Below are positions 1-64,000 of a DNA stretch of 64,000 bases, piece by piece. Below the pieces are notes generated by a model. The model was given only the letters and a program-made list of their open reading frames with translations. It had not been told where the DNA came from and did not search any database. Positions within the stretch are counted from its first letter, which is position 1. Each line of letters starts with the position of its first letter. Position numbers and translations under genes: made by a program. Origin of the DNA: a virus; the IMG/VR virus record IMGVR_UViG_3300029448_000010, positions 1-64,000 of that record; one strand, given 5' to 3'.

Positions 1-1
1 T

Positions 2-1540
2 GACTACTATCCTAAAGACATTTGCTATGTAATATCTCATGAAATTGATACTACTAATACTAGTAAAAGACATATTATTAGAACAGATAAGGCATTAGCG
101 GTGGGGTGGTATAGAATAATGCAACCGAATCACACATGTTTTTATGATTTTAGCCCACAGGAAATAAGAATAAACGAACTTTCTTCTTCTTATACTAAAG
201 TATCGGGAGAAAATAAATGCTATACAGACATAACAGACTACTTAATTAGTGGTAAAGCAGGGCCAAGAGGAAAAGTAGGAAATTATAATAATACAGGAGG
301 CCAAGAAGCGGCATTGTCTATGTATGTTGTTATTGATGTTGACGGGCAATCTGGAGAAAATTATGTAGTGCTAAGAGAACCGGATTCAATGGCTAATCTA
401 TTGGGTATTTCTCAAGAATATGACATATGTATTTCTGATGGAGATAATGTTCATAAATCTTCTTTGGTCTATAAAGACAGGGGAGATACAGAAATAGGCC
501 ATTCTTTACAATTTTCTGATATGCAAGAAAAATTAGGTGTTGTTTCTATATCAGAAACATTTAATTTAACAATAGCAGATAAAATCAATAACGATGCTAA
601 AAGATGTATGGTAGGCACTACTGCAATAATCGGTGAAGAGGCGGATAATGCAATAAATGATTTACTTTTAGAACATGGCATATCTAATACTATGGATTCT
701 TCGGAGTATTCTTATATGCTGGCTCCTAATTTTCAAGGAATTGATTTATTTGAGGCCATTTACTATCTATTAAATAGAAAGGATAAGATTGCCTATTTTG
801 AAGATGAAACATATAAGATACTAAAAGCGAAAGATGATTCATTTTTAACAGGTATTTTTATTCAAGACGCAGGTGATAGTGATATTGAATTATATGAATA
901 TGAGAAAGAAGAAAACTTATTTGATTTAAAAAATGACATTACGGTTTATGGCGGTTCTAAAAAAGCAAATAGAAAAGATTTCACAAGTATAAAAAATCAT
1001 GGCATGAAATCTTTAGAAGTCCATGAATATAACTTAACCGGCCAAGAAGAACTTGATAAAAGGGCTGCTGAATTATTAGAAGTTCATACTAAATTAAATC
1101 AAAAAATTACTATTACAGTAGGCCATAAAGGAGTTTCTCAATTAAAAGCAGGGGATATAATAGAATTAGAAATACGAAGAGAAGGCATTCCTAGAAATCA
1201 ATATATGATTTTACAGATTGAACACCTACTAACAGGTAATATGAAATTGCAATTAGGTAGGTATAGTAAGCAATTACAAGACCGTTTTTCAGAAATAGCC
1301 ATAGACATTAAGCAAATAAAAACTAATACAAGAAAAAACAGTTATTCAGAGGCTTTTACCGGACTAGTTAATATTGATACTTTTAAAATTAAACCAATTA
1401 GACTAGTAATTAGAGAAAGAAAAAGTAGTGGAGGCGCAGTGATTGGTTTTGGGACACCCCTAAATACTAGCACTAGACCATTAGGACATGAGGATGGAAG
1501 CGGCGTTACCCACACAACATTATTGGAGGAAGATTATTGA
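2..1540 (+). CDS. Virion tail/baseplate-hub-like structural protein, 5'-truncated by the window edge
   Basis: The frame is open from position 2, upstream of the listed GTG at 101. The C-terminal part (TSIKNHGMKSLEV...LKAGDIIEL...YMILQIEH) resembles phage tail hub proteins, and the gene precedes the fibre genes. Confidence 0.6.
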   Translation, partial: DYYPKDICYVISHEIDTTNTSKRHIIRTDKALAVGWYRIMQPNHTCFYDFSPQEIRINELSSSYTKVSGENKCYTDITDYLISGKAGPRGKVGNYNNTGGQEAALSMYVVIDVDGQSGENYVVLREPDSMANLLGISQEYDICISDGDNVHKSSLVYKDRGDTEIGHSLQFSDMQEKLGVVSISETFNLTIADKINNDAKRCMVGTTAIIGEEADNAINDLLLEHGISNTMDSSEYSYMLAPNFQGIDLFEAIYYLLNRKDKIAYFEDETYKILKAKDDSFLTGIFIQDAGDSDIELYEYEKEENLFDLKNDITVYGGSKKANRKDFTSIKNHGMKSLEVHEYNLTGQEELDKRAAELLEVHTKLNQKITITVGHKGVSQLKAGDIIELEIRREGIPRNQYMILQIEHLLTGNMKLQLGRYSKQLQDRFSEIAIDIKQIKTNTRKNSYSEAFTGLVNIDTFKIKPIRLVIRERKSSGGAVIGFGTPLNTSTRPLGHEDGSGVTHTTLLEEDY

Positions 1541-1899
1541 TAACTGATAAATTAAAAACCCTTATTGCAGACCAATTAGTTACTCTAATTACAAGTAGCG
1601 GGTATGCTAAAGTAGGGCAGGGAGGCAATTCAACAAGCCCCGCTTCGACTGATTTAGATGTTGATATTGGGGCCGCTTCTGCCGCCTATAATGCTACTGC
1701 TATTAAGTCCGGTGAAAATACTGTTGAATACAGCCTTAAAATAGCAGGTTCTAATACTAACTTAAATGGTAAAATAATTAGAGAAGCAGGTTTCTTTGAT
1801 TCTTCAGGTAATATGTTATCTAGGTTTAATTTTACAGGAATAGGGCCGGTAGCAACAACAAGCGATTTAGAAATATTTTTTATATTAGAGGTGGAATAA
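1537..1899 (+). CDS. Small tail/baseplate structural protein
   Basis: IREAGFFDSSGNMLSR motif resembles tail-collar/fibre-adjacent phage proteins; ATGA overlap with the upstream gene. Confidence 0.55.
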   Translation: MITDKLKTLIADQLVTLITSSGYAKVGQGGNSTSPASTDLDVDIGAASAAYNATAIKSGENTVEYSLKIAGSNTNLNGKIIREAGFFDSSGNMLSRFNFTGIGPVATTSDLEIFFILEVE

Positions 1900-1900
1900 C

Positions 1901-4192
1901 ATGGGAACAATAAACAATCCGCATTTTTACAGCACTACATCAGGAACAACGCCGACTACTTGGATAACAGACGATATAGATTATCCCCATTCAGGATTAA
2001 TCAAAGCATTATCACAAGGCATTAGAGGAAATTATGCTATTAAAGGAAGTGCTACTGATTTTGATATTACTTTAGCCTCTTCGACATATACTACTATTGC
2101 AGTATTAACAGGAAAAGCATATAGAGATGGTAAATTAGTTACTATTACTGCCTTGAGTGCTACTAATTTAACAGGGGTTCATGCAACAGAAGATGTTTAC
2201 CAATTGTTAGTTGCTCAAGCAGATAATACAATGGTATTAAGAGGTTCTAATTCAGTTACTAATAGACTACCGGATTTAACAGATGGTGATATTCCTATTG
2301 CAGTAATTAAATTAGTTGCTGGTTCGGCTCAAGGTTCAGCAAGTACTTCTGATAGATTAGTACAATTCTTAACTACAAGTAAAGTTAGTAATGATTTAAG
2401 TATTGGATATGATAATTCGGGATATACTGAAACTGCTAACATTGTTGGTGCAAGCGGAGTAACAACTATTACTGCGGCAAGCAGTACCGATGTTAAGGTT
2501 AAATTAGCCGGTACTGCCGCAGGTGACACATTTGAAGTTATTGATAGTGCGGCAGAAGTTCAATTTAAGGTTCAAGGAGATGGAGAAGTTTCAACACAAG
2601 GAAACATTACTGTTGGCGGTAATATAATTAAAGCGTCTGATGGCGGTTCAGCAATTACTTTAGATACTAGCGACAATGTAACTATTGGTAATAATCTAAA
2701 AGTTGGAGGGAATATAATACAGGCTTCCGATGGGGGAAATACAATTACTTTAGATACTAGCGATAATGTAACTATTGGCGGTGGTTTAACCACTACAACC
2801 ACTGCTGTTGTTGGAACAGATTTAACAGTCACAGGTGGAGATATTAGTTTAGCAAATGCTCAAGATGGAACATTAAGTGTGGCTACTACGGGTTCAGGAA
2901 CAGATGGAAGAGATTTAACTATTTCAGCAGGTTCAGCACCAACAGGCTCAGCAAATCAAAATGGTGGAGATTTAATTCTTAATGCAGGTGGTGGAGATGG
3001 AACAGGAACTTCAATAATGACTTTTAATACTAAAGTTAATGGCACTGATGCGGTTGCAGAAAGAATGAGAATACATACTGATGGAAAAGTTGGTATTGGA
3101 ACAAATGCTCCAACTGCTAATTTACATATTAAAAATGCTTCAGAAACAGATAATGCCCTTAGAATAGAAACTGCTACGGGTAGCAATAATGCCGCACCGG
3201 ATATTTCTTTCTTCCGTAATGATTCAGCCATGAATGACGACCAAAACTTAGGTACTGTTAAGTTTGATGGAATAGAAACACATTCCGGTGGTTCTGATGC
3301 AGAAGTCACTTATGTTTCTATTCTTGGTTCTGCTCTTGATGCCACTTCGACACATGCTTCTAATTCACAAGCGCAAGGTGCATTAAAGTTGTATATTAAA
3401 CAATTAAATGCTTCAGGAATAGGTGCTTCTCCTAATCCATCAATTACTTTTTATGGTGGAAGTGCCGTTGAATCTAGTTCTAGTAGCAATAAACCCTTTG
3501 CGGCGGCAATAGGCTTATTTGAAGGTCAGGCAATTGCAGGTAATACCAATAGTAATGCCGATACGGGGTATATTTGGGCTAAAGCCGATGCTCATTTACA
3601 CTATACTGCGGCAAATACATCACATTCTGGAACTCCGGCTCAAGGAGAAGATTACCCCGTTTTACTTGGTGGAAAACATTCTATTTGGATTCCAGCAGAA
3701 GCAATTAGTCCTAGAAGTAATGCTGGTTGTGCTGATTTAACAACTTTAGCCGCAGCAACAAACGGTAGGCCGGATATTAGACATTTAGCATTTGATAAAG
3801 ATTCAGACGAACATGGACAATTTACAATTGCTATGCCTAAAATGTGGAATGAAGGAACTATTACCGCACAATTCTATTGGACTAATGCTTCTGCAACAAG
3901 CGGTGGTGTTTCTTGGGGGCTTCAAGGTGTTTCATTATCTAATAGTGACGCTATTGATACTGCATTTGGAACTGCCGTTGTAACTGATGATGCACAAGTA
4001 GGAACGGCTAAAGATGTTCATATTAGTGCAGAAAGCAGTGCAATTACAATTGGCGGTTCACCAGCCGCAGATGATTTAACTTGCTTTCAAGTATATAGAG
4101 ATATTTCAGATTCTAACGATACTCTAAATGAAGATGCGCTTCTTTTAGGAATTAAATTGTTTTATACAATAAGCGGGCATAATGATGAGTGA
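1901..4192 (+). CDS. Tail fibre / receptor-binding protein
   Basis: 763 aa, G/T/S/A-rich. Contains the fibre motif ERMRIHTDGKVGIGTNAP and an internal 30-aa tandem repeat. Confidence 0.75.
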   Translation: MGTINNPHFYSTTSGTTPTTWITDDIDYPHSGLIKALSQGIRGNYAIKGSATDFDITLASSTYTTIAVLTGKAYRDGKLVTITALSATNLTGVHATEDVYQLLVAQADNTMVLRGSNSVTNRLPDLTDGDIPIAVIKLVAGSAQGSASTSDRLVQFLTTSKVSNDLSIGYDNSGYTETANIVGASGVTTITAASSTDVKVKLAGTAAGDTFEVIDSAAEVQFKVQGDGEVSTQGNITVGGNIIKASDGGSAITLDTSDNVTIGNNLKVGGNIIQASDGGNTITLDTSDNVTIGGGLTTTTTAVVGTDLTVTGGDISLANAQDGTLSVATTGSGTDGRDLTISAGSAPTGSANQNGGDLILNAGGGDGTGTSIMTFNTKVNGTDAVAERMRIHTDGKVGIGTNAPTANLHIKNASETDNALRIETATGSNNAAPDISFFRNDSAMNDDQNLGTVKFDGIETHSGGSDAEVTYVSILGSALDATSTHASNSQAQGALKLYIKQLNASGIGASPNPSITFYGGSAVESSSSSNKPFAAAIGLFEGQAIAGNTNSNADTGYIWAKADAHLHYTAANTSHSGTPAQGEDYPVLLGGKHSIWIPAEAISPRSNAGCADLTTLAAATNGRPDIRHLAFDKDSDEHGQFTIAMPKMWNEGTITAQFYWTNASATSGGVSWGLQGVSLSNSDAIDTAFGTAVVTDDAQVGTAKDVHISAESSAITIGGSPAADDLTCFQVYRDISDSNDTLNEDALLLGIKLFYTISGHNDE
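2607..2778 (+). repeat. 90-bp-period tandem duplication within the tail fibre gene (GGNIIxASDGGxxITLDTSDNVTIG x2)
   Basis: caattactttagatactagcga(c/t)aatgtaactattgg occurs at 2652 and 2742. Confidence 0.85.
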
Positions 4193-4644
4193 TAACTATG
4201 TTTGGAAGAACAGTTTCAGGTTTTGGTTCAAAAGCGAAAAGAGGAACACCTTTAGCAGTTTCAATTATTACAGACGGTTCTGCGCCTTTAACTGAATTAA
4301 TAGAACACCGTGCAACTGCCGGTAGTGGGTCTTTTGTTACGGGTACTGGGGTTCCAACATTTGATATTTCAGTAGTTGCTACGGGCGGCAGTGGAAGTTA
4401 TACTTTTGCTTGGACTAATAGTGAAGTAGGTGGTTCAGATACATTTAATGTTTATAGTGTTAATTCGACTGGAACAACAAATGCGGCACAATACAATACA
4501 TTGGCTCTTAACGGCACAATGCCAGCAAATAATACTGACCCGCCTCATGATGTGCTGTATGAATTAAGTTGTAGGGTTACTGACGGTGCAGGTGGAGATA
4601 TTACAGTATCAAGAAATTTGGCTTTTATTGCAATAGGACTATAA
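4189..4644 (+). CDS. Ig-like/beta-rich virion protein
   Basis: ATGGSGSYTFAW...CRVTDG pattern typical of Ig-like fibre accessory domains. Confidence 0.5.
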   Translation: MITMFGRTVSGFGSKAKRGTPLAVSIITDGSAPLTELIEHRATAGSGSFVTGTGVPTFDISVVATGGSGSYTFAWTNSEVGGSDTFNVYSVNSTGTTNAAQYNTLALNGTMPANNTDPPHDVLYELSCRVTDGAGGDITVSRNLAFIAIGL

Positions 4645-4683
4645 ATACTCCAATTTAGAGTATATTTTTTATTAGAAAAAGTC

Positions 4684-4738
4684 AAAAAAAATGGGAGAAG
4701 TAGTCCGTTAAAGACTACTTCCCCCTTTAGTTTTGTTT
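4684..4738. terminator. Hairpin at the convergence of the + and - arms (likely bidirectional terminator)
   Basis: gaagtagtc-cgttaaa-gactacttc stem flanked by an A-tract and a T-rich tract. Confidence 0.65.
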
Positions 4739-4866
4739 GACCAAATACCACCGCATTCACGGCATTCCCATAATTTGAGTCTTTCATTAGAACCTACATA
4801 GAATCCCAATAAACGCTTCGCTAGGGTAGCGTTATTACAATACTTGCAAGTCTGTTTTAAACTCAT
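4708..4866 (-). CDS. 52-aa zinc-ribbon protein, TFIIS/TFS C-ribbon-like (not in ORF track)
   Basis: Translated by hand: MSLKQTCKYCNNATLAKRLLGFYVGSNERLKLWECRECGGIWSNKTKGGSSL. CxxC-24-CxxC; ATGA overlap with the upstream gene. Confidence 0.6.
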   Translation of the reverse strand: MSLKQTCKYCNNATLAKRLLGFYVGSNERLKLWECRECGGIWSNKTKGGSSL

Positions 4867-5018
4867 TGTTTCTTGTCACCTTCTGATTCCCCAATTAATC
4901 TCTTCATATAGTCCTCAACGCTTTGGTCAGTTATATTGTTACCGCCAAATGCCGCAAAGAACAGAAGAGTAATAATTACAAGGAAAATCAAAAGCCCAAA
5001 CCATTCTGCTGTTGTCAT
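4863..5018 (-). CDS. Small single-pass membrane protein (likely start 5018, MTTAEWF)
   Basis: Hydrophobic stretch WFGLLIFLVIITLLFFAAF; GGTGA SD upstream of 5018. Confidence 0.55.
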   Translation of the reverse strand: MTTAEWFGLLIFLVIITLLFFAAFGGNNITDQSVEDYMKRLIGESEGDKKQ

Positions 5019-5620
5019 TACCAAATCACCTCTAATTCCACAAATTCTTCTTTTTCGATTGAAAACGCTTTTACTATACCATTGTCCTGTCCGTATTTCC
5101 AAAGGTCATAAACTAATTGAGTATCTTTCATACAGTATTCAACCACTTCATCATACTTTCCCATTTTCCATAGTTTAGGTGCGTCTGCACTATCCATTAG
5201 TTTAGAATCATCTAGTGAACATTTTACTAAATTCTTCAATTGCATTCTTTCACCATGTTCTTTAAGAATATATTTACTTGTGTCAATATACTTTTCTTCT
5301 CCTAAATACTTATGAATACAATAAATATCTAATGAATCTCTTAATATAGGTAAATCAAAAGCCGCTAAATTATGTCCTAGCAATACTCCGCCTTTCTGTA
5401 AGTGGTTGTCTAAATCATATTTTAATTCAGATAGTCCCTTTACTACATGCCCTGACTTTGCAAATGAATCTAATGGCTCATCCACATAAACAGTTCCGTT
5501 ATTGCCATCCCAAGTAGCAACGGTTGATACCTGAAACATGTGAGTATTACCAAAACCACCTATGTCATGAGACATATTCTTGGTTTCAATATCCAATGCC
5601 AATACGGACATTGTAATCAC
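5018..5620 (-). CDS. DEDD-family 3'-5' exonuclease (RNase H-like, YprB-type)
   Basis: LDIET, GHNLAAFD, EYCMKD motifs. Confidence 0.8.
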   Translation of the reverse strand: MITMSVLALDIETKNMSHDIGGFGNTHMFQVSTVATWDGNNGTVYVDEPLDSFAKSGHVVKGLSELKYDLDNHLQKGGVLLGHNLAAFDLPILRDSLDIYCIHKYLGEEKYIDTSKYILKEHGERMQLKNLVKCSLDDSKLMDSADAPKLWKMGKYDEVVEYCMKDTQLVYDLWKYGQDNGIVKAFSIEKEEFVELEVIW

Positions 5621-5844
5621 TCAGTACCATTAGACCATAGTTTAGAGATTTTTTGTGCATTTTCGTCAACATCTTCTTCGTTGCTTCCAATCTTTCTTTT
5701 TAAGAAAGCGACAATGTTTGCTCCAGCAATACTTAGCATAGAACAGCATTCCCATCCTTCATCTCCATAAGTGTCTAAAGTTTCTATAATCACTTTTGGC
5801 CCTTTCGTTACATCAAAAACTACATATTGGTTTTCCCATTTCAT
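5617..5844 (-). CDS. DUF4177-like small protein
   Basis: KWE..Y...LDTYGDEGWE...FLKR pattern. Confidence 0.55.
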   Translation of the reverse strand: MKWENQYVVFDVTKGPKVIIETLDTYGDEGWECCSMLSIAGANIVAFLKRKIGSNEEDVDENAQKISKLWSNGTE

Positions 5845-7373
5845 TTCTTTTCCTCCTTTAATTTAATAAATACTGAACGACCCTGTTTATCTGCTTCAAA
5901 TAAATGAGCGTTTTCATTCCATAATTCATACATTCTTGATTTACCAAGACTAGTTACCTTCTTAACTTCATCTAAGAATTTCTTTTTATTAACAAAACCC
6001 TCTTCATCTTTTTTCATTTCTGTGAATACTTTGATAAATTGGGGTTGCTTACCTTTGTCAGCGAGTTGCCTTGCCTTCACCTTGAGGCTTCGTTCTAGCC
6101 AGTCCACCAATGTCATATAACACTGTCGGACAATAGTAGTGGCTTGTCGGACATTGTAGCCCGTAACTATGAACCGTTCTTCTTTATTGGTGATAGAGGG
6201 GCTTTGGGCCACACTACAAAGAACAGACATTTTAATAAGAATTTTAAGCAAACGGGTAGTAAAATTAGATGCAATCTTTCTAACTTCAGGCCTAGTCGAT
6301 TGAATGTAGTCTTCCATACCTTCGTACTCAAACTCTAATACTTCGTTAAAATCAGGAGAAAAGGTCATGACTCTAAGACCATCTTTATCGACTTCTTCCC
6401 ATCTTTCCTTTACTGTTGAATAAATCTTAAATAATCTTTTAGCATGTTTATCTATTGGTAGGTTGCTTTCCATTACTTTACCAGCATAATATATTTGTTT
6501 TCTTCTCATTTTATCTTGGATAAAAGGCGGAACATCCCATATGAACACTAGCATTCTTTGTAATACACCCTTTTCTGTTATTACAGATTCTAGTTTATTA
6601 GGCGGATAGGTCATCGCTAACACTGAACGCTCATTAAAACAGAACATAGTATCGCCGTCTTTTAACTTTTTAGATACAATCCAAGACTCACCGTGTAAAG
6701 TATTCATGAAAGTATTCAACATAACGATAGCATCTTGCTTATGTTGGGTTTGATGAAAAATACCTGAATATTCAAATTCATCCCAATGGGCTAAACCGCT
6801 ACCTTCTAATTCACCAGCAATTCTTTTCTGCCTAAATTGACCTTTATCTTCTCCTTCTGAAATCATTTCCTCTGTATAATGCCCTGTTAATGCGGCATCA
6901 GTGTAAAGAGTGGTTGAAAAAGTATTGAAGTGTTTGGGTTTCTTTGGCCCAAATTCACCGTCATAAACTGGGGGAATCAATTCTGCTAATGGATGGCTGT
7001 TAGTATCATTTATCATTTTAAATACTCTTTTAGATACAGGGCCGACAAAGTTATACAATGTCGATTTTCCAGTACCGGAAGTTTGAATCTGTAAAAAATG
7101 TATTCTTGAATCTTCAACACTGAATCCATTTGGTACTTTAATAAAGTCTTTACATATTTGACCTAGTATTACAAAGAATGATGCCGCCGCAGGTATGTCA
7201 TTGTAATGCGCTACATTACAAGCATCTTCTTGAAATGCTTTTACTGCCGCAGGTAATACTCCTGAAAATGATTTCATATTTTCTTCGTATTCTTGTAAAT
7301 ACGCTATTTCATCTTCATCAGCATACATAGCGTTTGTATGTATTCTCTCTTCTTCTAATTCATCTTCATTCAT
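5841..7373 (-). CDS. mcm: MCM-like replicative helicase (AAA+ core plus C-terminal wHTH, no obvious N-terminal OB/Zn domain)
   Basis: Walker A SGTGKS, Walker B AHWDEFE, arginine finger LQRM, sensor-2-like TTRLLKILIKMS. Confidence 0.65.
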   Translation of the reverse strand: MNEDELEEERIHTNAMYADEDEIAYLQEYEENMKSFSGVLPAAVKAFQEDACNVAHYNDIPAAASFFVILGQICKDFIKVPNGFSVEDSRIHFLQIQTSGTGKSTLYNFVGPVSKRVFKMINDTNSHPLAELIPPVYDGEFGPKKPKHFNTFSTTLYTDAALTGHYTEEMISEGEDKGQFRQKRIAGELEGSGLAHWDEFEYSGIFHQTQHKQDAIVMLNTFMNTLHGESWIVSKKLKDGDTMFCFNERSVLAMTYPPNKLESVITEKGVLQRMLVFIWDVPPFIQDKMRRKQIYYAGKVMESNLPIDKHAKRLFKIYSTVKERWEEVDKDGLRVMTFSPDFNEVLEFEYEGMEDYIQSTRPEVRKIASNFTTRLLKILIKMSVLCSVAQSPSITNKEERFIVTGYNVRQATTIVRQCYMTLVDWLERSLKVKARQLADKGKQPQFIKVFTEMKKDEEGFVNKKKFLDEVKKVTSLGKSRMYELWNENAHLFEADKQGRSVFIKLKEEKK

Positions 7374-8074
7374 ATTTTCACCTTCTTTTCACTGTTTAAT
7401 GTGTCTAATATTCTTTGTGCGGTTTTTTCACCGATACCATCCATGTGACACAATTCATGGACTGTTTGTTCGCCTATTTCCATAATACTTCCGTATTCTT
7501 TAATAAAGGCTTTAGCCTTCTTTAAGGAGACACCTTTGATACTAGTCAATACATCTAACCTTAAATCATCAGTTGTTATTCTTTTAAATATCTCTGGCCT
7601 AATTACATCTCTTTCAATAGGCTTCATTTTACATATGGCACTTATAATTAAGGCCGCTTCTTCTTCTGTTGGAACCCAAAAAGCCTTAACATCAGTATCT
7701 AAAGTAATTCTCCCAATACCGCCTAGAAACTTATTGTTTAACATTATACTTCTTGCAGGTTCTTGAATGTTAGATTTACCATGTCTTTTAACATTATAAA
7801 TCGCTTCTTCTAAAGTACCATAGATAATTACTATGTTAGTTTTATAGTGTCTATCCATGTTATCTATTTGAGTCCATATTCTTTTGCTCATAACTGAACC
7901 TAGAAAATCAGTTGTTGACTTTGCTTCAAAGCATACATCATCAAAAACATAATCTCCAATCTCAAGCCATTTCTTTTCAGTCTTAATACCTAAGCCTTTA
8001 CATTTAGCCTGTACTAATTTAACTAATTTAGAACCATCTTTTTCTCTGCTATCTATTACTAACATATTACTCAC
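7370..8074 (-). CDS. ERCC4/XPF-family structure-specific nuclease with HhH domains
   Basis: IDSRE, LEIGDYV, EAKSTTDF motifs; two HhH motifs (IKGVS, MDGIGEKTA). Confidence 0.9.
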   Translation of the reverse strand: MSNMLVIDSREKDGSKLVKLVQAKCKGLGIKTEKKWLEIGDYVFDDVCFEAKSTTDFLGSVMSKRIWTQIDNMDRHYKTNIVIIYGTLEEAIYNVKRHGKSNIQEPARSIMLNNKFLGGIGRITLDTDVKAFWVPTEEEAALIISAICKMKPIERDVIRPEIFKRITTDDLRLDVLTSIKGVSLKKAKAFIKEYGSIMEIGEQTVHELCHMDGIGEKTAQRILDTLNSEKKVKI

Positions 8075-9122
8075 CTAAATAATCTGGATAACGCCAGCAC
8101 TTACCAACACAGTAACCTTCACTAATTAACTTATTACAGAATGGAGTTTTATAATTACCAAATACTGTAAACTTAGCATGTTTTCTAGTTGTTTGTTCAT
8201 CCCAATCTAACCATACTTCATCATTAGATTCAACCAATTGTTTTATTTCTTTTACAATTAAGTCTAATACTTCTTGTTTTTCCTTCAATGAATTTAATGG
8301 TCGCCTACCTGTTAACAAATCTCTATACCAAGAAACTAAGTATGCTCTAGCAATATGCGATGGATTCTCCGTCATTATAGCATTGTGTAAACAAGGCAAT
8401 ATTGGGAGTTTTCCTGTATATTCTGGGACAGAAATTTCACCTTCAACGGCTTCGATAGGGGGTACATCAGGAAAAGTTACCTCCATTTCTCCACTGATTT
8501 TGAAGGGTATATGGCGTGGTTTGGTTGCTAATTCTAATATCGTTTCGATGCTCATATGTAAATCGGTATGCTTCAATGGTATGCAGTATAGCGGATTACC
8601 AAAATAATTAGATGACATGTTTACTGTATTGGGTACTCTTCTCAATCTAGTGGACTGACCTACTCTATCATCAAGAGTTGTTTTACCAGACACTTTTGCT
8701 TTGAGATGGGATTTTATTTCTCTAAAGAAGGTTTGAATACTTCTGATATTATCAGCAGGTTTACCAAATAAAAATAAATGGAAACCCCTGCCTGAAAAGA
8801 AACAAGTATATTTCCAATTCTTTTCTAATACCATATTCATTACCACTTTCAAATCCCTCCATGCGTATTCTAAATCATTATCATGCCCGTCAAAATCTAA
8901 AAATATCCTATCTAGAATTACTGATGAATCCACCTTCGCAGTTTCAGAAAAATGTTCAAAGTCATAAACCGTCGTATAAACATTTGTCCTATTATTTTGA
9001 GCGTTAACAAACTCAGCATATTCATTCCTCGATAAGACGACTTTTCGTTTCATTTGCGGTGCGTTCTTTATGTGGCTCCCCGCCCATACTTCCCTCGGAT
9101 ATTTCATTATTATTACCTCCAA
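8067..9122 (-). CDS. Archaeo-eukaryotic primase, PriS catalytic domain fused to PriL-like Cys-rich domain
   Basis: FLDFD, FSGRGFHL, RLRRVPNT motifs; C-terminal LPCL...PFC...GYC..KC. Confidence 0.85.
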   Translation of the reverse strand: MEVIIMKYPREVWAGSHIKNAPQMKRKVVLSRNEYAEFVNAQNNRTNVYTTVYDFEHFSETAKVDSSVILDRIFLDFDGHDNDLEYAWRDLKVVMNMVLEKNWKYTCFFSGRGFHLFLFGKPADNIRSIQTFFREIKSHLKAKVSGKTTLDDRVGQSTRLRRVPNTVNMSSNYFGNPLYCIPLKHTDLHMSIETILELATKPRHIPFKISGEMEVTFPDVPPIEAVEGEISVPEYTGKLPILPCLHNAIMTENPSHIARAYLVSWYRDLLTGRRPLNSLKEKQEVLDLIVKEIKQLVESNDEVWLDWDEQTTRKHAKFTVFGNYKTPFCNKLISEGYCVGKCWRYPDYLGE

Positions 9123-9396
9123 AATTTACTGTTGCTGTATTTAGCATATTGCTTATTACACCGGCAATTTCGCCGGATAGTTTTGTATTTATTGCTTCTC
9201 TCATTATATCTTCAAAGGTATGTCCAACATAACTTTCATTAATCCTTACATCTCTAACTAATTCAAATCTTTCGCTTAGTTTAGATTCAGAATAAATCTC
9301 ATTACAGAGTAATTTAATAGTTTGTTTTAGATTAGATATTTCTGTAAAAGTCCAATCTCTAGCCAATACCTTTTGTTTAATCATATCGTCATTCAT
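9022..9396 (-). CDS. Hypothetical protein
   Basis: ORF in the co-directional operon; likely start MNDDMIK. Confidence 0.5.
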   Translation of the reverse strand: MNDDMIKQKVLARDWTFTEISNLKQTIKLLCNEIYSESKLSERFELVRDVRINESYVGHTFEDIMREAINTKLSGEIAGVISNMLNTATVNFGGNNNEISEGSMGGEPHKERTANETKSRLIEE

Positions 9397-9525
9397 AGAT
9401 GATTCCCCCTCATTCTTTCCGGTATAACTTTTAACCAATTACAAGCATCACAAGCATATCCGCCTTGACTTAGATAATGACCGTAGCCTTCTATTTCTTC
9501 TTTACATAATTTACATTTCATTTAA

Positions 9526-10446
9526 TCACACCCATGTATCTTCTTGTGCCGCATCGCATATTCCAAAGAAGGAACAGAATGAGCAAGTTTTGTAAAAGAA
9601 TTTTGCAGGAAATTGACTATTCTCATAAGACCAAATTAAATGGGCTATATGATTCATTACAGAAGTCATCGTTCTTTTTGCAACTTTTTGAGAAAAGGCA
9701 TAATTAGAAACAGGATAGTACCAACCCCAATGAGTTACTTTCTTTTCGGGGTCTAATCCATTCTTAATTAATACTTCATCAGGAGAGTTTTCAATCAACA
9801 GTTGATAAAACGCCATTTCTTTACGCATCATAGTTTTCTTGTAGTCTTTCCACGGCCCTGTTTTATATTCAAAAGGAAGATAGCCGCCATCCACTTCAAA
9901 GATACGGTCAATAATTCCTTGTATGTGTATTACATAATCTCTTCTTAGAGGATATTTAGGGTTAGTATCTTTATCAATAGTTATATTAGCATCAAATTTA
10001 CCTTCATTACAAACAGGTAAGTATTCATCTAACTTACCTTCTGCTCTTGCTTCAATAAAACGCTCGGCTTCAAATGCAGATTGTGTAATTGATATGTCTA
10101 GGTAGTCATCAATAGGATGAAGGCTTTGACAGTATTCATACACTTCATCGGCATTCATAGATTCCGCTTTTTTAATATCAAAATCATTGAAAAAGTTCTC
10201 TCTAGAAGTATGGCAAATTGTTCCTTTCAACATAGCGTCTGTTTGGTCTTGAGGCAAACGCTGAATATAAGAAAAATCGTACTTTTTCTGACACCACTGA
10301 AAAGAACCTAACGAAGATTTCGTTATTTTCAATATAGGCATACTTGGGTCTTCATAATTTTCAGGCTTCCAATCGTAAGTAAAATCTTGCATAGAAGAAA
10401 TTACTGCATTATACTTTTCATCATTATTCATATTACCACCAATCAT
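9526..10446 (-). CDS. Cas4-like PD-(D/E)xK exonuclease (viral, not CRISPR-associated)
   Basis: N-terminal Cys (FQWC), GIIDR...EYKTG, C-terminal CSFC...C Fe-S ligands. Confidence 0.85.
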   Translation of the reverse strand: MIGGNMNNDEKYNAVISSMQDFTYDWKPENYEDPSMPILKITKSSLGSFQWCQKKYDFSYIQRLPQDQTDAMLKGTICHTSRENFFNDFDIKKAESMNADEVYEYCQSLHPIDDYLDISITQSAFEAERFIEARAEGKLDEYLPVCNEGKFDANITIDKDTNPKYPLRRDYVIHIQGIIDRIFEVDGGYLPFEYKTGPWKDYKKTMMRKEMAFYQLLIENSPDEVLIKNGLDPEKKVTHWGWYYPVSNYAFSQKVAKRTMTSVMNHIAHLIWSYENSQFPAKFFYKTCSFCSFFGICDAAQEDTWV

Positions 10447-11320
10447 CTAATTTTCTTTGTATTTTACCAGTTCTTATACTAGATAAGTCCCATTTCATAG
10501 CCTTGTAAATAGGCTCGGCCTTTTTTAAGACCTGTTCTGCGTAGTGTGACCAATCAACCGTATAACTTTCAAAGTCTGCATAGGTTGTGCCGGAAACATA
10601 TTCCACGCTTCTTATTTCCTTAGTCAAAGGATTTGTATAACTATCGTTAACACTCTTTACTTTAAGATAAAGATAAGAGTCGTCAAAGGTCATATCCTTC
10701 TTTTCCCAACCATATAATACACCGGCAATACCGGAACCAAATGTGGGTTTTTTCCCTTCTAAAGTAGTGAAGTTTTTAGTATCGTTACTGCACTTTTTAC
10801 ACCATCCCATTTTCAAACAATCGGTGATGTGATATTTAGTATTACATTTACCGCACTTAACCATAAAGCGATTAGATTTTAACCTACTTCTTTTGATGAA
10901 GTTTTTAATCTCTATCTCACCATTAAGAGTAGCAGTATATTTATCATGCAAGTATGCTAAGATTTCAGTTTCCGTTTTAGAGTTAACCCACATCTTTAGT
11001 ACATCAGTCTGAATAGTTTTTGAGAAGGGAGTTTCACTAACTCTCTTCGCAGTAAAACCCGTCATGGTAAACTTAGGTTTATCTAAATAATTACCATCCT
11101 CCCATACAATCATACCGGCATTTCTATTCTTAGTTACTCCTACTCCTAAAGCAGAATAGTATTTTTCAAACTCTAATACTACGGGGTGTTCATCTAATCC
11201 CATAACATTAGGAAAGGATTCTCTAACGCTAGTTTCGATTTCTTTAATACATTCTTCTGCTCTTTCAATAGAGTCAATCTGAACATAAATAGAATCAGTG
11301 TGTCCGTAAACTACTTTCAT
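10433..11320 (-). CDS. polB: Family B DNA polymerase, C-terminal part (motif C plus thumb, with Zn-finger insertion)
   Basis: YGHTDSIYV, LEFEK, KNRNAG, GFTAKR motifs; CGKC...CKKC insertion. Confidence 0.9.
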   Translation of the reverse strand: MKVVYGHTDSIYVQIDSIERAEECIKEIETSVRESFPNVMGLDEHPVVLEFEKYYSALGVGVTKNRNAGMIVWEDGNYLDKPKFTMTGFTAKRVSETPFSKTIQTDVLKMWVNSKTETEILAYLHDKYTATLNGEIEIKNFIKRSRLKSNRFMVKCGKCNTKYHITDCLKMGWCKKCSNDTKNFTTLEGKKPTFGSGIAGVLYGWEKKDMTFDDSYLYLKVKSVNDSYTNPLTKEIRSVEYVSGTTYADFESYTVDWSHYAEQVLKKAEPIYKAMKWDLSSIRTGKIQRKLDDWW

Positions 11321-11325
11321 AAATA

Positions 11326-12300
11326 TCACTCCAATGGGTGTTCTATATTTTTATCTCCAAGAGTCCACTTTAGGGCTTTGATTACTCCTTCTAATGCCTT
11401 GTAGTTTCTCATGTGATATATGCGGTCTTTCTTATTAGGACTCTGCATTTTAGTATAGTGCATGTTTTGTTTTCTTTCTGCTCTTTCAAGCATAGCATGT
11501 ATATCCGCCCAAGTCCTGTCATAAGTAAAAGGCATAATCACACCTTCAATTTAGCAAGTATTCTTTTCTCTATCTTTTGAGATATAGTTTCATGGTTAAT
11601 CATCCAAGCATCAATCTCGTTGATTCTAAGAGTATCTATTACATCCGATTCTAAAGCATACTCAGATTCTAATTTCCATATCTTACCTGTTAACGCTTCG
11701 ACATCATTTTCTAATGATGTAATGGTTTTCATGTAAGTTTCCATTCTATCTGCTAATCCTTCGTTTTCCATTGTTAGTCTTTCAACTGCTTTATTTAATA
11801 TATCTATTTCATTCATACTATCACCGTTACTATTGTTAAGATGGTTGCTATGTTTACGATATTTACCATCATTAATATCTTGTTACTTTTTGCTATCATA
11901 GCCAGCAATTCTTCTAATAACTCATTCGTCTTGTCCATCATCATGATTAACACCTTGTTCTATATCTATAATGATAGCATTACGCTTCAAGTTATTCATC
12001 ATTTTAAATATCTCTTTTACTTCTTGTAAAGTTATATCCCATGTTTCTTCAGTATCATAAGATACCTTTACTGTTACATATTTAGTCATCATATTAATCA
12101 CACTTCCTATACAAATGTCTAGAATGAGTTACTCCTATTAACACACAATTCCTTGCAAGGTACTGTCCTATTGAGGTGTTGCTTTCAATGTAATTTGACT
12201 TATGGCGTTCCACTAGTTTCTCTCTTATTGTAAGAGCAGTAAAAGGTTCTGTCATTTCTGATATAATTTTATCAGTCCATACTTGGCATCTTTTATTCAT
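11326..12300 (-). other. Block of five small ORFs between the two polB halves (12094-12300, ~11928-12089, ~11813-11944, 11538-11816, 11326-11541)
   Basis: Tightly packed co-directional ORFs with SD motifs; two are under 60 aa and were read by hand. Confidence 0.65.
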
Positions 12301-13964
12301 ACTTTCATCTCCTTTGCCTTAAATGCCGCTAATCTAATTGCTTCTCTTGCACTTGCAGTTATACTTGCGGCTAAATCAACATCAGCCCAAGCAAAACCAG
12401 TATATCCGATTATGCCATAAAAAGATGCAGAAAGCCTTTTTACTGCCATTTGATTGTTATACCACTTAATATAGGCTTTATCATTATTCGATTCCCTAGC
12501 CTCTCGCATAAGACGCTTATATTCATTTCGCAGTTCCTTTAACTCTAGAACAGATTTAGGTAACAAACCTAACTTATCCGTCTTGTAATAAAGCATCTCA
12601 ACTTCTGTAACTTCGCTGAAATCTCTAGGTGTTAGGATATTAACTCCAAACTCCGTAGGTTCAGATGATTTAGTTTCAAAAGAAATGTTTCGTGCTATCA
12701 TCATACTTGGGTACAATCCGCTATAATCAAACGCCGCCACATTAAGATGTAGTCCGTTAGTGTCTTCGCTTAACGGGTCATAAATCATGGCTCCTTTATA
12801 CGATTCTTTCTCAGCCTTTTTGTTTCCTGTTGGTGCTATCCACCAAGCATTTCTCATAAAGTAAATTGAACCCATATGACTTGCATAAAAACAAGCATCA
12901 AAGGGTGCTTTCAATAATCTTTGCAGTGCTATAATCGCCTCACTACAATAATTAGTTTCATCTATTTCAACAATCAATTCAACATCTTTCAAAGCATATT
13001 GCAAATAAGTTTCAGTATCTTCTAACCAAGCCCTACGGTAAAACTCGTTAGGGTCTGGGAATTTTTCACTTACTAGTTTCTTTTTACCTAATAGGATTTC
13101 TGAAACATAATCTAAACTTAAAGAAGGTAATGTTCCTCTTTGTGAATCATTCCATTGTCTTTCAAAAGCAAGGTCTAGATTGAGGGTTATGCGACCCCCT
13201 ATGGGCTGTTCGATAGGTGAAAACCCCTTTTCACCCTTAATGTATTTGAAGCCACCCTTGCTCTTTTTAAGGCCATCTATGCGGTTAATTGGAGACATTC
13301 TATTAGGGTTGATTCCTAATGCACAGCATCTTTCAAGAAGTTTAGGTATATCTGCAAAGTTACCAAACCATGCAATTAACATATCAGGGTCTTTGTCTAT
13401 CATAGTATTAATGAAGTGTTCAAGCATATGCTTTTCATCACTACAATAATTCATATTGCTTATCTCTAAAGAATTATCGAATATATTCAATTCGTTTTCT
13501 TTAGGAAACCAAACCCATTGATGGTATTCTTTATCATAATTATCATACATTACAATAGTAGTAATCTTATCGTGGTGTTCCCCGCCTTGTTGCCATTCCA
13601 TATCCCAATACCATTTACGCATTTTATACTCCGGCATTTCTGAAATAGTGTCAACTGCATATCTAAATGTATAAGGTACATCTGCTTCGTATGTTTTACT
13701 AAACATCTTTCTAGCAGAATAGATGTCAAAGGAGTTTTCCACATATACTCTCTTTAGACTTTCTTTATCTAGATTAACCCAATCACCTCTTTCGTACTCA
13801 AAGTTTCTTCTGATATACTTACTAGGTGAATAATTAGCATGTTCTTTTTCGTCTTCCTTGACATAAAAATAAGGTCTAAATGCTTCCATTAGAAACTTCT
13901 TTTCTCCATTTTCTCTCCAAGACTTAAATACATGCTTTCCATCCATACACCTACTAATTATCAT
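12297..13964 (-). CDS. polB: Family B DNA polymerase, N-terminal part (3'-5' exonuclease plus motifs A and B)
   Basis: WDME, FGNFAD, YALKD exonuclease motifs; FDYSGLYPSMM (A); QMAVKRLSASFYG (B). Confidence 0.92.
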   Translation of the reverse strand: MIISRCMDGKHVFKSWRENGEKKFLMEAFRPYFYVKEDEKEHANYSPSKYIRRNFEYERGDWVNLDKESLKRVYVENSFDIYSARKMFSKTYEADVPYTFRYAVDTISEMPEYKMRKWYWDMEWQQGGEHHDKITTIVMYDNYDKEYHQWVWFPKENELNIFDNSLEISNMNYCSDEKHMLEHFINTMIDKDPDMLIAWFGNFADIPKLLERCCALGINPNRMSPINRIDGLKKSKGGFKYIKGEKGFSPIEQPIGGRITLNLDLAFERQWNDSQRGTLPSLSLDYVSEILLGKKKLVSEKFPDPNEFYRRAWLEDTETYLQYALKDVELIVEIDETNYCSEAIIALQRLLKAPFDACFYASHMGSIYFMRNAWWIAPTGNKKAEKESYKGAMIYDPLSEDTNGLHLNVAAFDYSGLYPSMMIARNISFETKSSEPTEFGVNILTPRDFSEVTEVEMLYYKTDKLGLLPKSVLELKELRNEYKRLMREARESNNDKAYIKWYNNQMAVKRLSASFYGIIGYTGFAWADVDLAASITASAREAIRLAAFKAKEMKV

Positions 13965-14768
13965 TCAATCCCCTCTAGTAAACGGTGCTTTAACCACCAT
14001 CTTATTTGGCCCTACAATCAATAACGGGAAGTCATCTCGTACATAGAAATTAAGTAAAGGCTGGTCTTTTACAAACTTATGAAGTGGCCCACTATATTGT
14101 AATGTAGCAGGTTCTCCAACACTATGTATTGCCGTCATTGACTCACCAAAAGTGTTAGCCGTTCCATTCTCACTACTAAAAGATACATTACCTTCTGCAC
14201 TATTGATTAGATATACCCCACTCTTAACTAATTCACAGCCACTAATTGCATCATTGAAAGATTCAGAAGTTAGTTGGAATGCACCCTCAAACTTCTTAGG
14301 GCCGAAAGAAAATAGTTTTTCAGGTATTGCGTCAAAGGTAACATCAGTTACCATCTGCTTAATCCTAGTTATTGCATCTATGTTAGGATGATTAACTGCC
14401 GCAGGTATTGATGCTGTTTTAGTACCAGCACTAATAGCCAAAAAGTCATTATAAGATACTGTTATTTCACCATCAAACTTCTTTAGATAAGGCACTACGG
14501 TATCTGCACTACCTACAAAAGAACCATTAGTATTTCCTGTAACTTCAATAGTCAAAGTAATGCCGCAGGTTGAATCACCGTTCCATAACTGCAATACATT
14601 TCCTTCTAATTCCATAAGAACATACGGGCTTAGTTTAGAATTAGAAAACCCTTTGTCTCCTAAGTACATTCCTTTACCCTGTATATCTTCTAAAGCCTTT
14701 GTTAATAATTTTGATTCCACATTAAATATCAAACTTTTCCCTCCCTTAATTCGGGAATACCATTCCAA
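13965..14768 (-). CDS. pcn: PCNA-like sliding clamp (true start probably slightly downstream)
   Basis: About 250 aa, adjacent to PolB, clamp-like beta/alpha pattern ending DFPLLI...VVKAP. Confidence 0.65.
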   Translation of the reverse strand: MEWYSRIKGGKSLIFNVESKLLTKALEDIQGKGMYLGDKGFSNSKLSPYVLMELEGNVLQLWNGDSTCGITLTIEVTGNTNGSFVGSADTVVPYLKKFDGEITVSYNDFLAISAGTKTASIPAAVNHPNIDAITRIKQMVTDVTFDAIPEKLFSFGPKKFEGAFQLTSESFNDAISGCELVKSGVYLINSAEGNVSFSSENGTANTFGESMTAIHSVGEPATLQYSGPLHKFVKDQPLLNFYVRDDFPLLIVGPNKMVVKAPFTRGD

Positions 14769-15544
14769 ACGATATTAGGGGGAGTACCTTGTCTAACAGT
14801 CCAAGTCTTACCGACTAAGTTACCATTAGTGCGACTACCGACTAATTCAGCCAAGTAGTGTATCTCTCCCTTAATCTTCTTTCTTGAACAATGAATCTCT
14901 TGTTCTAACTTACCGCCCCAATCTTTCCAATTAGCAATCATACCAATTGGCGTACCATCGTGATACTTTTCAGTTTCATGAGTTATGTAAACTATGTCAC
15001 AATCTAAGAGATAGATTGAATCCAATAAGTGATAGAAAGTCTTGTTTCTAGCACCATATTGAAATGGCATAACCTTTGTAACTAAAGTCGGGTTAGGGTT
15101 AATCTTCAAGATACAAGAATCGAGCCAAGTATCAACGCCGTCAAGAACAAATACTGGTCTTTCTCCTTCTTCAATCTTAGACCTGACATACTTGATAAAC
15201 ATGTGAGAGTTTTCTTCACTTGTTTGTATATCAATAATGTTATCCTTATTCATTTCAATAGGACAATATACCTGTATTCTTTCTGTTGAGTCGTGATGCT
15301 CACGCCATGTTGATTCAACCCCCTTATCCCAATCTAAAACATAAATTGGTCTATCGGGGAAATCCAAAGCGATTCCTGTCTTTCCTGTTTTGGGATGGCC
15401 CCAAACACCTAACACTAATCTAGAATTAACTTGCTTTCTTTTATTAGCCATTAATTCTTGAAACCTACTGTTAAACTGTTCCTGTTTCTTTCCAAAATCC
15501 ATACTTGCTGTTCCTTGTTTACTAGTCAAACTCATTTTCTTCAC
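14729..15544 (-). CDS. RecA-superfamily/AAA_24 (Sak4-like) ATPase
   Basis: GHPKTGKT Walker A, VLDWDKG, VLDGVD Walker B, YITHE. Confidence 0.75.
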   Translation of the reverse strand: MKKMSLTSKQGTASMDFGKKQEQFNSRFQELMANKRKQVNSRLVLGVWGHPKTGKTGIALDFPDRPIYVLDWDKGVESTWREHHDSTERIQVYCPIEMNKDNIIDIQTSEENSHMFIKYVRSKIEEGERPVFVLDGVDTWLDSCILKINPNPTLVTKVMPFQYGARNKTFYHLLDSIYLLDCDIVYITHETEKYHDGTPIGMIANWKDWGGKLEQEIHCSRKKIKGEIHYLAELVGSRTNGNLVGKTWTVRQGTPPNIVWNGIPELREGKV

Positions 15545-15785
15545 CTAATTCTTCTATTTCTATTTCTATTTTATTACCATGAACCCTAGTCCACTCTTCT
15601 ATAATTACTTTTAATTCAGGCTTAGAGCATACATACCTAGCCTCTTTAGAACCTATGTGCATTTTAAGCCAATAAGTACCGTACTCGGTTGCATTTTCTT
15701 TCCAAGTCAAGAAGTCAACATTGATTAAATCAACAATGTAACTCCCACTCTTAAACATAAATCTATTTTCTATAATTCCATTCAT
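15522..15785 (-). CDS. Hypothetical protein
   Basis: Operon-embedded ORF with SD. Confidence 0.55.
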   Translation of the reverse strand: MNGIIENRFMFKSGSYIVDLINVDFLTWKENATEYGTYWLKMHIGSKEARYVCSKPELKVIIEEWTRVHGNKIEIEIEELGEENEFD

Positions 15786-15872
15786 ATATTTCCCTCATTT
15801 GGGATAGGCTTCGCACCTATTTGAGCATCATTTTCGCCACACTTACACGACATTTTAGGTATTAATTAAATA

Positions 15873-17093
15873 TCAAAACCAATCGAAATCGGTTTCAACG
15901 GGCTGATTTACTTCAACAGGTGAACCTCTCTTTTGTGTAACATATAGTCCTGAAACATTAATTGTTACAGGTTCCGGCCCTTCATCAGTAATACGCTGTG
16001 AAGTCCTACCGACTACAATTACTTGAGAACCTATTCCAAAGTCCAATTCAACATTAGATGGAACCCAACATGTAGTCATGTTAGAATCATTATCATAGTC
16101 AAACTCGGCATTTAAATCAGTAAGGTTTAGAATACGGTTGCCATTCTTAGTAGGCATCATGTTCATATTACAAACTGTTCCATCTGTAATGATAAAGCGG
16201 TCACTTGCTGGCAAAGTTTGCCTAGTAATGTGCGCTCTATCAATTTCAACAAGTGGGGTTAAATGGGTGCTAAAGTTATTAGCAAGACATTCTTCAAAGT
16301 CATAATTTTCCATATTTCTGTAATCAGAATTATCTGGATTCAATTCAGCATTTCTAACTAAACTCAACTTTGTTGTTTCAGTCATACCATATAGGTTATT
16401 ACCATCTTCGCTTGGTATTGCTACAAAGTGAACATAATCATAGGTATTAGGAGTAAAGTCAACTCCACCTTGATTCTTGTATGAGAAGTTATACTTCTTC
16501 ATTTCTCCACCATCAACGCTACCAAAGAATACTCCACTGCGTCTGAATTGTTCAAGAGGAAGTGGTTTTCCAAAGTTACGGTTTTCACCGCCATTTTGGT
16601 ATCTTTCTGTACTATCCAAAGGAATAACCCATACTCCATCATCCATTTCTTCAGCAGTAACAGGTCTTTCTGTTACTTCTTTTTGTTGTAGGTCGCCCTT
16701 ATAGTAACGAGTAATAGTCCAACCGCCTAAAGCGTTTTCTTCAGCATTAGCAATAATACCTTCTGTTAGAGCATTGTCAGCATCTCTTCGGTATTCGTCT
16801 TTAGCCTTATTTCTATTCCAAGACATCATATCCCTCGGTTCTTCAAGACCAACAAAGAATCCAAATACTTTCTTTACAAGTGAATTGCTTCCACTTGAAG
16901 TATTGTTGTTATTTGGTTTGTTAGCCCTGCGAGTCTGTGCTACATAATTGCGCCACAATCCCTTCGCCAATGGGTCAGTTGTTTCTATTCCGTTTTCTAA
17001 ACAAATATCATTAAACTTAACCAGCGCATCTTCGCCACTCATATTGATATATTGTGCAGATTTCTCTATTTCACTTTTCATTTCTTCGTTCAT
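15873..17093 (-). CDS. RPA-like OB-fold ssDNA-binding protein
   Basis: C-terminal OB fold (ITDGTV...ILNLTD...CWV...GSQVIVVGR), acidic-aromatic tail ETDFDWF, replication context. Confidence 0.6.
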   Translation of the reverse strand: MNEEMKSEIEKSAQYINMSGEDALVKFNDICLENGIETTDPLAKGLWRNYVAQTRRANKPNNNNTSSGSNSLVKKVFGFFVGLEEPRDMMSWNRNKAKDEYRRDADNALTEGIIANAEENALGGWTITRYYKGDLQQKEVTERPVTAEEMDDGVWVIPLDSTERYQNGGENRNFGKPLPLEQFRRSGVFFGSVDGGEMKKYNFSYKNQGGVDFTPNTYDYVHFVAIPSEDGNNLYGMTETTKLSLVRNAELNPDNSDYRNMENYDFEECLANNFSTHLTPLVEIDRAHITRQTLPASDRFIITDGTVCNMNMMPTKNGNRILNLTDLNAEFDYDNDSNMTTCWVPSNVELDFGIGSQVIVVGRTSQRITDEGPEPVTINVSGLYVTQKRGSPVEVNQPVETDFDWF

Positions 17094-17111
17094 ATTTTTC
17101 CCTCATTTATT

Positions 17112-18026
17112 TTATATTAATTGTCCTACCATCCAAGATATTAGTACCTTTGGTGTCATGGTAGTGGAACGCCATTCGCTTTCTCCTATTGTTCTTAGTA
17201 ATTTGAATTTAATTAGATTGTCTAATTCCTTAGAGTTTATTACAGCATTGTGTAGTCCTAAGCATAATTCTTTGACACTACGCCCTTCATAAATAAGATT
17301 ATGAAGTTGCTTTAATGACTCATTTGGATTTTTATTCAGTATTAGCATAAGTATTTTATTGTATTCTTCTAGTGAAGATTCTATTTGTTTCGTTAGAGAA
17401 TTACCGGAGGCTTTCGCCGCCTGTATCTCCGTGATTGCCCTACGCAAGTCACCGTCTAAAGCATATATAAGGCGACTCAAATCATCATCCTCAAATGCAC
17501 TTACTTGTTCTTTTTGAAGTATTTCTTTGATTACTTCTAAAATGACTTCATTAGACAGTGGCTTGAAATGATAGTTTGCACACCTACTTTGCAAAGGATA
17601 TATAATCTTACTCTTGTCATTACAAGTAATAATGAATCTTATATTACCAGAATATCTTTCCATAATACGCTTTAGTGCATTCTGAGCATCGGTAGTCATA
17701 CCATCCATTTCATCTAATAAACAGATTCTAAACGGTACATCACCGATAGTACCGCTTTGCGCTACATTCTTAATGGTGGTTCTTACCACTTCAAGTCGTC
17801 TATCATCAGAAGCATTCACTTCAACAAAGTTATCTTTAGCATATTCACCTAACAAGGTTTTTGCCAATGCTAAACCTGCCGCAGTTTTACCACAACCAGC
17901 ATTACCATAAAGCAATACATTAGGCATATTCTTTTCTTCTATCCATAACTCCGCATCTAATACAAAGTGTTCTTGTCCTTTAACATCTCTCAAAGTCTTC
18001 GGTCTATACTTTTCAGTCCATAACAT
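17112..18026 (-). CDS. rfcS: Replication factor C small subunit (clamp loader)
   Basis: WTEKYRP, GCGKT, EVNASDDR, LDEMD, SRC, GDLR motifs. Confidence 0.95.
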   Translation of the reverse strand: MLWTEKYRPKTLRDVKGQEHFVLDAELWIEEKNMPNVLLYGNAGCGKTAAGLALAKTLLGEYAKDNFVEVNASDDRRLEVVRTTIKNVAQSGTIGDVPFRICLLDEMDGMTTDAQNALKRIMERYSGNIRFIITCNDKSKIIYPLQSRCANYHFKPLSNEVILEVIKEILQKEQVSAFEDDDLSRLIYALDGDLRRAITEIQAAKASGNSLTKQIESSLEEYNKILMLILNKNPNESLKQLHNLIYEGRSVKELCLGLHNAVINSKELDNLIKFKLLRTIGESEWRSTTMTPKVLISWMVGQLI

Positions 18027-18264
18027 TTTTATTCCTCCAAATTCTTAATTTCCTACCTCTCGGTTGATTCTCTTCAGTAACCATAATAAAATTAGGATTA
18101 CTTTTCAATAAAGACACAACCTGATGATAAGTAGGTACTCTTCTTCTAGTCCTACCATTCACCTTTAAGTGTAATATCTTGTGATGTACTTCACGGCTAG
18201 TTAATTCTTCTTCTCCTAATACTCTTCTTATATTATCAATAAATAAATCTGTTCTAGTTCCCAT
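18013..18264 (-). CDS. Small winged-helix DNA-binding protein
   Basis: LTSREV...PTYHQVVSLLKSNPNF...IWR pattern. Confidence 0.55.
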   Translation of the reverse strand: MGTRTDLFIDNIRRVLGEEELTSREVHHKILHLKVNGRTRRRVPTYHQVVSLLKSNPNFIMVTEENQPRGRKLRIWRNKNVMD

Positions 18265-19114
18265 TATAATAATCCTCCAGTGAGTTTTGCTGAACCATAA
18301 CTGGCTCAGTCTTTTTTCTTCTTTTCTTTTCTCCTAAAGATAAAATCCTACAATCACCGTTATTGAATTTAGATTTCGCATATTTTACAAAATCTTCATC
18401 TTGCTTCATCTGATTAAAGATTCTTGTATCGGCGTTCCTAATACCGATTCTCTTTAGAAGTCTAGGTACTTTAGAATATGTACCTCTATATGGCATATTT
18501 ATTCTTCCTCGCACATTACCTTCATGACAATATGATAACATTTCATAAAAGTAACTTTGCGACCATCTTCTTTTTACTACACCATCAATAAAAAGAATCT
18601 TGTTAGGGTGAATGTTCTCGACAATCCAAGATAGTATTTGAGTATCAGAGGGCTTATTGAACTTCAATACTTCTGATACTAAATCTCTATCTGTTTCTTT
18701 GAGAAAATAACTCACTAATGAGTAAGTATCTTTCTCTAATGAAAATGGTTCTTCGCTGTTAGGGGCTAATTCTTTAATAGAATCTAACATGTGATTCTTT
18801 GAACCTGCCCTTTTGATTTGACACATATTTTTTATGGTCTTCGGAACATCTTTTTCATTGATTGAAGTTAATACAACCTCTCCCCTGTACCTTCTAATAA
18901 CATTAAGAATGGAATCAGTCTTAGGTTTATAATTAACATCTTCAATTATAATACCATTAACTCTAGGAATAGAACCTAAGTCCTGTATATTCATTTCATT
19001 AGCATAAACTACAACCGCATTGGGTAGTAGTTGTTTTGCCTTTGTCGTTTTTCCTGTTCCTGTTTTTCCTGTTATTAGTATTGGTCTATTTTCATTTAAA
19101 TTGGTCAAACCCAT
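18254..19114 (-). CDS. Truncated RFC large-subunit-like AAA+ protein
   Basis: GKTGTGKT, IIIEDV; adjacent to rfcS; PIP-like C-terminus QNSLEDY. Confidence 0.65.
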   Translation of the reverse strand: MGLTNLNENRPILITGKTGTGKTTKAKQLLPNAVVVYANEMNIQDLGSIPRVNGIIIEDVNYKPKTDSILNVIRRYRGEVVLTSINEKDVPKTIKNMCQIKRAGSKNHMLDSIKELAPNSEEPFSLEKDTYSLVSYFLKETDRDLVSEVLKFNKPSDTQILSWIVENIHPNKILFIDGVVKRRWSQSYFYEMLSYCHEGNVRGRINMPYRGTYSKVPRLLKRIGIRNADTRIFNQMKQDEDFVKYAKSKFNNGDCRILSLGEKKRRKKTEPVMVQQNSLEDYYNGN

Positions 19115-19115
19115 T

Positions 19116-19520
19116 CTATATCAATCCCTTTAGTTTGAAGAGGGCTTCTAACCCCTCTAAAGTTAAGTGTTCATTATTGGCTACTATATTTACTGCTTCT
19201 GCAAATGTAGTCCAATCGTTATTACGGTCAGGTATTCCTGATGGAATCAAATCACATAATTTGTATATGTTTTTAATTCCGCCTACTCTTAGAATAGGGC
19301 GAGGTCTTGCGTCTGATTCTCTTGTGGATAAAGATGCCATTACATCATACTGAAGTAATGTTCTTCTTATTGCCATTAAGTACTCGGCTCTCCCTCTAAG
19401 AATTATCTTGAGTCTAACTCTATATCCTATTTGGGAGTTAGAATCTTTTATGATTTGTATTTCAGGTTTAGAAGAAGACAATAAAATACCTATTATCATA
19501 TCTTTACTATACATATCCAT
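19116..19520 (-). CDS. Single-motif LAGLIDADG-fold protein, apparently catalytically degenerate
   Basis: IIGILLSSSK...IGYRVRLKII and HLTLEGLEAL resemble I-CreI-type homing endonucleases; the acidic catalytic residue is absent. Confidence 0.6.
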   Translation of the reverse strand: MDMYSKDMIIGILLSSSKPEIQIIKDSNSQIGYRVRLKIILRGRAEYLMAIRRTLLQYDVMASLSTRESDARPRPILRVGGIKNIYKLCDLIPSGIPDRNNDWTTFAEAVNIVANNEHLTLEGLEALFKLKGLI

Positions 19521-19863
19521 TAGCCCCCATTATACCAATAAAGTCATGTTTTAGTCTTAAATAATCTAAACCTTCGGAAATAGTACTAGTGATTAATTCT
19601 TCAGCATTACTATTATCGCCGGGAAAAACCACATTAATCTGTGTTCCTCTATATTGATTTAATGCACTTGCTAACTCTTCATCAATTATTTCTTCTATAA
19701 ATATCATATCATGCTCAAAGCCTTTATGAACTAATCTTAACATTAAACCCTGTTGAAGCATCCTTAAATCTCTTTGTTCAATAGTACCATAAACAATGTA
19801 AGTGTAAGAAGTCACTCCGCCATATTCATTTATCCATTGTTGAATATGAGTATCTTGAAGCAT
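19507..19863 (-). CDS. Hypothetical protein
   Basis: Operon-embedded ORF. Confidence 0.55.
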   Translation of the reverse strand: MLQDTHIQQWINEYGGVTSYTYIVYGTIEQRDLRMLQQGLMLRLVHKGFEHDMIFIEEIIDEELASALNQYRGTQINVVFPGDNSNAEELITSTISEGLDYLRLKHDFIGIMGANGYV

Positions 19864-19867
19864 AGTC

Positions 19868-20314
19868 TCACTGTTCCTTTACATACTCTTCTTGTGTAGG
19901 CCAATGCCCTTTAGTGTCTTGATTAGCACTCAATTCCCACCAATACACATGCTGTGCTGAAATACGGTGGTGTCCTTTGGTTATAGCGTTTTCTTCTGAC
20001 CACGCTACCATGTCGGTTATTGCACCTTCTAGCCACTCATGCAGTAATGCAGTAAAACTATGACTAATAGGCATATCAGTAGCATTTCGTATCAATTGAT
20101 TAAGACTAACTCTAGAATTGTATTTTCTCTTCTTGGGCTGTTTAGGCTCAATAAATTCTCCTTGCTCATTAAAGTAAGGAACGAGATGTTGTAGCAATTT
20201 TTTAGGTCTGCCTTGTTCATGTAATACATTCTTTAGATGAGCATATCCATCCACTACATCAATACAAGTATAAGTCTCAAAATCTATTACAGTTAACTGT
20301 CCTTTTTGTATCAT
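19868..20314 (-). CDS. Protein with C-terminal histone-fold-like domain
   Basis: SLNQLIRNATDMPISHSF...LEGAITDMVAWSEENAITKGHHRISAQHV aligns by eye with the HMf/NF-Y histone fold. Confidence 0.55.
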   Translation of the reverse strand: MIQKGQLTVIDFETYTCIDVVDGYAHLKNVLHEQGRPKKLLQHLVPYFNEQGEFIEPKQPKKRKYNSRVSLNQLIRNATDMPISHSFTALLHEWLEGAITDMVAWSEENAITKGHHRISAQHVYWWELSANQDTKGHWPTQEEYVKEQ

Positions 20315-20793
20315 TCTTCTGCCTCCATTTGCGATTGTTTTAGTATCTTTAGAATAAGGTCTGTATCTGCACCGTTTTCTAATTGTAGTATGGTAAGGTT
20401 AATCACTTGCTTCTGCCTTTCAGCAAAATCTCTATCTTCTTTTAGAGAAACTAAAGACTCAAAAGCAGACCTAAAATCAGGAGTAAGAGTAAAACCAGCA
20501 TCTTTAGCAAGTTTTTTTTCTAGACCAAGTTTGTTTATCATAGCGACCTTTGGTGCGATTTCTGCATCCCAGTCATAATAGCGAGCATACAAGTTACGCA
20601 ATTTGGCTAAAGAAATCCTTACCCTTTTCTTGTAAAACTCTAGATGTCCTTCTATTTGTTTTTTAGACAAACTACTTATTTTGAAAACATTCCCTTTCGG
20701 GTCAGAAACATATCTAGTACTAGGTTTAGCATAAGTAGTTGAGGTTGGGTGAATTACATATCTATCATTTACTGCACTATATTCATCATTCAT
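20311..20793 (-). CDS. Hypothetical protein
   Basis: Operon-embedded ORF. Confidence 0.55.
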   Translation of the reverse strand: MNDEYSAVNDRYVIHPTSTTYAKPSTRYVSDPKGNVFKISSLSKKQIEGHLEFYKKRVRISLAKLRNLYARYYDWDAEIAPKVAMINKLGLEKKLAKDAGFTLTPDFRSAFESLVSLKEDRDFAERQKQVINLTILQLENGADTDLILKILKQSQMEAEE

Positions 20794-22328
20794 ATTATCA
20801 TCTCTATCATATCATCTAAGGTATTAATATCCGCAACAAACTTATCATCACGAATACGGACACATCTAGGAAATCTTAATCCATAGTTACCTTCTGCATC
20901 TTGTGTTATTAAATCAGCAGTTACTTCTAAAACCACTCTAGGCAAGAAGTGATAAGTGCCTTTATCGTAATTATCAACTTGCCTTCTTAATTCATTAGTT
21001 AATCTAACTAATTGACTATCACTAAAACCCGTACCGACAGAACCTAAATTAACATAACCGTCATTTTCAGTCCTTAGACCTATTCCAAAAGTACCGAATA
21101 CATTTGCTCTTTTACCTTCACCATACTTAGCAGTTAGAATAACTACATCTAAGTTAATGCGTGGAGGTTTGTATTTAGCCCAACCTATACTTCTTTTACC
21201 TGCTTCATACGACATAGAAGCATCCTTTACGATTATTCCTTCAAAGCCGTCATTAATTGCTCGACTGTAAAAGGCAAGAGTATCAACGCATTCATCCGGC
21301 ATTCTATGTGCTTGATTAGGCAATCCTTTGAATTTGTTAAGTCTATCTCTATAAGATAATTCCATAATAGTTTCACCATTAAACTTTAGACAGTCAAAAA
21401 TTACCCATTCAACGGGAACCTTTTCAATTGCTTCTGCATGGTCTTTAGAGTGAACCCTTGTACCCATCTTCTTGTGTTCTGCTGGCGTACCATCTTCATT
21501 AATAGGATATATTTCACCATCTAGTATAGCATTAGGAATATCATATTCTCTAACAATATCCGCTACATCAGAAAACTGAGGAGTAACTACATTACCCTTA
21601 CGATTAAAGATAATTACATTGTCTCCTTCTTTATGGATTTGATAACGATTACCGTCATACTTGTAGTCCACTATTTTATCAAGAGGCCATTTATTCATAG
21701 GTAGGTCTTTTGCTAACATAGGTGCTACAAAAGAACCATGCTCAAGATTCATTGGTGGCTCGGTATTAGATTCATAATACCGTGCAACATTGGAAATAGA
21801 ATTAAAGTTACAATGCTTTTTGACATCAGATAACTTCTTGTCATAATGTTTAGCCAATATCTTCTTTACTACTCCACTGTTAATCCCGTTGCGTGGTGTT
21901 CTTAACCAATACCTAATAAACCATTTACATTCTAAAGCACTCATATTAATTATAGCATGTCTAATAGTATCATATGAATTACTGCTGATTGAGCCGCAAT
22001 CCATAGAAAGAAGATTTAAAACAACTGGCATAGGTGTTGCTTCTAATGTTTCTGCTGATACATCTAAGTAATATATTGCTTCTCCTAAATCATCGTGAGC
22101 CTTATATTCATCTTCTATTTCATCGTCATGAACATTGTATATCTTTGCCAACCATTTCTTAGCCTTTGAAAGACCTATATTGTTACTAGGATATTCTTTT
22201 GCTAGGATAGCAAATAAGGCTGGTTTATTATGGAAGGTTTGAAGTTCCCTCGTAATCATAGATACCTGTTGTGTTGGTGTTCTTTGGTCTGTGCTTTCTA
22301 ATAGTCTCGATAGTCTCATCATTGTCAT
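20790..22328 (-). CDS. lig: ATP-dependent DNA ligase
   Basis: KYDGNR (motif I), LDGE, FDCL, EGIIVK, WAKYK, LRFPR. Confidence 0.95.
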   Translation of the reverse strand: MTMMRLSRLLESTDQRTPTQQVSMITRELQTFHNKPALFAILAKEYPSNNIGLSKAKKWLAKIYNVHDDEIEDEYKAHDDLGEAIYYLDVSAETLEATPMPVVLNLLSMDCGSISSNSYDTIRHAIINMSALECKWFIRYWLRTPRNGINSGVVKKILAKHYDKKLSDVKKHCNFNSISNVARYYESNTEPPMNLEHGSFVAPMLAKDLPMNKWPLDKIVDYKYDGNRYQIHKEGDNVIIFNRKGNVVTPQFSDVADIVREYDIPNAILDGEIYPINEDGTPAEHKKMGTRVHSKDHAEAIEKVPVEWVIFDCLKFNGETIMELSYRDRLNKFKGLPNQAHRMPDECVDTLAFYSRAINDGFEGIIVKDASMSYEAGKRSIGWAKYKPPRINLDVVILTAKYGEGKRANVFGTFGIGLRTENDGYVNLGSVGTGFSDSQLVRLTNELRRQVDNYDKGTYHFLPRVVLEVTADLITQDAEGNYGLRFPRCVRIRDDKFVADINTLDDMIEMII

Positions 22329-22447
22329 TTATAATCATCTCCATATTGTTATTACATTTTATTACTAATTCCTTTAGTAAAAGGCCCATTTTACCGCCTT
22401 CTAGTTTGATAGAATGCGCCCATAAGTGATGGGCTAATCTTTCCCAT

Positions 22448-22816
22448 TCACTCTTCTTCATCTGAAACAACTCCCTGTTCTATACTATTCATTAACCTTA
22501 CAAAGTTAATCATCATAGTTTGAACAAGTGCTGATTCTTCTTCTTTGCCTTGTTCCATTAAGCGATGTAACATATGAATCATAGATGCTTGAGTTACAGC
22601 CGGTGCTAGGCGTGCCAAATTATCAGAATGAAACATTTCCCAATACATCATAAATGACGCTCTCGGTAAAAACATTCCATTCCTAACTACCGCATAGTTA
22701 TCTTCAAAGTGGGCTAATGCGGCAGGGTTCTTCTTAATCTTCTTTTTCATGGCTTTCGCCCATTCCACAAATCTTTTATCATTCGTTATATCTAAAAACA
22801 TTTTATTCATATTCAT
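22448..22816 (-). CDS. Hypothetical protein
   Basis: Coupled ORF. Confidence 0.55.
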   Translation of the reverse strand: MNMNKMFLDITNDKRFVEWAKAMKKKIKKNPAALAHFEDNYAVVRNGMFLPRASFMMYWEMFHSDNLARLAPAVTQASMIHMLHRLMEQGKEEESALVQTMMINFVRLMNSIEQGVVSDEEE

Positions 22817-23079
22817 TCTTCTTCATCTCCTAATAACATTAGTTGCATTAATGCAGTTTGGAATCTTCCCCAACATGCGTCTATATGGTTTGGTTGTACC
22901 CTACAACCCCTACCAGAATTAGGCGGTAGTGGCATTTGCATTTCAATATAAGCAGACCATAAATCAATCAATTCATTTGAACATTTTCTATGTCTCCCCA
23001 ATGCACCCATACCATATTGTCTATCAGGATTAGCCTTTCTAACGCTGGCCTTTGTTTGTACTTCACTTATTCTAGTCAT
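22813..23079 (-). CDS. Possible divergent histone-fold protein
   Basis: KASVRKANPDRQYG-long helix-GRGCRVQPNHI arrangement mirrors histone-fold helices and loops. Confidence 0.4.
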   Translation of the reverse strand: MTRISEVQTKASVRKANPDRQYGMGALGRHRKCSNELIDLWSAYIEMQMPLPPNSGRGCRVQPNHIDACWGRFQTALMQLMLLGDEEE

Positions 23080-23269
23080 CTAATTCCCTCTTTAATATAT
23101 TTAATAATGTCTTTGCTTCATCTATATTTAGACGAATGCCTTTTGTTGGCTTATCATTCTTATGCCAACGAATATCTAAGACTTCGATATTCCAATAAGT
23201 ACCACGCTTAACTAATACTTCATCATTAGCGTTCCTTACTATTCTTCCTTTAATTTCAAAATCACTCAC
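23072..23269 (-). CDS. PC4/YdbC-like ssDNA-binding protein
   Basis: VLDIRW...KPTKGIRLN motif. Confidence 0.75.
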   Translation of the reverse strand: MSDFEIKGRIVRNANDEVLVKRGTYWNIEVLDIRWHKNDKPTKGIRLNIDEAKTLLNILKRELDD

Positions 23270-23666
23270 TAAACCACCCCTGTTTGAATTTATCTAATTC
23301 CTTTCTTGAAGTAAAATATCTAGGAGTATCTAACTCATCTATTCTATTAACTAACCAACAAGCCCCGCCTAATGACGATATTTGTACTATTTCATATTGG
23401 CCTCCATTGATTTCTATTACTTCAATAGTGTTAACCTCCGGCACTAATCCATATGTCTTAGTAATCTCATTAGCAACATCATGTATATTTTCAACTACAT
23501 ACTTGATGATATGCGCTCTTTGAATAGGTATCTTGGGCGCAACTTGAATAGATAACTTACCTGTCATATTACAAACTTTACATTTGTTTCCTTCACATAT
23601 AGGACACTTTACTTCTGCTGCATGTGGCGCAGGTAAAGTAACTGTCACTGCCCTTTTCTTAGACAT
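23262..23666 (-). CDS. Protein with DnaJ-type CxxCxG zinc finger
   Basis: CPICEG..CKVCNMTG; lies directly downstream of groEL. Confidence 0.55.
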   Translation of the reverse strand: MSKKRAVTVTLPAPHAAEVKCPICEGNKCKVCNMTGKLSIQVAPKIPIQRAHIIKYVVENIHDVANEITKTYGLVPEVNTIEVIEINGGQYEIVQISSLGGACWLVNRIDELDTPRYFTSRKELDKFKQGWFSE

Positions 23667-23822
23667 ATTAATCCTCCTTAAAAAGAAGAATGCCGTGTTC
23701 CATACAATATCCTCCTTCTATCATTTTTTTAACCCAAGTAGGCTGTTCTCCGATTACAGATGCGCTGTTTTTCAGTATTTTTTTCTGACAGCCTTTAAAT
23801 TGACATTTAAACCATACCATAT

Positions 23823-25358
23823 TTATTCCTCCAATAACACCGCTACTTCAGTTGATAAGAATAGATTAGCAATAGACATAGCCGCAAGGAAACTATTCTT
23901 AGTTACCTTTACGGGGTCAATAATCCCTGAATCGTGCATATTCTCAATCTTACCTGTTAAGGCATTCAGCGCATAATCCTTACCCACTGTGTAGTTTACC
24001 TCTATATCATGAACATAGTCAGCATACTTCAATCCGCTATTATCGAAGATAGCGCATATTGGCGCACTTAGAGAATCATATACTAAAGCATGGCCGGTCT
24101 GTGCTACATCTAATTCTTGTCTAGCAATAATAAATGCTTTACCTCCACCAATAACAATACCTTCATCCAAAGCCGCTTTAGTTGCGTTAAGTGCATCATC
24201 AAGCCTTTCCTTCTTTTCTCTCATTTCAATAGAAGAAGAAGCACCTATTCTAATAGTAGCGACGCCACCGTTAAGTCTAGCAATTCTTCCCTTTAGTCTC
24301 ATCTTATCGTATTTATCTTCAGCAGATTCATATAATTGTTTAAGACTTAGTACCTTATGTTTTAACTCATCGGCATCTCCTTCTCCACCAATAATAACAG
24401 TATTTTCTTTACTTACTACTATTCTATCAGCAGTACCTAATTCATCCATAGTAGCCATAGCAGGGTCGTCTTTACTTTCTTCGTTGAATAGTTTACCACC
24501 ACAAATAGCAGTAATATCTGTTAACTCATCTAATTGAGCATCACCAAAGTTAGGAGCCTTTACTACAACTACTTCAATAGTTTTCTGCAATACATTCATA
24601 ATTACATTACTTAGTGCAGTGCCTTCCATACCCCTACAAATAATAACTAGCGGTCTTTTGTTTCTAGCACACAATTCCAACAAAGGGAGTATGTCTTGGA
24701 AATGTCGTATGTTAAGATTAGATGTAAATATTACAGGGTTGTCGAAGGTTGTTTTACCATCTTCGCCATTAGTCATCATATGACTCAAGTACCCTTCATC
24801 AAACTCTATACCATCTCTAACTATTAGATTAGTCATGTGGGATTTAGATTCCTCAACTGTAATTACGCCATCTCTCCCTACTTTATTAATAGCCCCTTGA
24901 ATCAGCAAACCTAACTTAGAATCATTATTCGCCGCTATTGTGGCTACATTCAGAATATCATCATCAAGAATAGGTTTAGCCTGTTCAGCAAGAGAGGCTA
25001 AAATTATCTCTTCTGCTTCTTTGAACTCCTTTTGCAAGTTACGCATATTGTAAAACTGTTGTTCTTTAATACCTTTAACTAATGCTTGAGCAATAATACA
25101 AGCAGTAGTAGTACCATCACCTGAATTATCCTGTGCTTTACTTGCTAAGTTTTGAACCATCTGAACACCCATTTGAACATAAGGGTCTTTACTTGAAATA
25201 TACTTAGTAATGGTTACGCCGTCATTAATCACAACAGGTGGATTGCCTTGCAAAATTACTGTTTTTGCTTGTGGCCCCAATGTCGGTTTTACTGTATTCG
25301 CTACTAAATCAATTCCTTCTTGTAACTTCTGCTTAACTTCTTTTCCATTAATTATCAT
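23823..25358 (-). CDS. groEL: Group I chaperonin GroEL
   Basis: TLGP, NDGVTI, GDGTTTA, KAPNFGD, GIVIGGG, GIIDP motifs. Confidence 0.95.
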   Translation of the reverse strand: MIINGKEVKQKLQEGIDLVANTVKPTLGPQAKTVILQGNPPVVINDGVTITKYISSKDPYVQMGVQMVQNLASKAQDNSGDGTTTACIIAQALVKGIKEQQFYNMRNLQKEFKEAEEIILASLAEQAKPILDDDILNVATIAANNDSKLGLLIQGAINKVGRDGVITVEESKSHMTNLIVRDGIEFDEGYLSHMMTNGEDGKTTFDNPVIFTSNLNIRHFQDILPLLELCARNKRPLVIICRGMEGTALSNVIMNVLQKTIEVVVVKAPNFGDAQLDELTDITAICGGKLFNEESKDDPAMATMDELGTADRIVVSKENTVIIGGEGDADELKHKVLSLKQLYESAEDKYDKMRLKGRIARLNGGVATIRIGASSSIEMREKKERLDDALNATKAALDEGIVIGGGKAFIIARQELDVAQTGHALVYDSLSAPICAIFDNSGLKYADYVHDIEVNYTVGKDYALNALTGKIENMHDSGIIDPVKVTKNSFLAAMSIANLFLSTEVAVLLEE

Positions 25359-25527
25359 TCAATCATCTCCACATCATTAATATTGTATTTATTCAAACCA
25401 TAGTACTCTTCACCGTGATAAGGCACTCCGGCATATAGGCAATAACACTCTTCACTACAAAAGGCTCTTTGCCCTACTGCTGTCATAACTAGATACTTCA
25501 CTGTTTCTTCTCCACAATTAGCACACA

Positions 25528-25746
25528 TTATCCAATCACCGCCATTATCTGTTCATAAGGAATAAACATCACATTGTTCTCTGTTGTATATTCTAGTTTA
25601 TCATTGAAGACTACAATCTTATCTCTAAGAGTTGTGTCACATTGACAGTCAAACACCCTGCCTCTGTTAGAGGCTTTTGTTAAGATACCGCTATCAGTTT
25701 TCTTTTCTTCTATTACTACTACAACCCAATTTCCTACTGCTTTCAT
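25528..25746 (-). CDS. groES: GroES-like co-chaperonin
   Basis: MKAVGNWVVV..EEKKTDSGIL...EQIMAVI; upstream of groEL. Confidence 0.8.
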   Translation of the reverse strand: MKAVGNWVVVVIEEKKTDSGILTKASNRGRVFDCQCDTTLRDKIVVFNDKLEYTTENNVMFIPYEQIMAVIG

Positions 25747-26484
25747 TCTAAATCACCTTCAAGTGGAGTAATGTTTATTCCCGATTGAAATACAGTTTTA
25801 TTAGGATTGTTTAGCATCCACTGTATTGTGTCAAACTCGTCTTTGTGATGTTGACTACTATGTGACATCATTGATAAATAATCAACTATACTATCCAACA
25901 CCTTTGCTTTTGTTTTTACGCTTGCTTTTTTCATTCTTCTTCACCTAAACTAAATTTATTCATTCTTGCTACTTGGCAACAAAGTCTAATCTTTTGAGTT
26001 GATTCAAGATTCCAAAACTCATCATCTTTCCAGCCAAGTTTAACTTCAATATACCTACATAATTCTCTTCTAGTCATATTCTGAAAATCATCATCAATAG
26101 GTACTCCTAGTATCTCTCTAGTATCGTGGGTTAGAAACTTATCTAAGAATACATACACTCTTCCCATTAAACCAATTAATCTTCTAATAATCCATTGTAT
26201 CATTCTTCTTCACCGCCAATTTTAATCCATCCCATATTTAGGTCTGCATCAATAAAAGTATGAACATGAGTTTCATAAAACTCATCTAGAATATCATCCT
26301 TATATCCTCTCTTTCCCCAATAGATACCTTTAGTTTTCTTTTGGTTCTTATCATTAGGATGCCTTCTCTTATGGTTAGCCTGTCTTTCTTTAAGAGTTAT
26401 TTTACCAGTAGGTGTTCTAACTTCTATTAACATACTTTCCCCGTACTTATCCTTAACCTGCTTAAATGTAGTAGTGTAACTCAT
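25743..26484 (-). CDS. Three small coupled hypothetical proteins (25743-25934, 25931-26203, 26200-26484)
   Basis: ATGA overlaps and SD-derived GEEE C-termini. Confidence 0.55.
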
Positions 26485-26602
26485 TCTTCATCACCCATCT
26501 TAATTAATTCTTGTTGTATTGGTATGTGTTCATCTGGTAATAAAGATTGACCAAATAAATATAACAATACTATTCCTATAAATCCTATAATTACTTCGCC
26601 TA

Positions 26603-27088
26603 TCATTCTTCTTCATCTCCTTTTGAAGACCAAACCTGTGTCCTATCATATTCATAGTTACGGTAAATCTTTAATTGATTAGATTCTTCTTGGAACCAAG
26701 AACCATAATGACCGTCGCCGCCTAATACATGAGCAGTTTTCATTAACGGTTCCCAAACTCTAACAGTCCTAATATCAGTCCCACTAAAATAAGCAGAACC
26801 AAATGGGTGTGTATGAATCCATGTCTTAATAGGTAATTTCATTCCAACAGGGTCTATTTGAAAATCAACATAGCCCGATGAACCCGATGAAATATGGATA
26901 GCATCGTTAGAATCAATAACTACTTGCACTTCAAGGTTAGGTAGTATTTCAGTTGAAGCATACCATATATGCTCAAATAGGTCTTTTATCTCCATACCTT
27001 GCTCATAATACGCATCAATGTATAATTCAGCCTTCATCCTTGCTATCTTTAAATCAATTCTTTTCATAATAGTTTCAAAATTTTCCAT
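26603..27088 (-). CDS. JAB/MPN+ (JAMM) metalloprotease
   Basis: Upstream E (LEVQ) and WIHTHP-FGSAYF-SGTD = HxH-x7-S-x2-D. Confidence 0.88.
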   Translation of the reverse strand: MENFETIMKRIDLKIARMKAELYIDAYYEQGMEIKDLFEHIWYASTEILPNLEVQVVIDSNDAIHISSGSSGYVDFQIDPVGMKLPIKTWIHTHPFGSAYFSGTDIRTVRVWEPLMKTAHVLGGDGHYGSWFQEESNQLKIYRNYEYDRTQVWSSKGDEEE

Positions 27089-28205
27089 CTATGTTCACCT
27101 TCTTTTGTAGTTTACTTAGTTTAGTAACGGCTTTATCCAATTTACGATTGAGCCTCTTTTCTCTTTTAGCGATTCTTCGCAGTTTCCAACGCTTTAGAAG
27201 CGAAGGTTTCTTCTCCGGCTTCATATTACGCTTCATTTGATTGCGTATTTCAGTGGCCTTCATAACCAACTCTTCACTAACAGCATATGTTAAATCATAA
27301 TGCTTCTCATAGTGTTTTGCTATTACCCAATACGGCCTTTCATAAGTTTCTCTCGCTTCTTCTATTGAAATCTCAGGGAAAGATACCAGTAAACTTAGTG
27401 ATTCATCCATAGACCAAGTATCAGATACTTTAGAGTATTCTTTACTTGGGCTTTCATTAAGCCTTACAGGTTTATTTTCTCTAGTATGAATCTCAACATA
27501 ATCGTCTTTAGTCGAAGCAGTATTAGTTACTCTTTCTTCAGTGACAATTTTATCTAAATCAACTTTGTTGATAATTTCAAAAGCACGATGTTTCAATGAC
27601 CTTTGCCATCTCTGTTGTATTGCCTTATGTGTGCGATTAGTGAATAAAGTAGTAGGAGGGTATTTATTCTTATTTACCTTCCATTCAGTAACAATAGCGT
27701 CTTCTTCTAAAGTCCATCTAGAACTAGATGCGTGTTTATTATCCTTAACACCCTTTCCTTTAGTAGCCCTTGGATTAGTACCCAATGCTCTTGGATTAGT
27801 ACCCTGTGTTCTTAGATTACTACCTACCGGAGTTAACAAGTCAATCTGTTCACTAGCAACTGCTTTAGTGAAGTTTCCTTCTTTGGCGGATTCTGCTAAT
27901 TTATCCTCTAATACTTTCTTTTCTTTAGTAGTACCGTTAGGTAAAGTTAAAGAGGCAATAAACTTGCATTGTCTCCTTGTTGCAGGGTCGTCTTTCCAAT
28001 GAGTAGGAATACTTACCGACAGTTCTTGACGGTCTTGTAACTTTATATCATATTTCTTTTTAAACTTAGCAATAGTGGATGAATAGTTAGAAGCACTTCT
28101 ATTAGGAAATCCTTCACTATACATTTCAAATGCTATTTCAGGCCATGTTTTGCCTTCTTCTCTTTTCTTTATTGCTGTTGCAATTTCAATAGGTTTCCAT
28201 TTCAT
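27075..28205 (-). CDS. Multi-domain DNA-binding protein (Myb/SANT-like HTH repeats, GTNPRA repeats)
   Basis: KTWPEIA...FPNRS and WTLEEDAI...NRTHKAIQQRW; low-complexity linker. Confidence 0.55.
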   Translation of the reverse strand: MKWKPIEIATAIKKREEGKTWPEIAFEMYSEGFPNRSASNYSSTIAKFKKKYDIKLQDRQELSVSIPTHWKDDPATRRQCKFIASLTLPNGTTKEKKVLEDKLAESAKEGNFTKAVASEQIDLLTPVGSNLRTQGTNPRALGTNPRATKGKGVKDNKHASSSRWTLEEDAIVTEWKVNKNKYPPTTLFTNRTHKAIQQRWQRSLKHRAFEIINKVDLDKIVTEERVTNTASTKDDYVEIHTRENKPVRLNESPSKEYSKVSDTWSMDESLSLLVSFPEISIEEARETYERPYWVIAKHYEKHYDLTYAVSEELVMKATEIRNQMKRNMKPEKKPSLLKRWKLRRIAKREKRLNRKLDKAVTKLSKLQKKVNIDGKF

Positions 28206-28207
28206 AT

Positions 28208-28420
28208 TTATACCTCCAATTCTTCATTCATTTCCATTTTAAATTCCCATGTGTGGAATACTTCGTGACCTCCTAAAAAGCCACCTGCTTCTCTAATAGG
28301 GCCAATATATCTAGCCCCGCAAACTTGACAATAAGCCATAACGATTCTTTCTTCATAATAAGAACCTTTATCACCGTCTATATCTATTACTCTCCCAATG
28401 TCTGATTCTGTATATTTCAT
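28208..28420 (-). CDS. Small zinc-finger protein (CxxC...HxxxH)
   Basis: CQVC and HEVFH. Confidence 0.55.
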   Translation of the reverse strand: MKYTESDIGRVIDIDGDKGSYYEERIVMAYCQVCGARYIGPIREAGGFLGGHEVFHTWEFKMEMNEELEV

Positions 28421-28974
28421 ACATTCACGACCATAAAGGACTTTACTTCTTCTTCATTGAACCATCGTTGAATCCAATGTGCGCCCATTCCAGCAATAGC
28501 GGCTTGCATGAAATGAACCGCTTTATTGGTTCCATCCCATGAATCACCTTGACAACTAAAAGAACCATTTGGCCCTGCTAAAAGGGAATCATACATCTTA
28601 GGGTCTGCTTCATAACTCACAAATACCGCATTCCTACCTTGCGCTCGTAAGTCGAGCCATTTAAGGGTTGTGTTGTATAAGGTGCGTCTTACGCTTAGGT
28701 TATCCACACAGCATACTACCAAATCATAACCCTCCATCTGTTTTGCAGTTAAGATAGGGAAAGGAATTACCTTTTTTATGTTGTATCTTTTATTCATAGC
28801 CTTTGCTTTATTTTCACCTACTTCTTCTTCAGTAAAGTTCTGATAAGGTAAATTCTTTTTCTCAACTTTATCAGGGTCGGCTACTGTAATATCATACATT
28901 CCTACTTGATTCAATAAAGGTATTAGATAACTACCAATACCGCCTGTTCCTATAACTAATATTTTTCTTTTCAT
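28417..28974 (-). CDS. ThiF/MoeB/E1-like ubiquitin-like protein activating enzyme
   Basis: VIGTGGIGS, DPDKVEKKNLPYQ, GENKA, CVDN..VR; candidate catalytic Cys in FSCQG; likely start MKRKILVIG. Confidence 0.9.
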   Translation of the reverse strand: MKRKILVIGTGGIGSYLIPLLNQVGMYDITVADPDKVEKKNLPYQNFTEEEVGENKAKAMNKRYNIKKVIPFPILTAKQMEGYDLVVCCVDNLSVRRTLYNTTLKWLDLRAQGRNAVFVSYEADPKMYDSLLAGPNGSFSCQGDSWDGTNKAVHFMQAAIAGMGAHWIQRWFNEEEVKSFMVVNV

Positions 28975-29606
28975 TCTAACATCTCCAAATTGGCATTCCA
29001 TCTTTCATTATACTCTTGTATTTCTGCGTTGTATTTTGTTTTGAAATGGTCTTTAGGCCACCATTCAGGCATTCTGTTTTGTCTCCATTCAGCAAACTTC
29101 CATTTACCTTCAAGATAATAATGTCTGTAAGACTTGATTACAAAGTCCCAATCGGGAATCCTGTTATCTTTAACTAATCTATACTTATCATCCATAGCAA
29201 TAGTTACAGGAGTAGCCCACCAAGGGTCAGCCTGAAAATCAATTGTATATGCTATATCTAGTATTCTAGATTGTGAGCCATGCTTCTTATTGTAGCGATG
29301 AGTATATTCATCACAAAGAGCGCATCCGTGCGAGTATAACCATCGAGTATTGTTAGGGGTTTGTCTAGCCCAAATAGTACTAGGATGATTAAGCATAGCA
29401 GGTTTCATTAGGTTTGAACCAATATCTCTATGAAATGCTTTTAATTGAGCAAGAGTAGGTTCTTCATTATAATGCTCAATATAGTCAAAATACAAAGCAT
29501 TAGTATGTAACATCTGACAAGTTTCAGTCGGCATTTTTACTACATGCTTATTTAGCATTTGTTGTGCCGCTTCTTGTGGATTTCTTGATAGTGCAAATAT
29601 ATTCAT
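28971..29606 (-). CDS. Pyrimidine-dimer glycosylase (DenV)-like family protein
   Basis: MNIF.L...HVVKMP.E..QML, NHPSTIWAR, EYT.RY.K.H, YR.YY motifs. Confidence 0.75.
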   Translation of the reverse strand: MNIFALSRNPQEAAQQMLNKHVVKMPTETCQMLHTNALYFDYIEHYNEEPTLAQLKAFHRDIGSNLMKPAMLNHPSTIWARQTPNNTRWLYSHGCALCDEYTHRYNKKHGSQSRILDIAYTIDFQADPWWATPVTIAMDDKYRLVKDNRIPDWDFVIKSYRHYYLEGKWKFAEWRQNRMPEWWPKDHFKTKYNAEIQEYNERWNANLEMLE

Positions 29607-29782
29607 TTGAATTTCCTCCTTGCTTCTTCGTATATCTTATAGGTGTCTGTACGACCCAAAAGAGTTTGTTGTTTACAATACTCTTTTCTTTTAGTGTTTG
29701 TACTGACATAGGTATTTAGAAAATCTTTTTTCCAATATCTATGTTCGCTTGTCGGTATTACTTCTCTCATTCTTATTGTCAT

Positions 29783-30622
29783 TTAAATTACCATTCCTTT
29801 TATTTCGGACATTTTATTATATCCTAACATTTGTATTATCTTTTTACTTGTCTTTCCTATTGCTGAAAGTGAGATACCTGTTGATTCGGTTATATCGGAT
29901 TTTCTAACACCTTCGTATCTGAATATATTAGACGCTACCCAACAAACACTAGCGTAGTATGCTCTAGGTTTATTAAAACAATGAGTCTCCACTAACGGTT
30001 CTAGTTTTTCTAATAGAGTAACTGCGTTAGAATAGAACATTATATCATCAGTTACTTTACTGCAAACCTGCTTTAACATAAAGGTAGGGTCTGCACCATA
30101 CAATAGATTTTTGTTTTTGAAGTGATTAATCATCTTCTGTACTAACCTATTTACTATTTTAATAGAACAGGAGTATTCCGAACATAACTCTTTCATTGAA
30201 GCAGGTGTCCTATTCTCTTTTAGAACATAGAAAACCGTAGCAGTACATCTTGCTTCTAATTTTATTTTACCGAATAGACCTTTCTGTTGAGAATCTAAAT
30301 AACATTCTTCCACTCGCTCTTTTAGAGGGTGGTTTATCTGAATGCTAGATAGAATCATATTACAAGTCTGTAATCCTGAAAGGATATGTCTAGGTGTTGT
30401 TGAGTTGTTGCCTCTTCTATTAAACTTGTAAGAACCCTTACCTGAAATAATAGACCCTAGTTTACCTTTATCGGCTGAATGAGTAACTACTCCGTCATCA
30501 ACCATTCTTACAGTCTCTTCAAACAATTCAGTAACTACGACTAAGCCGCAATCACTACATTCTGTCTCTCCCATTCTTTCATTATAATTAAATATTAAAC
30601 TACCACATTCACTGCATTTCAT
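29783..30622 (-). CDS. tfb: Transcription initiation factor TFB/TFIIB homolog
   Basis: N-terminal Zn ribbon CSECG...GETECSDCGLVV followed by two cyclin-like repeats. Confidence 0.85.
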   Translation of the reverse strand: MKCSECGSLIFNYNERMGETECSDCGLVVVTELFEETVRMVDDGVVTHSADKGKLGSIISGKGSYKFNRRGNNSTTPRHILSGLQTCNMILSSIQINHPLKERVEECYLDSQQKGLFGKIKLEARCTATVFYVLKENRTPASMKELCSEYSCSIKIVNRLVQKMINHFKNKNLLYGADPTFMLKQVCSKVTDDIMFYSNAVTLLEKLEPLVETHCFNKPRAYYASVCWVASNIFRYEGVRKSDITESTGISLSAIGKTSKKIIQMLGYNKMSEIKGMVI

Positions 30623-31892
30623 CCATCTCAACCCTATATTCATTTTCATTACATTGTATGTATCTTTGTATTGTATTTACTATTTTAACCGTCATTGTGT
30701 CATTCAATAACGCTAAGGCTCTTGCTACAAATTGGTCGCCTAGTGAAGAACCGCCTGTCATATTATCAATACAAATTGGCCCTCTCCAAGTACCTTCTCT
30801 AACAGGCATTTCAGGATAAGATTGTAATGTTAATTCTTCTTCTGTGCAAGTATCTGCATACATTTCTTTATATTCAGCATTTTGCTGGTCTATTTCCGCA
30901 CAAGAAGCATCCCATTTTTGAATCGCTTCATTAAAGGCGTGTTCGGTAATAGAAGGAGAATAAACAAAGGTCGAAACCATTTGAATATCAGACTTGAACT
31001 TATTGTTAGTCAGTTTCCAATCCCAACCTTTACCACGAACATACATAGTAATAGGCTCATTATCTTCATAGATTACCTTTAGTCGATTAGGGTATTTTTC
31101 TGCCATATCTTTAACTAACTGCTTGGCCCTACTTTCAACAATATCCTGTTGCCTGTTCTGTTTCATAAATTCTATCATTACCTTTCTATTAGCAATTGTA
31201 GGAGCGTTACCTACGGTTCTCTCATAGAGTAATTCTGGAGAAATAAACATCCATTTTTTACTTCGTTTCTTATTATGAAGATAGAAACTACAAAAGTATT
31301 CTAATTCTTTAAGAGTCATTGTACCCCAAACACCATCACTAACTTCGATGGCAATTTCATCATCACTTATTTGCTGACAATCTAACCTAACCTCGGTCTT
31401 GACAAAATCAGAATAGAAGTGAAAGGGTACTTTATTTTCTAAACAATACTTTACATCTTCGGGAATACTCAATGCTGAATATAGTGCCTTTAGTAATTTA
31501 CCTGCATCATGCTCAAATGCGGCTTTCAGTGCCACTCTTGCTAATGCACATGCAATTGTACTAAGATTCTCTTTTTGACCGTTTACTGTTAAACGATTAC
31601 CTATTCTCCCAATTGCTATCGGACAAGAACCTATGTTAATTACACTGTTAAAATCAGAACTGGGGAAATCAAACACAGACGAAGCACTTCGTCTATAACG
31701 GCTATATCTTCGGGTCTTCTTTAAAGCCAGTTTAAAGAAATCAGTCAATGCTTTGTGTATTGGGTCTTTTGCGCTTCTGTCGTTATTAAGAGTTATATTT
31801 CTTCTCAAAGGAATATGGGAAGAAGATATTTGAGTACTCCAATATCCGCCTGAATCGTCTGGTTTTCTAATTTGTATTGTTACTGTATTCAT
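30609..31892 (-). CDS. Hypothetical 427-aa protein with E2-like GPICID motif near the C-terminus
   Basis: GTWRGPICIDNM resembles the UBC active-site segment GxICLD; no HPN motif seen. Confidence 0.45.
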   Translation of the reverse strand: MNTVTIQIRKPDDSGGYWSTQISSSHIPLRRNITLNNDRSAKDPIHKALTDFFKLALKKTRRYSRYRRSASSVFDFPSSDFNSVINIGSCPIAIGRIGNRLTVNGQKENLSTIACALARVALKAAFEHDAGKLLKALYSALSIPEDVKYCLENKVPFHFYSDFVKTEVRLDCQQISDDEIAIEVSDGVWGTMTLKELEYFCSFYLHNKKRSKKWMFISPELLYERTVGNAPTIANRKVMIEFMKQNRQQDIVESRAKQLVKDMAEKYPNRLKVIYEDNEPITMYVRGKGWDWKLTNNKFKSDIQMVSTFVYSPSITEHAFNEAIQKWDASCAEIDQQNAEYKEMYADTCTEEELTLQSYPEMPVREGTWRGPICIDNMTGGSSLGDQFVARALALLNDTMTVKIVNTIQRYIQCNENEYRVEMDEMQ

Positions 31893-32060
31893 ATTCTCAC
31901 ATCATATATTTATTGTCATTAATTTTATCGGCACACTCACGGTGCATTTCTTTTTTCATGTCTTCTGGCAATAATAATTGCCCTCCGCATATCCTACATT
32001 TAGTGGCTATTTTCTTTTTGTAAGACCAGCCACTCGTAACATATTCAGGGTCTTTATCTT

Positions 32061-32402
32061 TCATTCTTCCCACCTATCCATTATGTTACATACATTACAA
32101 TCTTTTCCTTTACAGTTTTTATCATGATACTGTAAAGCATCGTATCGTTGAATAAAGTTTTTCTTAGCATAGTGATTAAAACCAATATCCACTGCTTCGG
32201 GAAACTCCCATAGTATTACTTGTATGGTCTGCCAAAGCCTATATTTTTTATCTGATTCATCTTCTAAACCAGAACATGCGTTAAGGGCTAATTTAATTCT
32301 ATCCTTGGCAGAATTAGACCATTCGTTATCATAAGATACAATGACTCTTGCGAAGTCATCATATTTCAAATCACGAATATGTCTAATTCTGCGAGATTTC
32401 AT
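32061..32402 (-). CDS. Hypothetical protein
   Basis: ORF with SD; Cys-rich C-terminus. Confidence 0.55.
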   Translation of the reverse strand: MKSRRIRHIRDLKYDDFARVIVSYDNEWSNSAKDRIKLALNACSGLEDESDKKYRLWQTIQVILWEFPEAVDIGFNHYAKKNFIQRYDALQYHDKNCKGKDCNVCNIMDRWEE

Positions 32403-32411
32403 CTAATCACC

Positions 32412-34280
32412 TTAGATTTCACATGCTCCGCCAGCACAAGCCAATTCGCCTGTTAAGTTAGTATCATCCTGTTCTTCAGTAACCTTAGTTAAATCAATCT
32501 TCTTCAGATTAACCATCATTTTATCATAGGTTTCTTTATCAATAGTTTCAAACGGTGCTTGTTTGTAAGTACCGCCATCATAAGGAAGAACAGAAAGACC
32601 ATTGTAATAATGTCTATTCATCCATAGCCATTCGCCCACATCATCCCATTCATCCTCTTTAACAGATAGAGTAGCGGAGACATTGTGAGTATTCAATCCA
32701 TCAACATGCCCTGTTCTAACCCATCTAATGCTGAAATTCTTGACTCTCTCCATCAAATCAAATACTGATTCATGGCGAGTTATTGCATCTTGGGGTGCTT
32801 TTTGTGGTATAGAAATAACAGCCTGTTCTTCAGGATTAAAGTACTCATCCTCAACTAATTCAGGATGATTATTTAATAGATAAGAATAGATTGCTTCATT
32901 CTTTCCAACTCTAAGTCTTCTAACATAATACTCATCATGCCATGCGTGAATACCGCTACTAGTACCTAATACTAAAGAAGTGGTTCCGGCAGGTTTTACA
33001 CAAGTAATTCTTGCCGCAGGTTTAATCCCTATCAACTTAGCAATTTTCTTATTCTCTTGCTTTGCCGCAAAGGAAGCCATTTCTAAATCTAAACCTTCCA
33101 CGATATTAGAAGCAATACCTGTCATTGATACTCCAAGTAAAGCATCCTTTTCAGTATTCTTACGCCATACTTCTCTTAGATAATGAAAGTCAGTATATCC
33201 GGCTTGAAGCGTTCCTAAGAATGCCGCCGCTTTTACTCTTGCTTCTAAGTCTGCTTGGTCTATTACATCAGAAGCATTTACTTCTGTTAGATTACAAAAC
33301 TGATATGGTCGCAAGGCTATTTCACAACAAGGGTTAGTTCCCCAATCCTTGTCATTATTGAAATAGACCGCAGGTTCACCACTGCCACTATGTTGTATTC
33401 TTTCCCATAGACCCATAAAGAAGTCTTTAGTAACTCTATGTCTAAGGATTACTGCTGAATTGTTTGCTCTGCCTCTTTGTGGGTTGTTCTCCCACCAATT
33501 ACCGGCTTTACAACTAATCATCTTTGAATCATCAGCACTGAATAAACTAATCATAGCGGCTCTGCGAATACCACCGGCTAATACTGCATCTGCTAAATAA
33601 CACATAATATCATGTGCTTCTATTGATTCTAATTTAGAGCCATTAGTTTTATTTTGAAGCATTCCTTCTATTTTAACTAAACATTCCCTTAATGGCTGAA
33701 AACCCGGTGCTTTTCCACCACTAGTCTTTAATAGACTTCCTTTTGGTCTAATATCAGAATAATCAAAAATAGGACTACTACTCCTAATGCCGGTATAACA
33801 CTCCAAAAGGATTCTAATTGAATCGGCCCAACCTTCAATAGAGTCACTAATAAGATACCTGCGTTTTCTTTCGGGATTAGGTTGAATGATTTCTGGTAAT
33901 TGCTCAACATGATGTCGTTGTACCGAATATCCAACTCCCGTTCCACCGAGAAGTAAGAACATAGCCTCGCTAAAAGATAAAAGGGAATCAATAGGCATAT
34001 AAGCACAATTATAAACCCTATTTGGGCTAATTTCAATAGGCTTACCCCCAAATTGCATAGACCGCATAGAAGGGAGGACTTTCTTTGTTTTAACGAACTT
34101 TTCATATATTTCACCTATTTCTTTAGTTAATTCAGGATATGATTTAATGTGCATATCTCGGTTTCTCTTGGTTATTTCTTCCCAAGTCTCTCTTCTTTTC
34201 TTTGCCGGTAAATACCTTGCATACTTCATATGCACAGTAATATCCGATAATGTATCTATTGCTGTATTCATGTCTAACAC
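32412..34280 (-). CDS. nrdJ: Class II (B12-dependent) ribonucleotide reductase
   Basis: NCAY, GTNPCCEI, CNLTE, KPAGTTS, C-terminal CAGGACEI; no small subunit gene in the window. Confidence 0.92.
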   Translation of the reverse strand: MLDMNTAIDTLSDITVHMKYARYLPAKKRRETWEEITKRNRDMHIKSYPELTKEIGEIYEKFVKTKKVLPSMRSMQFGGKPIEISPNRVYNCAYMPIDSLLSFSEAMFLLLGGTGVGYSVQRHHVEQLPEIIQPNPERKRRYLISDSIEGWADSIRILLECYTGIRSSSPIFDYSDIRPKGSLLKTSGGKAPGFQPLRECLVKIEGMLQNKTNGSKLESIEAHDIMCYLADAVLAGGIRRAAMISLFSADDSKMISCKAGNWWENNPQRGRANNSAVILRHRVTKDFFMGLWERIQHSGSGEPAVYFNNDKDWGTNPCCEIALRPYQFCNLTEVNASDVIDQADLEARVKAAAFLGTLQAGYTDFHYLREVWRKNTEKDALLGVSMTGIASNIVEGLDLEMASFAAKQENKKIAKLIGIKPAARITCVKPAGTTSLVLGTSSGIHAWHDEYYVRRLRVGKNEAIYSYLLNNHPELVEDEYFNPEEQAVISIPQKAPQDAITRHESVFDLMERVKNFSIRWVRTGHVDGLNTHNVSATLSVKEDEWDDVGEWLWMNRHYYNGLSVLPYDGGTYKQAPFETIDKETYDKMMVNLKKIDLTKVTEEQDDTNLTGELACAGGACEI

Positions 34281-34654
34281 CTAAATTTGCTGGCTTTTGG
34301 TAATTCAAATAGAGTTGAAAAGGATGAAAGCCATTCACCTTTTTTACTAATTACCCACTCTTTTTCTTCTAAAAACTGCCAATCCTCAAAATTATGGATA
34401 GCAGAAGAATTATCCTCAAGTAATGTATTCACACTAGAGTATTCTTTTTCATTGAATATGATTTTAGTATCACCCGAAGCAAACATTATGCCGTATTTAC
34501 CACGGCCTAAGACATAGCCTTCGGGATAGAAGTCAGGCTTGAATACCGCAACTTCGTTTTGTATTATGGGGTCTGTAAGGTTCCACCCATTTAACTCAAA
34601 TAGTATTTTTAGTGCATCAGGAGATAAAAAATGCCTAAGATTCATTTTAACCAC
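34274..34654 (-). CDS. Hypothetical protein
   Basis: Operon-embedded ORF. Confidence 0.55.
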   Translation of the reverse strand: MVKMNLRHFLSPDALKILFELNGWNLTDPIIQNEVAVFKPDFYPEGYVLGRGKYGIMFASGDTKIIFNEKEYSSVNTLLEDNSSAIHNFEDWQFLEEKEWVISKKGEWLSSFSTLFELPKASKFRC

Positions 34655-34659
34655 ACTGC

Positions 34660-34702
34660 AAAAAGGGGAGAAAACAGGCCGGTTATGACCTATTTTCCCC
34701 CC
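34660..34702 (-). terminator. Hairpin plus T-tract downstream of the Ubl gene
   Basis: ggggagaaaa...ttttccccc stem with aaaaa on + (T-tract on -). Confidence 0.55.
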
Positions 34703-34732
34703 AACAATGCGAGGCTAAACTTACTTATTAGT

Positions 34733-34933
34733 TTAACCGCCAACGATAGCAGGTGTCAATTCAACCGAGTCTATTGTAGTCCAGTCAATCTCACTAATTG
34801 TTTCCCTTGCGGTCATTTCACCGTTAAGGAATACCCAATGTGTAGGGTGTGTGTCAATCTGTTCAATAATCTCATCAGAAGCCAACACTAATTCAGTGTG
34901 GCCTGTCTCGTTCAAAATTGTTAACTTAATCAT
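34733..34933 (-). CDS. Ubiquitin-like beta-grasp protein (SAMP/ThiS/MoaD-like) ending in Gly-Gly
   Basis: 66 aa; WVFLNGE and DSVELTPAIVGG C-terminus; GGAGA SD. Confidence 0.85.
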   Translation of the reverse strand: MIKLTILNETGHTELVLASDEIIEQIDTHPTHWVFLNGEMTARETISEIDWTTIDSVELTPAIVGG

Positions 34934-34969
34934 TCTATCATCTCCATTCTATTCTCTCTATGTTCTTGT

Positions 34970-34987
34970 ACCATATAAGGCGAGTCA
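34970..34987 (-). promoter_or_regulatory. Putative archaeal TATA promoter for the Ubl gene (TGACTCGCCTTATATGGT)
   Basis: A near-identical motif lies at 41414-41433. Confidence 0.55.
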
Positions 34988-35106
34988 TTCATTGTCACCA
35001 TCTCCGGCGTTTGCTAGTAAGGCTAGCGGCCCCGTTATTGTTGATACTACCACTATTGCAGGTACTATCATTATTGCATCTTTTATTAGTTTTAACATTC
35101 CCATAT

Positions 35107-36438
35107 TTATTCACCTTTTATTTTTTCTATTTCTTCACTTGCTTGTTTTCTAGTTAAGTTCTTTCTCCATTCTTTGTTATCTTCAGGAGCATAAAATAAG
35201 TCCTGTAAATAATTCAGTTGGGCTGGAGTAGCCATTTTGTTTAATATCTCTTTTAGTTTGTTTATTTGAGTGTCGCTTAGTGGTTTTTTAACAACCATTT
35301 GCTGTTTAACACTCTTTAGGAAAGACATCTCCCAAGCATTACTACCTAGTTTAGAATCAAATACTCTAATACCGTAGTAATTACACATCTGCTCAAATTC
35401 CTCTCCTAAACCATATGCACCATCCAAATAATCAGTTGCATTTGCTAACTTAATTTCTTTGGCTTTAGCCTCTCTAACCATTCTTTCTGCGATTTTTGCG
35501 GCTCTTTCTTTTTCTATTCTTTCTGCTTCAAGTCTTCTTGCTTCAACATTTTCAGGAAGATTGTAAATCCTTTCTTTTTCCAACCTTTCTTCTTCTCTTA
35601 TTCTTTGGTCTTCAAGAATACGCCGTCGCCTTTCTTCATCTCTGACTCTTCTTGCTTCTCTTCGTGCCAATTCTTCTGTTGTCTGCTTTAGAGCATAATT
35701 CATTTTATTATTGTATTCGCTTCTATGCTTTGCATTACACATAGCATCAAAGATAATCATGTCTTGCCACAACTTATCTGTTGGATAACCTCTTGTTTGA
35801 GATTGCGCCCTTGAATTATCAGGGTGTTCCCATCTCCAAACAATAGAAGCCATGCGATAGTAATTGCTAGTAGGTGCGCCTTCTGCTTTCTTTCTTAGTT
35901 TAGAAGAGTATTTGTATTCCTGAGAAACACCATGCCAATACAAATTAGTACCCTTAGCATTAATCAATATATCAATATCCTTGACTCTCTCATAAATAGC
36001 ATCAAACTGTTCACCGTTTTGGTGCATCCATGCTTTAGCCATCATAGTCTTTGTTCTTTCTTGAATCCACTTATCAATATCTCCTTGAGTAATGTCGGCA
36101 ATATCAATTCCTGTTCTTTGTGATATTTCTTTCATAATCAAGTATGTATTAATGTGGTCTGAACCAACACATTCAACTATACCGTTTTCTGTATTAACTA
36201 TCTCAAAGTGATATACTACACTATGACCACAAAGACATTTACCTCGCCCCATTTGCGAGTTTCTAACCCAATCCGGCATATTGTCTTCTCCGCCCCACCA
36301 AACATTACCTGTGGCTATCCATTCTTCTTTAGCCTCTTCGTAATTATCTGCTACGGATAATTCAACCATCTTCTTCATTAAAGCCCTGTCCCATCGACCT
36401 GAACCTAATTGTCTTTTTGCTACTATTGTTTCAGCCAT
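35107..36438 (-). CDS. Hypothetical protein with CxCGH...VGSDH metal-binding motif and coiled coil
   Basis: KCLCGHSVVYHFEIVN..NG...VGSDHI; R/E-rich coil. Confidence 0.65.
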   Translation of the reverse strand: MAETIVAKRQLGSGRWDRALMKKMVELSVADNYEEAKEEWIATGNVWWGGEDNMPDWVRNSQMGRGKCLCGHSVVYHFEIVNTENGIVECVGSDHINTYLIMKEISQRTGIDIADITQGDIDKWIQERTKTMMAKAWMHQNGEQFDAIYERVKDIDILINAKGTNLYWHGVSQEYKYSSKLRKKAEGAPTSNYYRMASIVWRWEHPDNSRAQSQTRGYPTDKLWQDMIIFDAMCNAKHRSEYNNKMNYALKQTTEELARREARRVRDEERRRRILEDQRIREEERLEKERIYNLPENVEARRLEAERIEKERAAKIAERMVREAKAKEIKLANATDYLDGAYGLGEEFEQMCNYYGIRVFDSKLGSNAWEMSFLKSVKQQMVVKKPLSDTQINKLKEILNKMATPAQLNYLQDLFYAPEDNKEWRKNLTRKQASEEIEKIKGE

Positions 36439-36440
36439 TT

Positions 36441-37672
36441 TTATTCACCATTATAATTTAATTTGTACTGTTTTGCTAGTGTGAGTGCATCATTGTAAGT
36501 GATATGGGAATTTCTTTCCATGTTCACTTTAACAATCCATGTTGCTATCTCCGCCACCGAATCTCCATCCGATAACATCATAGATAAATGTTTCATATAT
36601 CCCATCAGGACATCATCTCTTCGTGCCAATCTTTTTCAAATTGCCTTTGTTCCATAAGATAACTTGTCAAGATTGTGTCAATCTTTTCAGGTAAATTATC
36701 TATAATGCCAGCAATTAGTTTTCTATTCAGACTTAGCCATATCCTATGATAAGTGTTCAGAACCACCTTTGGTTCATCATTCTCATTCTGTGATATACAG
36801 ATAGGCGGTAGGTCTTCGCTATTTACTATTCTAAATTCAACATTTGTTCTTGGTTCTCTATTCATTCAAATCCCTCCTGCTAACGCAAAAATGTTAGATA
36901 CATTCTTGTGTGCAATAAATCCCTCAACAGTCGCTAAAAAGTCTTGAGAGTCATTAATATATTTACTGTGATTAACCAAGAGACTAGACACTGTTTGTGC
37001 TAGTTTCTGATTACTTAAACCTGATAGTAATTTAGACAACTCAAATGCTAGATGTTCTCTATAATTATCATCCATCATACATGAGATACATTCCTTCTTA
37101 ATCATACAATCGTGTTGATGGTCAGGTTCAATTACATATCCTTTACCTTTACATTCTAGACATTCCATCAGAAATCCGCCTCCGTATTAAATTCATCAAA
37201 GGTAGTCTTTTGAGTCCAATACTGATAGGCTAACATAGCAGTTAGCATCATATTGTAATTGACATGGTTAGGGTTATCCAAATAATTAGCATTGGCTTTA
37301 CCTAATGCGTTAGTTGACCCTATTCTCTTTTCATGCCTATATTCTCTATCCACAGGTACATGTACTGTACCGTATTCTTGTTCTAACAAGTCCGTTATTG
37401 TTTGTTCTATATCATTCATATTATTATTCCTCCTTTTTTACTAGTGGTGGAATCCACCTTGAGTTGTAAAGAGCGTTATATTCCTCCAAACATGACCCAC
37501 ATAATCTAAACTCTATTACTTCTTCATTGAAGGTAGTAGTCATATCATATGTTGCTCTAAGGCCACATCTTGTGCATTTTGGAACCGGAATAACCGGAAT
37601 CCTTTTTATTTGTTTAAATTTATTTCTAATCCAATTAATCATATTATCACCTAAATGGGCGAGGATAAACAC
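36441..37672 (-). CDS. Cluster of five small hypothetical/Zn-finger proteins (36441-36629, 36605-36865, 36866-37168, 37168-37419, 37424-37672)
   Basis: Tightly packed ORFs, two with CxxC pairs. Confidence 0.55.
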
Positions 37673-37971
37673 GCTTATGTTTTAATGCAGTTGGTATCAA
37701 TAGACATTGTACCAATGAATAAGTCGCACTTCAAACACTTTGCCCGCTAAGTAGCGTTTTTTTATTAGCAAACCTCTTTGTCTTGGTAGTGGATAGAACC
37801 ACCTATGTACTACCTTGACTATAATTTCTGATAGGCAATAATACCTACCCTTTTACCACTAACATATAGATGAATTACATCACCTTTTATTTCTAAATCG
37901 GTGACATCATCAATATACTTAGATGCCCAACCGAGCAAATATTCCTTTTTTAAGTCATTCATAATATCACA

Positions 37972-38307
37972 TCAAAAAGATTTACCGTGCATAAATTCAC
38001 GGCTTTCGTTATATTCAATCTTAGCCTCTATTGCACCTGCAATATCTAAGTCTTTACCAAAGGCATAATCCATAATACGGATTACTGCATCTGCCAATTC
38101 TTCTTCAACAGATGAGTATTCCATAATCTTATTAGAAGTGGGGTTATCATCCCTTAGTGCTTCTAATGCTTCACTTATTTCAGCATGAATTAAAGCCATC
38201 CGTTCACCGTCATTTGGAACCTCTTTCCAAAAACCATGATTAACTGCATTCTTGTAAACCTTCTTGGCTATCTTATTCCATTGTTTTTCAAAACTCAAAT
38301 TTTTCAC
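37972..38307 (-). CDS. MazG-like NTP pyrophosphohydrolase
   Basis: ALIHAEISEALEA...EEELADAVIRIMD...KIEYNESR. Confidence 0.85.
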   Translation of the reverse strand: MKNLSFEKQWNKIAKKVYKNAVNHGFWKEVPNDGERMALIHAEISEALEALRDDNPTSNKIMEYSSVEEELADAVIRIMDYAFGKDLDIAGAIEAKIEYNESREFMHGKSF

Positions 38308-39125
38308 CTCTATTAATTGCCGCTTCTTGTAACTTCGCTATATGCCTTCTTGGTGCATGTTGCTTTGCCATTACCTGTATTAATGATTCACTAACACTAG
38401 CAGGTACAGGCACTATCGTTGCACATTTGCTACATAAAGGCTTATTCGTTTTATCACATATTGTTACTGATGACTTGCTACCTTTACAAAAGGCACAAGC
38501 CGGTTTCTTACTCATCATATTCTTCAATCCTACCATATTTATTCCTCCATATTATTTACCGGACAATCAACATTTAATGTTTGATGGTCTAAGTTATTGC
38601 ATTCGCAAATATCTTCAGGATTATCTCCATCGACCCATGTTCCTTTTACAAGATAATAACCACAATCATTGAGTAAGTCTGAAGCATCTCTTAATAACTT
38701 TGAGAGGAATATGATATATTCTGCACATTCAGTACATGCTTTTTCTTCCATAATCTCATCAAATAGTCTCACTGTATCTTCTATTCTCATATTCATTCCT
38801 CACATACACATCTAACTTGAAATGTTCTCCACGCATCAGTAAAAGATACATTATCAAGAGCGTTATATTTAGCCGTAGCGTCACAAGTCCTACATGTCAT
38901 TGTTTCCATTTGTACTAATTTTCCATTCATTCAAATACACCCCATAAACATTCTAGCCCATTCGCTAAACTTACTGTAATAAACTACATCATCTGCATTT
39001 ACTTCAGACAAGTCGAAAGAAGCATCAGTTAAGAATACTACGCTTTTAGTACCTTTATCCCATGCTACTTCTTTGGTTATCTCCCATTCATCTAGTGCTT
39101 TTATCATTATACTATATTTATTCAT
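38288..39125 (-). CDS. Small hypothetical proteins (38288-38536 Zn finger, 38539-38796, 38931-39125)
   Basis: Co-directional small ORFs. Confidence 0.5.
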
Positions 39126-39129
39126 ATTA

Positions 39130-40563
39130 TCATCTCTTTGGTTTTGGCCCGCAATAGAACAGATTCTTCTTTGCTCTAGTAATTGCTACATAGCAAATGT
39201 TTCTCTCTTCTTTAGGATTAGTAGCCTTTGGGTGAGGCATTCTTTCAGTAGCAAGGATATATACATTGTCTGCTTCAAGACCCTTGGCCTTGTGAACAGT
39301 GGATAGCATAATCTCACCTTTGTCATTGTTATCGAATACTCTCTTAATTTCAGCAATAATTCCACCAACAGTGTCAGCCTTACTTGAAAGAATAAGCAAA
39401 CATTCATGCTTGTCTTCAAGGTTATTTGCTTGGTTAAACTTCTCAGCCTTAACCAATTTATTATACTGGAAAGTATAGTCTTGTTGTAGTAAATCAATAA
39501 ACTCTTTTGAACCCATACTCTCGTTAGAAGTAATCTTCTTAACTGCATTAATCAATCCCTTAGTCATGTCACGGCCTAGAATATAGGCAGACTTACCTTG
39601 AAGGATTAGGTCATAGAAAGCAGAAACTAGCGGTGCATTATATCTGCACAATACCATATCTCCCTCTAAAGGAGTAAAGGCCGCATTTACAATTACATTA
39701 CCATCTTCTGCATCAGAACGGCAACTAAAATCTGTTACATATCTGTTTGCTTCAGCAACGACGCTTTTAGGACATCTCCAAGTTAGACTCAAGGAGAAAC
39801 GCTTTGTTTCTCTATCATCATGACTTAATCTTTCAGCAAACATATTCATTGAATTTGAATCTGCTCCACGGAAGCCATAAATTGCCTGATTAGGGTCGCC
39901 TACAATAATACATCTGCCGCTTCCCACACATCTTGAAATTAACTCTCTTTGCATTTCATTGAAGTCTTGCGCTTCATCAACGAATAGAGTATCAAAGGTA
40001 GGTAATGGCATGTTTAGCACCAAAGGCAACCAAATCATATCATCAAAATCAATCATTGAAGTATTCTCCATACATCTGTTAAGAATGGCTGGAATGTTCG
40101 CTAATGCGATTGCTTCTTCACGGTCTGATTTAAATTCAACATTGTATTCATCAATTAGTCTATGAATTTCTAGAACATCATTACCATCAATCAATGAACC
40201 TTTAATTAGACTAATTAGTTTAACTAGTGGCTGTGCGTAAAAGTCACGACCTAGAATATCATCAATAATATTCTTTACTTTGAAGTTGTTTACTTTGGTT
40301 TTGATACCTGCGGCTCTTAATGCTGCAAATCCTAAAGCATGGAAAGTTTTTGCTTCAACATCATTAGGAAGTCTTTCTCCTAATTCAGTCGCTATTGACT
40401 TATTAAATGCCAAAAACGCTTTCTTATTTCCATTATCTCTATTCGCTCCTTCAACAATTGTAAAGGTTTTACCAACACCGGCTCCCGCATCAACTATGAT
40501 GTGTGAGTTACCGTGTGCTATTTCCTCCCATATTGCTCTTTGTTCTATTGTTCCATTTATCAT
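39130..40563 (-). CDS. UvrD/Rep-like superfamily 1 helicase
   Basis: AGAGVGKT, VDEAQD, VGDPNQAIYGFRGA, STVHKAKGLE, YVAITRAK. Confidence 0.92.
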   Translation of the reverse strand: MINGTIEQRAIWEEIAHGNSHIIVDAGAGVGKTFTIVEGANRDNGNKKAFLAFNKSIATELGERLPNDVEAKTFHALGFAALRAAGIKTKVNNFKVKNIIDDILGRDFYAQPLVKLISLIKGSLIDGNDVLEIHRLIDEYNVEFKSDREEAIALANIPAILNRCMENTSMIDFDDMIWLPLVLNMPLPTFDTLFVDEAQDFNEMQRELISRCVGSGRCIIVGDPNQAIYGFRGADSNSMNMFAERLSHDDRETKRFSLSLTWRCPKSVVAEANRYVTDFSCRSDAEDGNVIVNAAFTPLEGDMVLCRYNAPLVSAFYDLILQGKSAYILGRDMTKGLINAVKKITSNESMGSKEFIDLLQQDYTFQYNKLVKAEKFNQANNLEDKHECLLILSSKADTVGGIIAEIKRVFDNNDKGEIMLSTVHKAKGLEADNVYILATERMPHPKATNPKEERNICYVAITRAKKNLFYCGPKPKR

Positions 40564-40887
40564 TGTTATTCCTCCATTTTTATTTGTGAGTAGGTGGGAG
40601 AAGGAGTGCGATGTATAAATACATCATATCTTCTTGTTGTAGCCCCTTGCTCTCGACTTCTCCCGTTGAAGCGGTAATACTTGGTATTACTTTTTGCTCC
40701 AATACTAAGGGGGGCCACACTATATGAAGGGTGCCGCAGGTCGCCCGACCCCCCTTGATTAACAATTAAATGCCAATCTAGGGTCACTTAACAGTCAATA
40801 AAAAAAGCCCCCACCGAGAGCGAACTCCCGATGAGGGCAATAGCCTGTTAAGGCGAAACCATACCGACTTAATCAAAGCGAATTACT

Positions 40888-41364
40888 TCACTCTGAAGAA
40901 TCATCTGACAAAAGCGAGTTAACGCTTCCATCCCATGTCTTTAGACGATACTGCTTAGAAAGCATGTTTCGTACTTTCTTAGTCTGTGCCGAAGCATAGT
41001 CTTCAGCAGAGTCAAATACTCCGCCACCGGACTTTGCGTGTTTTAGAGACACTGCCGCTATAATACCATCATGGTTATAGTACGCTAATGCCGCTTCTTC
41101 AACAACTCCACAAATGCGGTCAATTGCTACTCTAACTGCTGCTGGAACACTACTTCTTTGTCCACGACGGCCCAAAGGTGAACCATCACGGCCCTTCAAT
41201 AGTGCCTTTAGTGCGTTTGTAGCCGCATCTCTTTCATTCGGGTTTTCCTGACCAACTTGAAGGTGCAACTCAACAACTTGCTTGAGTGCGCCATCTAACT
41301 GTTCATCTGCTTCTAGGTAATCGTTAATCTCGATAACGAGACTGTCCCATTTTACATCTTCCAT
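40888..41364 (-). CDS. Early protein, paralog family member 1 (likely start MEDVKW)
   Basis: Shares SP..xxGxxS, H.K(S/T)GG, WDG with the 44710 and 45513 proteins. Confidence 0.7.
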   Translation of the reverse strand: MEDVKWDSLVIEINDYLEADEQLDGALKQVVELHLQVGQENPNERDAATNALKALLKGRDGSPLGRRGQRSSVPAAVRVAIDRICGVVEEAALAYYNHDGIIAAVSLKHAKSGGGVFDSAEDYASAQTKKVRNMLSKQYRLKTWDGSVNSLLSDDSSE

Positions 41365-41413
41365 ATTTCTCAATTCCTCCCCGCTAACTACGGGGCAAAC
41401 TCTCCACTGGCTA

Positions 41414-41433
41414 ACCATATATAAGGAGAGTCA
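41414..41433 (-). promoter_or_regulatory. Putative TATA promoter (TGACTCTCCTTATATATGGT)
   Basis: TTATATA box about 55 bp upstream of ATG 41364; matches the 34970 motif. Confidence 0.55.
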
Positions 41434-41479
41434 ATGACCTATTTCCGATGTAATTCAGACACCTTTACTTATTACACCT

Positions 41480-42030
41480 ACAACATAATGATTATCAATA
41501 ATAATTAACTAATTACGATATATCGAATTATAATTAAAAAAGAAATGGCTCATTTTAATTAGGCAAACATTATTCCACCGGAAAAATAAGAGGAATAATA
41601 ATAGGTAGTAAAACGACAGGGTTGTGATACATAACTATTCTAATTCTAGGAGGTTTGACATTATTCCATTATTCCACTTTTTTTAGGGGGTCACTATCTC
41701 ATAGGGTCTATACATAACCCTAGAGAATCTAAGGGGTTCATATCCCATAAGAAACAAAGGGGATATACTTGTCAGATTGCCTTAGAGTATATGGAATAAT
41801 GGAATAATGGAATAAAAAAATATCTTTATACTTATGTTACATAACCCTCTAGTTTCTTTAATTATATTTCCATTTTGGGGTGGAAACATCGGTGGAAACA
41901 TCTTTTCCATTGTATATTATATGATATATTATATTCATATTGAATACCTATACCATAGTTATACGCTCAATTGAAAGATAGATTAACTAATAGTCCACTA
42001 TTCCGGTAGTGAAATATTACCTCCAAATAA
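41480..42030. other. Candidate replication origin: AT-rich non-coding region with inverted iterons
   Basis: TTATTCCA x3 (41570, 41661, 41669) facing TGGAATAA x3 (41792-41815); GGTGGAAACATC x2 (41879-41902); GAAACAAAGGGG (41751). Confidence 0.5.
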
Positions 42031-42087
42031 TCGCTCGTTAATACTATGTATCTTGGTTGTAGTGGCACTTTGCAGAACGGAAACCCT

Positions 42088-42136
42088 AAAAAAATAGGAG
42101 GGGAGGCTCCATAGGGGGCGAACCCCCTATGAAGCC
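42088..42136 (-). terminator. GC hairpin (UUCG-containing loop on -) plus T-tract
   Basis: catagggg-gcgaac-cccctatg, with an A-tract at 42088 on +. Confidence 0.65.
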
Positions 42137-42185
42137 AACTTTGGGTGCAATACCCAGTTAACTGAGTGAAAAATCAGATAATTCT

Positions 42186-42446
42186 TCATTCGTCGTTGCG
42201 CTTATTGTTCAACCTGCGAATCATGTTGACAATTTTGTTCTGGTCGTATTTGGTAAAACTACCTGACATGACTATTCTCAAATCTTCATTGAGATGAAAC
42301 CTGTCAAGTCTGATGCTGGGATTAACATCCATCAATCGCCCGACAAAAGCCAGTATTTTCTTTCTATATCTAAAAGCATCAGAGCAGTATTGAATATCAA
42401 TACTCCCTGCGCCAGTCATCAAGTCTATGTTCATTTGTGCGCCCAT
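42186..42446 (-). CDS. Cassette gene, hypothetical
   Basis: GGTGA SD; downstream of repeat 42496. Confidence 0.6.
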   Translation of the reverse strand: MGAQMNIDLMTGAGSIDIQYCSDAFRYRKKILAFVGRLMDVNPSIRLDRFHLNEDLRIVMSGSFTKYDQNKIVNMIRRLNNKRNDE

Positions 42447-42611
42447 ATTATCACCTTGTAATGATAATGGCTCCTGTATATGATATAGGCTCCCTCAAAG
42501 TTACGACCATATGGTTGTAAATCGGCTTTGGTAATTTGCGTTCTTAAAAAAATAGAAAAAAATGATGCAGGGCCGATTTAAGTCACCCTGCATCATTTTT
42601 TACATCAAACC

Positions 42612-42977
42612 TCATACATGCCATCGAATAGCCGTTTTTGGCATTGTCATCAGCAGTGAAAACGCTGCTTTGATATACGATTCTTCATTTTCTTTATCGA
42701 AGAAATCACAAGTTATCGACAATATTTCTTGAAGGTTTTCGGGAACATCACTGAAATTGATTGAGGGTTTCAATCCATTTTCAAGTACCAAGTTTTTGAA
42801 ATCTGCATACATTTTAATTCCATTATCGGACATCAAAGTTATTCCATCTCGTTCTCGGACACATTGACCACATAGAACAGTTATGTTGATTTCTGACAAT
42901 TCATCTTCATGTTCTGAACCATAAAACCCATAACTGACCGTTTCTCCACATTCGCACATACTCTCACACCATGACAT
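42612..42977 (-). CDS. Cassette gene, Cys-rich hypothetical protein
   Basis: GGTGA SD; downstream of repeat 43025. Confidence 0.6.
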   Translation of the reverse strand: MSWCESMCECGETVSYGFYGSEHEDELSEINITVLCGQCVRERDGITLMSDNGIKMYADFKNLVLENGLKPSINFSDVPENLQEILSITCDFFDKENEESYIKAAFSLLMTMPKTAIRWHV

Positions 42978-43074
42978 ATTATCACCTATTAATATCTATT
43001 ATTGAAGATGATATAGGGCCGCTACAAAGTCACAACCATATGGTATTAGACTTTGAGCATCCTTCGGAGAACAA

Positions 43075-43530
43075 AAAAAATAATGAAGAAAATCCGGTTA
43101 ATAGGTCAATCAACTACAATACTGCATTGTTTTTACCCATTTCTCTAGAACTATGGGACTATTTTTTAGCAGAATCACATGTAGTTATGTGATTGACTTT
43201 TCACCTTCATTTCTCCATATGGGAATTGAAAGGTGTTGGACAGGCTATCTTTTAGATTCCTGCATTGTGAGTGAATTATCTTGCATCACTAAGTTTGAAA
43301 GTCCGTTATGGATTTCATATATGAGGTCACAAACTACACAATCTATTCATTGACAGTCAATCAACGCCCTTTTGAGGAACATAGGCCAAGAGCCACTATT
43401 CTAACTCATTTGAGCATCGAATACTGGTTAGACTCGCCACCACAGCGATTAGTGCATACCTTACGCCCCTTCAAGCGCATTCGGTCACCAACTATCCCAA
43501 GAACCCGCTAAAGTACCTTGAGACAATAAT
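43075..43530 (-). ncRNA. Candidate ~450-nt structured non-coding RNA occupying a whole cassette
   Basis: Has a promoter element and T-tract but no minus-strand ORF longer than 24 aa; long-range stems gtcaatca/tgattgac, actaca/tgtagt, aatgaag/cttcatt. Confidence 0.4.
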
Positions 43531-43814
43531 ATGGCACATTACCGTATATATCGGCTACTACAAAGTTACTACCATATGGTAGTGTACTTTGGTGATAGCC
43601 TATTTCAAAAAAAAAATAATAGAAAGCCGATGTAAGTCACTTTCTATTATTTTTTTATTTTGGACACCCACTATGGCACTTTAGACGACCATGTTTCATC
43701 AGTTAATGTCAGACTACTGGCCAGTAGTCCAAATACACCGGATGAGTTTTTGTTTCCCCGTCATTTTTCTGTACCAAACTATTCGGTCAGATTGTGCCAC
43801 AGTGAGTGTGGAAT

Positions 43815-43991
43815 CTATTCATCCCATAAAGCCGCTCTGAAATGCTTTTCGTTGAATGTGTCGCTATCTTCACTTAGCATAGCACATAATTCATTCACTA
43901 GGTCTTCATGGCTTATTAGGCCATCAGACATAGTAACATGATTGAGTACTTTTACTAATGCGAGATAATGTCTTTTTGAAAACTTGCTCAT
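43815..43991 (-). CDS. 58-aa protein MSKFSKRHYLALVKVL...FNEKHFRAALWDE (not in ORF track)
   Basis: Hand-translated; ATGA overlap with 43988-44452; KRHY...D..FN...F pattern seen in small phage early proteins. Confidence 0.65.
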   Translation of the reverse strand: MSKFSKRHYLALVKVLNHVTMSDGLISHEDLVNELCAMLSEDSDTFNEKHFRAALWDE

Positions 43992-44452
43992 TCTTCTTCA
44001 TCTCCTGATAGGTCTAAGTCCCGAATACACAATATAGCCGCAGTACGGTTTCTATCGAATGTGTCGTCATTATCGAATAGAGTTTCAGTCATTTTATGTA
44101 ATTGAAATGACACTACAAGTTTCATATCTTCATCCTTAATCAAGGGAAGTTGTTTCTGTAACTTCAATAATTTATTGATTCTGCCTCTAATCCATGCACG
44201 GTCAATCATTTTGTTACCTGTGCTACTAACTTCATCTATTTGCACAACTCCGACATCAGTACCAAACACAACATAATCAACGCATGTAATTGTTAATTTG
44301 TTAAGGCTCATAGTCCATTCAATATCCGTGCTTGTATCTCTTTCACTCCACATACTAACCATTGTGTTAGTATCTGTGAATTGATATACCATTTGTTTCT
44401 TGATTGTTCCATCATTATACACTGTATCGCCATAGGTAGTTATTATCTCCAT
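43988..44452 (-). CDS. Cassette gene, hypothetical
   Basis: Directly downstream of repeat 44489. Confidence 0.6.
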   Translation of the reverse strand: MEIITTYGDTVYNDGTIKKQMVYQFTDTNTMVSMWSERDTSTDIEWTMSLNKLTITCVDYVVFGTDVGVVQIDEVSSTGNKMIDRAWIRGRINKLLKLQKQLPLIKDEDMKLVVSFQLHKMTETLFDNDDTFDRNRTAAILCIRDLDLSGDEEE

Positions 44453-44539
44453 GTTAATATGGCATATTGGGGGCTATTTAGGCTAGCACAAAGCCGCTAC
44501 CATATGGTTGTAAAATGTGCTTTGGCGTTTGGCGTTCTT

Positions 44540-44606
44540 AAAAAAAAAGGGCTGGGAAAGGGGAATAGCGAGTAGGTTTCATTCTTCTCTCGCTATCCCC
44601 CTTTCT
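44540..44606 (-). terminator. Hairpin plus T-tract
   Basis: gaaagggga-atagcgag...ctcgctat-cccctttc with an A9 tract on +. Confidence 0.65.
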
Positions 44607-44709
44607 CTCATCTTATCGCATTGACTCTGTTCAGATTATTATAATTTTAACTGGTATTCCGATTGCCCGATGAGTATTAATTGGGGCCACAAAGGGTTTG
44701 AAGTGAGTA

Positions 44710-45237
44710 TCAGTGTGATTCCTCCGTTGAGTCCTCGTCACTTTCTTCATTGTCTGATGTTTCCTTAACTAGCGGAGTTATGTTAGTTAGTCCATCATCA
44801 GTCATTGTACCATCCCAACGGTCATCTTTCAATGCCGCCTTTAGTACTCTTACTGCTTTTGTTGCCATATCTTTTGCGTATGCGTCAATATCAGCGTAAA
44901 CACCGCCGGTTTTGCCATGAGGAAGCATAACTTCCAAAACAAGGTTAGCGTCAGTAATGGTTGCAAAGGCAGTTTGAATGCGGTTCTGAACAGAATCCAC
45001 AACAGCCTGTATTGCTGGCTCTAGTGTTGAGCCACGGCCCTTCTTGATAGGTGAGTTTGGCAGTGTTTTGCACAATGCCCTTACTGCCTCCCAAAAACGG
45101 TTCCTATCTTCATCAGATGCGGCATCGTCGCCAGCATCTAAGTTTACTGTAATTACATTAGTCATGGCTCCAGCGTCATTGTGCTGTAACCATGCTCTGA
45201 TTTCGTTAGACTTCATTATCCATTTATCGTTTTCCAT
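44710..45237 (-). CDS. Early protein, paralog family member 2 (likely start MENDKW)
   Basis: DAGAMTNVI.VNL.AG...RFWEAVRALCKTLPNSPIKKGRGSTL is shared with 45513. Confidence 0.75.
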   Translation of the reverse strand: MENDKWIMKSNEIRAWLQHNDAGAMTNVITVNLDAGDDAASDEDRNRFWEAVRALCKTLPNSPIKKGRGSTLEPAIQAVVDSVQNRIQTAFATITDANLVLEVMLPHGKTGGVYADIDAYAKDMATKAVRVLKAALKDDRWDGTMTDDGLTNITPLVKETSDNEESDEDSTEESH

Positions 45238-45397
45238 TCTTTTCATCTCCTGTATTAAAATAACTCCTAATACCAACCTCAAACCCTTTGAGACAATAAT
45301 ATAGCACCCTGCGGTATATGTAGGGTTGAGCAAAGATACAACCATATGGTGTTAAGTGATTATGTAATAATCATCGCTTTGCGACTTAACAGCCTAT

Positions 45398-45473
45398 TAA
45401 AAAAATAAAAGGCTACAACCGGCATAGACTGAATTAACAGATTAGAACTAGTTTTTAATTAGTCTATGCCGGT
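45398..45473 (-). terminator. Long hairpin plus T-tract
   Basis: accggcatagact...agtctatgccggt perfect 13-bp stem. Confidence 0.65.
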
Positions 45474-45512
45474 CATAATGTAAGTGGGGCTACGGGGGAT
45501 ATTCCGCATCAA

Positions 45513-45998
45513 TCATTCTTCTTCTTCAACCTCCAGATTGAAGGTTTGAGCATTTAGTCCATCACGACTACCATCCCAAATACCATTCTTTAGACGCTTT
45601 TTGAGCGAACCTACAATAGTACTCGACATGTATGCTGAATACTCATCAGCAGTGAATAAACCACCGCCAGACTTACCGTGCTTCAATAATAGCATATTCA
45701 TGCTACCAGTAGCAAAAAAATCAGAGGCCGCCTGTGCGACTTCATCTGATATTGAGTCAAGAACCGCTTGAATTTCGGGAGCAAGTGTTGAACCCCTTCC
45801 TTTCTTAATTGGGCTATTTGGCAGTGTTTTACATAATGCTCTAACTGCTTCCCAAAATCTATCTCGGTCTTCATCTGTTGTTGCGCTATTACCTGCTTCA
45901 AGGTTAACTTGAATTACATTTGTCATAGCACCTGCGTCATTTTCATTTAGCCATGCACTTATCATGCTGGCTCTTTCTGTCCATTTCTCTATATCCAT
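45513..45998 (-). CDS. Early protein, paralog family member 3
   Basis: Near-identical N-terminal half to 44710-45237. Confidence 0.75.
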   Translation of the reverse strand: MDIEKWTERASMISAWLNENDAGAMTNVIQVNLEAGNSATTDEDRDRFWEAVRALCKTLPNSPIKKGRGSTLAPEIQAVLDSISDEVAQAASDFFATGSMNMLLLKHGKSGGGLFTADEYSAYMSSTIVGSLKKRLKNGIWDGSRDGLNAQTFNLEVEEEE

Positions 45999-46842
45999 TA
46001 ATAATCAACTCCTAATTGTGTTTGATTAATGCTTCAATCCCCCGAAGCAATAATATAGCCACTTAGGGTATAATTAGGCTAGTCGTTCATTCTTCACTGG
46101 CAAAGCACCTACCATATGGTTGTGAGTCGTAATTCGTCTATATAGATGGCCTTTATGACGATTAAAAACATTCGTTTTGGAGAATAAGGTATTTTTTAAT
46201 AATGAAAGATAACACTTTAATTGAGTTGATGCGATTATTTAGGTGATTTTGGCTTGTATGCGAAGTCACCTATATATTTTTAAAAAATCTATATAGGCCA
46301 ACATAGCAGTTTATACAACCATATGGCTTTGTACAAATTTTTTATTTGCCTATATTAACATTAAAATGCCCATATTTAGGTGTTAATTAGCCAATATTAA
46401 CATTTAAAGGTTAATTATTTCGCCATTATACCGGCATACTTATACCATAAACAGGACTCGCTTAATACGGGATTGATAGTGTCAGACGATAATGATGCAA
46501 TTAAACACCTTAATAATATAGTTAACATTATTACACCAATACTTTCGGATATTAAAACTAATACTGAATCAAAGACTAATATACAAGTTACACCGGATAA
46601 TAAGGTTAAATTAAAAGAAATAGCAAAGATGCTTAAAACATTAAAAGCAAAGATTATAGCATTATACCATCCAAAGCCCACTAAACAAACTTCATTAAAT
46701 ATAAAATAACATTAAATCATTAAGATTTTATTCTGGGAATACATTAATTAATAAAAAAATGCTGACGCTAGTGCCACAAAAATTCCGCCACAATTTTTCA
46801 AAAACGATTCTATTTTAAACAATTAACAGGAAAAGGATTAAT

Positions 46843-49711
46843 ATGACATGGAAAAATAGTATTAAAAAAGCCAAAAAGGTTTATGTTGTCGTAAAGTTCG
46901 GAGCATATCATAATCCTAAAGACCTTAAATTGTCTGTCTTTGATGATAGGAAAAAGGCAGAAGAGGCTTTACAAAAAGTAACTTCATACAACGAAGATGG
47001 CAGTATAGATGACGGTAGTGGAAAAAGAACGAAAGGCGAGGCATATATTTACCAAACTTACATGAATGAAGATTTCCCAAATACACCTAGATTACTAACG
47101 CCACTCAAAGATAGACAACAGAAAAAGAAGTGATTAATATGACACGCTGTAATTATTTAGAAGGCTGGTTCGATAAGGAATCTGCTAAATTAGACAAAGT
47201 TGAGAATGATTATGGTACTTGTTTAGTTACAGGTCAAAAGAAAAAGGCTACTACTTTAACTAAGGCTCAAGCATGGGCCAAAGTATTCAGGAGGAATAAG
47301 GTATGAGTTGGCAAGATATAGTGAAAGTATCAATTACAGAGGGTCTATTCAATCAGACAAAAGAAAAGATGAGAGACATAAAAGCACAGTTAAGTGGTTT
47401 AGAGAATAGTTATACGAAAACGGCTTTAGACGAGATAGTTCATATCTATGAACAAGCAAAGAAGGCTCATAGGGAAAATAATAAAAAACTACTTGGATTT
47501 CATCTTAGAACAATGACAATAATAGGAAAAGACATATCAAACTACTTTGATGCACAAGATATAGTAAAAGGTTCAGATAATGAACGAAATATAAGTGCAG
47601 ATTCTTTTAGAGAATACGGAAAGGCTTCAAAGGAAAACCCTACATCTGCAAAAGACGATATTTCAACCCGTTCTCCTGAATTACAAAAAGGCGCACGGAC
47701 ATATCCACAAGGTATTGAAAAGGTAGGCAAGTTATTTTCTAAAGGAAAAATCGACATGAAGAGATATACAGAACTTCGTAAAGAATTACAGGAAATATTC
47801 GGAGTGGGGGAATAGTATGAGTTGGAAAAATATACTAAAGAGAGAGAAAACACCCCTTGTCCCTGATGAAGCGATGTTTGATATTCCTACTGGGAATTTA
47901 AAAAGTCCTCCTGAAAGCAGGTATTTTGAAAATGCAAAGGTGACTTATATGGAATCTGGCCAATTTGTGTTTGATGAAATAGATAAAAGATATATAATGA
48001 CTGATAAATACAAAAGAGGTGAAGTAGCGGCAGATAGAGCAACTATGGGAGAAATGGATGGAAGACAAGTTGTTTCTTTTGCCCCCCGCAGAGTGGCGAA
48101 AGATGCCTTTATTAAAGTCTTTGACCCCTACATGGACTTTATGCAATCTTGGCATAATCTAGAAACTTTACAAGAAGCAAATAAAGAATGGGAATATCTA
48201 ACCCATAGAGTTATGCTCACTGTTCACACCGCATTAAACAATTTATTCCCAACAGTGGAAGACGCATACAAGTCTAGAAAGTTAAATGGTTTCTTACATT
48301 GGAAAGGTGAATACTATCAGAATCTAATGAATGAGAAACTACCTGATACTATGGAACAAATTAAACCAGCGAAGAAACAACCATCGAAGAAAGAGCCTCC
48401 AAAGAAAAGAGACTATATGGCTGAAAGAAGAGAAAAAATAAAGCGTCTTAGGAGGGATAGGAAATGAGTTGGAAAAATATACTCAAAGACTCAAAAGCCG
48501 CTAATGAAGCACTAGAGATGGATTTCTTTATGAATAATTTAGAAAAGGCTCTAAAGTATGAAACTCAAGATATTCGTTTTGCTGACTTTGGCACTAAACA
48601 AAAGGTGCTAGATATTGCTAAAAAAGATAATTATAACCTACGGAATGCGGATGGAGATTATCACTTTATGACTCTTTCCGTTTCTGATTCTGAAGTAACC
48701 TTTGATGTTAAAAGAGGATTCATAGGGATGATGGTAAGGTTTAGTTTTGAAGGCGATAAAGTCAAATTTAAAATAATTGGGTGATTAAGATGACATGGGA
48801 AGATATAATTAAAGTTGGGAGCCAAACATTCGACTATCGAGAAAGAGCCGGACAACAAATGGTTGCGGATAGAAAAAAACAAGAGTTGGAAAAACTACGA
48901 CTTAAAACACAAAAAGAAATTAGCCAAATCTTGCGAGAAGTGCAGGAAAAACAAAAGTTGCTTGCTCAAAAGAAGAAGATACTAGAGGCAAAAGAAGTAG
49001 CAGATTTAGATGCTTTAGGTATCTCTTTAGGCAATTAGGTGATGCTATGTCTTGGAAAGATTCTCTAAAGAAGTATAGAACCAATGTAAGTGGTTCAGGT
49101 ATGATTCCTTTAGACCATGTACTAAAAGACCATAGTGAATTAGGTTTGAAAATTAGAGGCCTTATGGGTGCAGTAGGTAGTCTTAGGAATAATATGCCAC
49201 GAAGCGTTAGTAAAGTGATGGTTAAGTTAGATAAAATAAAAGAAGAAATGTATAGAGTCGAACAACTTATTACTGCTATGAATGAGTCTTATTCTGCTAT
49301 GGATAAAGAAGATTGGCAAAAGACAATGGAGGACTTAGAATGAGTTGGTTTGATATTATTAAAATGATGACTCCTAGAGAGTTTTTACAGGCACTAAATC
49401 TAGATGGTGACATTAAAGGAAGTGTGGGTAAAGCAGGTACTAATATGTCATTACATCACGATGCTGGTTTTGTTAAAGTCAATCAATCTAAAAAAGGCCC
49501 GTACATCGTAAATGTTGATGGTGAAAGATTTACCGATTATAGTCTAAGTAAGATACTGCCTCAAGTTAAAGACCAAGTTAAAAAGTCCCAAACTTCTTAT
49601 ACAGATGTCTTGCTAAGAGAAGCAGGGGCGGTTAGTACGGCCACCCCTAGTATTATTAATGTAAGATATTCTAAGAAAAAGGAGGATGAGAAGGATGCCG
49701 TCACAGAGTAA
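46843..49711 (+). CDS. Run of small/medium proteins with the MSWxxILK-type leader (46843, 47303, 47817, 48464, 48790, 49047, 49340) plus a 55-aa ORF at 47139-47306
   Basis: Shared 8-aa N-terminus, unrelated bodies, SD motifs and overlaps. Confidence 0.75.
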
Positions 49712-50822
49712 GAAGAAGAATATTCAAAGAGATGAGTACGGCAATACTATTGATTCTCCTACCTTAGATTTTATTATCGAATTTAAGAAATGGGAAAAGC
49801 AACTTAGAGGTATTAGTGCTAAACGGATTCAATCAGAAGGCCGAGAGAATAAAGACGGCTCTAGAAAAGCCGTTCCTAAAACCTTGTATGGTCAATTAAG
49901 ACAACATGTTACTGCGGCATTCAGAAGACCTAATTCTGTAAATGCTGGAGATAAAGGCGCATATAAGTTATTAGATAAAATTACTAAAGCAATTAAGACT
50001 AGGACTGTTTTTACTGAAGAAGACCTAGATGACCTTAAAGAGTTTCAAGATGACTTGACTGTATTTGAACAGGCAGAAGGAAAGTTAAATCCTAGAAATA
50101 CTCTATTTACTACTCCTAAAAGTTTCGATGAAGTGGATGGAGAAGTAGTTCCTAGTGAAGCCACTAAGCCACTATACGGTCATTATGTGGATAAATTTTT
50201 TGTGAGAAAATATCCTAAAAAGGGATATAAAGTAAAAACTAAATGGTCTAATTCTAGTATGAATACTGCTAATCCACCATTGGCTCAAGCCTTATTTGCA
50301 GGGCCAAAAAGCCCAAGTGACTTAGGTATTGAAAAAGGATTAATTCAAATCGTCGATGATGCAATAGAGGAATTAGAAAGTGAAAAGATTAATCTATACA
50401 CTATTGGAATTAAGAGAGCAGGGGCATTAGCAAGACTACCTTCTGTTAAGAAGTGGGTTAATTCTGCTATTAGAAATAAAAGATTCTATCCTGAAAACAG
50501 TGGTAAGATTAATTTGAGGGCTATTGGTAATGCTCTATTGGCCCAGACTTTTCCTATTAAAAGTGAAGCCGAGCAAAAGGTGTTAATGATAGCCGCTACT
50601 AATAAGCAGGTAAATTATGCTCAAGATATATTAAGATTCAAAGTAGGTCAAATTACACCTGCGGTCATGACTACTTTAATTAGAGAAGTTATTTCAAGAG
50701 GTTCGCAAGAACACATTAAAGTTAGAAATGGATATTATTTACAGTTAAGAGGATTGTCCGACCCTCCTTCTGAAACACATAAAGACATTAAAAAGAGTTG
50801 GATAGAAATGCTATGGGCGTGA
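49686..50822 (+). CDS. Hypothetical 378-aa head-module protein
   Basis: Long ORF; ends KKSWIEMLWA (leader-like motif at the C-terminus). Confidence 0.65.
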   Translation: MRRMPSQSKKKNIQRDEYGNTIDSPTLDFIIEFKKWEKQLRGISAKRIQSEGRENKDGSRKAVPKTLYGQLRQHVTAAFRRPNSVNAGDKGAYKLLDKITKAIKTRTVFTEEDLDDLKEFQDDLTVFEQAEGKLNPRNTLFTTPKSFDEVDGEVVPSEATKPLYGHYVDKFFVRKYPKKGYKVKTKWSNSSMNTANPPLAQALFAGPKSPSDLGIEKGLIQIVDDAIEELESEKINLYTIGIKRAGALARLPSVKKWVNSAIRNKRFYPENSGKINLRAIGNALLAQTFPIKSEAEQKVLMIAATNKQVNYAQDILRFKVGQITPAVMTTLIREVISRGSQEHIKVRNGYYLQLRGLSDPPSETHKDIKKSWIEMLWA

Positions 50823-50826
50823 TTAA

Positions 50827-51437
50827 ATGAATTGGGAAAATATATTGAAGAAAGATATTAATTGGTTAGATGCGTTTCATAAATTCGGATTTAATGATGG
50901 AGAAAACTATACCGGACAAACAGAAGCAATTGCTGGCTTTTTAGGAACGAAAGGATATTTGTCACATGTAACTAAATCAGGAGGTCATAATACTTTCATT
51001 AGAGCAATATATAAAACAACAATTGCCGAAGGATATGATAAAGAAAAGGTATATCCTCTTGATAGTGAAGAGTCCCGTAGTGGGGCAAGGGAAGATTTTG
51101 CACCTGAATTATTGAAATTATTAGATGACAGATATGGCAAATCAACAAAATCCGAAGGCATTACGAGTTGATTAAAATGAGTTGGGAAAATATTGTAAAA
51201 CGCAGTAATTCTGATGAACTCGATAAGGTATTAGACATGTATTCAGGACTAAAATTTATTGTAAATGATACTTATGCTGATATGATACCTTTTGTTTCTT
51301 TATTACAAAATGGTTCTTTAGAAGAGGCAAATGATGAATGGAAAAAGATGCAGGGTAACATTAAGGATTTAGAAGGTTCACTGAGAGGCATGCAAGAAGT
51401 TAATGATTTTATTACTAAATTGTTAGGTGATGCTTAA
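50827..51437 (+). CDS. Two MSW-leader proteins (50827-51171, 51177-51437)
   Basis: MNWENILKK, MSWENIVKR. Confidence 0.7.
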
Positions 51438-52093
51438 TGATTACTCGCAAACGATGTGCCGTCTGTCAGCATGATGATAGAGAAGAATTAGAAGCCGCTT
51501 TAGAAGGCGCATTTATTTCCTGTGATGATTTAGATAATAGAGAAGGCTGGAGAAGCGGTACTTCTGCAAAGCATCTTAGAAATCACATGGGGGATTATAC
51601 TAACAGTAGTAATCCTAAATGTAAATTGTGTGTTGACCCAATGAGGAAACATTACGAGGAAGCATTATCCGATGGTAATATCACTGCTGAAGGCGTTTCT
51701 CTAGCACTTGATGTTACTAAGGAACAGGTACAGCGACACATGAAGCACCACTTAGCACCTTTGGTTCAACAATCTGCCGCCAACATTATAGCGAAAAAGG
51801 AAGTAAATGAAATCGAACTACTAAGTACTAACATACAAAGGTTAGATGATAAGTTAGATGAGTTATTCAGGAATACAGAATTAGAACCTAGAGAGATAGA
51901 TAGCCTAACTAAACTTGCTAAAGAAGTTAGAGAGAGTCTAAAGTATCTTATGGAGTTTAAGGGCAAACTTATTCACAAGAGACAAGACACAATTATTGTC
52001 GCACAAATGCAAGTTGTTCAAGAAGTCCTTGCACAAAACAATCCTGAGATATGGCTTGAGATTAAAAAGAAAATGCAGGAGAAATTACAATGA
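51437..52093 (+). CDS. terS: Probable terminase small subunit
   Basis: Two CxxC...HxxxH HTH-like repeats followed by coiled-coil helices; upstream of TerL. Confidence 0.5.
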   Translation: MITRKRCAVCQHDDREELEAALEGAFISCDDLDNREGWRSGTSAKHLRNHMGDYTNSSNPKCKLCVDPMRKHYEEALSDGNITAEGVSLALDVTKEQVQRHMKHHLAPLVQQSAANIIAKKEVNEIELLSTNIQRLDDKLDELFRNTELEPREIDSLTKLAKEVRESLKYLMEFKGKLIHKRQDTIIVAQMQVVQEVLAQNNPEIWLEIKKKMQEKLQ

Positions 52094-53800
52094 GTTGGTT
52101 TGATATATTGAAACAAGAATCGGTAAAAGCATTGGTTGAAGATGCTTTAGATTTGCATAGTAGGGGTCGTGATTTTTACAAAGAAACTTATACAAAAGAA
52201 GATATTAAGCAAATGATGGACTTTTTCAAAAAGGAAAATAAAAGAGATAGGCTAGACCAATTTGATACGGACTATAATAGTAAAGCAATAAGACTACTAG
52301 AAAAAGCATTGGAGGAATTACAATGAGTTGGAAAGATATAATTAAAGCACCATTTGATGCACCTAGAAGAAGTAGGGCATTCAGGGCTAGAAGTAAGGCT
52401 GAAGAAGAAATAAGTGCAACAAAACCTAAAGAGGATTTATCCACTGACATTTCTGCTTTTGCTTCTAAGATTATTGACCCTCAGATGGAAAGATACGGTA
52501 GGGCTTTTGTGGATATAACAAAAAATAAAGATTGGAAAGAATTTTCTGAATTATTGGATAAATACAAAGGTAAGGATAGACTAGCGAATGAACTCGGTAA
52601 ATTATACAATACCAAAGTGTTCATTACCCATAGGCCGTCTAAAGGCGACCCTAGAGATGAAGACTATGTTATTGATATTGGAGCAAACCACGAAGAAAGA
52701 GGTGCTTAATAATGAGTTGGAAAGAAACACTAAAAGCCCACTGCGGCACAGAGGAAAAATTAGAAGACGATGACCCATTTGAAAAACTAGTCGGTAATCA
52801 AGATGAAATAGATGCTGACGGTGATGGTAAAATAACAGGAAATGATTTTAAGATTCTAGGAAGAAAGTCTAAACTAAAGAAAGCAAGAGACATGAAGCAA
52901 GTCCCTCTATCTAATGGCAAGACCTATCCACAGAATATTAGAATATTTGAAGCCACTTTGAAAAAAGAAGGTGGTGCGGCTGGTATTAAGAATTTAGTTG
53001 ATGCAAGTAAACTATCAAAAAAAGAAGTGAAGGCTGTTCTTGATATAATGAAGAACATAAGGATTCACAAGTATGGAGACATTATTCTAATGGATGGATT
53101 ACCTAAAGGAAAAGGGAGAGGGTTCACTGCATGAGTTGGGAAAATATAATTAAAAGAGGCCGAAGTTATGGTCGTAAAAAAAGAGCCGCCGAACATAACG
53201 CACCTACTCTTAAACAAATAGAAGAATTAGAGAAAGACCTTGAAAAGCATAAGGTTGAATTATCAACTTTAGGAACAAGTCAGCAAATTGAAAGATATGG
53301 TTTTGAAACACAGATGAACAAGGTTCGCAAAAAAGAAAAAGTCATTCGTTCATTAGAAAGCAAAATAAAAGAATTAAAGGATAAACTGAAGTGATAACAT
53401 GGATTGGCATATTATTCTAAAGAAACTTGTGTGTCCTACGGCAACACAAGACCTGAAACTCAACACTAAAAATAGAGATAGGGCAATAAAAGAAAAACAT
53501 ATTCAATATGGCCCTCTCAATCTAAACGATGAAAAGTATTGGGAAGAATATGCTAAGAAGTGGAATACTACTGCTGATGTGGCTAAGGAATCTAATTGTA
53601 GTAATTGTGTTGCATTTGACATATCTCCAAGAATGGATGACTGTATGCCACTAAATACAGACGAAGATGGCCGACTAGGTTATTGTTGGATGCACGATTT
53701 CAAATGCCATTCTGTGAGAACTTGTTATACTTGGGCTAAAGGAGGCCCAATTGATGACGATAAGGCTTCTAAAGAAAATCAAATGAGAGGCCGCAGGTGA
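52090..53800 (+). CDS. Five MSW-leader proteins (52090, 52323, 52712 with EF-hand-like loop, 53131, 53399 Cys-rich)
   Basis: Shared leader; DADGDGKIT loop; CSNC...GYC...FKC...TC. Confidence 0.7.
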
Positions 53801-53804
53801 TTGA

Positions 53805-55913
53805 ATGAAAAAATTTCCGGATAGTCTAATTGAATTATTTGCTATGTTGGCTGACGATAAGCGAGCCAAAGTATTGTTTAACATTAAATCTAGCAAGGTT
53901 GGTAAAAAAAGCATTACTAACCCTGTATTCGATGGTATGGTAAATCACTTCAGGGCAAATGAAATTAGTCAAGATTCAGTTAGACAATATCTTAGGGATA
54001 ATGATATTCTTGCAACTCTAATACCTAATTCTTTAGGTAAAGCCGAAAGACTACAATTACGAAGTAATATGGCTAACAATTTAGAAACTCTTATTCAGAA
54101 TTTAGGTAAAAGACAATCCCGTGACCAAACTCAACGCTTACTTGATGCTATCTTAGCAGATGATAATAAATCTAAAGCAGGTATTGTGGCTTTGAATGTG
54201 TTTATTAAGGATGCTAGCCCAAGAAAGATAAGGGAGATAAAAGATGATTACTTAACTCCCGAAATAAGACTAAACTTAATAGGAATTGTTGAAAAATACG
54301 CCTCCAAAAAGAAAAATTTTACTCCAAGTGACTTCGATAAAGACACAATGATTAACTTAAATAACAATTTGATAACAATTCGCTCCACAGCAACAGAAAT
54401 TGACGCAAAAGAACTCAATGACGAAGCCAAAAAGAACGGTTGGACTAGAGAATCGTCAGGTAATAGCGTTATTTTAAGAAAAATATTCAAAATGGGCGTT
54501 AAAACCACAGAAGAGTCACTAAGAAAGTTAATTCAAGATGATTTACCTTCAGTTGAATCTGCTAATGATGGACAAAACACTCAAATTACTCAAAAACCAT
54601 CAGATTTACGCAGATTATTGTATGGAAAAGAAGCAACTTTCAAAACAATAGGTGGTTTTTCTCAAATTGCGGCTAAAATGCAAGTTATACTAGAAGACTT
54701 CGGTACTGTTGATAAAGAAATCATAGAAAGTTGGTTTAAATTAGTGACAGAAGGTGTAGGTACGGGATTAAGTTCAGATGCGGAGTTTATGAAGGCAATT
54801 ACTAACTTTAAAGTCAATGGTTCTTCTATGTATGGTAAGTTTTTAAGCGGAAAAACGCAATCAAAGAACCATAAGGCATCTTTTTATGTTAGAGAGTTAT
54901 TGGAACAGCCTCTTAGTCAAAACTTATTCGATGAAGTTATGAAAAACATCAAAGGTAGTCTTAGAGTGTCTAGGCAGAATTGGATAGCATGGAAAAAGGC
55001 TTCTTTAGATACTAAAAAAGAAAAAGATGCTTTTGAGATTGATGCTAGAAAGCCATTAACTGATGAATCTAGACAGGCTTTTGAAGAAACTTATCTTACA
55101 GCGACTAGAAATTCAATACAAGCGATTATGCTAGAATATCTCAAAGATGAGGAAGGATTAGAAATAAGCGATAGTGACTATGTTATATTAAATGAAAATC
55201 AGAAAAAGGAATCTCAAATAGCGTTAATAGAAGATTCAGAAATTATGGAAAAGATTTCTGCACTCCGTACTGACATATTAGACGATAAAGATGCTTTAAT
55301 ATTTTACAAGGATTGGTTGAAAGAAAACGACTATGCTGAAGATTTAACCTTATTTAGAGAAAGAAGGATGGTATCTCAATTACCTACGAAAGAAACTGAG
55401 GAAATAGATTTTACTTATTTAGATACCGAGTCCGAATTGACTAGGGTTATATATTCTGTAATACATAATGCGCCAACCAAAGTCACAGAAGATAAAGACG
55501 GCGAGAAAGTCGAGAGGCCGATAGATGGTATTTTCAGAAAATATTTAGGCAACAGGTCAAAGTTAGCAAAGTATGTAAAATCTAATAAGAAGGACATAAA
55601 AGAAGGTCTAGTAGTATTCTATCATATCTGTAATACTATGGGGTCTTCTTTGGTGACAGAAGCACAAGCCATAGACAAGCATACATCAAAAGGCTTATCT
55701 GCGGAAAACGAGTCGCTGCTAGCAGCAGTAAAGAAATTTGCCGCTAAAATGGAAAGAAGTCTTAAATTATTCAAAAATAGGTTTAAAGAAGAATTAGGCA
55801 CAAGACTGAAAGATATAGCAGATAGCCCAAAAAAGTACCCTGCTGTTTATGATAAACAACCTTACATAACTAAACTAATTAAGTATTCACTGCTAAAGAG
55901 GCGACCACAATGA
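53805..55913 (+). CDS. Large hypothetical helical protein (702 aa), possibly virion-internal
   Basis: Long ORF in the head module; no motif recognised. Confidence 0.7.
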   Translation: MKKFPDSLIELFAMLADDKRAKVLFNIKSSKVGKKSITNPVFDGMVNHFRANEISQDSVRQYLRDNDILATLIPNSLGKAERLQLRSNMANNLETLIQNLGKRQSRDQTQRLLDAILADDNKSKAGIVALNVFIKDASPRKIREIKDDYLTPEIRLNLIGIVEKYASKKKNFTPSDFDKDTMINLNNNLITIRSTATEIDAKELNDEAKKNGWTRESSGNSVILRKIFKMGVKTTEESLRKLIQDDLPSVESANDGQNTQITQKPSDLRRLLYGKEATFKTIGGFSQIAAKMQVILEDFGTVDKEIIESWFKLVTEGVGTGLSSDAEFMKAITNFKVNGSSMYGKFLSGKTQSKNHKASFYVRELLEQPLSQNLFDEVMKNIKGSLRVSRQNWIAWKKASLDTKKEKDAFEIDARKPLTDESRQAFEETYLTATRNSIQAIMLEYLKDEEGLEISDSDYVILNENQKKESQIALIEDSEIMEKISALRTDILDDKDALIFYKDWLKENDYAEDLTLFRERRMVSQLPTKETEEIDFTYLDTESELTRVIYSVIHNAPTKVTEDKDGEKVERPIDGIFRKYLGNRSKLAKYVKSNKKDIKEGLVVFYHICNTMGSSLVTEAQAIDKHTSKGLSAENESLLAAVKKFAAKMERSLKLFKNRFKEELGTRLKDIADSPKKYPAVYDKQPYITKLIKYSLLKRRPQ

Positions 55914-58567
55914 CTAAACAATTAAATAAGTATTTGCCTAGTCAGGCTAAAGAGATTCTAAATGCTTCTGAAAAGGAATTTAGAAGAGTTGTTGGTGGAA
56001 GTAGCCAAAGTGATAAAAAGAAAGCAATTACTTCAATAGAAGATTCTATTAGAGAGAACATAATGAAGTATAGAAAGGTTCTTAGAACTAATATAGGAAC
56101 TAAAACTAGACAGGCTACTAGTAAGGAAGTTAGAGAAGTTATTTTACAAATCATACAAGAAGTAAATGAGCATTTAATGACTTTAAAAACTGAGAAAAAA
56201 ATGCCTTCTAGTAAAGATATAGCAGTACAAGAACATATAATAGATTCTATTAGAGATATATTAGAAGATACTAAGCATGTAAGATATAGCGGTGCTAAGT
56301 TAAAGGTTGAGGATATTATGTCTAATTCCTTTTCATCTGACCAAATAACTACTACTAAAAAGATTAATGTTTCTGAAATAGAATCAGACATTAAAATCCT
56401 TTTTAATACAAAAGAATACCCTATTCCTAATCATATTAAAAAGAATTTAAGGGCTTTTACTGAAAGGCTTGAAGAATTGTCTAAAGCAAAGACTACTAGA
56501 TTCAAAATACATAGACATGAATCCCATTTGAAAAAGATTTTTGGTAGCGATACTCAAAGGGCTAAAGATGCTAAAGATAGAAAGGCCACATATAAGTTTT
56601 GGAAAGGTATTGCTGGTCATGAAGATGATTTAGAAACTGAATTAGATAAGTTAGTTGTATTATTAAAAAAAGGTAATCCAAGTGATGCTAAAGCCGATAA
56701 AGATGTAGCGGCATTTCTAAAGTTTATGTCTGATGAACCTGATTTGAAGTATGTTTATCCATTCCCTAAAAAGACATTAGGCTTTGCTGATTTACATGCA
56801 AGGTCGTATCAATTCCTACTTAATTTCCTTAAACTGTTTAATTATGATGTTAACTTTAGAGGAAGTAAAAGTAGTTATGCGGGTAAAGGAGATTCCGACG
56901 CACCTAGCGATGATGACGATACTTCGGATTCAGAAGTAACAGGCGGTACAGGTCGAGAAGAAGTAGTATCAGACGAACCTCAAGACTGGGATGATAGCAA
57001 GGAATTAGATGTTCAAACAGAACAGAATATAGCCGCAGAAGCCCAAAGAGCAGATAGAGCGAATCAATTGACCGTAGGTGAAGATGTAGTAAGAGATGTA
57101 TTCAGTAATCCTGAAGTTTCAGAATTGATAAAAGATATGGAGAAAGAAGATTACGACCCATTAGGTATATTAGTAGTAAAAGATGACTTAAAGAGTTTAA
57201 TGCCTTTATATGGAGAAATAGACGAAATTAAAGACTATTTAGAAGAAAAGAGAGCCTTGCTAGATATAGATGAAGACGATGAAGAGGCTATTTTTAAGAC
57301 ATTTATGGATGATTTAGAGAGAATACACTCTTTAGCAGACAGTCTAAAAGAGTTCCATTTACCTATATTTGCGGCGGAAAACCCTGTAATTAGAGAAGAA
57401 TATCCAGAATTGAAGGCTAAAGCAGGGTCAACAGGTGCAGACATTGATAGATTTTTAGAATTGTTTGCTAATTTAATCCAAGATGAAAAAGCGACTATGG
57501 CTAATGTAACTGCTCTTGATTTAAGGGGCGCAAGCACCGGAGGGAAAAAGGAAGAAAAAGCCCCACCAAGATATTTCAAATATGTTAAGGGAGTTGCCTC
57601 AAGAAAAGGTTCTCCTAGACAGTCCTTTAAAGCAGCAAGTTCAGCAAACTCTAAGATTAATGCGGCTATTAATAGAGTAGTTAAAGAAATGGCACATGTA
57701 TTTATTACTCCACAAATGTCTCATTTAGATGCGGGAATATCTCTCCCCTTTAAGAATAACTTTGCTCTAAGATTAATTTCCTCAACTAAAAAATTAGATG
57801 AAAAGTTTAAGATTTATCAAGCCATAAATCAAAAGTTTATGAGTACAGGAGAAGCATTCATAGATGAAGAAGCCGTGGTTAAATTAAGGTCATTTACTAA
57901 TATGCTGGCTAAAGGTGATGCAGTTCAGAATTTTGAGAACATTAAATCGGCAGGTGCTAAGTTTGCAGAGGCATTGTATGACATCGCTGAATATACTGAA
58001 GATAAAACAAAGACTAAATTAAATAACAACATAAAGGAAAGCATACAAAAAGATGTGGCGGCAATACTAGGTTCTATTAGAAGCATTTCTAATGTTAGAA
58101 GAGATGAATATTTCATGAATAATACATGGGGTAACAAGATAGGAATACTAGACGAGTATAAGAAAAGTAAGAAGGATGGAATAGAAGATATTTCAGTCCT
58201 TAGAGTAATTCTAGATTTGTTGGAAACCAAGCACGGTGAAACTGCAATACCCGACAAGAACGAAAGACAGAAGTTGCTAGATGATTTGAGAGAGATTAAG
58301 AAAAGTGAAGTTAGTGAAAAAATACTAAGTGTTCACGATTCTATTCGGCTACTAAAACAGAAGCCGGTATTTTATGGTAAAAAGAAAATCAATAACTTTG
58401 ACCATATAGGTGACATGATAACTAAGATGGAAAGGGAATACAATTTAGATATTAGCGCAAGTGAGATAACAGGTGTTGTTAATGAATTGGATTCTTTTGA
58501 TAGTATTAGTAAATCTTACGGTATTAGTACAGAACATGTTTATGTGATTAAAGCCAACTTTAGGTGA
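55910..58567 (+). CDS. Large hypothetical helical protein (885 aa), possibly virion-internal
   Basis: Long ORF with acidic disordered linker and HTH-like C-terminus. Confidence 0.7.
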   Translation: MTKQLNKYLPSQAKEILNASEKEFRRVVGGSSQSDKKKAITSIEDSIRENIMKYRKVLRTNIGTKTRQATSKEVREVILQIIQEVNEHLMTLKTEKKMPSSKDIAVQEHIIDSIRDILEDTKHVRYSGAKLKVEDIMSNSFSSDQITTTKKINVSEIESDIKILFNTKEYPIPNHIKKNLRAFTERLEELSKAKTTRFKIHRHESHLKKIFGSDTQRAKDAKDRKATYKFWKGIAGHEDDLETELDKLVVLLKKGNPSDAKADKDVAAFLKFMSDEPDLKYVYPFPKKTLGFADLHARSYQFLLNFLKLFNYDVNFRGSKSSYAGKGDSDAPSDDDDTSDSEVTGGTGREEVVSDEPQDWDDSKELDVQTEQNIAAEAQRADRANQLTVGEDVVRDVFSNPEVSELIKDMEKEDYDPLGILVVKDDLKSLMPLYGEIDEIKDYLEEKRALLDIDEDDEEAIFKTFMDDLERIHSLADSLKEFHLPIFAAENPVIREEYPELKAKAGSTGADIDRFLELFANLIQDEKATMANVTALDLRGASTGGKKEEKAPPRYFKYVKGVASRKGSPRQSFKAASSANSKINAAINRVVKEMAHVFITPQMSHLDAGISLPFKNNFALRLISSTKKLDEKFKIYQAINQKFMSTGEAFIDEEAVVKLRSFTNMLAKGDAVQNFENIKSAGAKFAEALYDIAEYTEDKTKTKLNNNIKESIQKDVAAILGSIRSISNVRRDEYFMNNTWGNKIGILDEYKKSKKDGIEDISVLRVILDLLETKHGETAIPDKNERQKLLDDLREIKKSEVSEKILSVHDSIRLLKQKPVFYGKKKINNFDHIGDMITKMEREYNLDISASEITGVVNELDSFDSISKSYGISTEHVYVIKANFR

Positions 58568-58571
58568 TAGC

Positions 58572-59464
58572 ATGGGTTGGTTTGAGATATTAAAAAGAAC
58601 AGAAATTGTTCCCGAAGAATCTCTTGAGCATTTAGAAGAGTTTGTTTTAGCAGAAGAGAAAGGCTATCCTTCTGTATTGCACCCTCTAAAAATAGTCGCT
58701 GAGTTTGATGATGATACAAACGATTTGAAGGCTTATACTTCTTTTAGAGATTTTGGTAAATTCTTTTTTGTAGGTAATAGTTATTCTTTTGTTAGGGGCG
58801 GCGGTTTTTACAAGAAAGTTCTAAACTTTAGAGACAAGTTTTTAGGTTCTTCTAAACCTAAGATTGCTTTACTTAATGTTAAAGAGTCCACTCAAATAGA
58901 CAGAATGACTTCTTTAGTTGAAGGTAGGGGAGGCATTAAGATAGAAGAATATTCACAAGTGGATGATGTTATGGATGAATCTATGTATAACGAATTTAAG
59001 AAATTACCTATGTTTAGATACCCGCCATTAAAAGAAGGTGAAGAAGAATGAATTGGTTTGATGTATTAAAATTAAAAGACGATGATGGAAACTTGTTAAT
59101 TGTTGAAGATGTTGACGAGTTTGTAAGATACCTTAGAGAATCTTTAAGGGCAGTGGCCGCACCTTTCTATGGTACTATTACACAACCAAAGAGCGAAGGA
59201 AATCCTAGAAAATCGAACATAGTTGTAAAGGAAACATGGGTCGATGATAATACCTTAAAGGTAGTAGCCAGCGTAAGAAATCCTAATACGACACAAAGAG
59301 AATACTTTGAAATTATTCTCCGAGAAAATGAAGAAGGAGACTTTTACTTTGATAAGGTTGAAGGGGCGGGAGTGTTCCTATTCCGTAACACTAATGTCAG
59401 TAATTCGGGTAAATTAATACAAGAAATACAGCAAGCGGTTAAGAGATATTTACAAAGTAGTTGA
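58572..59464 (+). CDS. Two MSW-leader proteins (58572-59051, possible GNAT-like fold; 59048-59464)
   Basis: MGWFEILKR, MNWFDVLK; VRGGGFYKKVL resembles the GNAT motif A. Confidence 0.65.
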
Positions 59465-59468
59465 TTGC

Positions 59469-60899
59469 ATGGAAATAGAGCCTTTTAATTTTGAACATAA
59501 TATGGATATGGAGTTATCTAAAAACTCCTTTCCGTATTTTTTCCAGAATGTATTAGGTTTTGATTTTCCATCTTATATTCAAGAATGGCATGAGTTAATG
59601 AATGAAACTCAAAGGACTGTTATCATTTGTAGTCGTGACCACGGTAAGTCTGTATTTATGCACAGTTGGGTTGTATGGAAATTAATCTTTGAAGAACCCC
59701 CATACCAAATGCTATACATATCTTCTAACCAAAAGCAGACTCTTGTTCACATGAGAGACATTGATAAAATGTTTACTCATCCTATGCTTAAAAAATTCAA
59801 ACCTGCTAGGGGTTGGGCTATTGGTAACATTACATTAACTAATGGTAATCAAATCTTAGAGCGTTCCGTAGGTTCACAGATTCGTGGATTGCACCCTCAA
59901 GAAATAGTAATTGATGACCCTTTGAAAGAGTTTAGTATGACAGGTATTCAAAAGGTTACAGATTGGTTTTATGGTGACATGATACCTACACTGCATCACA
60001 CTGCATCATTGAGAGTTATTGGTACTCCATTTAGTTACACAGATATTTACCAACAGTTAGCAGAAAATGATGCTTATACGGTCAGAACATATCCATGTCT
60101 CAATTCTTTGAATGAACCCTTATGGCCGGATAGATGGAATTACGATGCGTTGATGGCTCGTAAAGCAGAAGTAGGTTCATTGATGTTTACAAGAGAATAC
60201 ATGTGTGTACCTATTTCAACGGGTACTTCTTTATTCAATCCCGATTATTTAGAGAGGGCCAAAGATAAGGATTATGTTTTGAAACCACAAAGGCGTGAAG
60301 GCTTCAAGTATTATGTAGGAGTTGACCCTGCTATCTCAACCGATGGAGATTACAATGTAATTACTGTATTAGAAGTTGATGAACATGACAATAAAACAGT
60401 AGTGTTTGTTGACCGTTCTAAGAATGTTGAGTTTAGAGAGAACATAGAAAAGGTTCGTCTAATAGGAAAGATGTTTCATCCCGAAGTAGTATTGTTTGAG
60501 ACAAATACATTCGCTAAATCATTTACACAAGAATTAAGGAATGTATCTGATTTGAATGTTCATGACTTTAACACTACTAGAAAAAGAAAGGAAGAGATTA
60601 TTCTAAGTTTGCAGATGAATTTTGAGAATGAAAAGATTAGATTACCTTATGGTAATGAAGAGAGTCGAAGAGTATCAATGATTCTTTTAGAAGAATTGTC
60701 AATGTTTGCTATTACAGACAAAGGAAAGTTTGAGGGAATTGGAGCGCATGACGATATGGTTATGAGTTTAGCCCTCGCTAATGCAGCCACCCATACTATG
60801 AGTGAAACATTCATACTGTTAGATGACTTGGGCTTATTTGAGCCGGTTAAGACTAACCGCTATCAACGCACTGGTGGCTTTATAGGAATGAATTTTTGA
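59469..60899 (+). CDS. terL: Terminase large subunit
   Basis: SRDHGKS Walker A, IRGLH..VIDD Walker B, GVDPA and HDDMVMSLALA nuclease motifs. Confidence 0.93.
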   Translation: MEIEPFNFEHNMDMELSKNSFPYFFQNVLGFDFPSYIQEWHELMNETQRTVIICSRDHGKSVFMHSWVVWKLIFEEPPYQMLYISSNQKQTLVHMRDIDKMFTHPMLKKFKPARGWAIGNITLTNGNQILERSVGSQIRGLHPQEIVIDDPLKEFSMTGIQKVTDWFYGDMIPTLHHTASLRVIGTPFSYTDIYQQLAENDAYTVRTYPCLNSLNEPLWPDRWNYDALMARKAEVGSLMFTREYMCVPISTGTSLFNPDYLERAKDKDYVLKPQRREGFKYYVGVDPAISTDGDYNVITVLEVDEHDNKTVVFVDRSKNVEFRENIEKVRLIGKMFHPEVVLFETNTFAKSFTQELRNVSDLNVHDFNTTRKRKEEIILSLQMNFENEKIRLPYGNEESRRVSMILLEELSMFAITDKGKFEGIGAHDDMVMSLALANAATHTMSETFILLDDLGLFEPVKTNRYQRTGGFIGMNF

Positions 60900-60908
60900 G
60901 GTGGTTAT

Positions 60909-62264
60909 GTGACAACGGCAGAAGAATACGACGAAGCCTCTGAAAGAATGAAGCGTTTAGCGGAGTTAGAGAGAGAAAAGCAAGAAGAATTATCAGAAGT
61001 TCAAAATGATTTAAGCACTAAATTAACAGGAGTTTCTGATTATGTCATGTCTGATTATGAAGCAGTAAATACTTTATCCAAGAATCTAAATATTAATGCT
61101 ACTGATGCTAGGAAACAACTATCCACATTTCCTTCTGAATATATTGTTGATGGTCAAAATATCCCAGACCTAGTAAGAAAAATGCGTAAAGCAAGAAGGA
61201 AACTAAAAGGAGATTCTAGAATAAGAATGTCTGAAACTATTGATACAGTTATTGATGGATATGCAGACCACATAAACAAATGTATTGATTCTATTTATTG
61301 GATTACTCCGTATAAGATTCCTCTATTGAAAATGAGATTCAACGAAAAAGATTTATCTAAATTAAATAAGATTTCAGAAGTTAAACAAAGAAGAAACATA
61401 GTTGATTCTCTTTGTAAATTATGGGAAATAGATTTAAACAAAACAGATATGGCTTTTGGTTCTAACTATGCTAAATTGGAAAAAGAATCTAGATTAGCAA
61501 AAAAGCAATTTAGAGAAGAGTTAAAGAAAATTAGCGACCAATCTTTAATTAAATCTAAAAAGGAAAAGTCTTTAAATTTTATTTTAAAATCAATATGCGA
61601 AAATCCGGGAATTGGTATTGGAACTATTCATGACCAAATGCCAAACAATTTACATAAAGCCAATTCAAGTAATACTATTTCTAAAATGATTAAGAAATTA
61701 GAAGTAGGTAGTATAAATGGTGCTTATTATAAATTACCTAATGAATTAAAAAAGAATGTTTGGGCTTATACTGCCGCATTTATTGATTCCGACGGCTATA
61801 TTACTATGGATAGAAACCATAATCCAAGAGTAGGGTTGGTTGCCACTGGAGAAAGAGGTAAGGTGTTTATGAATGAAATGCACAAATCTATTGGGTTTGG
61901 TAAGTTGCATTTAGACCAAAAATCCCCTCAAGATACACGGCCTGTTAATCGCTTAAACTTTTATTCACAAGGAGATGTAGTCAATCTATTAACTAAATGC
62001 TTACCACATTTCAGACTAAAGAAGGGTAATGCTGAATTATTATTAGAATTAATTCGCATGAAAAAGTCACACAAGAAGGCTGATTGGTATAAGTCTAGGT
62101 GTGATGAGATATTCAAGTTAATGAAATGGGAGAACCATAAAGACCATGTTGGTTTTGATTTTGCTAAAGAAGGAATATATGTTGATGATATTTCTAAGTT
62201 ACAAGGTAACTGTAAGATGTCTGCTATGGATGAGTTAGAAGGTATTGGAGGTATGATAGTATGA
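60909..62264 (+). CDS. Coiled-coil/HTH protein fused to C-terminal LAGLIDADG endonuclease domain
   Basis: YTAAFIDSDGYI motif; LTKCLPHFRLKK..AE. Confidence 0.75.
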   Translation: MTTAEEYDEASERMKRLAELEREKQEELSEVQNDLSTKLTGVSDYVMSDYEAVNTLSKNLNINATDARKQLSTFPSEYIVDGQNIPDLVRKMRKARRKLKGDSRIRMSETIDTVIDGYADHINKCIDSIYWITPYKIPLLKMRFNEKDLSKLNKISEVKQRRNIVDSLCKLWEIDLNKTDMAFGSNYAKLEKESRLAKKQFREELKKISDQSLIKSKKEKSLNFILKSICENPGIGIGTIHDQMPNNLHKANSSNTISKMIKKLEVGSINGAYYKLPNELKKNVWAYTAAFIDSDGYITMDRNHNPRVGLVATGERGKVFMNEMHKSIGFGKLHLDQKSPQDTRPVNRLNFYSQGDVVNLLTKCLPHFRLKKGNAELLLELIRMKKSHKKADWYKSRCDEIFKLMKWENHKDHVGFDFAKEGIYVDDISKLQGNCKMSAMDELEGIGGMIV

Positions 62265-63544
62265 GTTGGGAAGAAGTATTGAAAAAGAAATCCACTGTCA
62301 ATTCAGCAGGTAATTACACTAAACCTAAACTTCGTAAAAAAATCTTTAACCGAATTAAAGCAGGTAATAAGGGCGGTGCATCCGGTCAATGGTCTGCTAG
62401 AAAAGCACAGATGGTTGCCGCCGCCTACAAAAAAGCAGGTGGTGGTTATCGTGATTAATTGGCGTGATGTTCTCAAAGCCAAAGCAGAAACTCAACAGGC
62501 TTTAACCACTTGGACTGACGAAGAATGGGGAAGTCAAAAACAACACAAAGCGAAAGCAAAGGGTAAAACCCCCCCTTCTAAAGCAAAAGGAAGATATATG
62601 CCTAAAAGTAAATTTCAAGGAACAGGACAAGGAAGATTAGACTATCAAGACAAAAAGAAAGAAGAAGGAACTGAACAAGGAAAACAACATGTTCCAACAG
62701 GAAAGAAGTTCAAGCAGGTGTGATTATGTGGGAAGATATTCTGAAAAAGAAACCTAAAAGTGCTAGGTCAAGAGCCTTAGAGAGAGCCAAAAAGAAAGGG
62801 CTTAAAGGATTAAATAGACCACAGCGATTAAAAGACAGTTCAGGAAAATCACATCATGTAATGGCCTTTGAAGGTAAAAAAGCCAAGTACATTAAATTCG
62901 GTCAAGCAGGTGTAAAAACAAATCAAACTGCCGGACAACGAAAAGCATTCAAATCTAGACACGCAAAGAACATAAAGCGTGGTAAAATGTCTGCCGCTTA
63001 TTGGGCTGATAAGGTAAAGTGGAGTCCAAAGAAAACCAAAGAAAAGAAGAATAAGAAATGGCGGAAGGGTAGTTGAATGTGGAAAGACATATTAAAGGCT
63101 GATTTTGTGGTAAAAACCAATTGGCCTGAAGCGGATTTTTGGCTACAAAAAAGAGGTTCTGAACAGAATGTCGGAAAGCCTATGAGAAAGTTTAGCAAGG
63201 TTCAAGGTCAATATAACATAGGAATTAAAGTACCGAAAGGAATGAATAAAGAATATGTATATGCACAATTAGCGGCACTATTTAGAAAAGGATATTGGCA
63301 AACACATTCTTACGGTACTATTAATTTACAGCATATTAGAGTCGATGATGTAAAGAAGATACTACAATCTTTTGAAAATAAAGAAGACTACACAGATGCT
63401 ACATCAGATAAGATAGAAAAAATATATGATAAGTGGCTAAATGATTCTAAGTTGATAAGTCAATTACTTATGTCAAGTAACTCTCTAATTAGAGAAGGTC
63501 GGGAAATTAAAAGGTTCTTAGGGAAAATGGAGGACATGAGATGA
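62261..63544 (+). CDS. Four basic MSW-leader proteins (62261-62458, 62451-62723, 62726-63076, 63077-63544)
   Basis: Leaders MSWEEVLK, (M)INWRDVLK, MWEDILK, MWKDILK; bodies such as GQWSARKAQ and KMSAAYWA resemble widespread small marine-phage proteins. Confidence 0.7.
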
Positions 63545-63684
63545 AGTATTGCGGTCAATGTTATACTGCTGATATTGGGACTTATCCCTTCGGTTTTTGT
63601 CACGAATGTTGGGTCAAGGCTGGTAGTCCTAAGACCATGAAGATGAAAGCATTGATAAGAGAGGCAAATCCTCCAAATATTTAG
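63541..63684 (+). CDS. 47-aa CxxC zinc-finger peptide (not in ORF track)
   Basis: MKYCGQC...FCHECW; ATGA overlap with the upstream gene. Confidence 0.45.
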   Translation: MKYCGQCYTADIGTYPFGFCHECWVKAGSPKTMKMKALIREANPPNI

Positions 63685-63694
63685 GGGTGTAATT

Positions 63695-64000
63695 ATGGCT
63701 GAAAAGAAGAGGCGATTCTCGTTTACTAATTTGTTTAGGCGTTCAACTCCTAAACCTGCGGATAGGCAGATATTCAACATGGGTATTCAGGAAAGACAGA
63801 ATAACTACATGATGACGGCTCCTATTATTTATTCTATGGTTCAACAATCAGTTATTGTTAGGACTTGTATTACTCAATTAAAACAAGAGGTTTATAGAAG
63901 AGGTTATGTTTGGGAAAAAGCATTTGATTCTATTTGTAAACAATGCGGTAAAAAACACCAAAGACCTGTATCTGAATGTTCTAGATGCAAAAGCACTGAT
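63695..64000 (+). CDS. Probable portal protein, N-terminus (3'-truncated), with Zn-ribbon insertion
   Basis: MAEKKRRFSFTNLFRR...SVIVRTCITQLKQEVYRRGY, then CKQC...CSRC; positioned after terL. Confidence 0.6.
   Translation, partial: MAEKKRRFSFTNLFRRSTPKPADRQIFNMGIQERQNNYMMTAPIIYSMVQQSVIVRTCITQLKQEVYRRGYVWEKAFDSICKQCGKKHQRPVSECSRCKSTD

What the first reader, a model, noticed from the sequence alone, without database searches (positions are those of the whole stretch)
42496..46331. Array of hairpin-headed cassettes: CAAAG-N5-ACCATATGGT-Nx-CTTTG repeated six times
Palindrome starts are 42506, 43035, 43571, 44499, 45341 and 46111 (variant ACCATATGGC at 46318), spaced 529-928 bp apart. Reading the - strand, each unit is: element, weak CC-TATA-like box, conserved GC(T/C)ATATTA motif (four units), one or two genes or an RNA, hairpin/T-tract, next element. 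Variable bases co-vary to keep pairing (ttacg/tgtaa, tact/agtg, caaagtc/gactttg, caaagc/gctttg), and the G-T wobbles fall on the + (template) strand. This suggests an extruded ssDNA hairpin rather than just a dsDNA operator. The array sits next to the strand-divergence point, the likely earliest-expressed region. Hypotheses: immediate-early hairpin promoters (compare N4 vRNAP promoters), or recombination sites that shuffle self-contained cassettes (compare T4-type PeSL elements and integron attC). No recombinase is visible in the window.
Basis: partly seen in the sequence, partly recalled or inferred. Interest (0 to 1): 0.82.

Follow-up and report, generated by a model that had tools for sequence, protein, structure and literature searches.

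The report
Palindrome-joined gene cassettes in a magrovirus
An ocean virus of archaea keeps six small accessory genes and one abundant RNA as separate promoter-to-terminator units joined by one invariant 10-letter palindrome, and related viruses have flipped, swapped, lost and replaced whole units at that palindrome, much as T4-type phages shuffle genes.

Summary
Six exact ACCATATGGT palindromes, plus one variant, lie in 3.8 kb and nowhere else in the 84-kb genome. The genome is a magrovirus, a tailed virus of Poseidoniales archaea.

On the gene strand each element follows the previous unit's hairpin and T-run. It precedes an archaeal TATA-like box and a GCYATATTATTG start region. Metatranscriptome contigs cover the units, and one mRNA's contigs end at that start region in two runs.

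The same joint occurs 5-9 times, in a single cluster, in each of five other complete records and in dozens of further IMG/VR contigs. It is absent from host-type genomes.

A different hairpin is supported. Each palindrome half (GGT) plus 2-3 variable bases pairs with bases just before a downstream ACC, leaving CTTTG in the loop.

Relatives show inverted, swapped, deleted and replaced units, often with the homology break inside the 10 bp. No integrase, resolvase or Y1 transposase is encoded.

The closest known systems are T4-type PeSL cassettes and the HGTV-1 motif. Earlier follow-ups in this scan reached the same reading on at least eight other magrovirus genomes. What binds or cuts the joint remains unknown.

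The parts
42496..42535 (-). Joint E1. Palindrome 42506-42515, gene-side arm at 42496-42500 (CTTTG on the - strand), far arm at 42531-42535.
43025..43055 (-). Joint E2. Palindrome 43035-43044, with both arms present at 5 nt and 6 nt spacing.
   Evidence: The gene-side arm folds at -5.9 kcal/mol with RNA parameters.
43561..43591 (-). Joint E3. Palindrome 43571-43580, both arms present. It heads the non-coding RNA unit.
44489..44524 (-). Joint E4. Palindrome 44499-44508. Homology with the relatives L070 and L022 starts at 44484, so the joint and its promoter box are kept while the unit behind them differs.
   Evidence: The arm stem-loop folds at -6.8.
45331..45381 (-). Joint E5. Palindrome 45341-45350. 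The far arm is 26 nt away because a small hairpin is inserted.
   Evidence: The arm stem GGTTG/CAACC has CTTTG in its loop.
46101..46120 (-). Joint E6, the first of the leftward array. Palindrome 46111-46120. It has no far arm, and its TATA-like box lies 21 nt after CTTTG.
   Evidence: The homology block with L070 ends at 46121.
46318..46331 (+). Joint E7, a variant reading ACCATATGGCTTTG that points to the + arm and is followed by a T-rich stretch. The 35-nt consensus CAACCATATGGCTTTGTnnCAAATTTTTTATTT is kept in 27 different contigs.
45294..45330 (-). Core promoter of unit 5. TATA-like TACATATA lies at 45315-45322 and GCTATATTATTG at 45294-45305. RNA contigs of two runs end at 45294. Units 1-4 and 6 have equivalent stretches at 42447-42495, 42978-43024, 43526-43560, 44453-44488 and 46049-46100.
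42186..42446 (-). Unit 1: an 86-aa basic protein (pI 9.6) with no known family.
42612..42977 (-). Unit 2: a 121-aa Cys-rich acidic protein. Its homologue in L070 and L022 lies on the opposite strand.
43072..43525 (-). Unit 3: a non-coding RNA of about 450 nt. It is abundant in metatranscriptomes, and its predicted fold shows compensatory changes in the two relatives. Its homologue in L070 and L022 is inverted.
43815..44452 (-). Unit 4: two genes, of 154 aa (43988-44452) and 58 aa (43815-43991).
44710..45237 (-). Unit 5: a member of an acidic all-alpha family of about 170 aa, here called paralogue B.
45513..45998 (-). Unit 6: a second member of the same family, paralogue C. A third copy at 40888-41418 has the same core promoter type but no palindrome.
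42075..42140 (-). Left end of the array: the terminator hairpin and T-run of unit 1, followed by a decayed half joint (CAAAG, 10 nt, then ACCAAGATAC).
   Evidence: (inverted repeat I8), read by eye

Best explanation
The elements are the joints of an accessory-gene cassette array that is a family trait of magroviruses. Each joint is the invariant palindrome ACCATATGGT.

Each half of the palindrome starts a short stem-loop that reads outward from the centre. GGT plus 2-3 variable bases forms one side of the stem, the loop holds CTTTG, and the complementary bases plus ACC form the other side.

On a gene's 5' side, the ACC runs straight into an archaeal TATA-like box, with a start region about 25 nt further on. 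On a gene's 3' side, the stem-loop follows that gene's hairpin and T-run. A unit is therefore: half joint, promoter, gene(s) or RNA, terminator, half joint. The host RNA polymerase transcribes each unit on its own.

Every joint shares the same 10-bp core, and that core is its own reverse complement. An exchange between any two joints can therefore delete, invert, move or swap whole units, and it rebuilds a complete joint each time.

Shown here: the anatomy, the clustering, the family-wide conservation, the co-varying arms, the presence of transcripts, and recombination breakpoints at or inside the core.

Inferred: the joint is read in a folded or protein-bound form. It tunes or insulates transcription of the units. 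Exchange happens by short-homology or structure-directed recombination using viral or host repair enzymes, not a classical site-specific recombinase.
For: Identity of the virus: split family-B polymerase, ATP-dependent ligase, thermosome-type chaperonin, RFC and class II RNR. The best named chaperonin hit is Poseidoniales virus YSH_150918. A split polymerase is a group B magrovirus trait (PMC5434244).

Clustering: all copies lie in one cluster in this genome and in five other records of 61-96 kb, with 5-9 copies in 3-5 kb each and no hit for the reversed control pattern.

Promoter link: an ACCYTA box starts 4-9 nt after CTTTG, with A at 83%. By gene orientation, 83 joints are head-to-tail, 25 head-to-head and 14 tail-to-tail. 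RNA contigs cover units 3-6, and contigs from two runs end at G 45294, which places TACATATA at -28 to -21.

Arms: 267 arms fold better than partner-swapped controls (RNA -5.21 against -3.52, z -17.8). The base after GGT pairs with the base before ACC in 77% of arms against 42% in controls, and all four Watson-Crick pair types occur. Watson-Crick pairs number 402 against 206 expected, G.T pairs 77 against 94, and A.C pairs 15 against 47.

Shuffling: three units are inverted in L070 and L022 relative to this genome. Two units have swapped places between L074 and L085, and adjacent homology blocks there overlap exactly on the 10 bp. A 72-nt stretch between two palindromes in L085 is absent from L074. 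In L096 against L126, one flank is about 99% identical while the other is unrelated, with the switch at the palindrome. Among inter-locus palindrome pairs, 28 have one homologous flank and 14 have both.

No classical recombinase: no Resolvase, Phage_integrase or Y1_Tnp match.
Against: No protein that binds or cuts the joint was identified.

In this window only three of the six gene-side arms fold convincingly (E2, E4, E5). E1, E3 and E6 are weak.

The distance from the palindrome centre to the TATA-like box varies from 16 to 34 nt, with a mode of 20, and shows no compensation between its parts. That is loose for a factor that must touch the basal transcription machinery.

Two promoters of the same core type lack the joint: paralogue A near 41500 and the helicase operon near 40700. 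The joint is therefore not needed for promoter activity as such.

The transcript-end evidence comes from assembled contigs of one study and is only a weak hint.

Not every breakpoint lies in the core. At E4 the homology with L070 runs through the joint and its box and stops behind them.

Ten base pairs is very short for ordinary homologous recombination.
Confidence: 0.6

Rival explanations
1. The joint is a dedicated site-specific recombination site, making an integron-like or shufflon-like cassette exchange system. An enzyme not recognisable as a known recombinase, viral or host, binds the two stem-loop arms and cuts at the central ATAT. The centre is symmetrical, so both deletion and inversion are allowed.
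For: Crossovers map inside a 10-bp core that is the only sequence the exchanged partners share. The core is nearly invariant while its flanks are unrelated. The co-varying arms with a conserved loop look like a structure-specific recognition site. Exchanges occurred even at joints that lack the CAAAG/CTTTG arms. Head-to-head and tail-to-tail joints exist.
Against: The 91%-complete genome has no serine or tyrosine recombinase and no Y1 transposase. The complete element is not found in Poseidoniales or any other cellular genome beyond chance, with 16 loci in 185,579 species. The consistent position next to promoters suggests direct selection on transcription. Short-repeat recombination can produce the same junctions over long times.
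Confidence: 0.2
2. The joint is a plain double-stranded operator or upstream activating site for a dimeric transcription factor that co-regulates the units. On this view recombination at it is an accident of repetition, and the arm hairpins have no role.
For: A perfect dyad lies upstream of the TATA-like box, at about -58 to -49 from the inferred start, which is where archaeal activators bind (established knowledge, not tested here). The half-sites are spaced about one helical turn apart. Core promoters without the joint exist, so the joint could be a regulatory add-on.
Against: Variable stem bases co-vary. A sequence-reading protein on duplex DNA does not explain that. G.T pairs are tolerated but A.C pairs are not, which points to one folded strand. 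Joints persist at tail-to-tail junctions without a promoter. No DNA-binding fold was found in array proteins, and the commonest array family is acidic with no fold match.
Confidence: 0.1
3. The joint is a hairpin promoter read in single-stranded form, in the manner of phage N4 early promoters, either by a special polymerase or by the viral TFB-like factor.
For: The gene-side stem-loop ends at the foot of the TATA-like box. The virus encodes a divergent TFB-like protein with a TFIIB zinc ribbon (E 1e-4, below Pfam's cut-off).
Against: No multisubunit polymerase was found, and the search for the single-subunit type was inconclusive. The same stem-loop is just as well formed on gene 3' sides.
Confidence: 0.06
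4. The joints are origin-linked repeats, meaning binding sites for a replication initiator near the strand-switch point.
For: The array lies at the minimum of cumulative GC skew, near 46000, and beside AT-rich repeat-bearing DNA at 46340-46410 and 41560-41910.
Against: Gene direction also switches there, so the skew is not independent evidence. The joints are spaced by whole genes and are tied to promoters and terminators. Other repeats nearby are better origin candidates.
Confidence: 0.03

Closest known systems
PeSL (promoter-early stem-loop) cassettes in the hyperplastic regions of T4-type phages (Arbiol et al. 2010, PMC2839356; Comeau et al. 2014, PMC4122927)
   Same: Both are short, conserved composite motifs that combine a promoter and a stem-loop. 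In both, many copies cluster among small genes of unknown function that turn over quickly. In both, insertions, deletions and replacements between related genomes have their ends at the motif, so whole self-contained units are shuffled.
   Different: The host here is an archaeon, so the promoter is of the TATA-box type rather than sigma-70. The shared core is only a 10-bp perfect palindrome with two co-varying arms, not a 50-70-bp conserved promoter-terminator. Crossovers fall inside those 10 bp, and inversions are common. The separate hairpin and T-run terminators are not part of the conserved motif. Mini-circles were not looked for.
Conserved motif before most left-arm ORFs of the haloarchaeal myovirus HGTV-1 (a TATA-like region plus an inverted repeat; Sencilo et al. 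2013, as described in PMC3950731)
   Same: This is also an archaeal tailed virus. Its repeated motif holds a TATA-like box and an inverted repeat in front of many small ORFs. Its authors already compared it to PeSLs and proposed roles in transcription and shuffling.
   Different: It belongs to a different virus family and host. I could not read the HGTV-1 motif sequence, so identity is untested. As far as the review states, shuffling there was a suggestion, whereas here breakpoints are shown by comparison of relatives.
Integron attC cassettes, shufflon sfx sites and invertase hix/gix sites
   Same: These are arrays of units bounded by a repeated, partly palindromic site. The site folds (attC) or has a symmetrical centre (hix), and units are excised, inverted or reordered at it.
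   Different: No integrase or invertase is encoded here. The units carry their own promoters and terminators. The site has a twin-hairpin form with an invariant core.
Phage N4 early hairpin promoters
   Same: A small hairpin lies next to the promoter.
   Different: No virion RNA polymerase was found. The hairpins occur at gene 3' sides too, and the basal promoter looks like an ordinary archaeal one.

Membership tests
PeSL-type mobile regulatory cassettes | A conserved composite motif that joins a promoter to a stem-loop | tested here: met
   The palindrome with its co-varying stem-loop arm abuts a TATA-like box.
PeSL-type mobile regulatory cassettes | Many copies clustered in a plastic region of small accessory genes | tested here: met
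   There are 7 copies in 3.8 kb here, and 5-9 copies in one 3-5 kb cluster in each of five other records. Gene content differs between relatives.
PeSL-type mobile regulatory cassettes | Indel, replacement and rearrangement breakpoints between related genomes lie at the motif | tested here: met
   Block ends fall within 40 nt of a palindrome 83 times against 29.8 expected. Blocks overlap exactly on the 10 bp in L074 against L085.
PeSL-type mobile regulatory cassettes | A strong sigma-70-type early promoter | tested here: not met
   The host is an archaeon. The sigma-70 scan gave no more sites than shuffled sequence, and the box is TATA-like. This is therefore an analogue, not a member in the strict sense.
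PeSL-type mobile regulatory cassettes | The stem-loop works as a transcription terminator | not testable with these tools
   Separate hairpins with T-runs precede the joints.
PeSL-type mobile regulatory cassettes | Mini-circles are formed by exchange between neighbouring motifs | not tested
Integron (attC / IntI) | A tyrosine recombinase IntI encoded beside the array | tested here: not met
   PF00589 gave no match in the whole record at E <= 1, while all 14 control genomes were positive.
Integron (attC / IntI) | Promoterless cassettes expressed from one common promoter | tested here: not met
   Each unit has its own TATA-like box and start region.
Serine invertase or shufflon systems | A resolvase or invertase gene | tested here: not met
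   PF00239 gave no match.
IS200/IS605-type hairpin-guided single-strand transposition | A Y1 (HUH) transposase TnpA | tested here: not met
   PF01797 gave no match.
N4-type hairpin promoters | A virus-encoded RNA polymerase that reads the hairpin | tested here: inconclusive
   PF00562 gave no match, with controls positive. PF00940 gave no match, but its controls did not respond either.
Archaeal BRE/TATA promoter | A TATA box centred about 26 nt upstream of the transcript start | tested here: inconclusive
   RNA contigs of two runs from one study end at 45294, which puts TACATATA at -28 to -21. Contigs cannot prove a start.
Magrovirus (Poseidoniales tailed virus) | The hallmark gene set: family-B polymerase (split in group B), ligase, RFC and a thermosome-type chaperonin | tested here: met
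   and PMC5434244.

The most novel reading that the evidence does not exclude
The twin-hairpin joint is the substrate of a recombination machine of a so far unrecognised kind, with no integrase, invertase or HUH enzyme. It would give abundant ocean archaeal viruses a plug-and-play cassette system. Every half joint carries either a promoter or a terminator, so any exchange, in either orientation, yields working genes.
Probability: 0.2. Interest if true: 0.85.

Novelty: new variant of a known kind. Interest (0 to 1): 0.62.

Why it matters
Magroviruses are among the most abundant viruses of the surface ocean, and neither they nor their hosts are in culture. The magrovirus papers I could search do not mention promoters, palindromes or repeats.

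The joint gives three things:
- A first cis-element and promoter model for these viruses.
- A simple sequence marker, ACCATATGGT flanked by CTTTG, that finds the accessory-gene region in any magrovirus contig.
- A concrete account of how the viruses exchange accessory genes and RNAs, including one very abundant structured RNA.

If a dedicated enzyme reads the joint, it would be a new recombination system.

Tried and rejected
- Single hairpin across the palindrome. Spacer complementarity in 20 symmetrical sites was not above shuffled partners. The MFE of 86 sites was worse than swapped controls. Rejected.
- Bacterial promoter and terminator scan. It gave no more sites than in shuffled sequence, and the host is an archaeon in any case.
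- Rfam on 40000-48000. Only two chance-level hits.
- Phage collection, by DNA and by protein. No magrovirus is held there.
- Host origin of the site. The full element occurs in cellular genomes only at about chance level and never in Poseidoniales.
- The acidic family of about 170 aa as the binder. It occurs in 29 of 35 arrays, but it is acidic (pI 4.6-5.2) and all-alpha. It matched nothing beyond generic three-helix bundles, no Pfam or PHROG family, and gave no Atlas hit. It is not supported as a DNA binder.
- Pfam on about 60 proteins of the genome. No clear transcription factor was found. There is only a TFB-like zinc ribbon and a weak HTH_20 match (E 0.0013, on the L019 member) in a conserved protein family whose copy here is the 218-aa protein at 51437-52093.
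- More relatives of the ncRNA, sought by pattern scan. Only L022 and L070 are true homologues.
- RNA contigs. None of them crosses a joint. Missing cover in contigs is not evidence, so it is not used.
- Control anchors shifted from the palindromes. They gave flatter distributions, but the samples are small and the control is imperfect, so it carries little weight.
- Fixed distance from palindrome to TATA-like box. It is not fixed, and its parts do not compensate.

Full report
WHAT THE GENOME IS. The window is bases 1-64000 of an 83,930-bp IMG/VR virus record judged 91% complete. It encodes a family-B DNA polymerase split into two genes, an ATP-dependent ligase, a thermosome-type chaperonin, a class II ribonucleotide reductase, an RFC-like clamp loader, an ERCC4-HhH nuclease and a PD-(D/E)XK nuclease. 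The chaperonin's closest named relative is from Poseidoniales virus YSH_150918. A split polymerase is described for group B magroviruses (PMC5434244). This is therefore a magrovirus, a tailed virus of Marine Group II archaea, and its genes must be read by an archaeal transcription machinery. No RNA polymerase was found in the record (one search was inconclusive). There is a divergent TFB-like gene with a TFIIB zinc ribbon.

THE OBSERVATION. No shuffle of 100 reached the count, and the rest of the genome has none. All six units are read on the - strand. Each has this order: the hairpin and T-run of the previous unit; about 15-25 nt; CAAAG; 6-26 nt; the palindrome; exactly 5 nt; CTTTG; 5 nt (21 nt in unit 6); a TATA-like box (GCCTATAT, GCCGATAT, CCCTACAT and similar); and about 12 nt later, in units 3-6, GCYATATTATTG.

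The units carry six small protein genes (units 1, 2, 5 and 6 one each, unit 4 two). Unit 3 has no reading frame on that strand. The seventh site (46318) points the other way, toward the + arm.

TRANSCRIPTION. Metatranscriptome contigs from three studies match units 3-6. For the gene at 44710-45237, contigs of two runs from one study both end at 45294. That is the G of ATATTATTG, 47 nt beyond the palindrome. It places the TACATATA box at -28 to -21, as expected for an archaeal promoter. Contigs cannot prove a start, so this is a weak hint.

The non-coding stretch 43230-43501 has contig depths of 110-620, against 2-28 for its neighbours. Two further promoters of the same core type, before 40888-41418 and before the helicase operon, have no palindrome. 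The joint is therefore an addition to a promoter, not the promoter itself.

A FAMILY TRAIT. A scan of IMG/VR for ACCATATGGT-N5-CTTTG returned many contigs of 60-97 kb with 2-6 matches each. In five other records searched whole, all 5-9 copies lie in one 3-5 kb cluster, with a single exception, and the reversed control pattern has none.

The full element occurs in 185,579 cellular species only about as often as chance predicts, and never in Poseidoniales. The variant at 46318, with its T-rich tail, is kept almost letter for letter in 27 different contigs. After CTTTG, a box ACCYTA follows at 4-9 nt.

HAIRPINS. It fails. Complementarity is not above shuffled partners, and real sites fold worse than partner-swapped ones. 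The impression of pairing comes from a spacer consensus that is itself a palindrome.

Earlier notes of this scan on other genomes mentioned hairpin arms with CTTTG in the loop, so I tested that as well. It holds strongly.
- The outward-read arm, from ATGGT through CTTTG and 14 nt beyond, folds better than partner-swapped arms. The values are -5.21 against -3.52 kcal/mol with RNA parameters and -2.42 against -1.32 with DNA parameters, at about 17 standard deviations over 267 arms.
- The base after GGT pairs with the base before ACC in 77% of arms, against 42% in controls. The next two positions give 72% against 43% and 63% against 49%. All four Watson-Crick pair types occur.
- Watson-Crick pairs are twice the expected number. 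G.T pairs are near expectation (77 against 94). A.C pairs are depleted threefold (15 against 47).
- The same pattern holds at gene 5' sides and gene 3' sides.

So the strand that reads outward from the centre is the one selected to fold, on both sides. The ACC of the ACCYTA box is the closing half of the stem. In this window the gene-side arms of E2, E4 and E5 fold well, while E1, E3 and E6 fold poorly.

SHUFFLING. Against its closest relatives L070 and L022 (about 75% nucleotide identity), this genome keeps the helicase, paralogue A and the right-hand block E4-E7 in line. The Cys-rich protein, the ncRNA and the homologue of the 154-aa protein lie on the opposite strand, each with its own joint and promoter.

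Between L074 and L085, two units have changed places. Neighbouring homology blocks there overlap on exactly the 10 bp of the palindrome. L085 also has 72 nt between two palindromes where L074 has a single palindrome.

In L096 against L126, L045 against L109 and L010 against L083, one flank is 90-100% identical and the other unrelated, with the switch at the palindrome. Over all pairs, one-sided flank homology (28) is twice as common as two-sided (14). Block ends lie within 40 nt of a palindrome 83 times against 29.8 expected; part of that excess is simply that joints are intergenic.

By gene orientation there are 83 head-to-tail, 25 head-to-head and 14 tail-to-tail joints. That is what repeated inversion at a self-complementary core would leave behind. 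Not every break is in the core: at E4 the homology with L070 runs through the joint and its box and ends just behind them.

WHAT DOES THE EXCHANGE. The genome has no resolvase, tyrosine integrase or Y1 transposase. It does carry repair and recombination enzymes that could act on short repeats or folded DNA: ERCC4-HhH, PD-(D/E)XK, an AAA_24 protein, an RNase H-like protein, a ligase, and a UvrD-like helicase beside the array.

The protein family most tied to the arrays is about 170 aa long and occurs in 29 of 35 arrays, with three copies here. It is acidic and all-alpha, and it has no Pfam, PHROG or fold match. It is more likely cargo than reader.

COMPARISON AND VERDICT. In function this is an archaeal-virus counterpart of the PeSL cassettes of T4-type phages (PMC2839356, PMC4122927). 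A similar motif, a TATA-like box plus an inverted repeat before many ORFs, has been noted in the haloarchaeal virus HGTV-1 and likened to PeSLs (PMC3950731).

This case differs from those in having an invariant 10-bp self-complementary core, twin co-varying arms with outward polarity, frequent inversions, and crossovers inside the core. I file it as a new variant of a known kind. Earlier follow-ups of this scan reached the same reading on at least eight other magrovirus genomes. My tests here were made on this genome and on freshly fetched relatives.

Noticed in passing
window 43072-43525 (- strand): Unit 3 is a non-coding RNA of about 450 nt. Metatranscriptome contigs cover 43230-43501 at depth 110-620, against 2-28 for the neighbouring genes. 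It is conserved in L070 and L022. RNAalifold gives 99 pairs, 26 of them with compensatory changes, including one helix in which all five pairs changed on both sides. It has no Rfam match.
   Followed up: partly
window 41560-41910: The gene-free AT-rich stretch left of the array holds tandem 8-nt repeats (TGGAATAA, three copies at 41791-41822). Inverted copies lie at 41659-41676 and 41567-41577, and there are two tandem 12-mers, GGTGGAAACATC, at 41879-41902. These are iteron-like and mark a candidate replication origin. None of the four RNA runs laid has a contig on it.
   Followed up: partly
window 46700-46842: The non-coding stretch before the first + arm gene is conserved at the nucleotide level in about 19 diverse contigs (TTTTATTCTGGGAATA ... 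CGCTAGTGCCAAAAAAATTCCGCCACATTTTTTGA). It is a candidate promoter or leader of the structural arm.
   Followed up: partly
window 46341-46408: Just after joint E7 there are two direct repeats of about 26 nt (GCCWATATTAACATTWAAA), 42 nt apart. They are also present in L022 and L070. Their function is unknown.
   Followed up: no
window 45280-45290 and 44690-44700: The 5' leader of the paralogue B mRNA (CAAAGGGUUUG) is exactly complementary to a stretch of its 3' untranslated region (CAAACCCUUUG).
   Followed up: partly
window 40888-41418, 44710-45237, 45513-45998: Three paralogues of an acidic all-alpha family of about 170 aa carry conserved LPNSPIKKGRGSTL and HGKSGGG loops and an acidic tail. The family occurs in 29 of 35 related arrays. 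The AlphaFold model has pLDDT 84.8, and there is no known fold or family match.
   Followed up: yes
locus L102:25-354 (- strand) and 11 other loci: A 109-aa cassette protein in relatives matches Pfam Kyano_Gp96 (E 5e-16), a family of T4-like cyanophage proteins. An accessory-gene family is therefore shared between ocean archaeal and bacterial viruses. It is not present in this genome.
   Followed up: partly
window 51437-52093 (+ strand): This 218-aa protein has CxxC pairs. Its family gives a weak HTH_20 match (E 0.0013, on the L019 member). It is 57-70% identical across eight diverse relatives and always lies a few kb into the + arm. It could be a small terminase or a regulator.
   Followed up: partly
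locus L138 (NZ_NZTP01000027.1, labelled Altibacter sp. MAG): This 14.8-kb contig filed under a Flavobacteriia MAG carries two full joints, the E7 variant, the helicase and the array family. It is most likely a magrovirus fragment binned by mistake.
   Followed up: partly
window 10433-11329 and 12297-13964: The family-B DNA polymerase is split into two genes about 1 kb apart, as reported for group B magroviruses.
   Followed up: partly

What the first reader, a model, noticed from the sequence alone, without database searches (positions are those of the whole stretch)
46843..63544. About 20 unrelated proteins share an 8-residue N-terminal leader M-[STNDG]-W-x-x-[ILVST]-[ILV]-K: a candidate capsid-loading or processing tag
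Seen at 46843 MTWKNSIK, 47303 MSWQDIVK, 47817 MSWKNILK, 48464 MSWKNILK, 48790 MTWEDIIK, 49047 MSWKDSLK, 49340 MSWFDIIK, 50827 MNWENILK, 51177 MSWENIVK, 52090 MSWFDILK, 52323 MSWKDIIK, 52712 MSWKETLK, 53131 MSWENIIK, 53399 MDWHIILK, 58572 MGWFEILK, 59048 MNWFDVLK, 62261 MSWEEVLK, 62451 MINWRDVLK, 62726 MWEDILK, 63077 MWKDILK. Similarity ends right after the Lys, and the bodies are diverse (coiled coils, EF-hand-like, Cys-rich, GNAT-like, basic). Codons vary (AGT/TCT/ACA/AAT/GAT/GGT at position 2), implying protein-level selection. The full motif is confined to the head/packaging arm and is absent from TerL, the TerS candidate and portal. Precedent: the T4 internal-protein capsid targeting sequence removed by the prohead protease. 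Inference: a modular 'address label' that loads arbitrary cargo into the head for injection, possibly cleaved after K.
Basis: partly seen in the sequence, partly recalled or inferred. Interest (0 to 1): 0.88.

Follow-up and report, generated by a model that had tools for sequence, protein, structure and literature searches.

The report
Shared head-loading tag on magrovirus proteins
About twenty unrelated small proteins of this ocean archaeal virus (a magrovirus) begin with the same eight amino acids, most likely a removable address label that loads a fast-changing set of proteins into the virus head, though neither loading nor cutting has been shown.

Summary
In the window, 19 ORFs start M-(x)-W-x-x-x-[ILVM]-K, against 0.07 expected by chance. 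A 20th uses a GTG start, and a 21st lies just past the window at 65337. All sit on the + strand in the late (TerL, portal, protease, capsid) arm. None of about 80 replication-arm genes has the motif.

The contig is a group-B-like magrovirus. In 80 related loci, 463 of 1579 co-oriented genes carry the leader and 0 of 110 opposite-strand genes do. The leader heads about 229 sequence families. Half of the tagged genes are replaced in a genome whose TerL is 96% identical.

Selection acts mainly on the protein: Leu at position 7 uses all six codons.

Two new links to head assembly:
- The leader ends in hydrophobic-L-K, the tripeptide that is invariant near the capsid protein's N-terminus in three clades. 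The prohead protease is family S78, whose studied members cut after Lys.
- M-x-W-x-D-I-x-K recurs at the C-terminal tails of the prohead protease-scaffold and a 78-aa scaffold-like protein.

Best reading (about 0.55): a T4-CTS-like tag for capsid targeting and cleavage. It is analogous to T4's, not homologous. Nothing shows packaging, cutting or injection.

The scan has already noted sister tags on other DNA, including another magrovirus clade (e1-5999106).

The parts
46843..47133 (+). leader-tagged gene, 96 aa, MTWKNSIK (weakest match)
47303..47815 (+). leader-tagged gene, 170 aa, MSWQDIVK
   Evidence: no Pfam or PHROG hit
47817..48467 (+). leader-tagged gene, 216 aa, MSWKNILK; no homologue in close relative G006
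48464..48784 (+). leader-tagged gene, 106 aa, MSWKNILK; no homologue in G006
48790..49038 (+). leader-tagged gene, 82 aa, MTWEDIIK; conserved in G006 (88%)
49047..49343 (+). leader-tagged gene, 98 aa, MSWKDSLK
49340..49711 (+). leader-tagged gene, 123 aa, MSWFDIIK
49686..50822 (+). 378-aa late gene without leader; conserved in relatives
50827..51171 (+). leader-tagged gene, 114 aa, MNWENILK
51177..51437 (+). leader-tagged gene, 86 aa, MSWENIVK
51437..52093 (+). 218-aa core gene without leader (Zn-ribbon plus coiled coil, TerS-like); conserved C-terminal PEIW-L-[DE]-I-K-K-K-M; present in all three clades
52090..52326 (+). leader-tagged gene, 78 aa, MSWFDILK (best PSSM match)
52323..52709 (+). 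leader-tagged gene, 128 aa, MSWKDIIK
52712..53134 (+). leader-tagged gene, 140 aa, MSWKETLK; conserved in G006 and G007; sub-threshold EF-hand hit
53131..53394 (+). leader-tagged gene, 87 aa, basic, MSWENIIK
53399..53800 (+). leader-tagged gene, 133 aa, 7 Cys, MDWHIILK; the most conserved cargo (70-76% identity in G006 and G007)
53805..55913 (+). 702-aa late gene without leader; the same position in relatives holds 550-811-aa leader-tagged proteins
55910..58567 (+). 885-aa conserved late gene without leader
58572..59051 (+). leader-tagged gene, 159 aa, MGWFEILK; no homologue in G006
59048..59464 (+). leader-tagged gene, 138 aa, MNWFDVLK; no homologue in G006
59469..60899 (+). large terminase (no leader)
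   Evidence: phrog_38, E = 8.8e-57
62261..62458 (+). leader-tagged gene, 65 aa, pI 10.6, MSWEEVLK; conserved in G006 and G007
62451..62723 (+). leader-tagged gene, 90 aa, GTG start, (M)INWRDVLK
62726..63076 (+). leader-tagged gene, 116 aa, pI 11.2, MWEDILK (no residue between M and W)
63077..63544 (+). leader-tagged gene, 155 aa, MWKDILK. The body is DUF6943-like and has leaderless homologues elsewhere. In the AF2 model the leader residues 1-8 have pLDDT below 50 and lie outside the fold.
63695..64000 (+). start of the portal gene (runs to 65335; no leader)
   Evidence: phrog_18178, E = 3.7e-66

Best explanation
The 8-residue leader M-[STN]-W-x-[DEN]-[IV]-[LI]-K is a portable protein tag that works during head assembly. 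Proposed mechanism:
1. The Trp-centred amphipathic turn (M1/W3/I6/L7) docks the tagged protein to the inside of the assembling procapsid. The receptor is either the capsid protein's conserved N-terminal propeptide or the scaffold. The prohead protease-scaffold and a 78-aa scaffold-like protein carry a similar peptide (M-[DE]-W-S-D-I-H-K) at their C-terminal tails.
2. The S78 prohead protease then cuts after the invariant Lys, in a hydrophobic-L-K context. The capsid protein's own N-terminal region has the same context (G-N-x-L-L-K | Q-A-G). This frees the cargo inside the shell.
3. The cargo stays with the DNA and probably enters the host with it. It is a rapidly exchanged set of small, mostly basic proteins with no known relatives, plus some 550-811-aa proteins in related viruses.

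Shown here: the tag, its restriction to the late arm, its modularity and turnover, selection at the protein level, the shared hydrophobic-L-K in the capsid protein, and the tail similarity. Inferred, not shown: docking, cleavage, packaging and injection.
For: - Frequency: 19 strict copies against 0.07 expected.
- Placement: all tagged genes are in the TerL-portal-protease-capsid arm and none among about 80 replication-arm genes. In 80 related loci the count is 463/1579 co-oriented genes against 0/110 opposite-strand genes. The complete relative G006 has 19, all co-oriented with the head genes.
- Modularity: the bodies are unrelated. 229 of 458 families in related loci have tagged members. The DUF6943-like body of 63077 occurs without the leader in P0176 and P0177, and with a different leader variant in P0174.
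- Turnover: 11 of 21 tagged genes have no homologue in G006, whose TerL is 96% identical, while every leaderless late gene is conserved.
- Protein-level selection: Leu at position 7 uses six codons, and Lys8 codon usage equals that of the bodies.
- Protease: family S78 (PF04586, 37.3 bits). The studied S78 enzymes, HK97 gp4 and T5 pb11, cut after Lys (PMC13517437). The HK97 gp5 sequence has K103|S104 (the cleavage position is from my own knowledge).
- Capsid protein: L27 and K28 are invariant, and L26 nearly so, in an alignment of 35 capsid proteins down to 43% identity. [ILVM][LIM]K is present at that place in 86 of 87 non-redundant N-termini from three clades.
- A second magrovirus clade uses another leader, AFDxAW-x-[VLI]-L-K, which also ends in hydrophobic-L-K. 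Its capsid protein has S-E-L-L-K|A-D.
- Tails: the only internal hits that share the M-x-W-x-D-I-x-K pattern in the genome's proteome are the C-terminal tails of the protease-scaffold and the 78-aa protein. Both tails are conserved in all relatives.
- [ML]-x-W-x-[DEN]-[IVLM] lies in the last 28 residues of 19 of 150 representative S78 homologues, against 0.1% of random windows.
- The leader is flexible and outside the fold in the AF2 model of 63077.
- Precedent: the T4 capsid targeting sequence is a 10-19-residue N-terminal propeptide that targets proteins to the core and is removed by gp21 (PMC9026906; PMC7411985).
Against: - There are no virion proteomics, no structure and no experiment for any magrovirus. 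Packaging, cleavage and injection are all inference.
- The leader-tail similarity covers only M, W, D/E and I/V (plus K in this clade), and it was found after the fact.
- The type-2 leader of the other clade does not resemble that clade's tail, NMSWEEVHQLAG.
- The HK97 gp4 tail has no W motif.
- Hydrophobic-L-K is a short motif in Lys- and Leu-rich proteomes. Only its conserved position in the capsid protein gives it weight.
- Ser2 is AGT in 88% of leaders against 42% at codon 2 of untagged genes. So some constraint at the DNA level, or shared descent of the leader DNA, also exists.
- Twenty or more cargo species, plus 550-811-aa tagged proteins in relatives, are a lot to fit in one head.
- The AF2 model of the capsid protein was too poor (pLDDT 51) to place the N-terminal site.
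Confidence: 0.55

Rival explanations
1. The tag docks proteins to something other than the capsid interior. Candidates are the outside of the virion (decoration or adhesin-like plug-ins), the portal or terminase, or a non-virion late complex such as an assembly factory. Whether it is cleaved is left open.
For: - The tag is restricted to the late arm.
- The TerS-like 218-aa protein also ends in a conserved W-x-[DE]-I-K helix. That could point to a terminase or portal partner.
- An earlier scan note (e1-158929) read a comparable tag in a giant phage as an external docking plug.
Against: - The similar peptide sits on the prohead protease-scaffold and a scaffold-like protein. These act inside the procapsid before DNA packaging.
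- The leader ends in the same hydrophobic-L-K as the capsid protein's N-terminal region, which fits processing by an internal protease.
- The cargo is small, often very basic (pI 9-11) and has no known relatives. It does not look like binding modules.
Confidence: 0.15
2. The leader is a recognition site for an enzyme, not a sorting tag. One version is a handle whose invariant Lys8 is modified, for instance by the virus's candidate ubiquitin-like system (Ubl, E1, JAB). Another is an N-terminal degradation signal that times protein turnover.
For: - The Lys is invariant.
- A ThiF/E1 gene is present in the three MSW-type genomes tested (G000, G006, G007) and absent from the two type-2-leader genomes (G003, G004).
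- Earlier scan notes (e1-127136, e1-126111) describe a phage N-terminal tag that turned out to be linked to a radical-SAM enzyme.
Against: - The co-occurrence rests on two independent clades only.
- The type-2 leader also has the invariant L-K without a viral E1.
- E1, JAB and Ubl lie in the replication arm on the other strand.
- This reading explains neither the capsid protein's L-L-K nor the protease and scaffold tails.
Confidence: 0.07
3. The conserved 24 nt act at the DNA or RNA level, as a translation-initiation or regulatory element or as a recombination junction for swapping gene cassettes. On this reading the peptide is a by-product.
For: - Ser2 is AGT in 88% of leaders.
- Synonymous sites in the leader lean towards A/T.
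- DNA homology blocks between G000 and G006 start or stop within about 25 nt of leader start codons at most cassette borders.
Against: - Leu7 uses six codons, Ile/Val/Leu interchange, and Lys8 codon usage matches the bodies.
- The M-to-W spacing varies by whole codons: 0, 1 or 2 residues in 46, 362 and 55 cases.
- The same peptide occurs at C-termini far from any start codon, with different codons.
- A/T enrichment at 5' ends is also seen in untagged genes.
- Homology blocks ending inside the leader are expected simply because every leader is alike.
Confidence: 0.06
4. The tagged genes are one old paralogous family. Their bodies have diverged beyond recognition, and only the N-terminus is conserved for a structural reason within each protein.
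For: The proteins are small and fast-evolving, sit in tandem, and have no database relatives. AGT dominance at Ser2 fits common descent of the leader DNA.
Against: - Bodies range from 56 to 811 aa with very different composition.
- One body has leaderless homologues in unrelated contexts.
- Orthologues swap leader variants (P0174 against the window gene).
- The leader is outside the predicted fold.
Confidence: 0.07

Closest known systems
Capsid targeting sequence (CTS) of phage T4 internal proteins IPI, IPII, IPIII and Alt (Mullaney & Black 1996; reviewed in PMC9026906 and PMC7411985)
   Same: Both are short N-terminal propeptides shared by otherwise unrelated, often basic, rapidly exchanged proteins encoded with the head genes. 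In both, the tag combines an address with the prohead protease's cleavage motif. In both, the cargo set varies between close relatives.
   Different: There is no sequence similarity to MKTYQEFIAE. The protease is S78 (HK97 type, P1 = Lys), not T4 gp21 (cuts after Glu). The host is an archaeon. The scale is about 20 tagged genes per genome and about 229 families in relatives, against 4 in T4. Function here is inferred only.
C-terminal capsid-targeting or capsid-protein-binding tails of prohead proteases and scaffolds (HK97 gp4, Duda et al. 2013, title cited in PMC9024508 and PMC7411985, content from my own knowledge; SPN3US gp245 C-terminus, PMC7411985; herpesvirus scaffold C-terminus, my own knowledge)
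   Same: This virus's protease-scaffold and 78-aa protein share a conserved C-terminal tail, M-[DE]-W-S-D-I-H-K-M-V. Its first eight residues fit the leader pattern M-x-W-x-D-I-x-K.
   Different: The leader is N-terminal and ends at Lys. The tails continue as a longer helix. The HK97 gp4 tail itself has no W motif. The similarity rests on 4-5 residues.
Encapsulin targeting peptides (cargo-loading peptides) (PMC11664910)
   Same: Both are short terminal peptides that load diverse cargo into an HK97-fold shell. In family 1 encapsulins the binding site is formed by the shell protein's N-terminal helix plus the P-domain. Here the capsid protein has a strongly conserved N-terminal helix (T7, D10, E12, Y16, G17 invariant).
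   Different: This is a viral capsid with DNA, portal and protease. The tag is probably removed. Binding was not tested and there is no sequence similarity.
Type-2 magrovirus leader AFDxAW-x-h-L-K (earlier scan finding e1-5999106; seen again here in G003 and G004)
   Same: It occurs in the same group of marine archaeal viruses, in the same genomic role (8-9 tagged genes per genome), with the same Trp-centred helix ending in hydrophobic-L-K. The capsid protein has the same L-L-K site.
   Different: It has a different N-terminal half (A-F-D-x-A before the W). The Lys lies 4 residues after the Trp instead of 5. Those genomes have no viral ThiF/E1.

Membership tests
T4-type capsid targeting sequence system | Short N-terminal peptide shared by otherwise unrelated proteins | tested here: met
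T4-type capsid targeting sequence system | Tagged genes belong to the late/head module | tested here: met
   Placement and strand only. Expression timing was not tested.
T4-type capsid targeting sequence system | Sequence homology to the T4 CTS (MKTYQEFIAE) and processing by a gp21-type protease at L/I-x-E | tested here: not met
   The leader is M-S-W-x-D-I-L-K. The protease matches Peptidase_S78, PF04586. So this works like a CTS but is not a member of that family.
T4-type capsid targeting sequence system | Tag ends in the cognate prohead protease's cleavage motif | tested here: inconclusive
   The invariant Lys fits the P1 = Lys preference of S78 enzymes (PMC13517437), and the same hydrophobic-L-K is invariant in the capsid protein. 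No cleavage data exist.
T4-type capsid targeting sequence system | Tagged proteins are present in virions with the tag removed, and are ejected into the host | not testable with these tools
   Needs virion proteomics or experiments.
Protease/scaffold C-terminal capsid-binding tail | Conserved peptide at the extreme C-terminus of the prohead protease and/or scaffold | tested here: not met
   The tails exist on the protease-scaffold and the 78-aa protein, but the leader itself is N-terminal.
Protease/scaffold C-terminal capsid-binding tail | Shared sequence motif with the tail | tested here: inconclusive
   M-x-W-x-D-I-x-K is shared in this clade. Only M, W, [DE] and [IV] are shared with tails of other clades. 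The type-2 leader does not match its own clade's tail.
Encapsulin targeting peptide | HK97-fold shell protein | tested here: met
   Capsid protein: phrog_24667, E = 1.6e-25; PF17236, 27.4 bits.
Encapsulin targeting peptide | Peptide binds the N-helix/P-domain pocket of the shell protein | not testable with these tools
   No multimer prediction is available. The monomer model of the capsid protein was poor.
Encapsulin targeting peptide | Non-viral compartment without genome, portal or terminase | tested here: not met
   TerL, portal and protease are present.
Magrovirus, group B-like | Marine contig with archaeal-type replication genes (PolB, RFC, ATP-dependent ligase), GroEL-type chaperonin and ribonucleotide reductase, plus HK97-type head genes | tested here: met
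   Criteria are from PMC5434244. More than 600 related IMG/VR contigs. No formal phylogeny was made.

The most novel reading that the evidence does not exclude
The leader is a two-part portable code that evolved inside one lineage of archaeal viruses. The first part is an address helix taken from the ancient M-S-W-x-[DE]-[IV] tail of S78 protease-scaffolds, whose internal Met could double as a start codon. The second part is the hydrophobic-L-K cut site that the protease also uses on the capsid propeptide. Any gene that acquires these 24 nt becomes capsid cargo. This gives the viruses a hypervariable arsenal of injected proteins (more than 200 families) against their uncultured Poseidoniales hosts. 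It would be the first protein-delivery system in archaeal viruses and a mechanistic bridge between phage scaffolding and encapsulin cargo loading.
Probability: 0.3. Interest if true: 0.8.

Novelty: new variant of a known kind. Interest (0 to 1): 0.62.

Why it matters
Magroviruses are among the most abundant viruses of surface-ocean archaea, and neither they nor their hosts are cultured. Most of their late genes have no known function.

If the leader marks capsid cargo, about a fifth to a third of those genes would gain a location (inside the head), a processing step and a likely role (delivered with the DNA). Injected proteins could then be predicted from sequence alone across thousands of metagenomic contigs.

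It would also extend the T4-style head-loading principle to archaeal viruses and to the HK97/S78 assembly pathway. And it would supply a short natural tag for loading foreign proteins into HK97-type shells.

Tried and rejected
- Literature: full-text searches for six leader octamers found nothing. The two main magrovirus papers do not mention an N-terminal motif. Two papers I wanted (PMC3709472, PMC3911642) are not held.
- Cargo function: there were no Pfam or PHROG hits above cut-off for the tagged proteins of the window that were scanned (14 of 20; PHROGs on four of them) or for ten large tagged proteins of relatives. The ESM Atlas gave only viral hypotheticals for 53399. The AF2 model of 63077 was moderate (pLDDT 68.6), and Foldseek against PDB gave nothing with E at or below 0.001.
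- Capsid protein: the AF2 model built from 35 sequences was poor (pLDDT 51, N-terminal half below 50). It says nothing reliable about the L-L-K site.
- Covariation of leader and tail across clades: not found. The P0002 clade keeps the same leader with a changed tail (DINALVE). The P0010 clade has another leader and an MSWEEVHQLA tail.
- HK97 gp4: its tail has no W motif. The idea that the leader copies an experimentally proven targeting tail is therefore not supported directly.
- Ubiquitin-like idea: ThiF/E1 co-occurs with the MSW-type leader in 3 of 3 genomes and is absent in 2 of 2 type-2 genomes. That is only two lineages, so I kept it as a low-odds rival.
I used the search for related loci and the genome search instead.
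- INPHARED holds no close relative; the best TerL identity is 27-29%.
- Docking the peptide on the capsid protein could not be attempted. Only single chains can be folded, and no coordinates are returned.

Full report
**What is there.** The window is the first 64 kb of an 83.9-kb single-contig virus record, estimated 91% complete.

Bases 4.7-46 kb hold about 80 genes on the minus strand. These include family-B DNA polymerase, RFC, ATP-dependent DNA ligase, a Cpn60-type chaperonin, a ribonucleotide-reductase-like protein and a UvrD helicase.

From 46.8 kb onward the plus strand holds the late genes:
- TerL at 59469-60899.
- Portal at 63695-65335.
- An S78 prohead protease fused to a 230-residue acidic coiled-coil scaffold part, at 72876-74099.
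- An HK97-type major capsid protein at 74110-75444.

This gene content matches what Philosof et al. describe for magroviruses, in particular group B with GroEL and ribonucleotide reductase (PMC5434244). More than 600 IMG/VR contigs encode a capsid protein at least 77% identical. No cultured or GenBank phage is close.

A six-frame scan finds 19 ORFs that begin M-(x)-W-x-x-x-[ILVM]-K. All are on the plus strand between 46843 and 63544. Markov resamples of the window give 0.07 on average.

The copy at 62451 uses a GTG start. A 21st tagged gene lies just outside the window, after the portal gene, at 65337-65765.

Each tagged gene has its own Shine-Dalgarno-like sequence, and no similarity extends upstream or past the Lys. 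The bodies have no significant pairwise similarity and no Pfam or PHROG family above cut-off in the 14 that were scanned. None of the replication-arm genes has the motif, nor do TerL, portal, or the 218-, 378-, 702- and 885-aa late proteins.

**It is a lineage-wide, modular, fast-turning-over tag.** In 80 related loci centred on TerL, 463 of 1579 genes co-oriented with TerL carry the leader, and 0 of 110 on the other strand do. The consensus is M-S-W-[KEQF]-[DEN]-I-L-K. Zero, one or two residues lie between M and W in 46, 362 and 55 cases.

Clustering of 2687 late-strand proteins gives 458 families, of which 229 have tagged members; 125 of those are singletons. Relatives also tag proteins of 550-811 aa.

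A complete relative, G006 (TerL 96% identical), has 19 tagged genes. Eleven of the 21 tagged genes of this genome have no homologue in G006, whereas every leaderless late gene is conserved.

The DUF6943-like body of 63077 occurs in other metagenomic proteins with an unrelated N-terminus (P0176, P0177). One orthologue carries a different leader variant and linker (P0174). In the AF2 model of 63077 the leader has pLDDT below 50 and lies outside the fold.

**Protein level or DNA level.** At position 7, Leu uses all six codons and Ile, Val and Leu interchange. Lys8 uses AAA and AAG in the same ratio as in gene bodies. The M-to-W spacing changes only by whole codons. The same peptide also occurs at C-termini with other codons. 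This argues for selection on the peptide.

There is a residue of signal at the DNA level. Ser2 is AGT in 88% of leaders, against 27% in bodies and 42% at codon 2 of untagged genes. AGT is one step from the AAT, ACT and GGT codons of the other common residues at that position. This fits common descent of the leader DNA or a preference for A after the ATG. It does not explain the invariant Trp and Lys.

**Two links to head assembly.**

*First, the cut site.* The prohead protease is family S78. The two characterised members, HK97 gp4 and T5 pb11, cut after Lys (PMC13517437). The HK97 capsid precursor sequence has K103 before the mature S104 (the cleavage position is from my own knowledge).

The leader ends in [IV]-[LI]-K. 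The capsid protein has G-N-x-L-L-K followed by Q-A-G at residues 23-31. This lies after a conserved N-terminal helix and a linker of variable length.
- L27 and K28 are invariant, and L26 nearly so, in 35 capsid proteins down to 43% identity.
- The tripeptide is present at that place in 86 of 87 non-redundant N-termini from three clades.

A more distant magrovirus clade (protease 39%, capsid protein 38% identical) lacks the MSW-type leader. It carries a second type, M-x(1-3)-A-F-[DE]-x-A-W-x-[VLI]-L-K, on 8-9 genes per genome. That leader again ends in hydrophobic-L-K. This is the tag noted earlier by the scan (e1-5999106).

*Second, the tails.* The C-terminal tail of the protease-scaffold (...S-M-D-W-S-D-I-H-K-M-V-N-N-R) and of a 78-aa coiled-coil protein at 69664-69900 (...N-M-E-W-S-D-I-H-K-M-V-E-K) fit the leader pattern M-x-W-x-D-I-x-K.
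- They rank first and third among internal hits of a leader PSSM over the whole proteome, and they are the only internal hits with that pattern.
- They are conserved in all relatives.
- A related tail, [ML]-x-W-x-[DEN]-[IVLM], ends 19 of the 150 best representative S78 homologues, against 0.1% of random windows. The tail motif is therefore older than the leader.

Protease and scaffold tails are the elements that bring these proteins into procapsids in HK97 (Duda et al. 2013, my own knowledge) and probably in SPN3US (PMC7411985).

**Limits of the tail argument.** The similarity covers four or five residues and was found after the fact. The type-2 leader does not resemble its own clade's tail. 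The P0002 clade keeps the leader while its tail differs (D-I-N-A-L-V-E). The HK97 gp4 tail has no W motif. I therefore treat the tail link as supportive, not decisive, and give more weight to the shared hydrophobic-L-K site.

**Most likely mechanism.** The leader is a capsid-targeting and processing tag that works like the T4 CTS. The T4 CTS is a 10-19-residue N-terminal propeptide that binds the prohead core and is removed by gp21 (PMC9026906). The magrovirus leader was built independently for an HK97/S78-type assembly line in an archaeal virus.

A Trp-centred amphipathic turn would dock cargo inside the procapsid. The receptor could be the capsid protein's conserved N-terminal helix. Family 1 encapsulins, which also have HK97-fold shells, use their N-helix plus the P-domain to bind targeting peptides (PMC11664910). 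The protease would then cut after Lys8.

I put this at about 0.55. The rivals, with my odds, are:
- Docking elsewhere: 0.15.
- Enzyme recognition or a ubiquitin-like handle: 0.07.
- A DNA- or RNA-level signal: 0.06.
- A diverged paralogue family: 0.07.

The remaining probability is unassigned.

**Comparison and novelty.** This works like a T4 CTS but is not a member of that family, because both the sequence and the protease family differ. It is not an encapsulin system. I found no paper that describes it.

The scan has already recorded sister tags on other DNA: e1-5999106 in another magrovirus clade, and e1-5340821, e1-5956725, e1-370441 and e1-5928616 in large phages. The general phenomenon is therefore not new to this project.

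New here are the MSW-type variant, its scale, the shared hydrophobic-L-K in the capsid protein across clades, and the resemblance to the protease and scaffold tail. I rate it a new variant of a known kind.

Noticed in passing
L001:7298-9826 (genome 70298-72826): An 842-aa protein with an ATP-dependent DNA ligase adenylation domain (PF01068, 96 bits) sits inside the head module, between the 78-aa scaffold-like gene and the protease. It is a second ligase-like gene besides the complete ligase at window 20790-22328. It is conserved at this position in the distant clade too (G003, G004).
   Followed up: partly
window 51437-52093: The leaderless 218-aa Zn-ribbon/coiled-coil protein (TerS-like, core to all three clades) ends in a conserved helix: PEIW-L-[DE]-I-K-K-K-M here, and PE[TS]W-A-R-I-[KR] in the distant clade. 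This shares W-x-x-I-K with the leaders. Its meaning is unknown.
   Followed up: partly
L001:3002-6304 (genome 66002-69304): The 1100-aa Lys-rich protein after the portal starts MLWEAVLV. Relatives start MSSWKSIIA, and the distant clade has MW[GRAS]S[AS][LIF]L on a 408-432-aa protein in the same place. This is a degenerate, leader-like N-terminus on a conserved large head-module protein.
   Followed up: partly
L001:6306-6671 (genome 69306-69671): The 121-aa protein starts MTWDYYDNKEEFILK. Members of the same family in the P0002 clade start with a canonical MTWEDILKE. So the leader has decayed, or never formed, in this lineage.
   Followed up: no
window 46000-66000 against G006: DNA homology blocks between this genome and G006 begin or end within about 25 nt of leader start codons at most cassette borders. 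The block 52712-53800 (three tagged genes) lies next to the portal-proximal cluster in G006 instead of upstream of the 702-aa gene. Gene-by-gene cassette exchange is clear. Whether the leader itself serves as a recombination junction cannot be told, because the leaders align with each other anyway.
   Followed up: partly
genome 73356-73379 (protease residues 162-169): The end of the S78 protease domain reads E-A-K-F-D-I-L-K, close to the leader MSWFDILK. N-x-x-A-K-F-[DE]-[IV]-L is conserved at the end of the domain in many distant S78 homologues (for example P0076, P0035, P0144). It is therefore probably structural, but it could double as an autoprocessing site here. T-I-L-K|A-Q-E also lies about 26 residues before the protease C-terminus, and A-I-L-K|A at residues 9-13 of the 78-aa protein.
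   Followed up: no
window 28657-28968 (minus strand); G006, G007, G003, G004: A ThiF/E1-like gene is present in the three MSW-leader genomes tested and absent from the two complete type-2-leader genomes.
   Followed up: partly
window 60909-62264: The 451-aa protein between TerL and the tagged genes 62261-63544 has a weak HNH-endonuclease-like region (phrog_5046, E = 1.3e-5, residues 286-403). It is conserved in all clades.
   Followed up: no
L044, L089 and L136 (IMG/VR contig of 184,733 bases): One IMG/VR contig holds two different TerL genes (91% and 83% identical to the query) about 90 kb apart. It is probably two magrovirus genomes joined in assembly.
   Followed up: no
window 46843-63544, tagged proteins: 18 of the 20 tagged proteins contain no cysteine at all. 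One (53399) has seven and is the best conserved of them.
   Followed up: no
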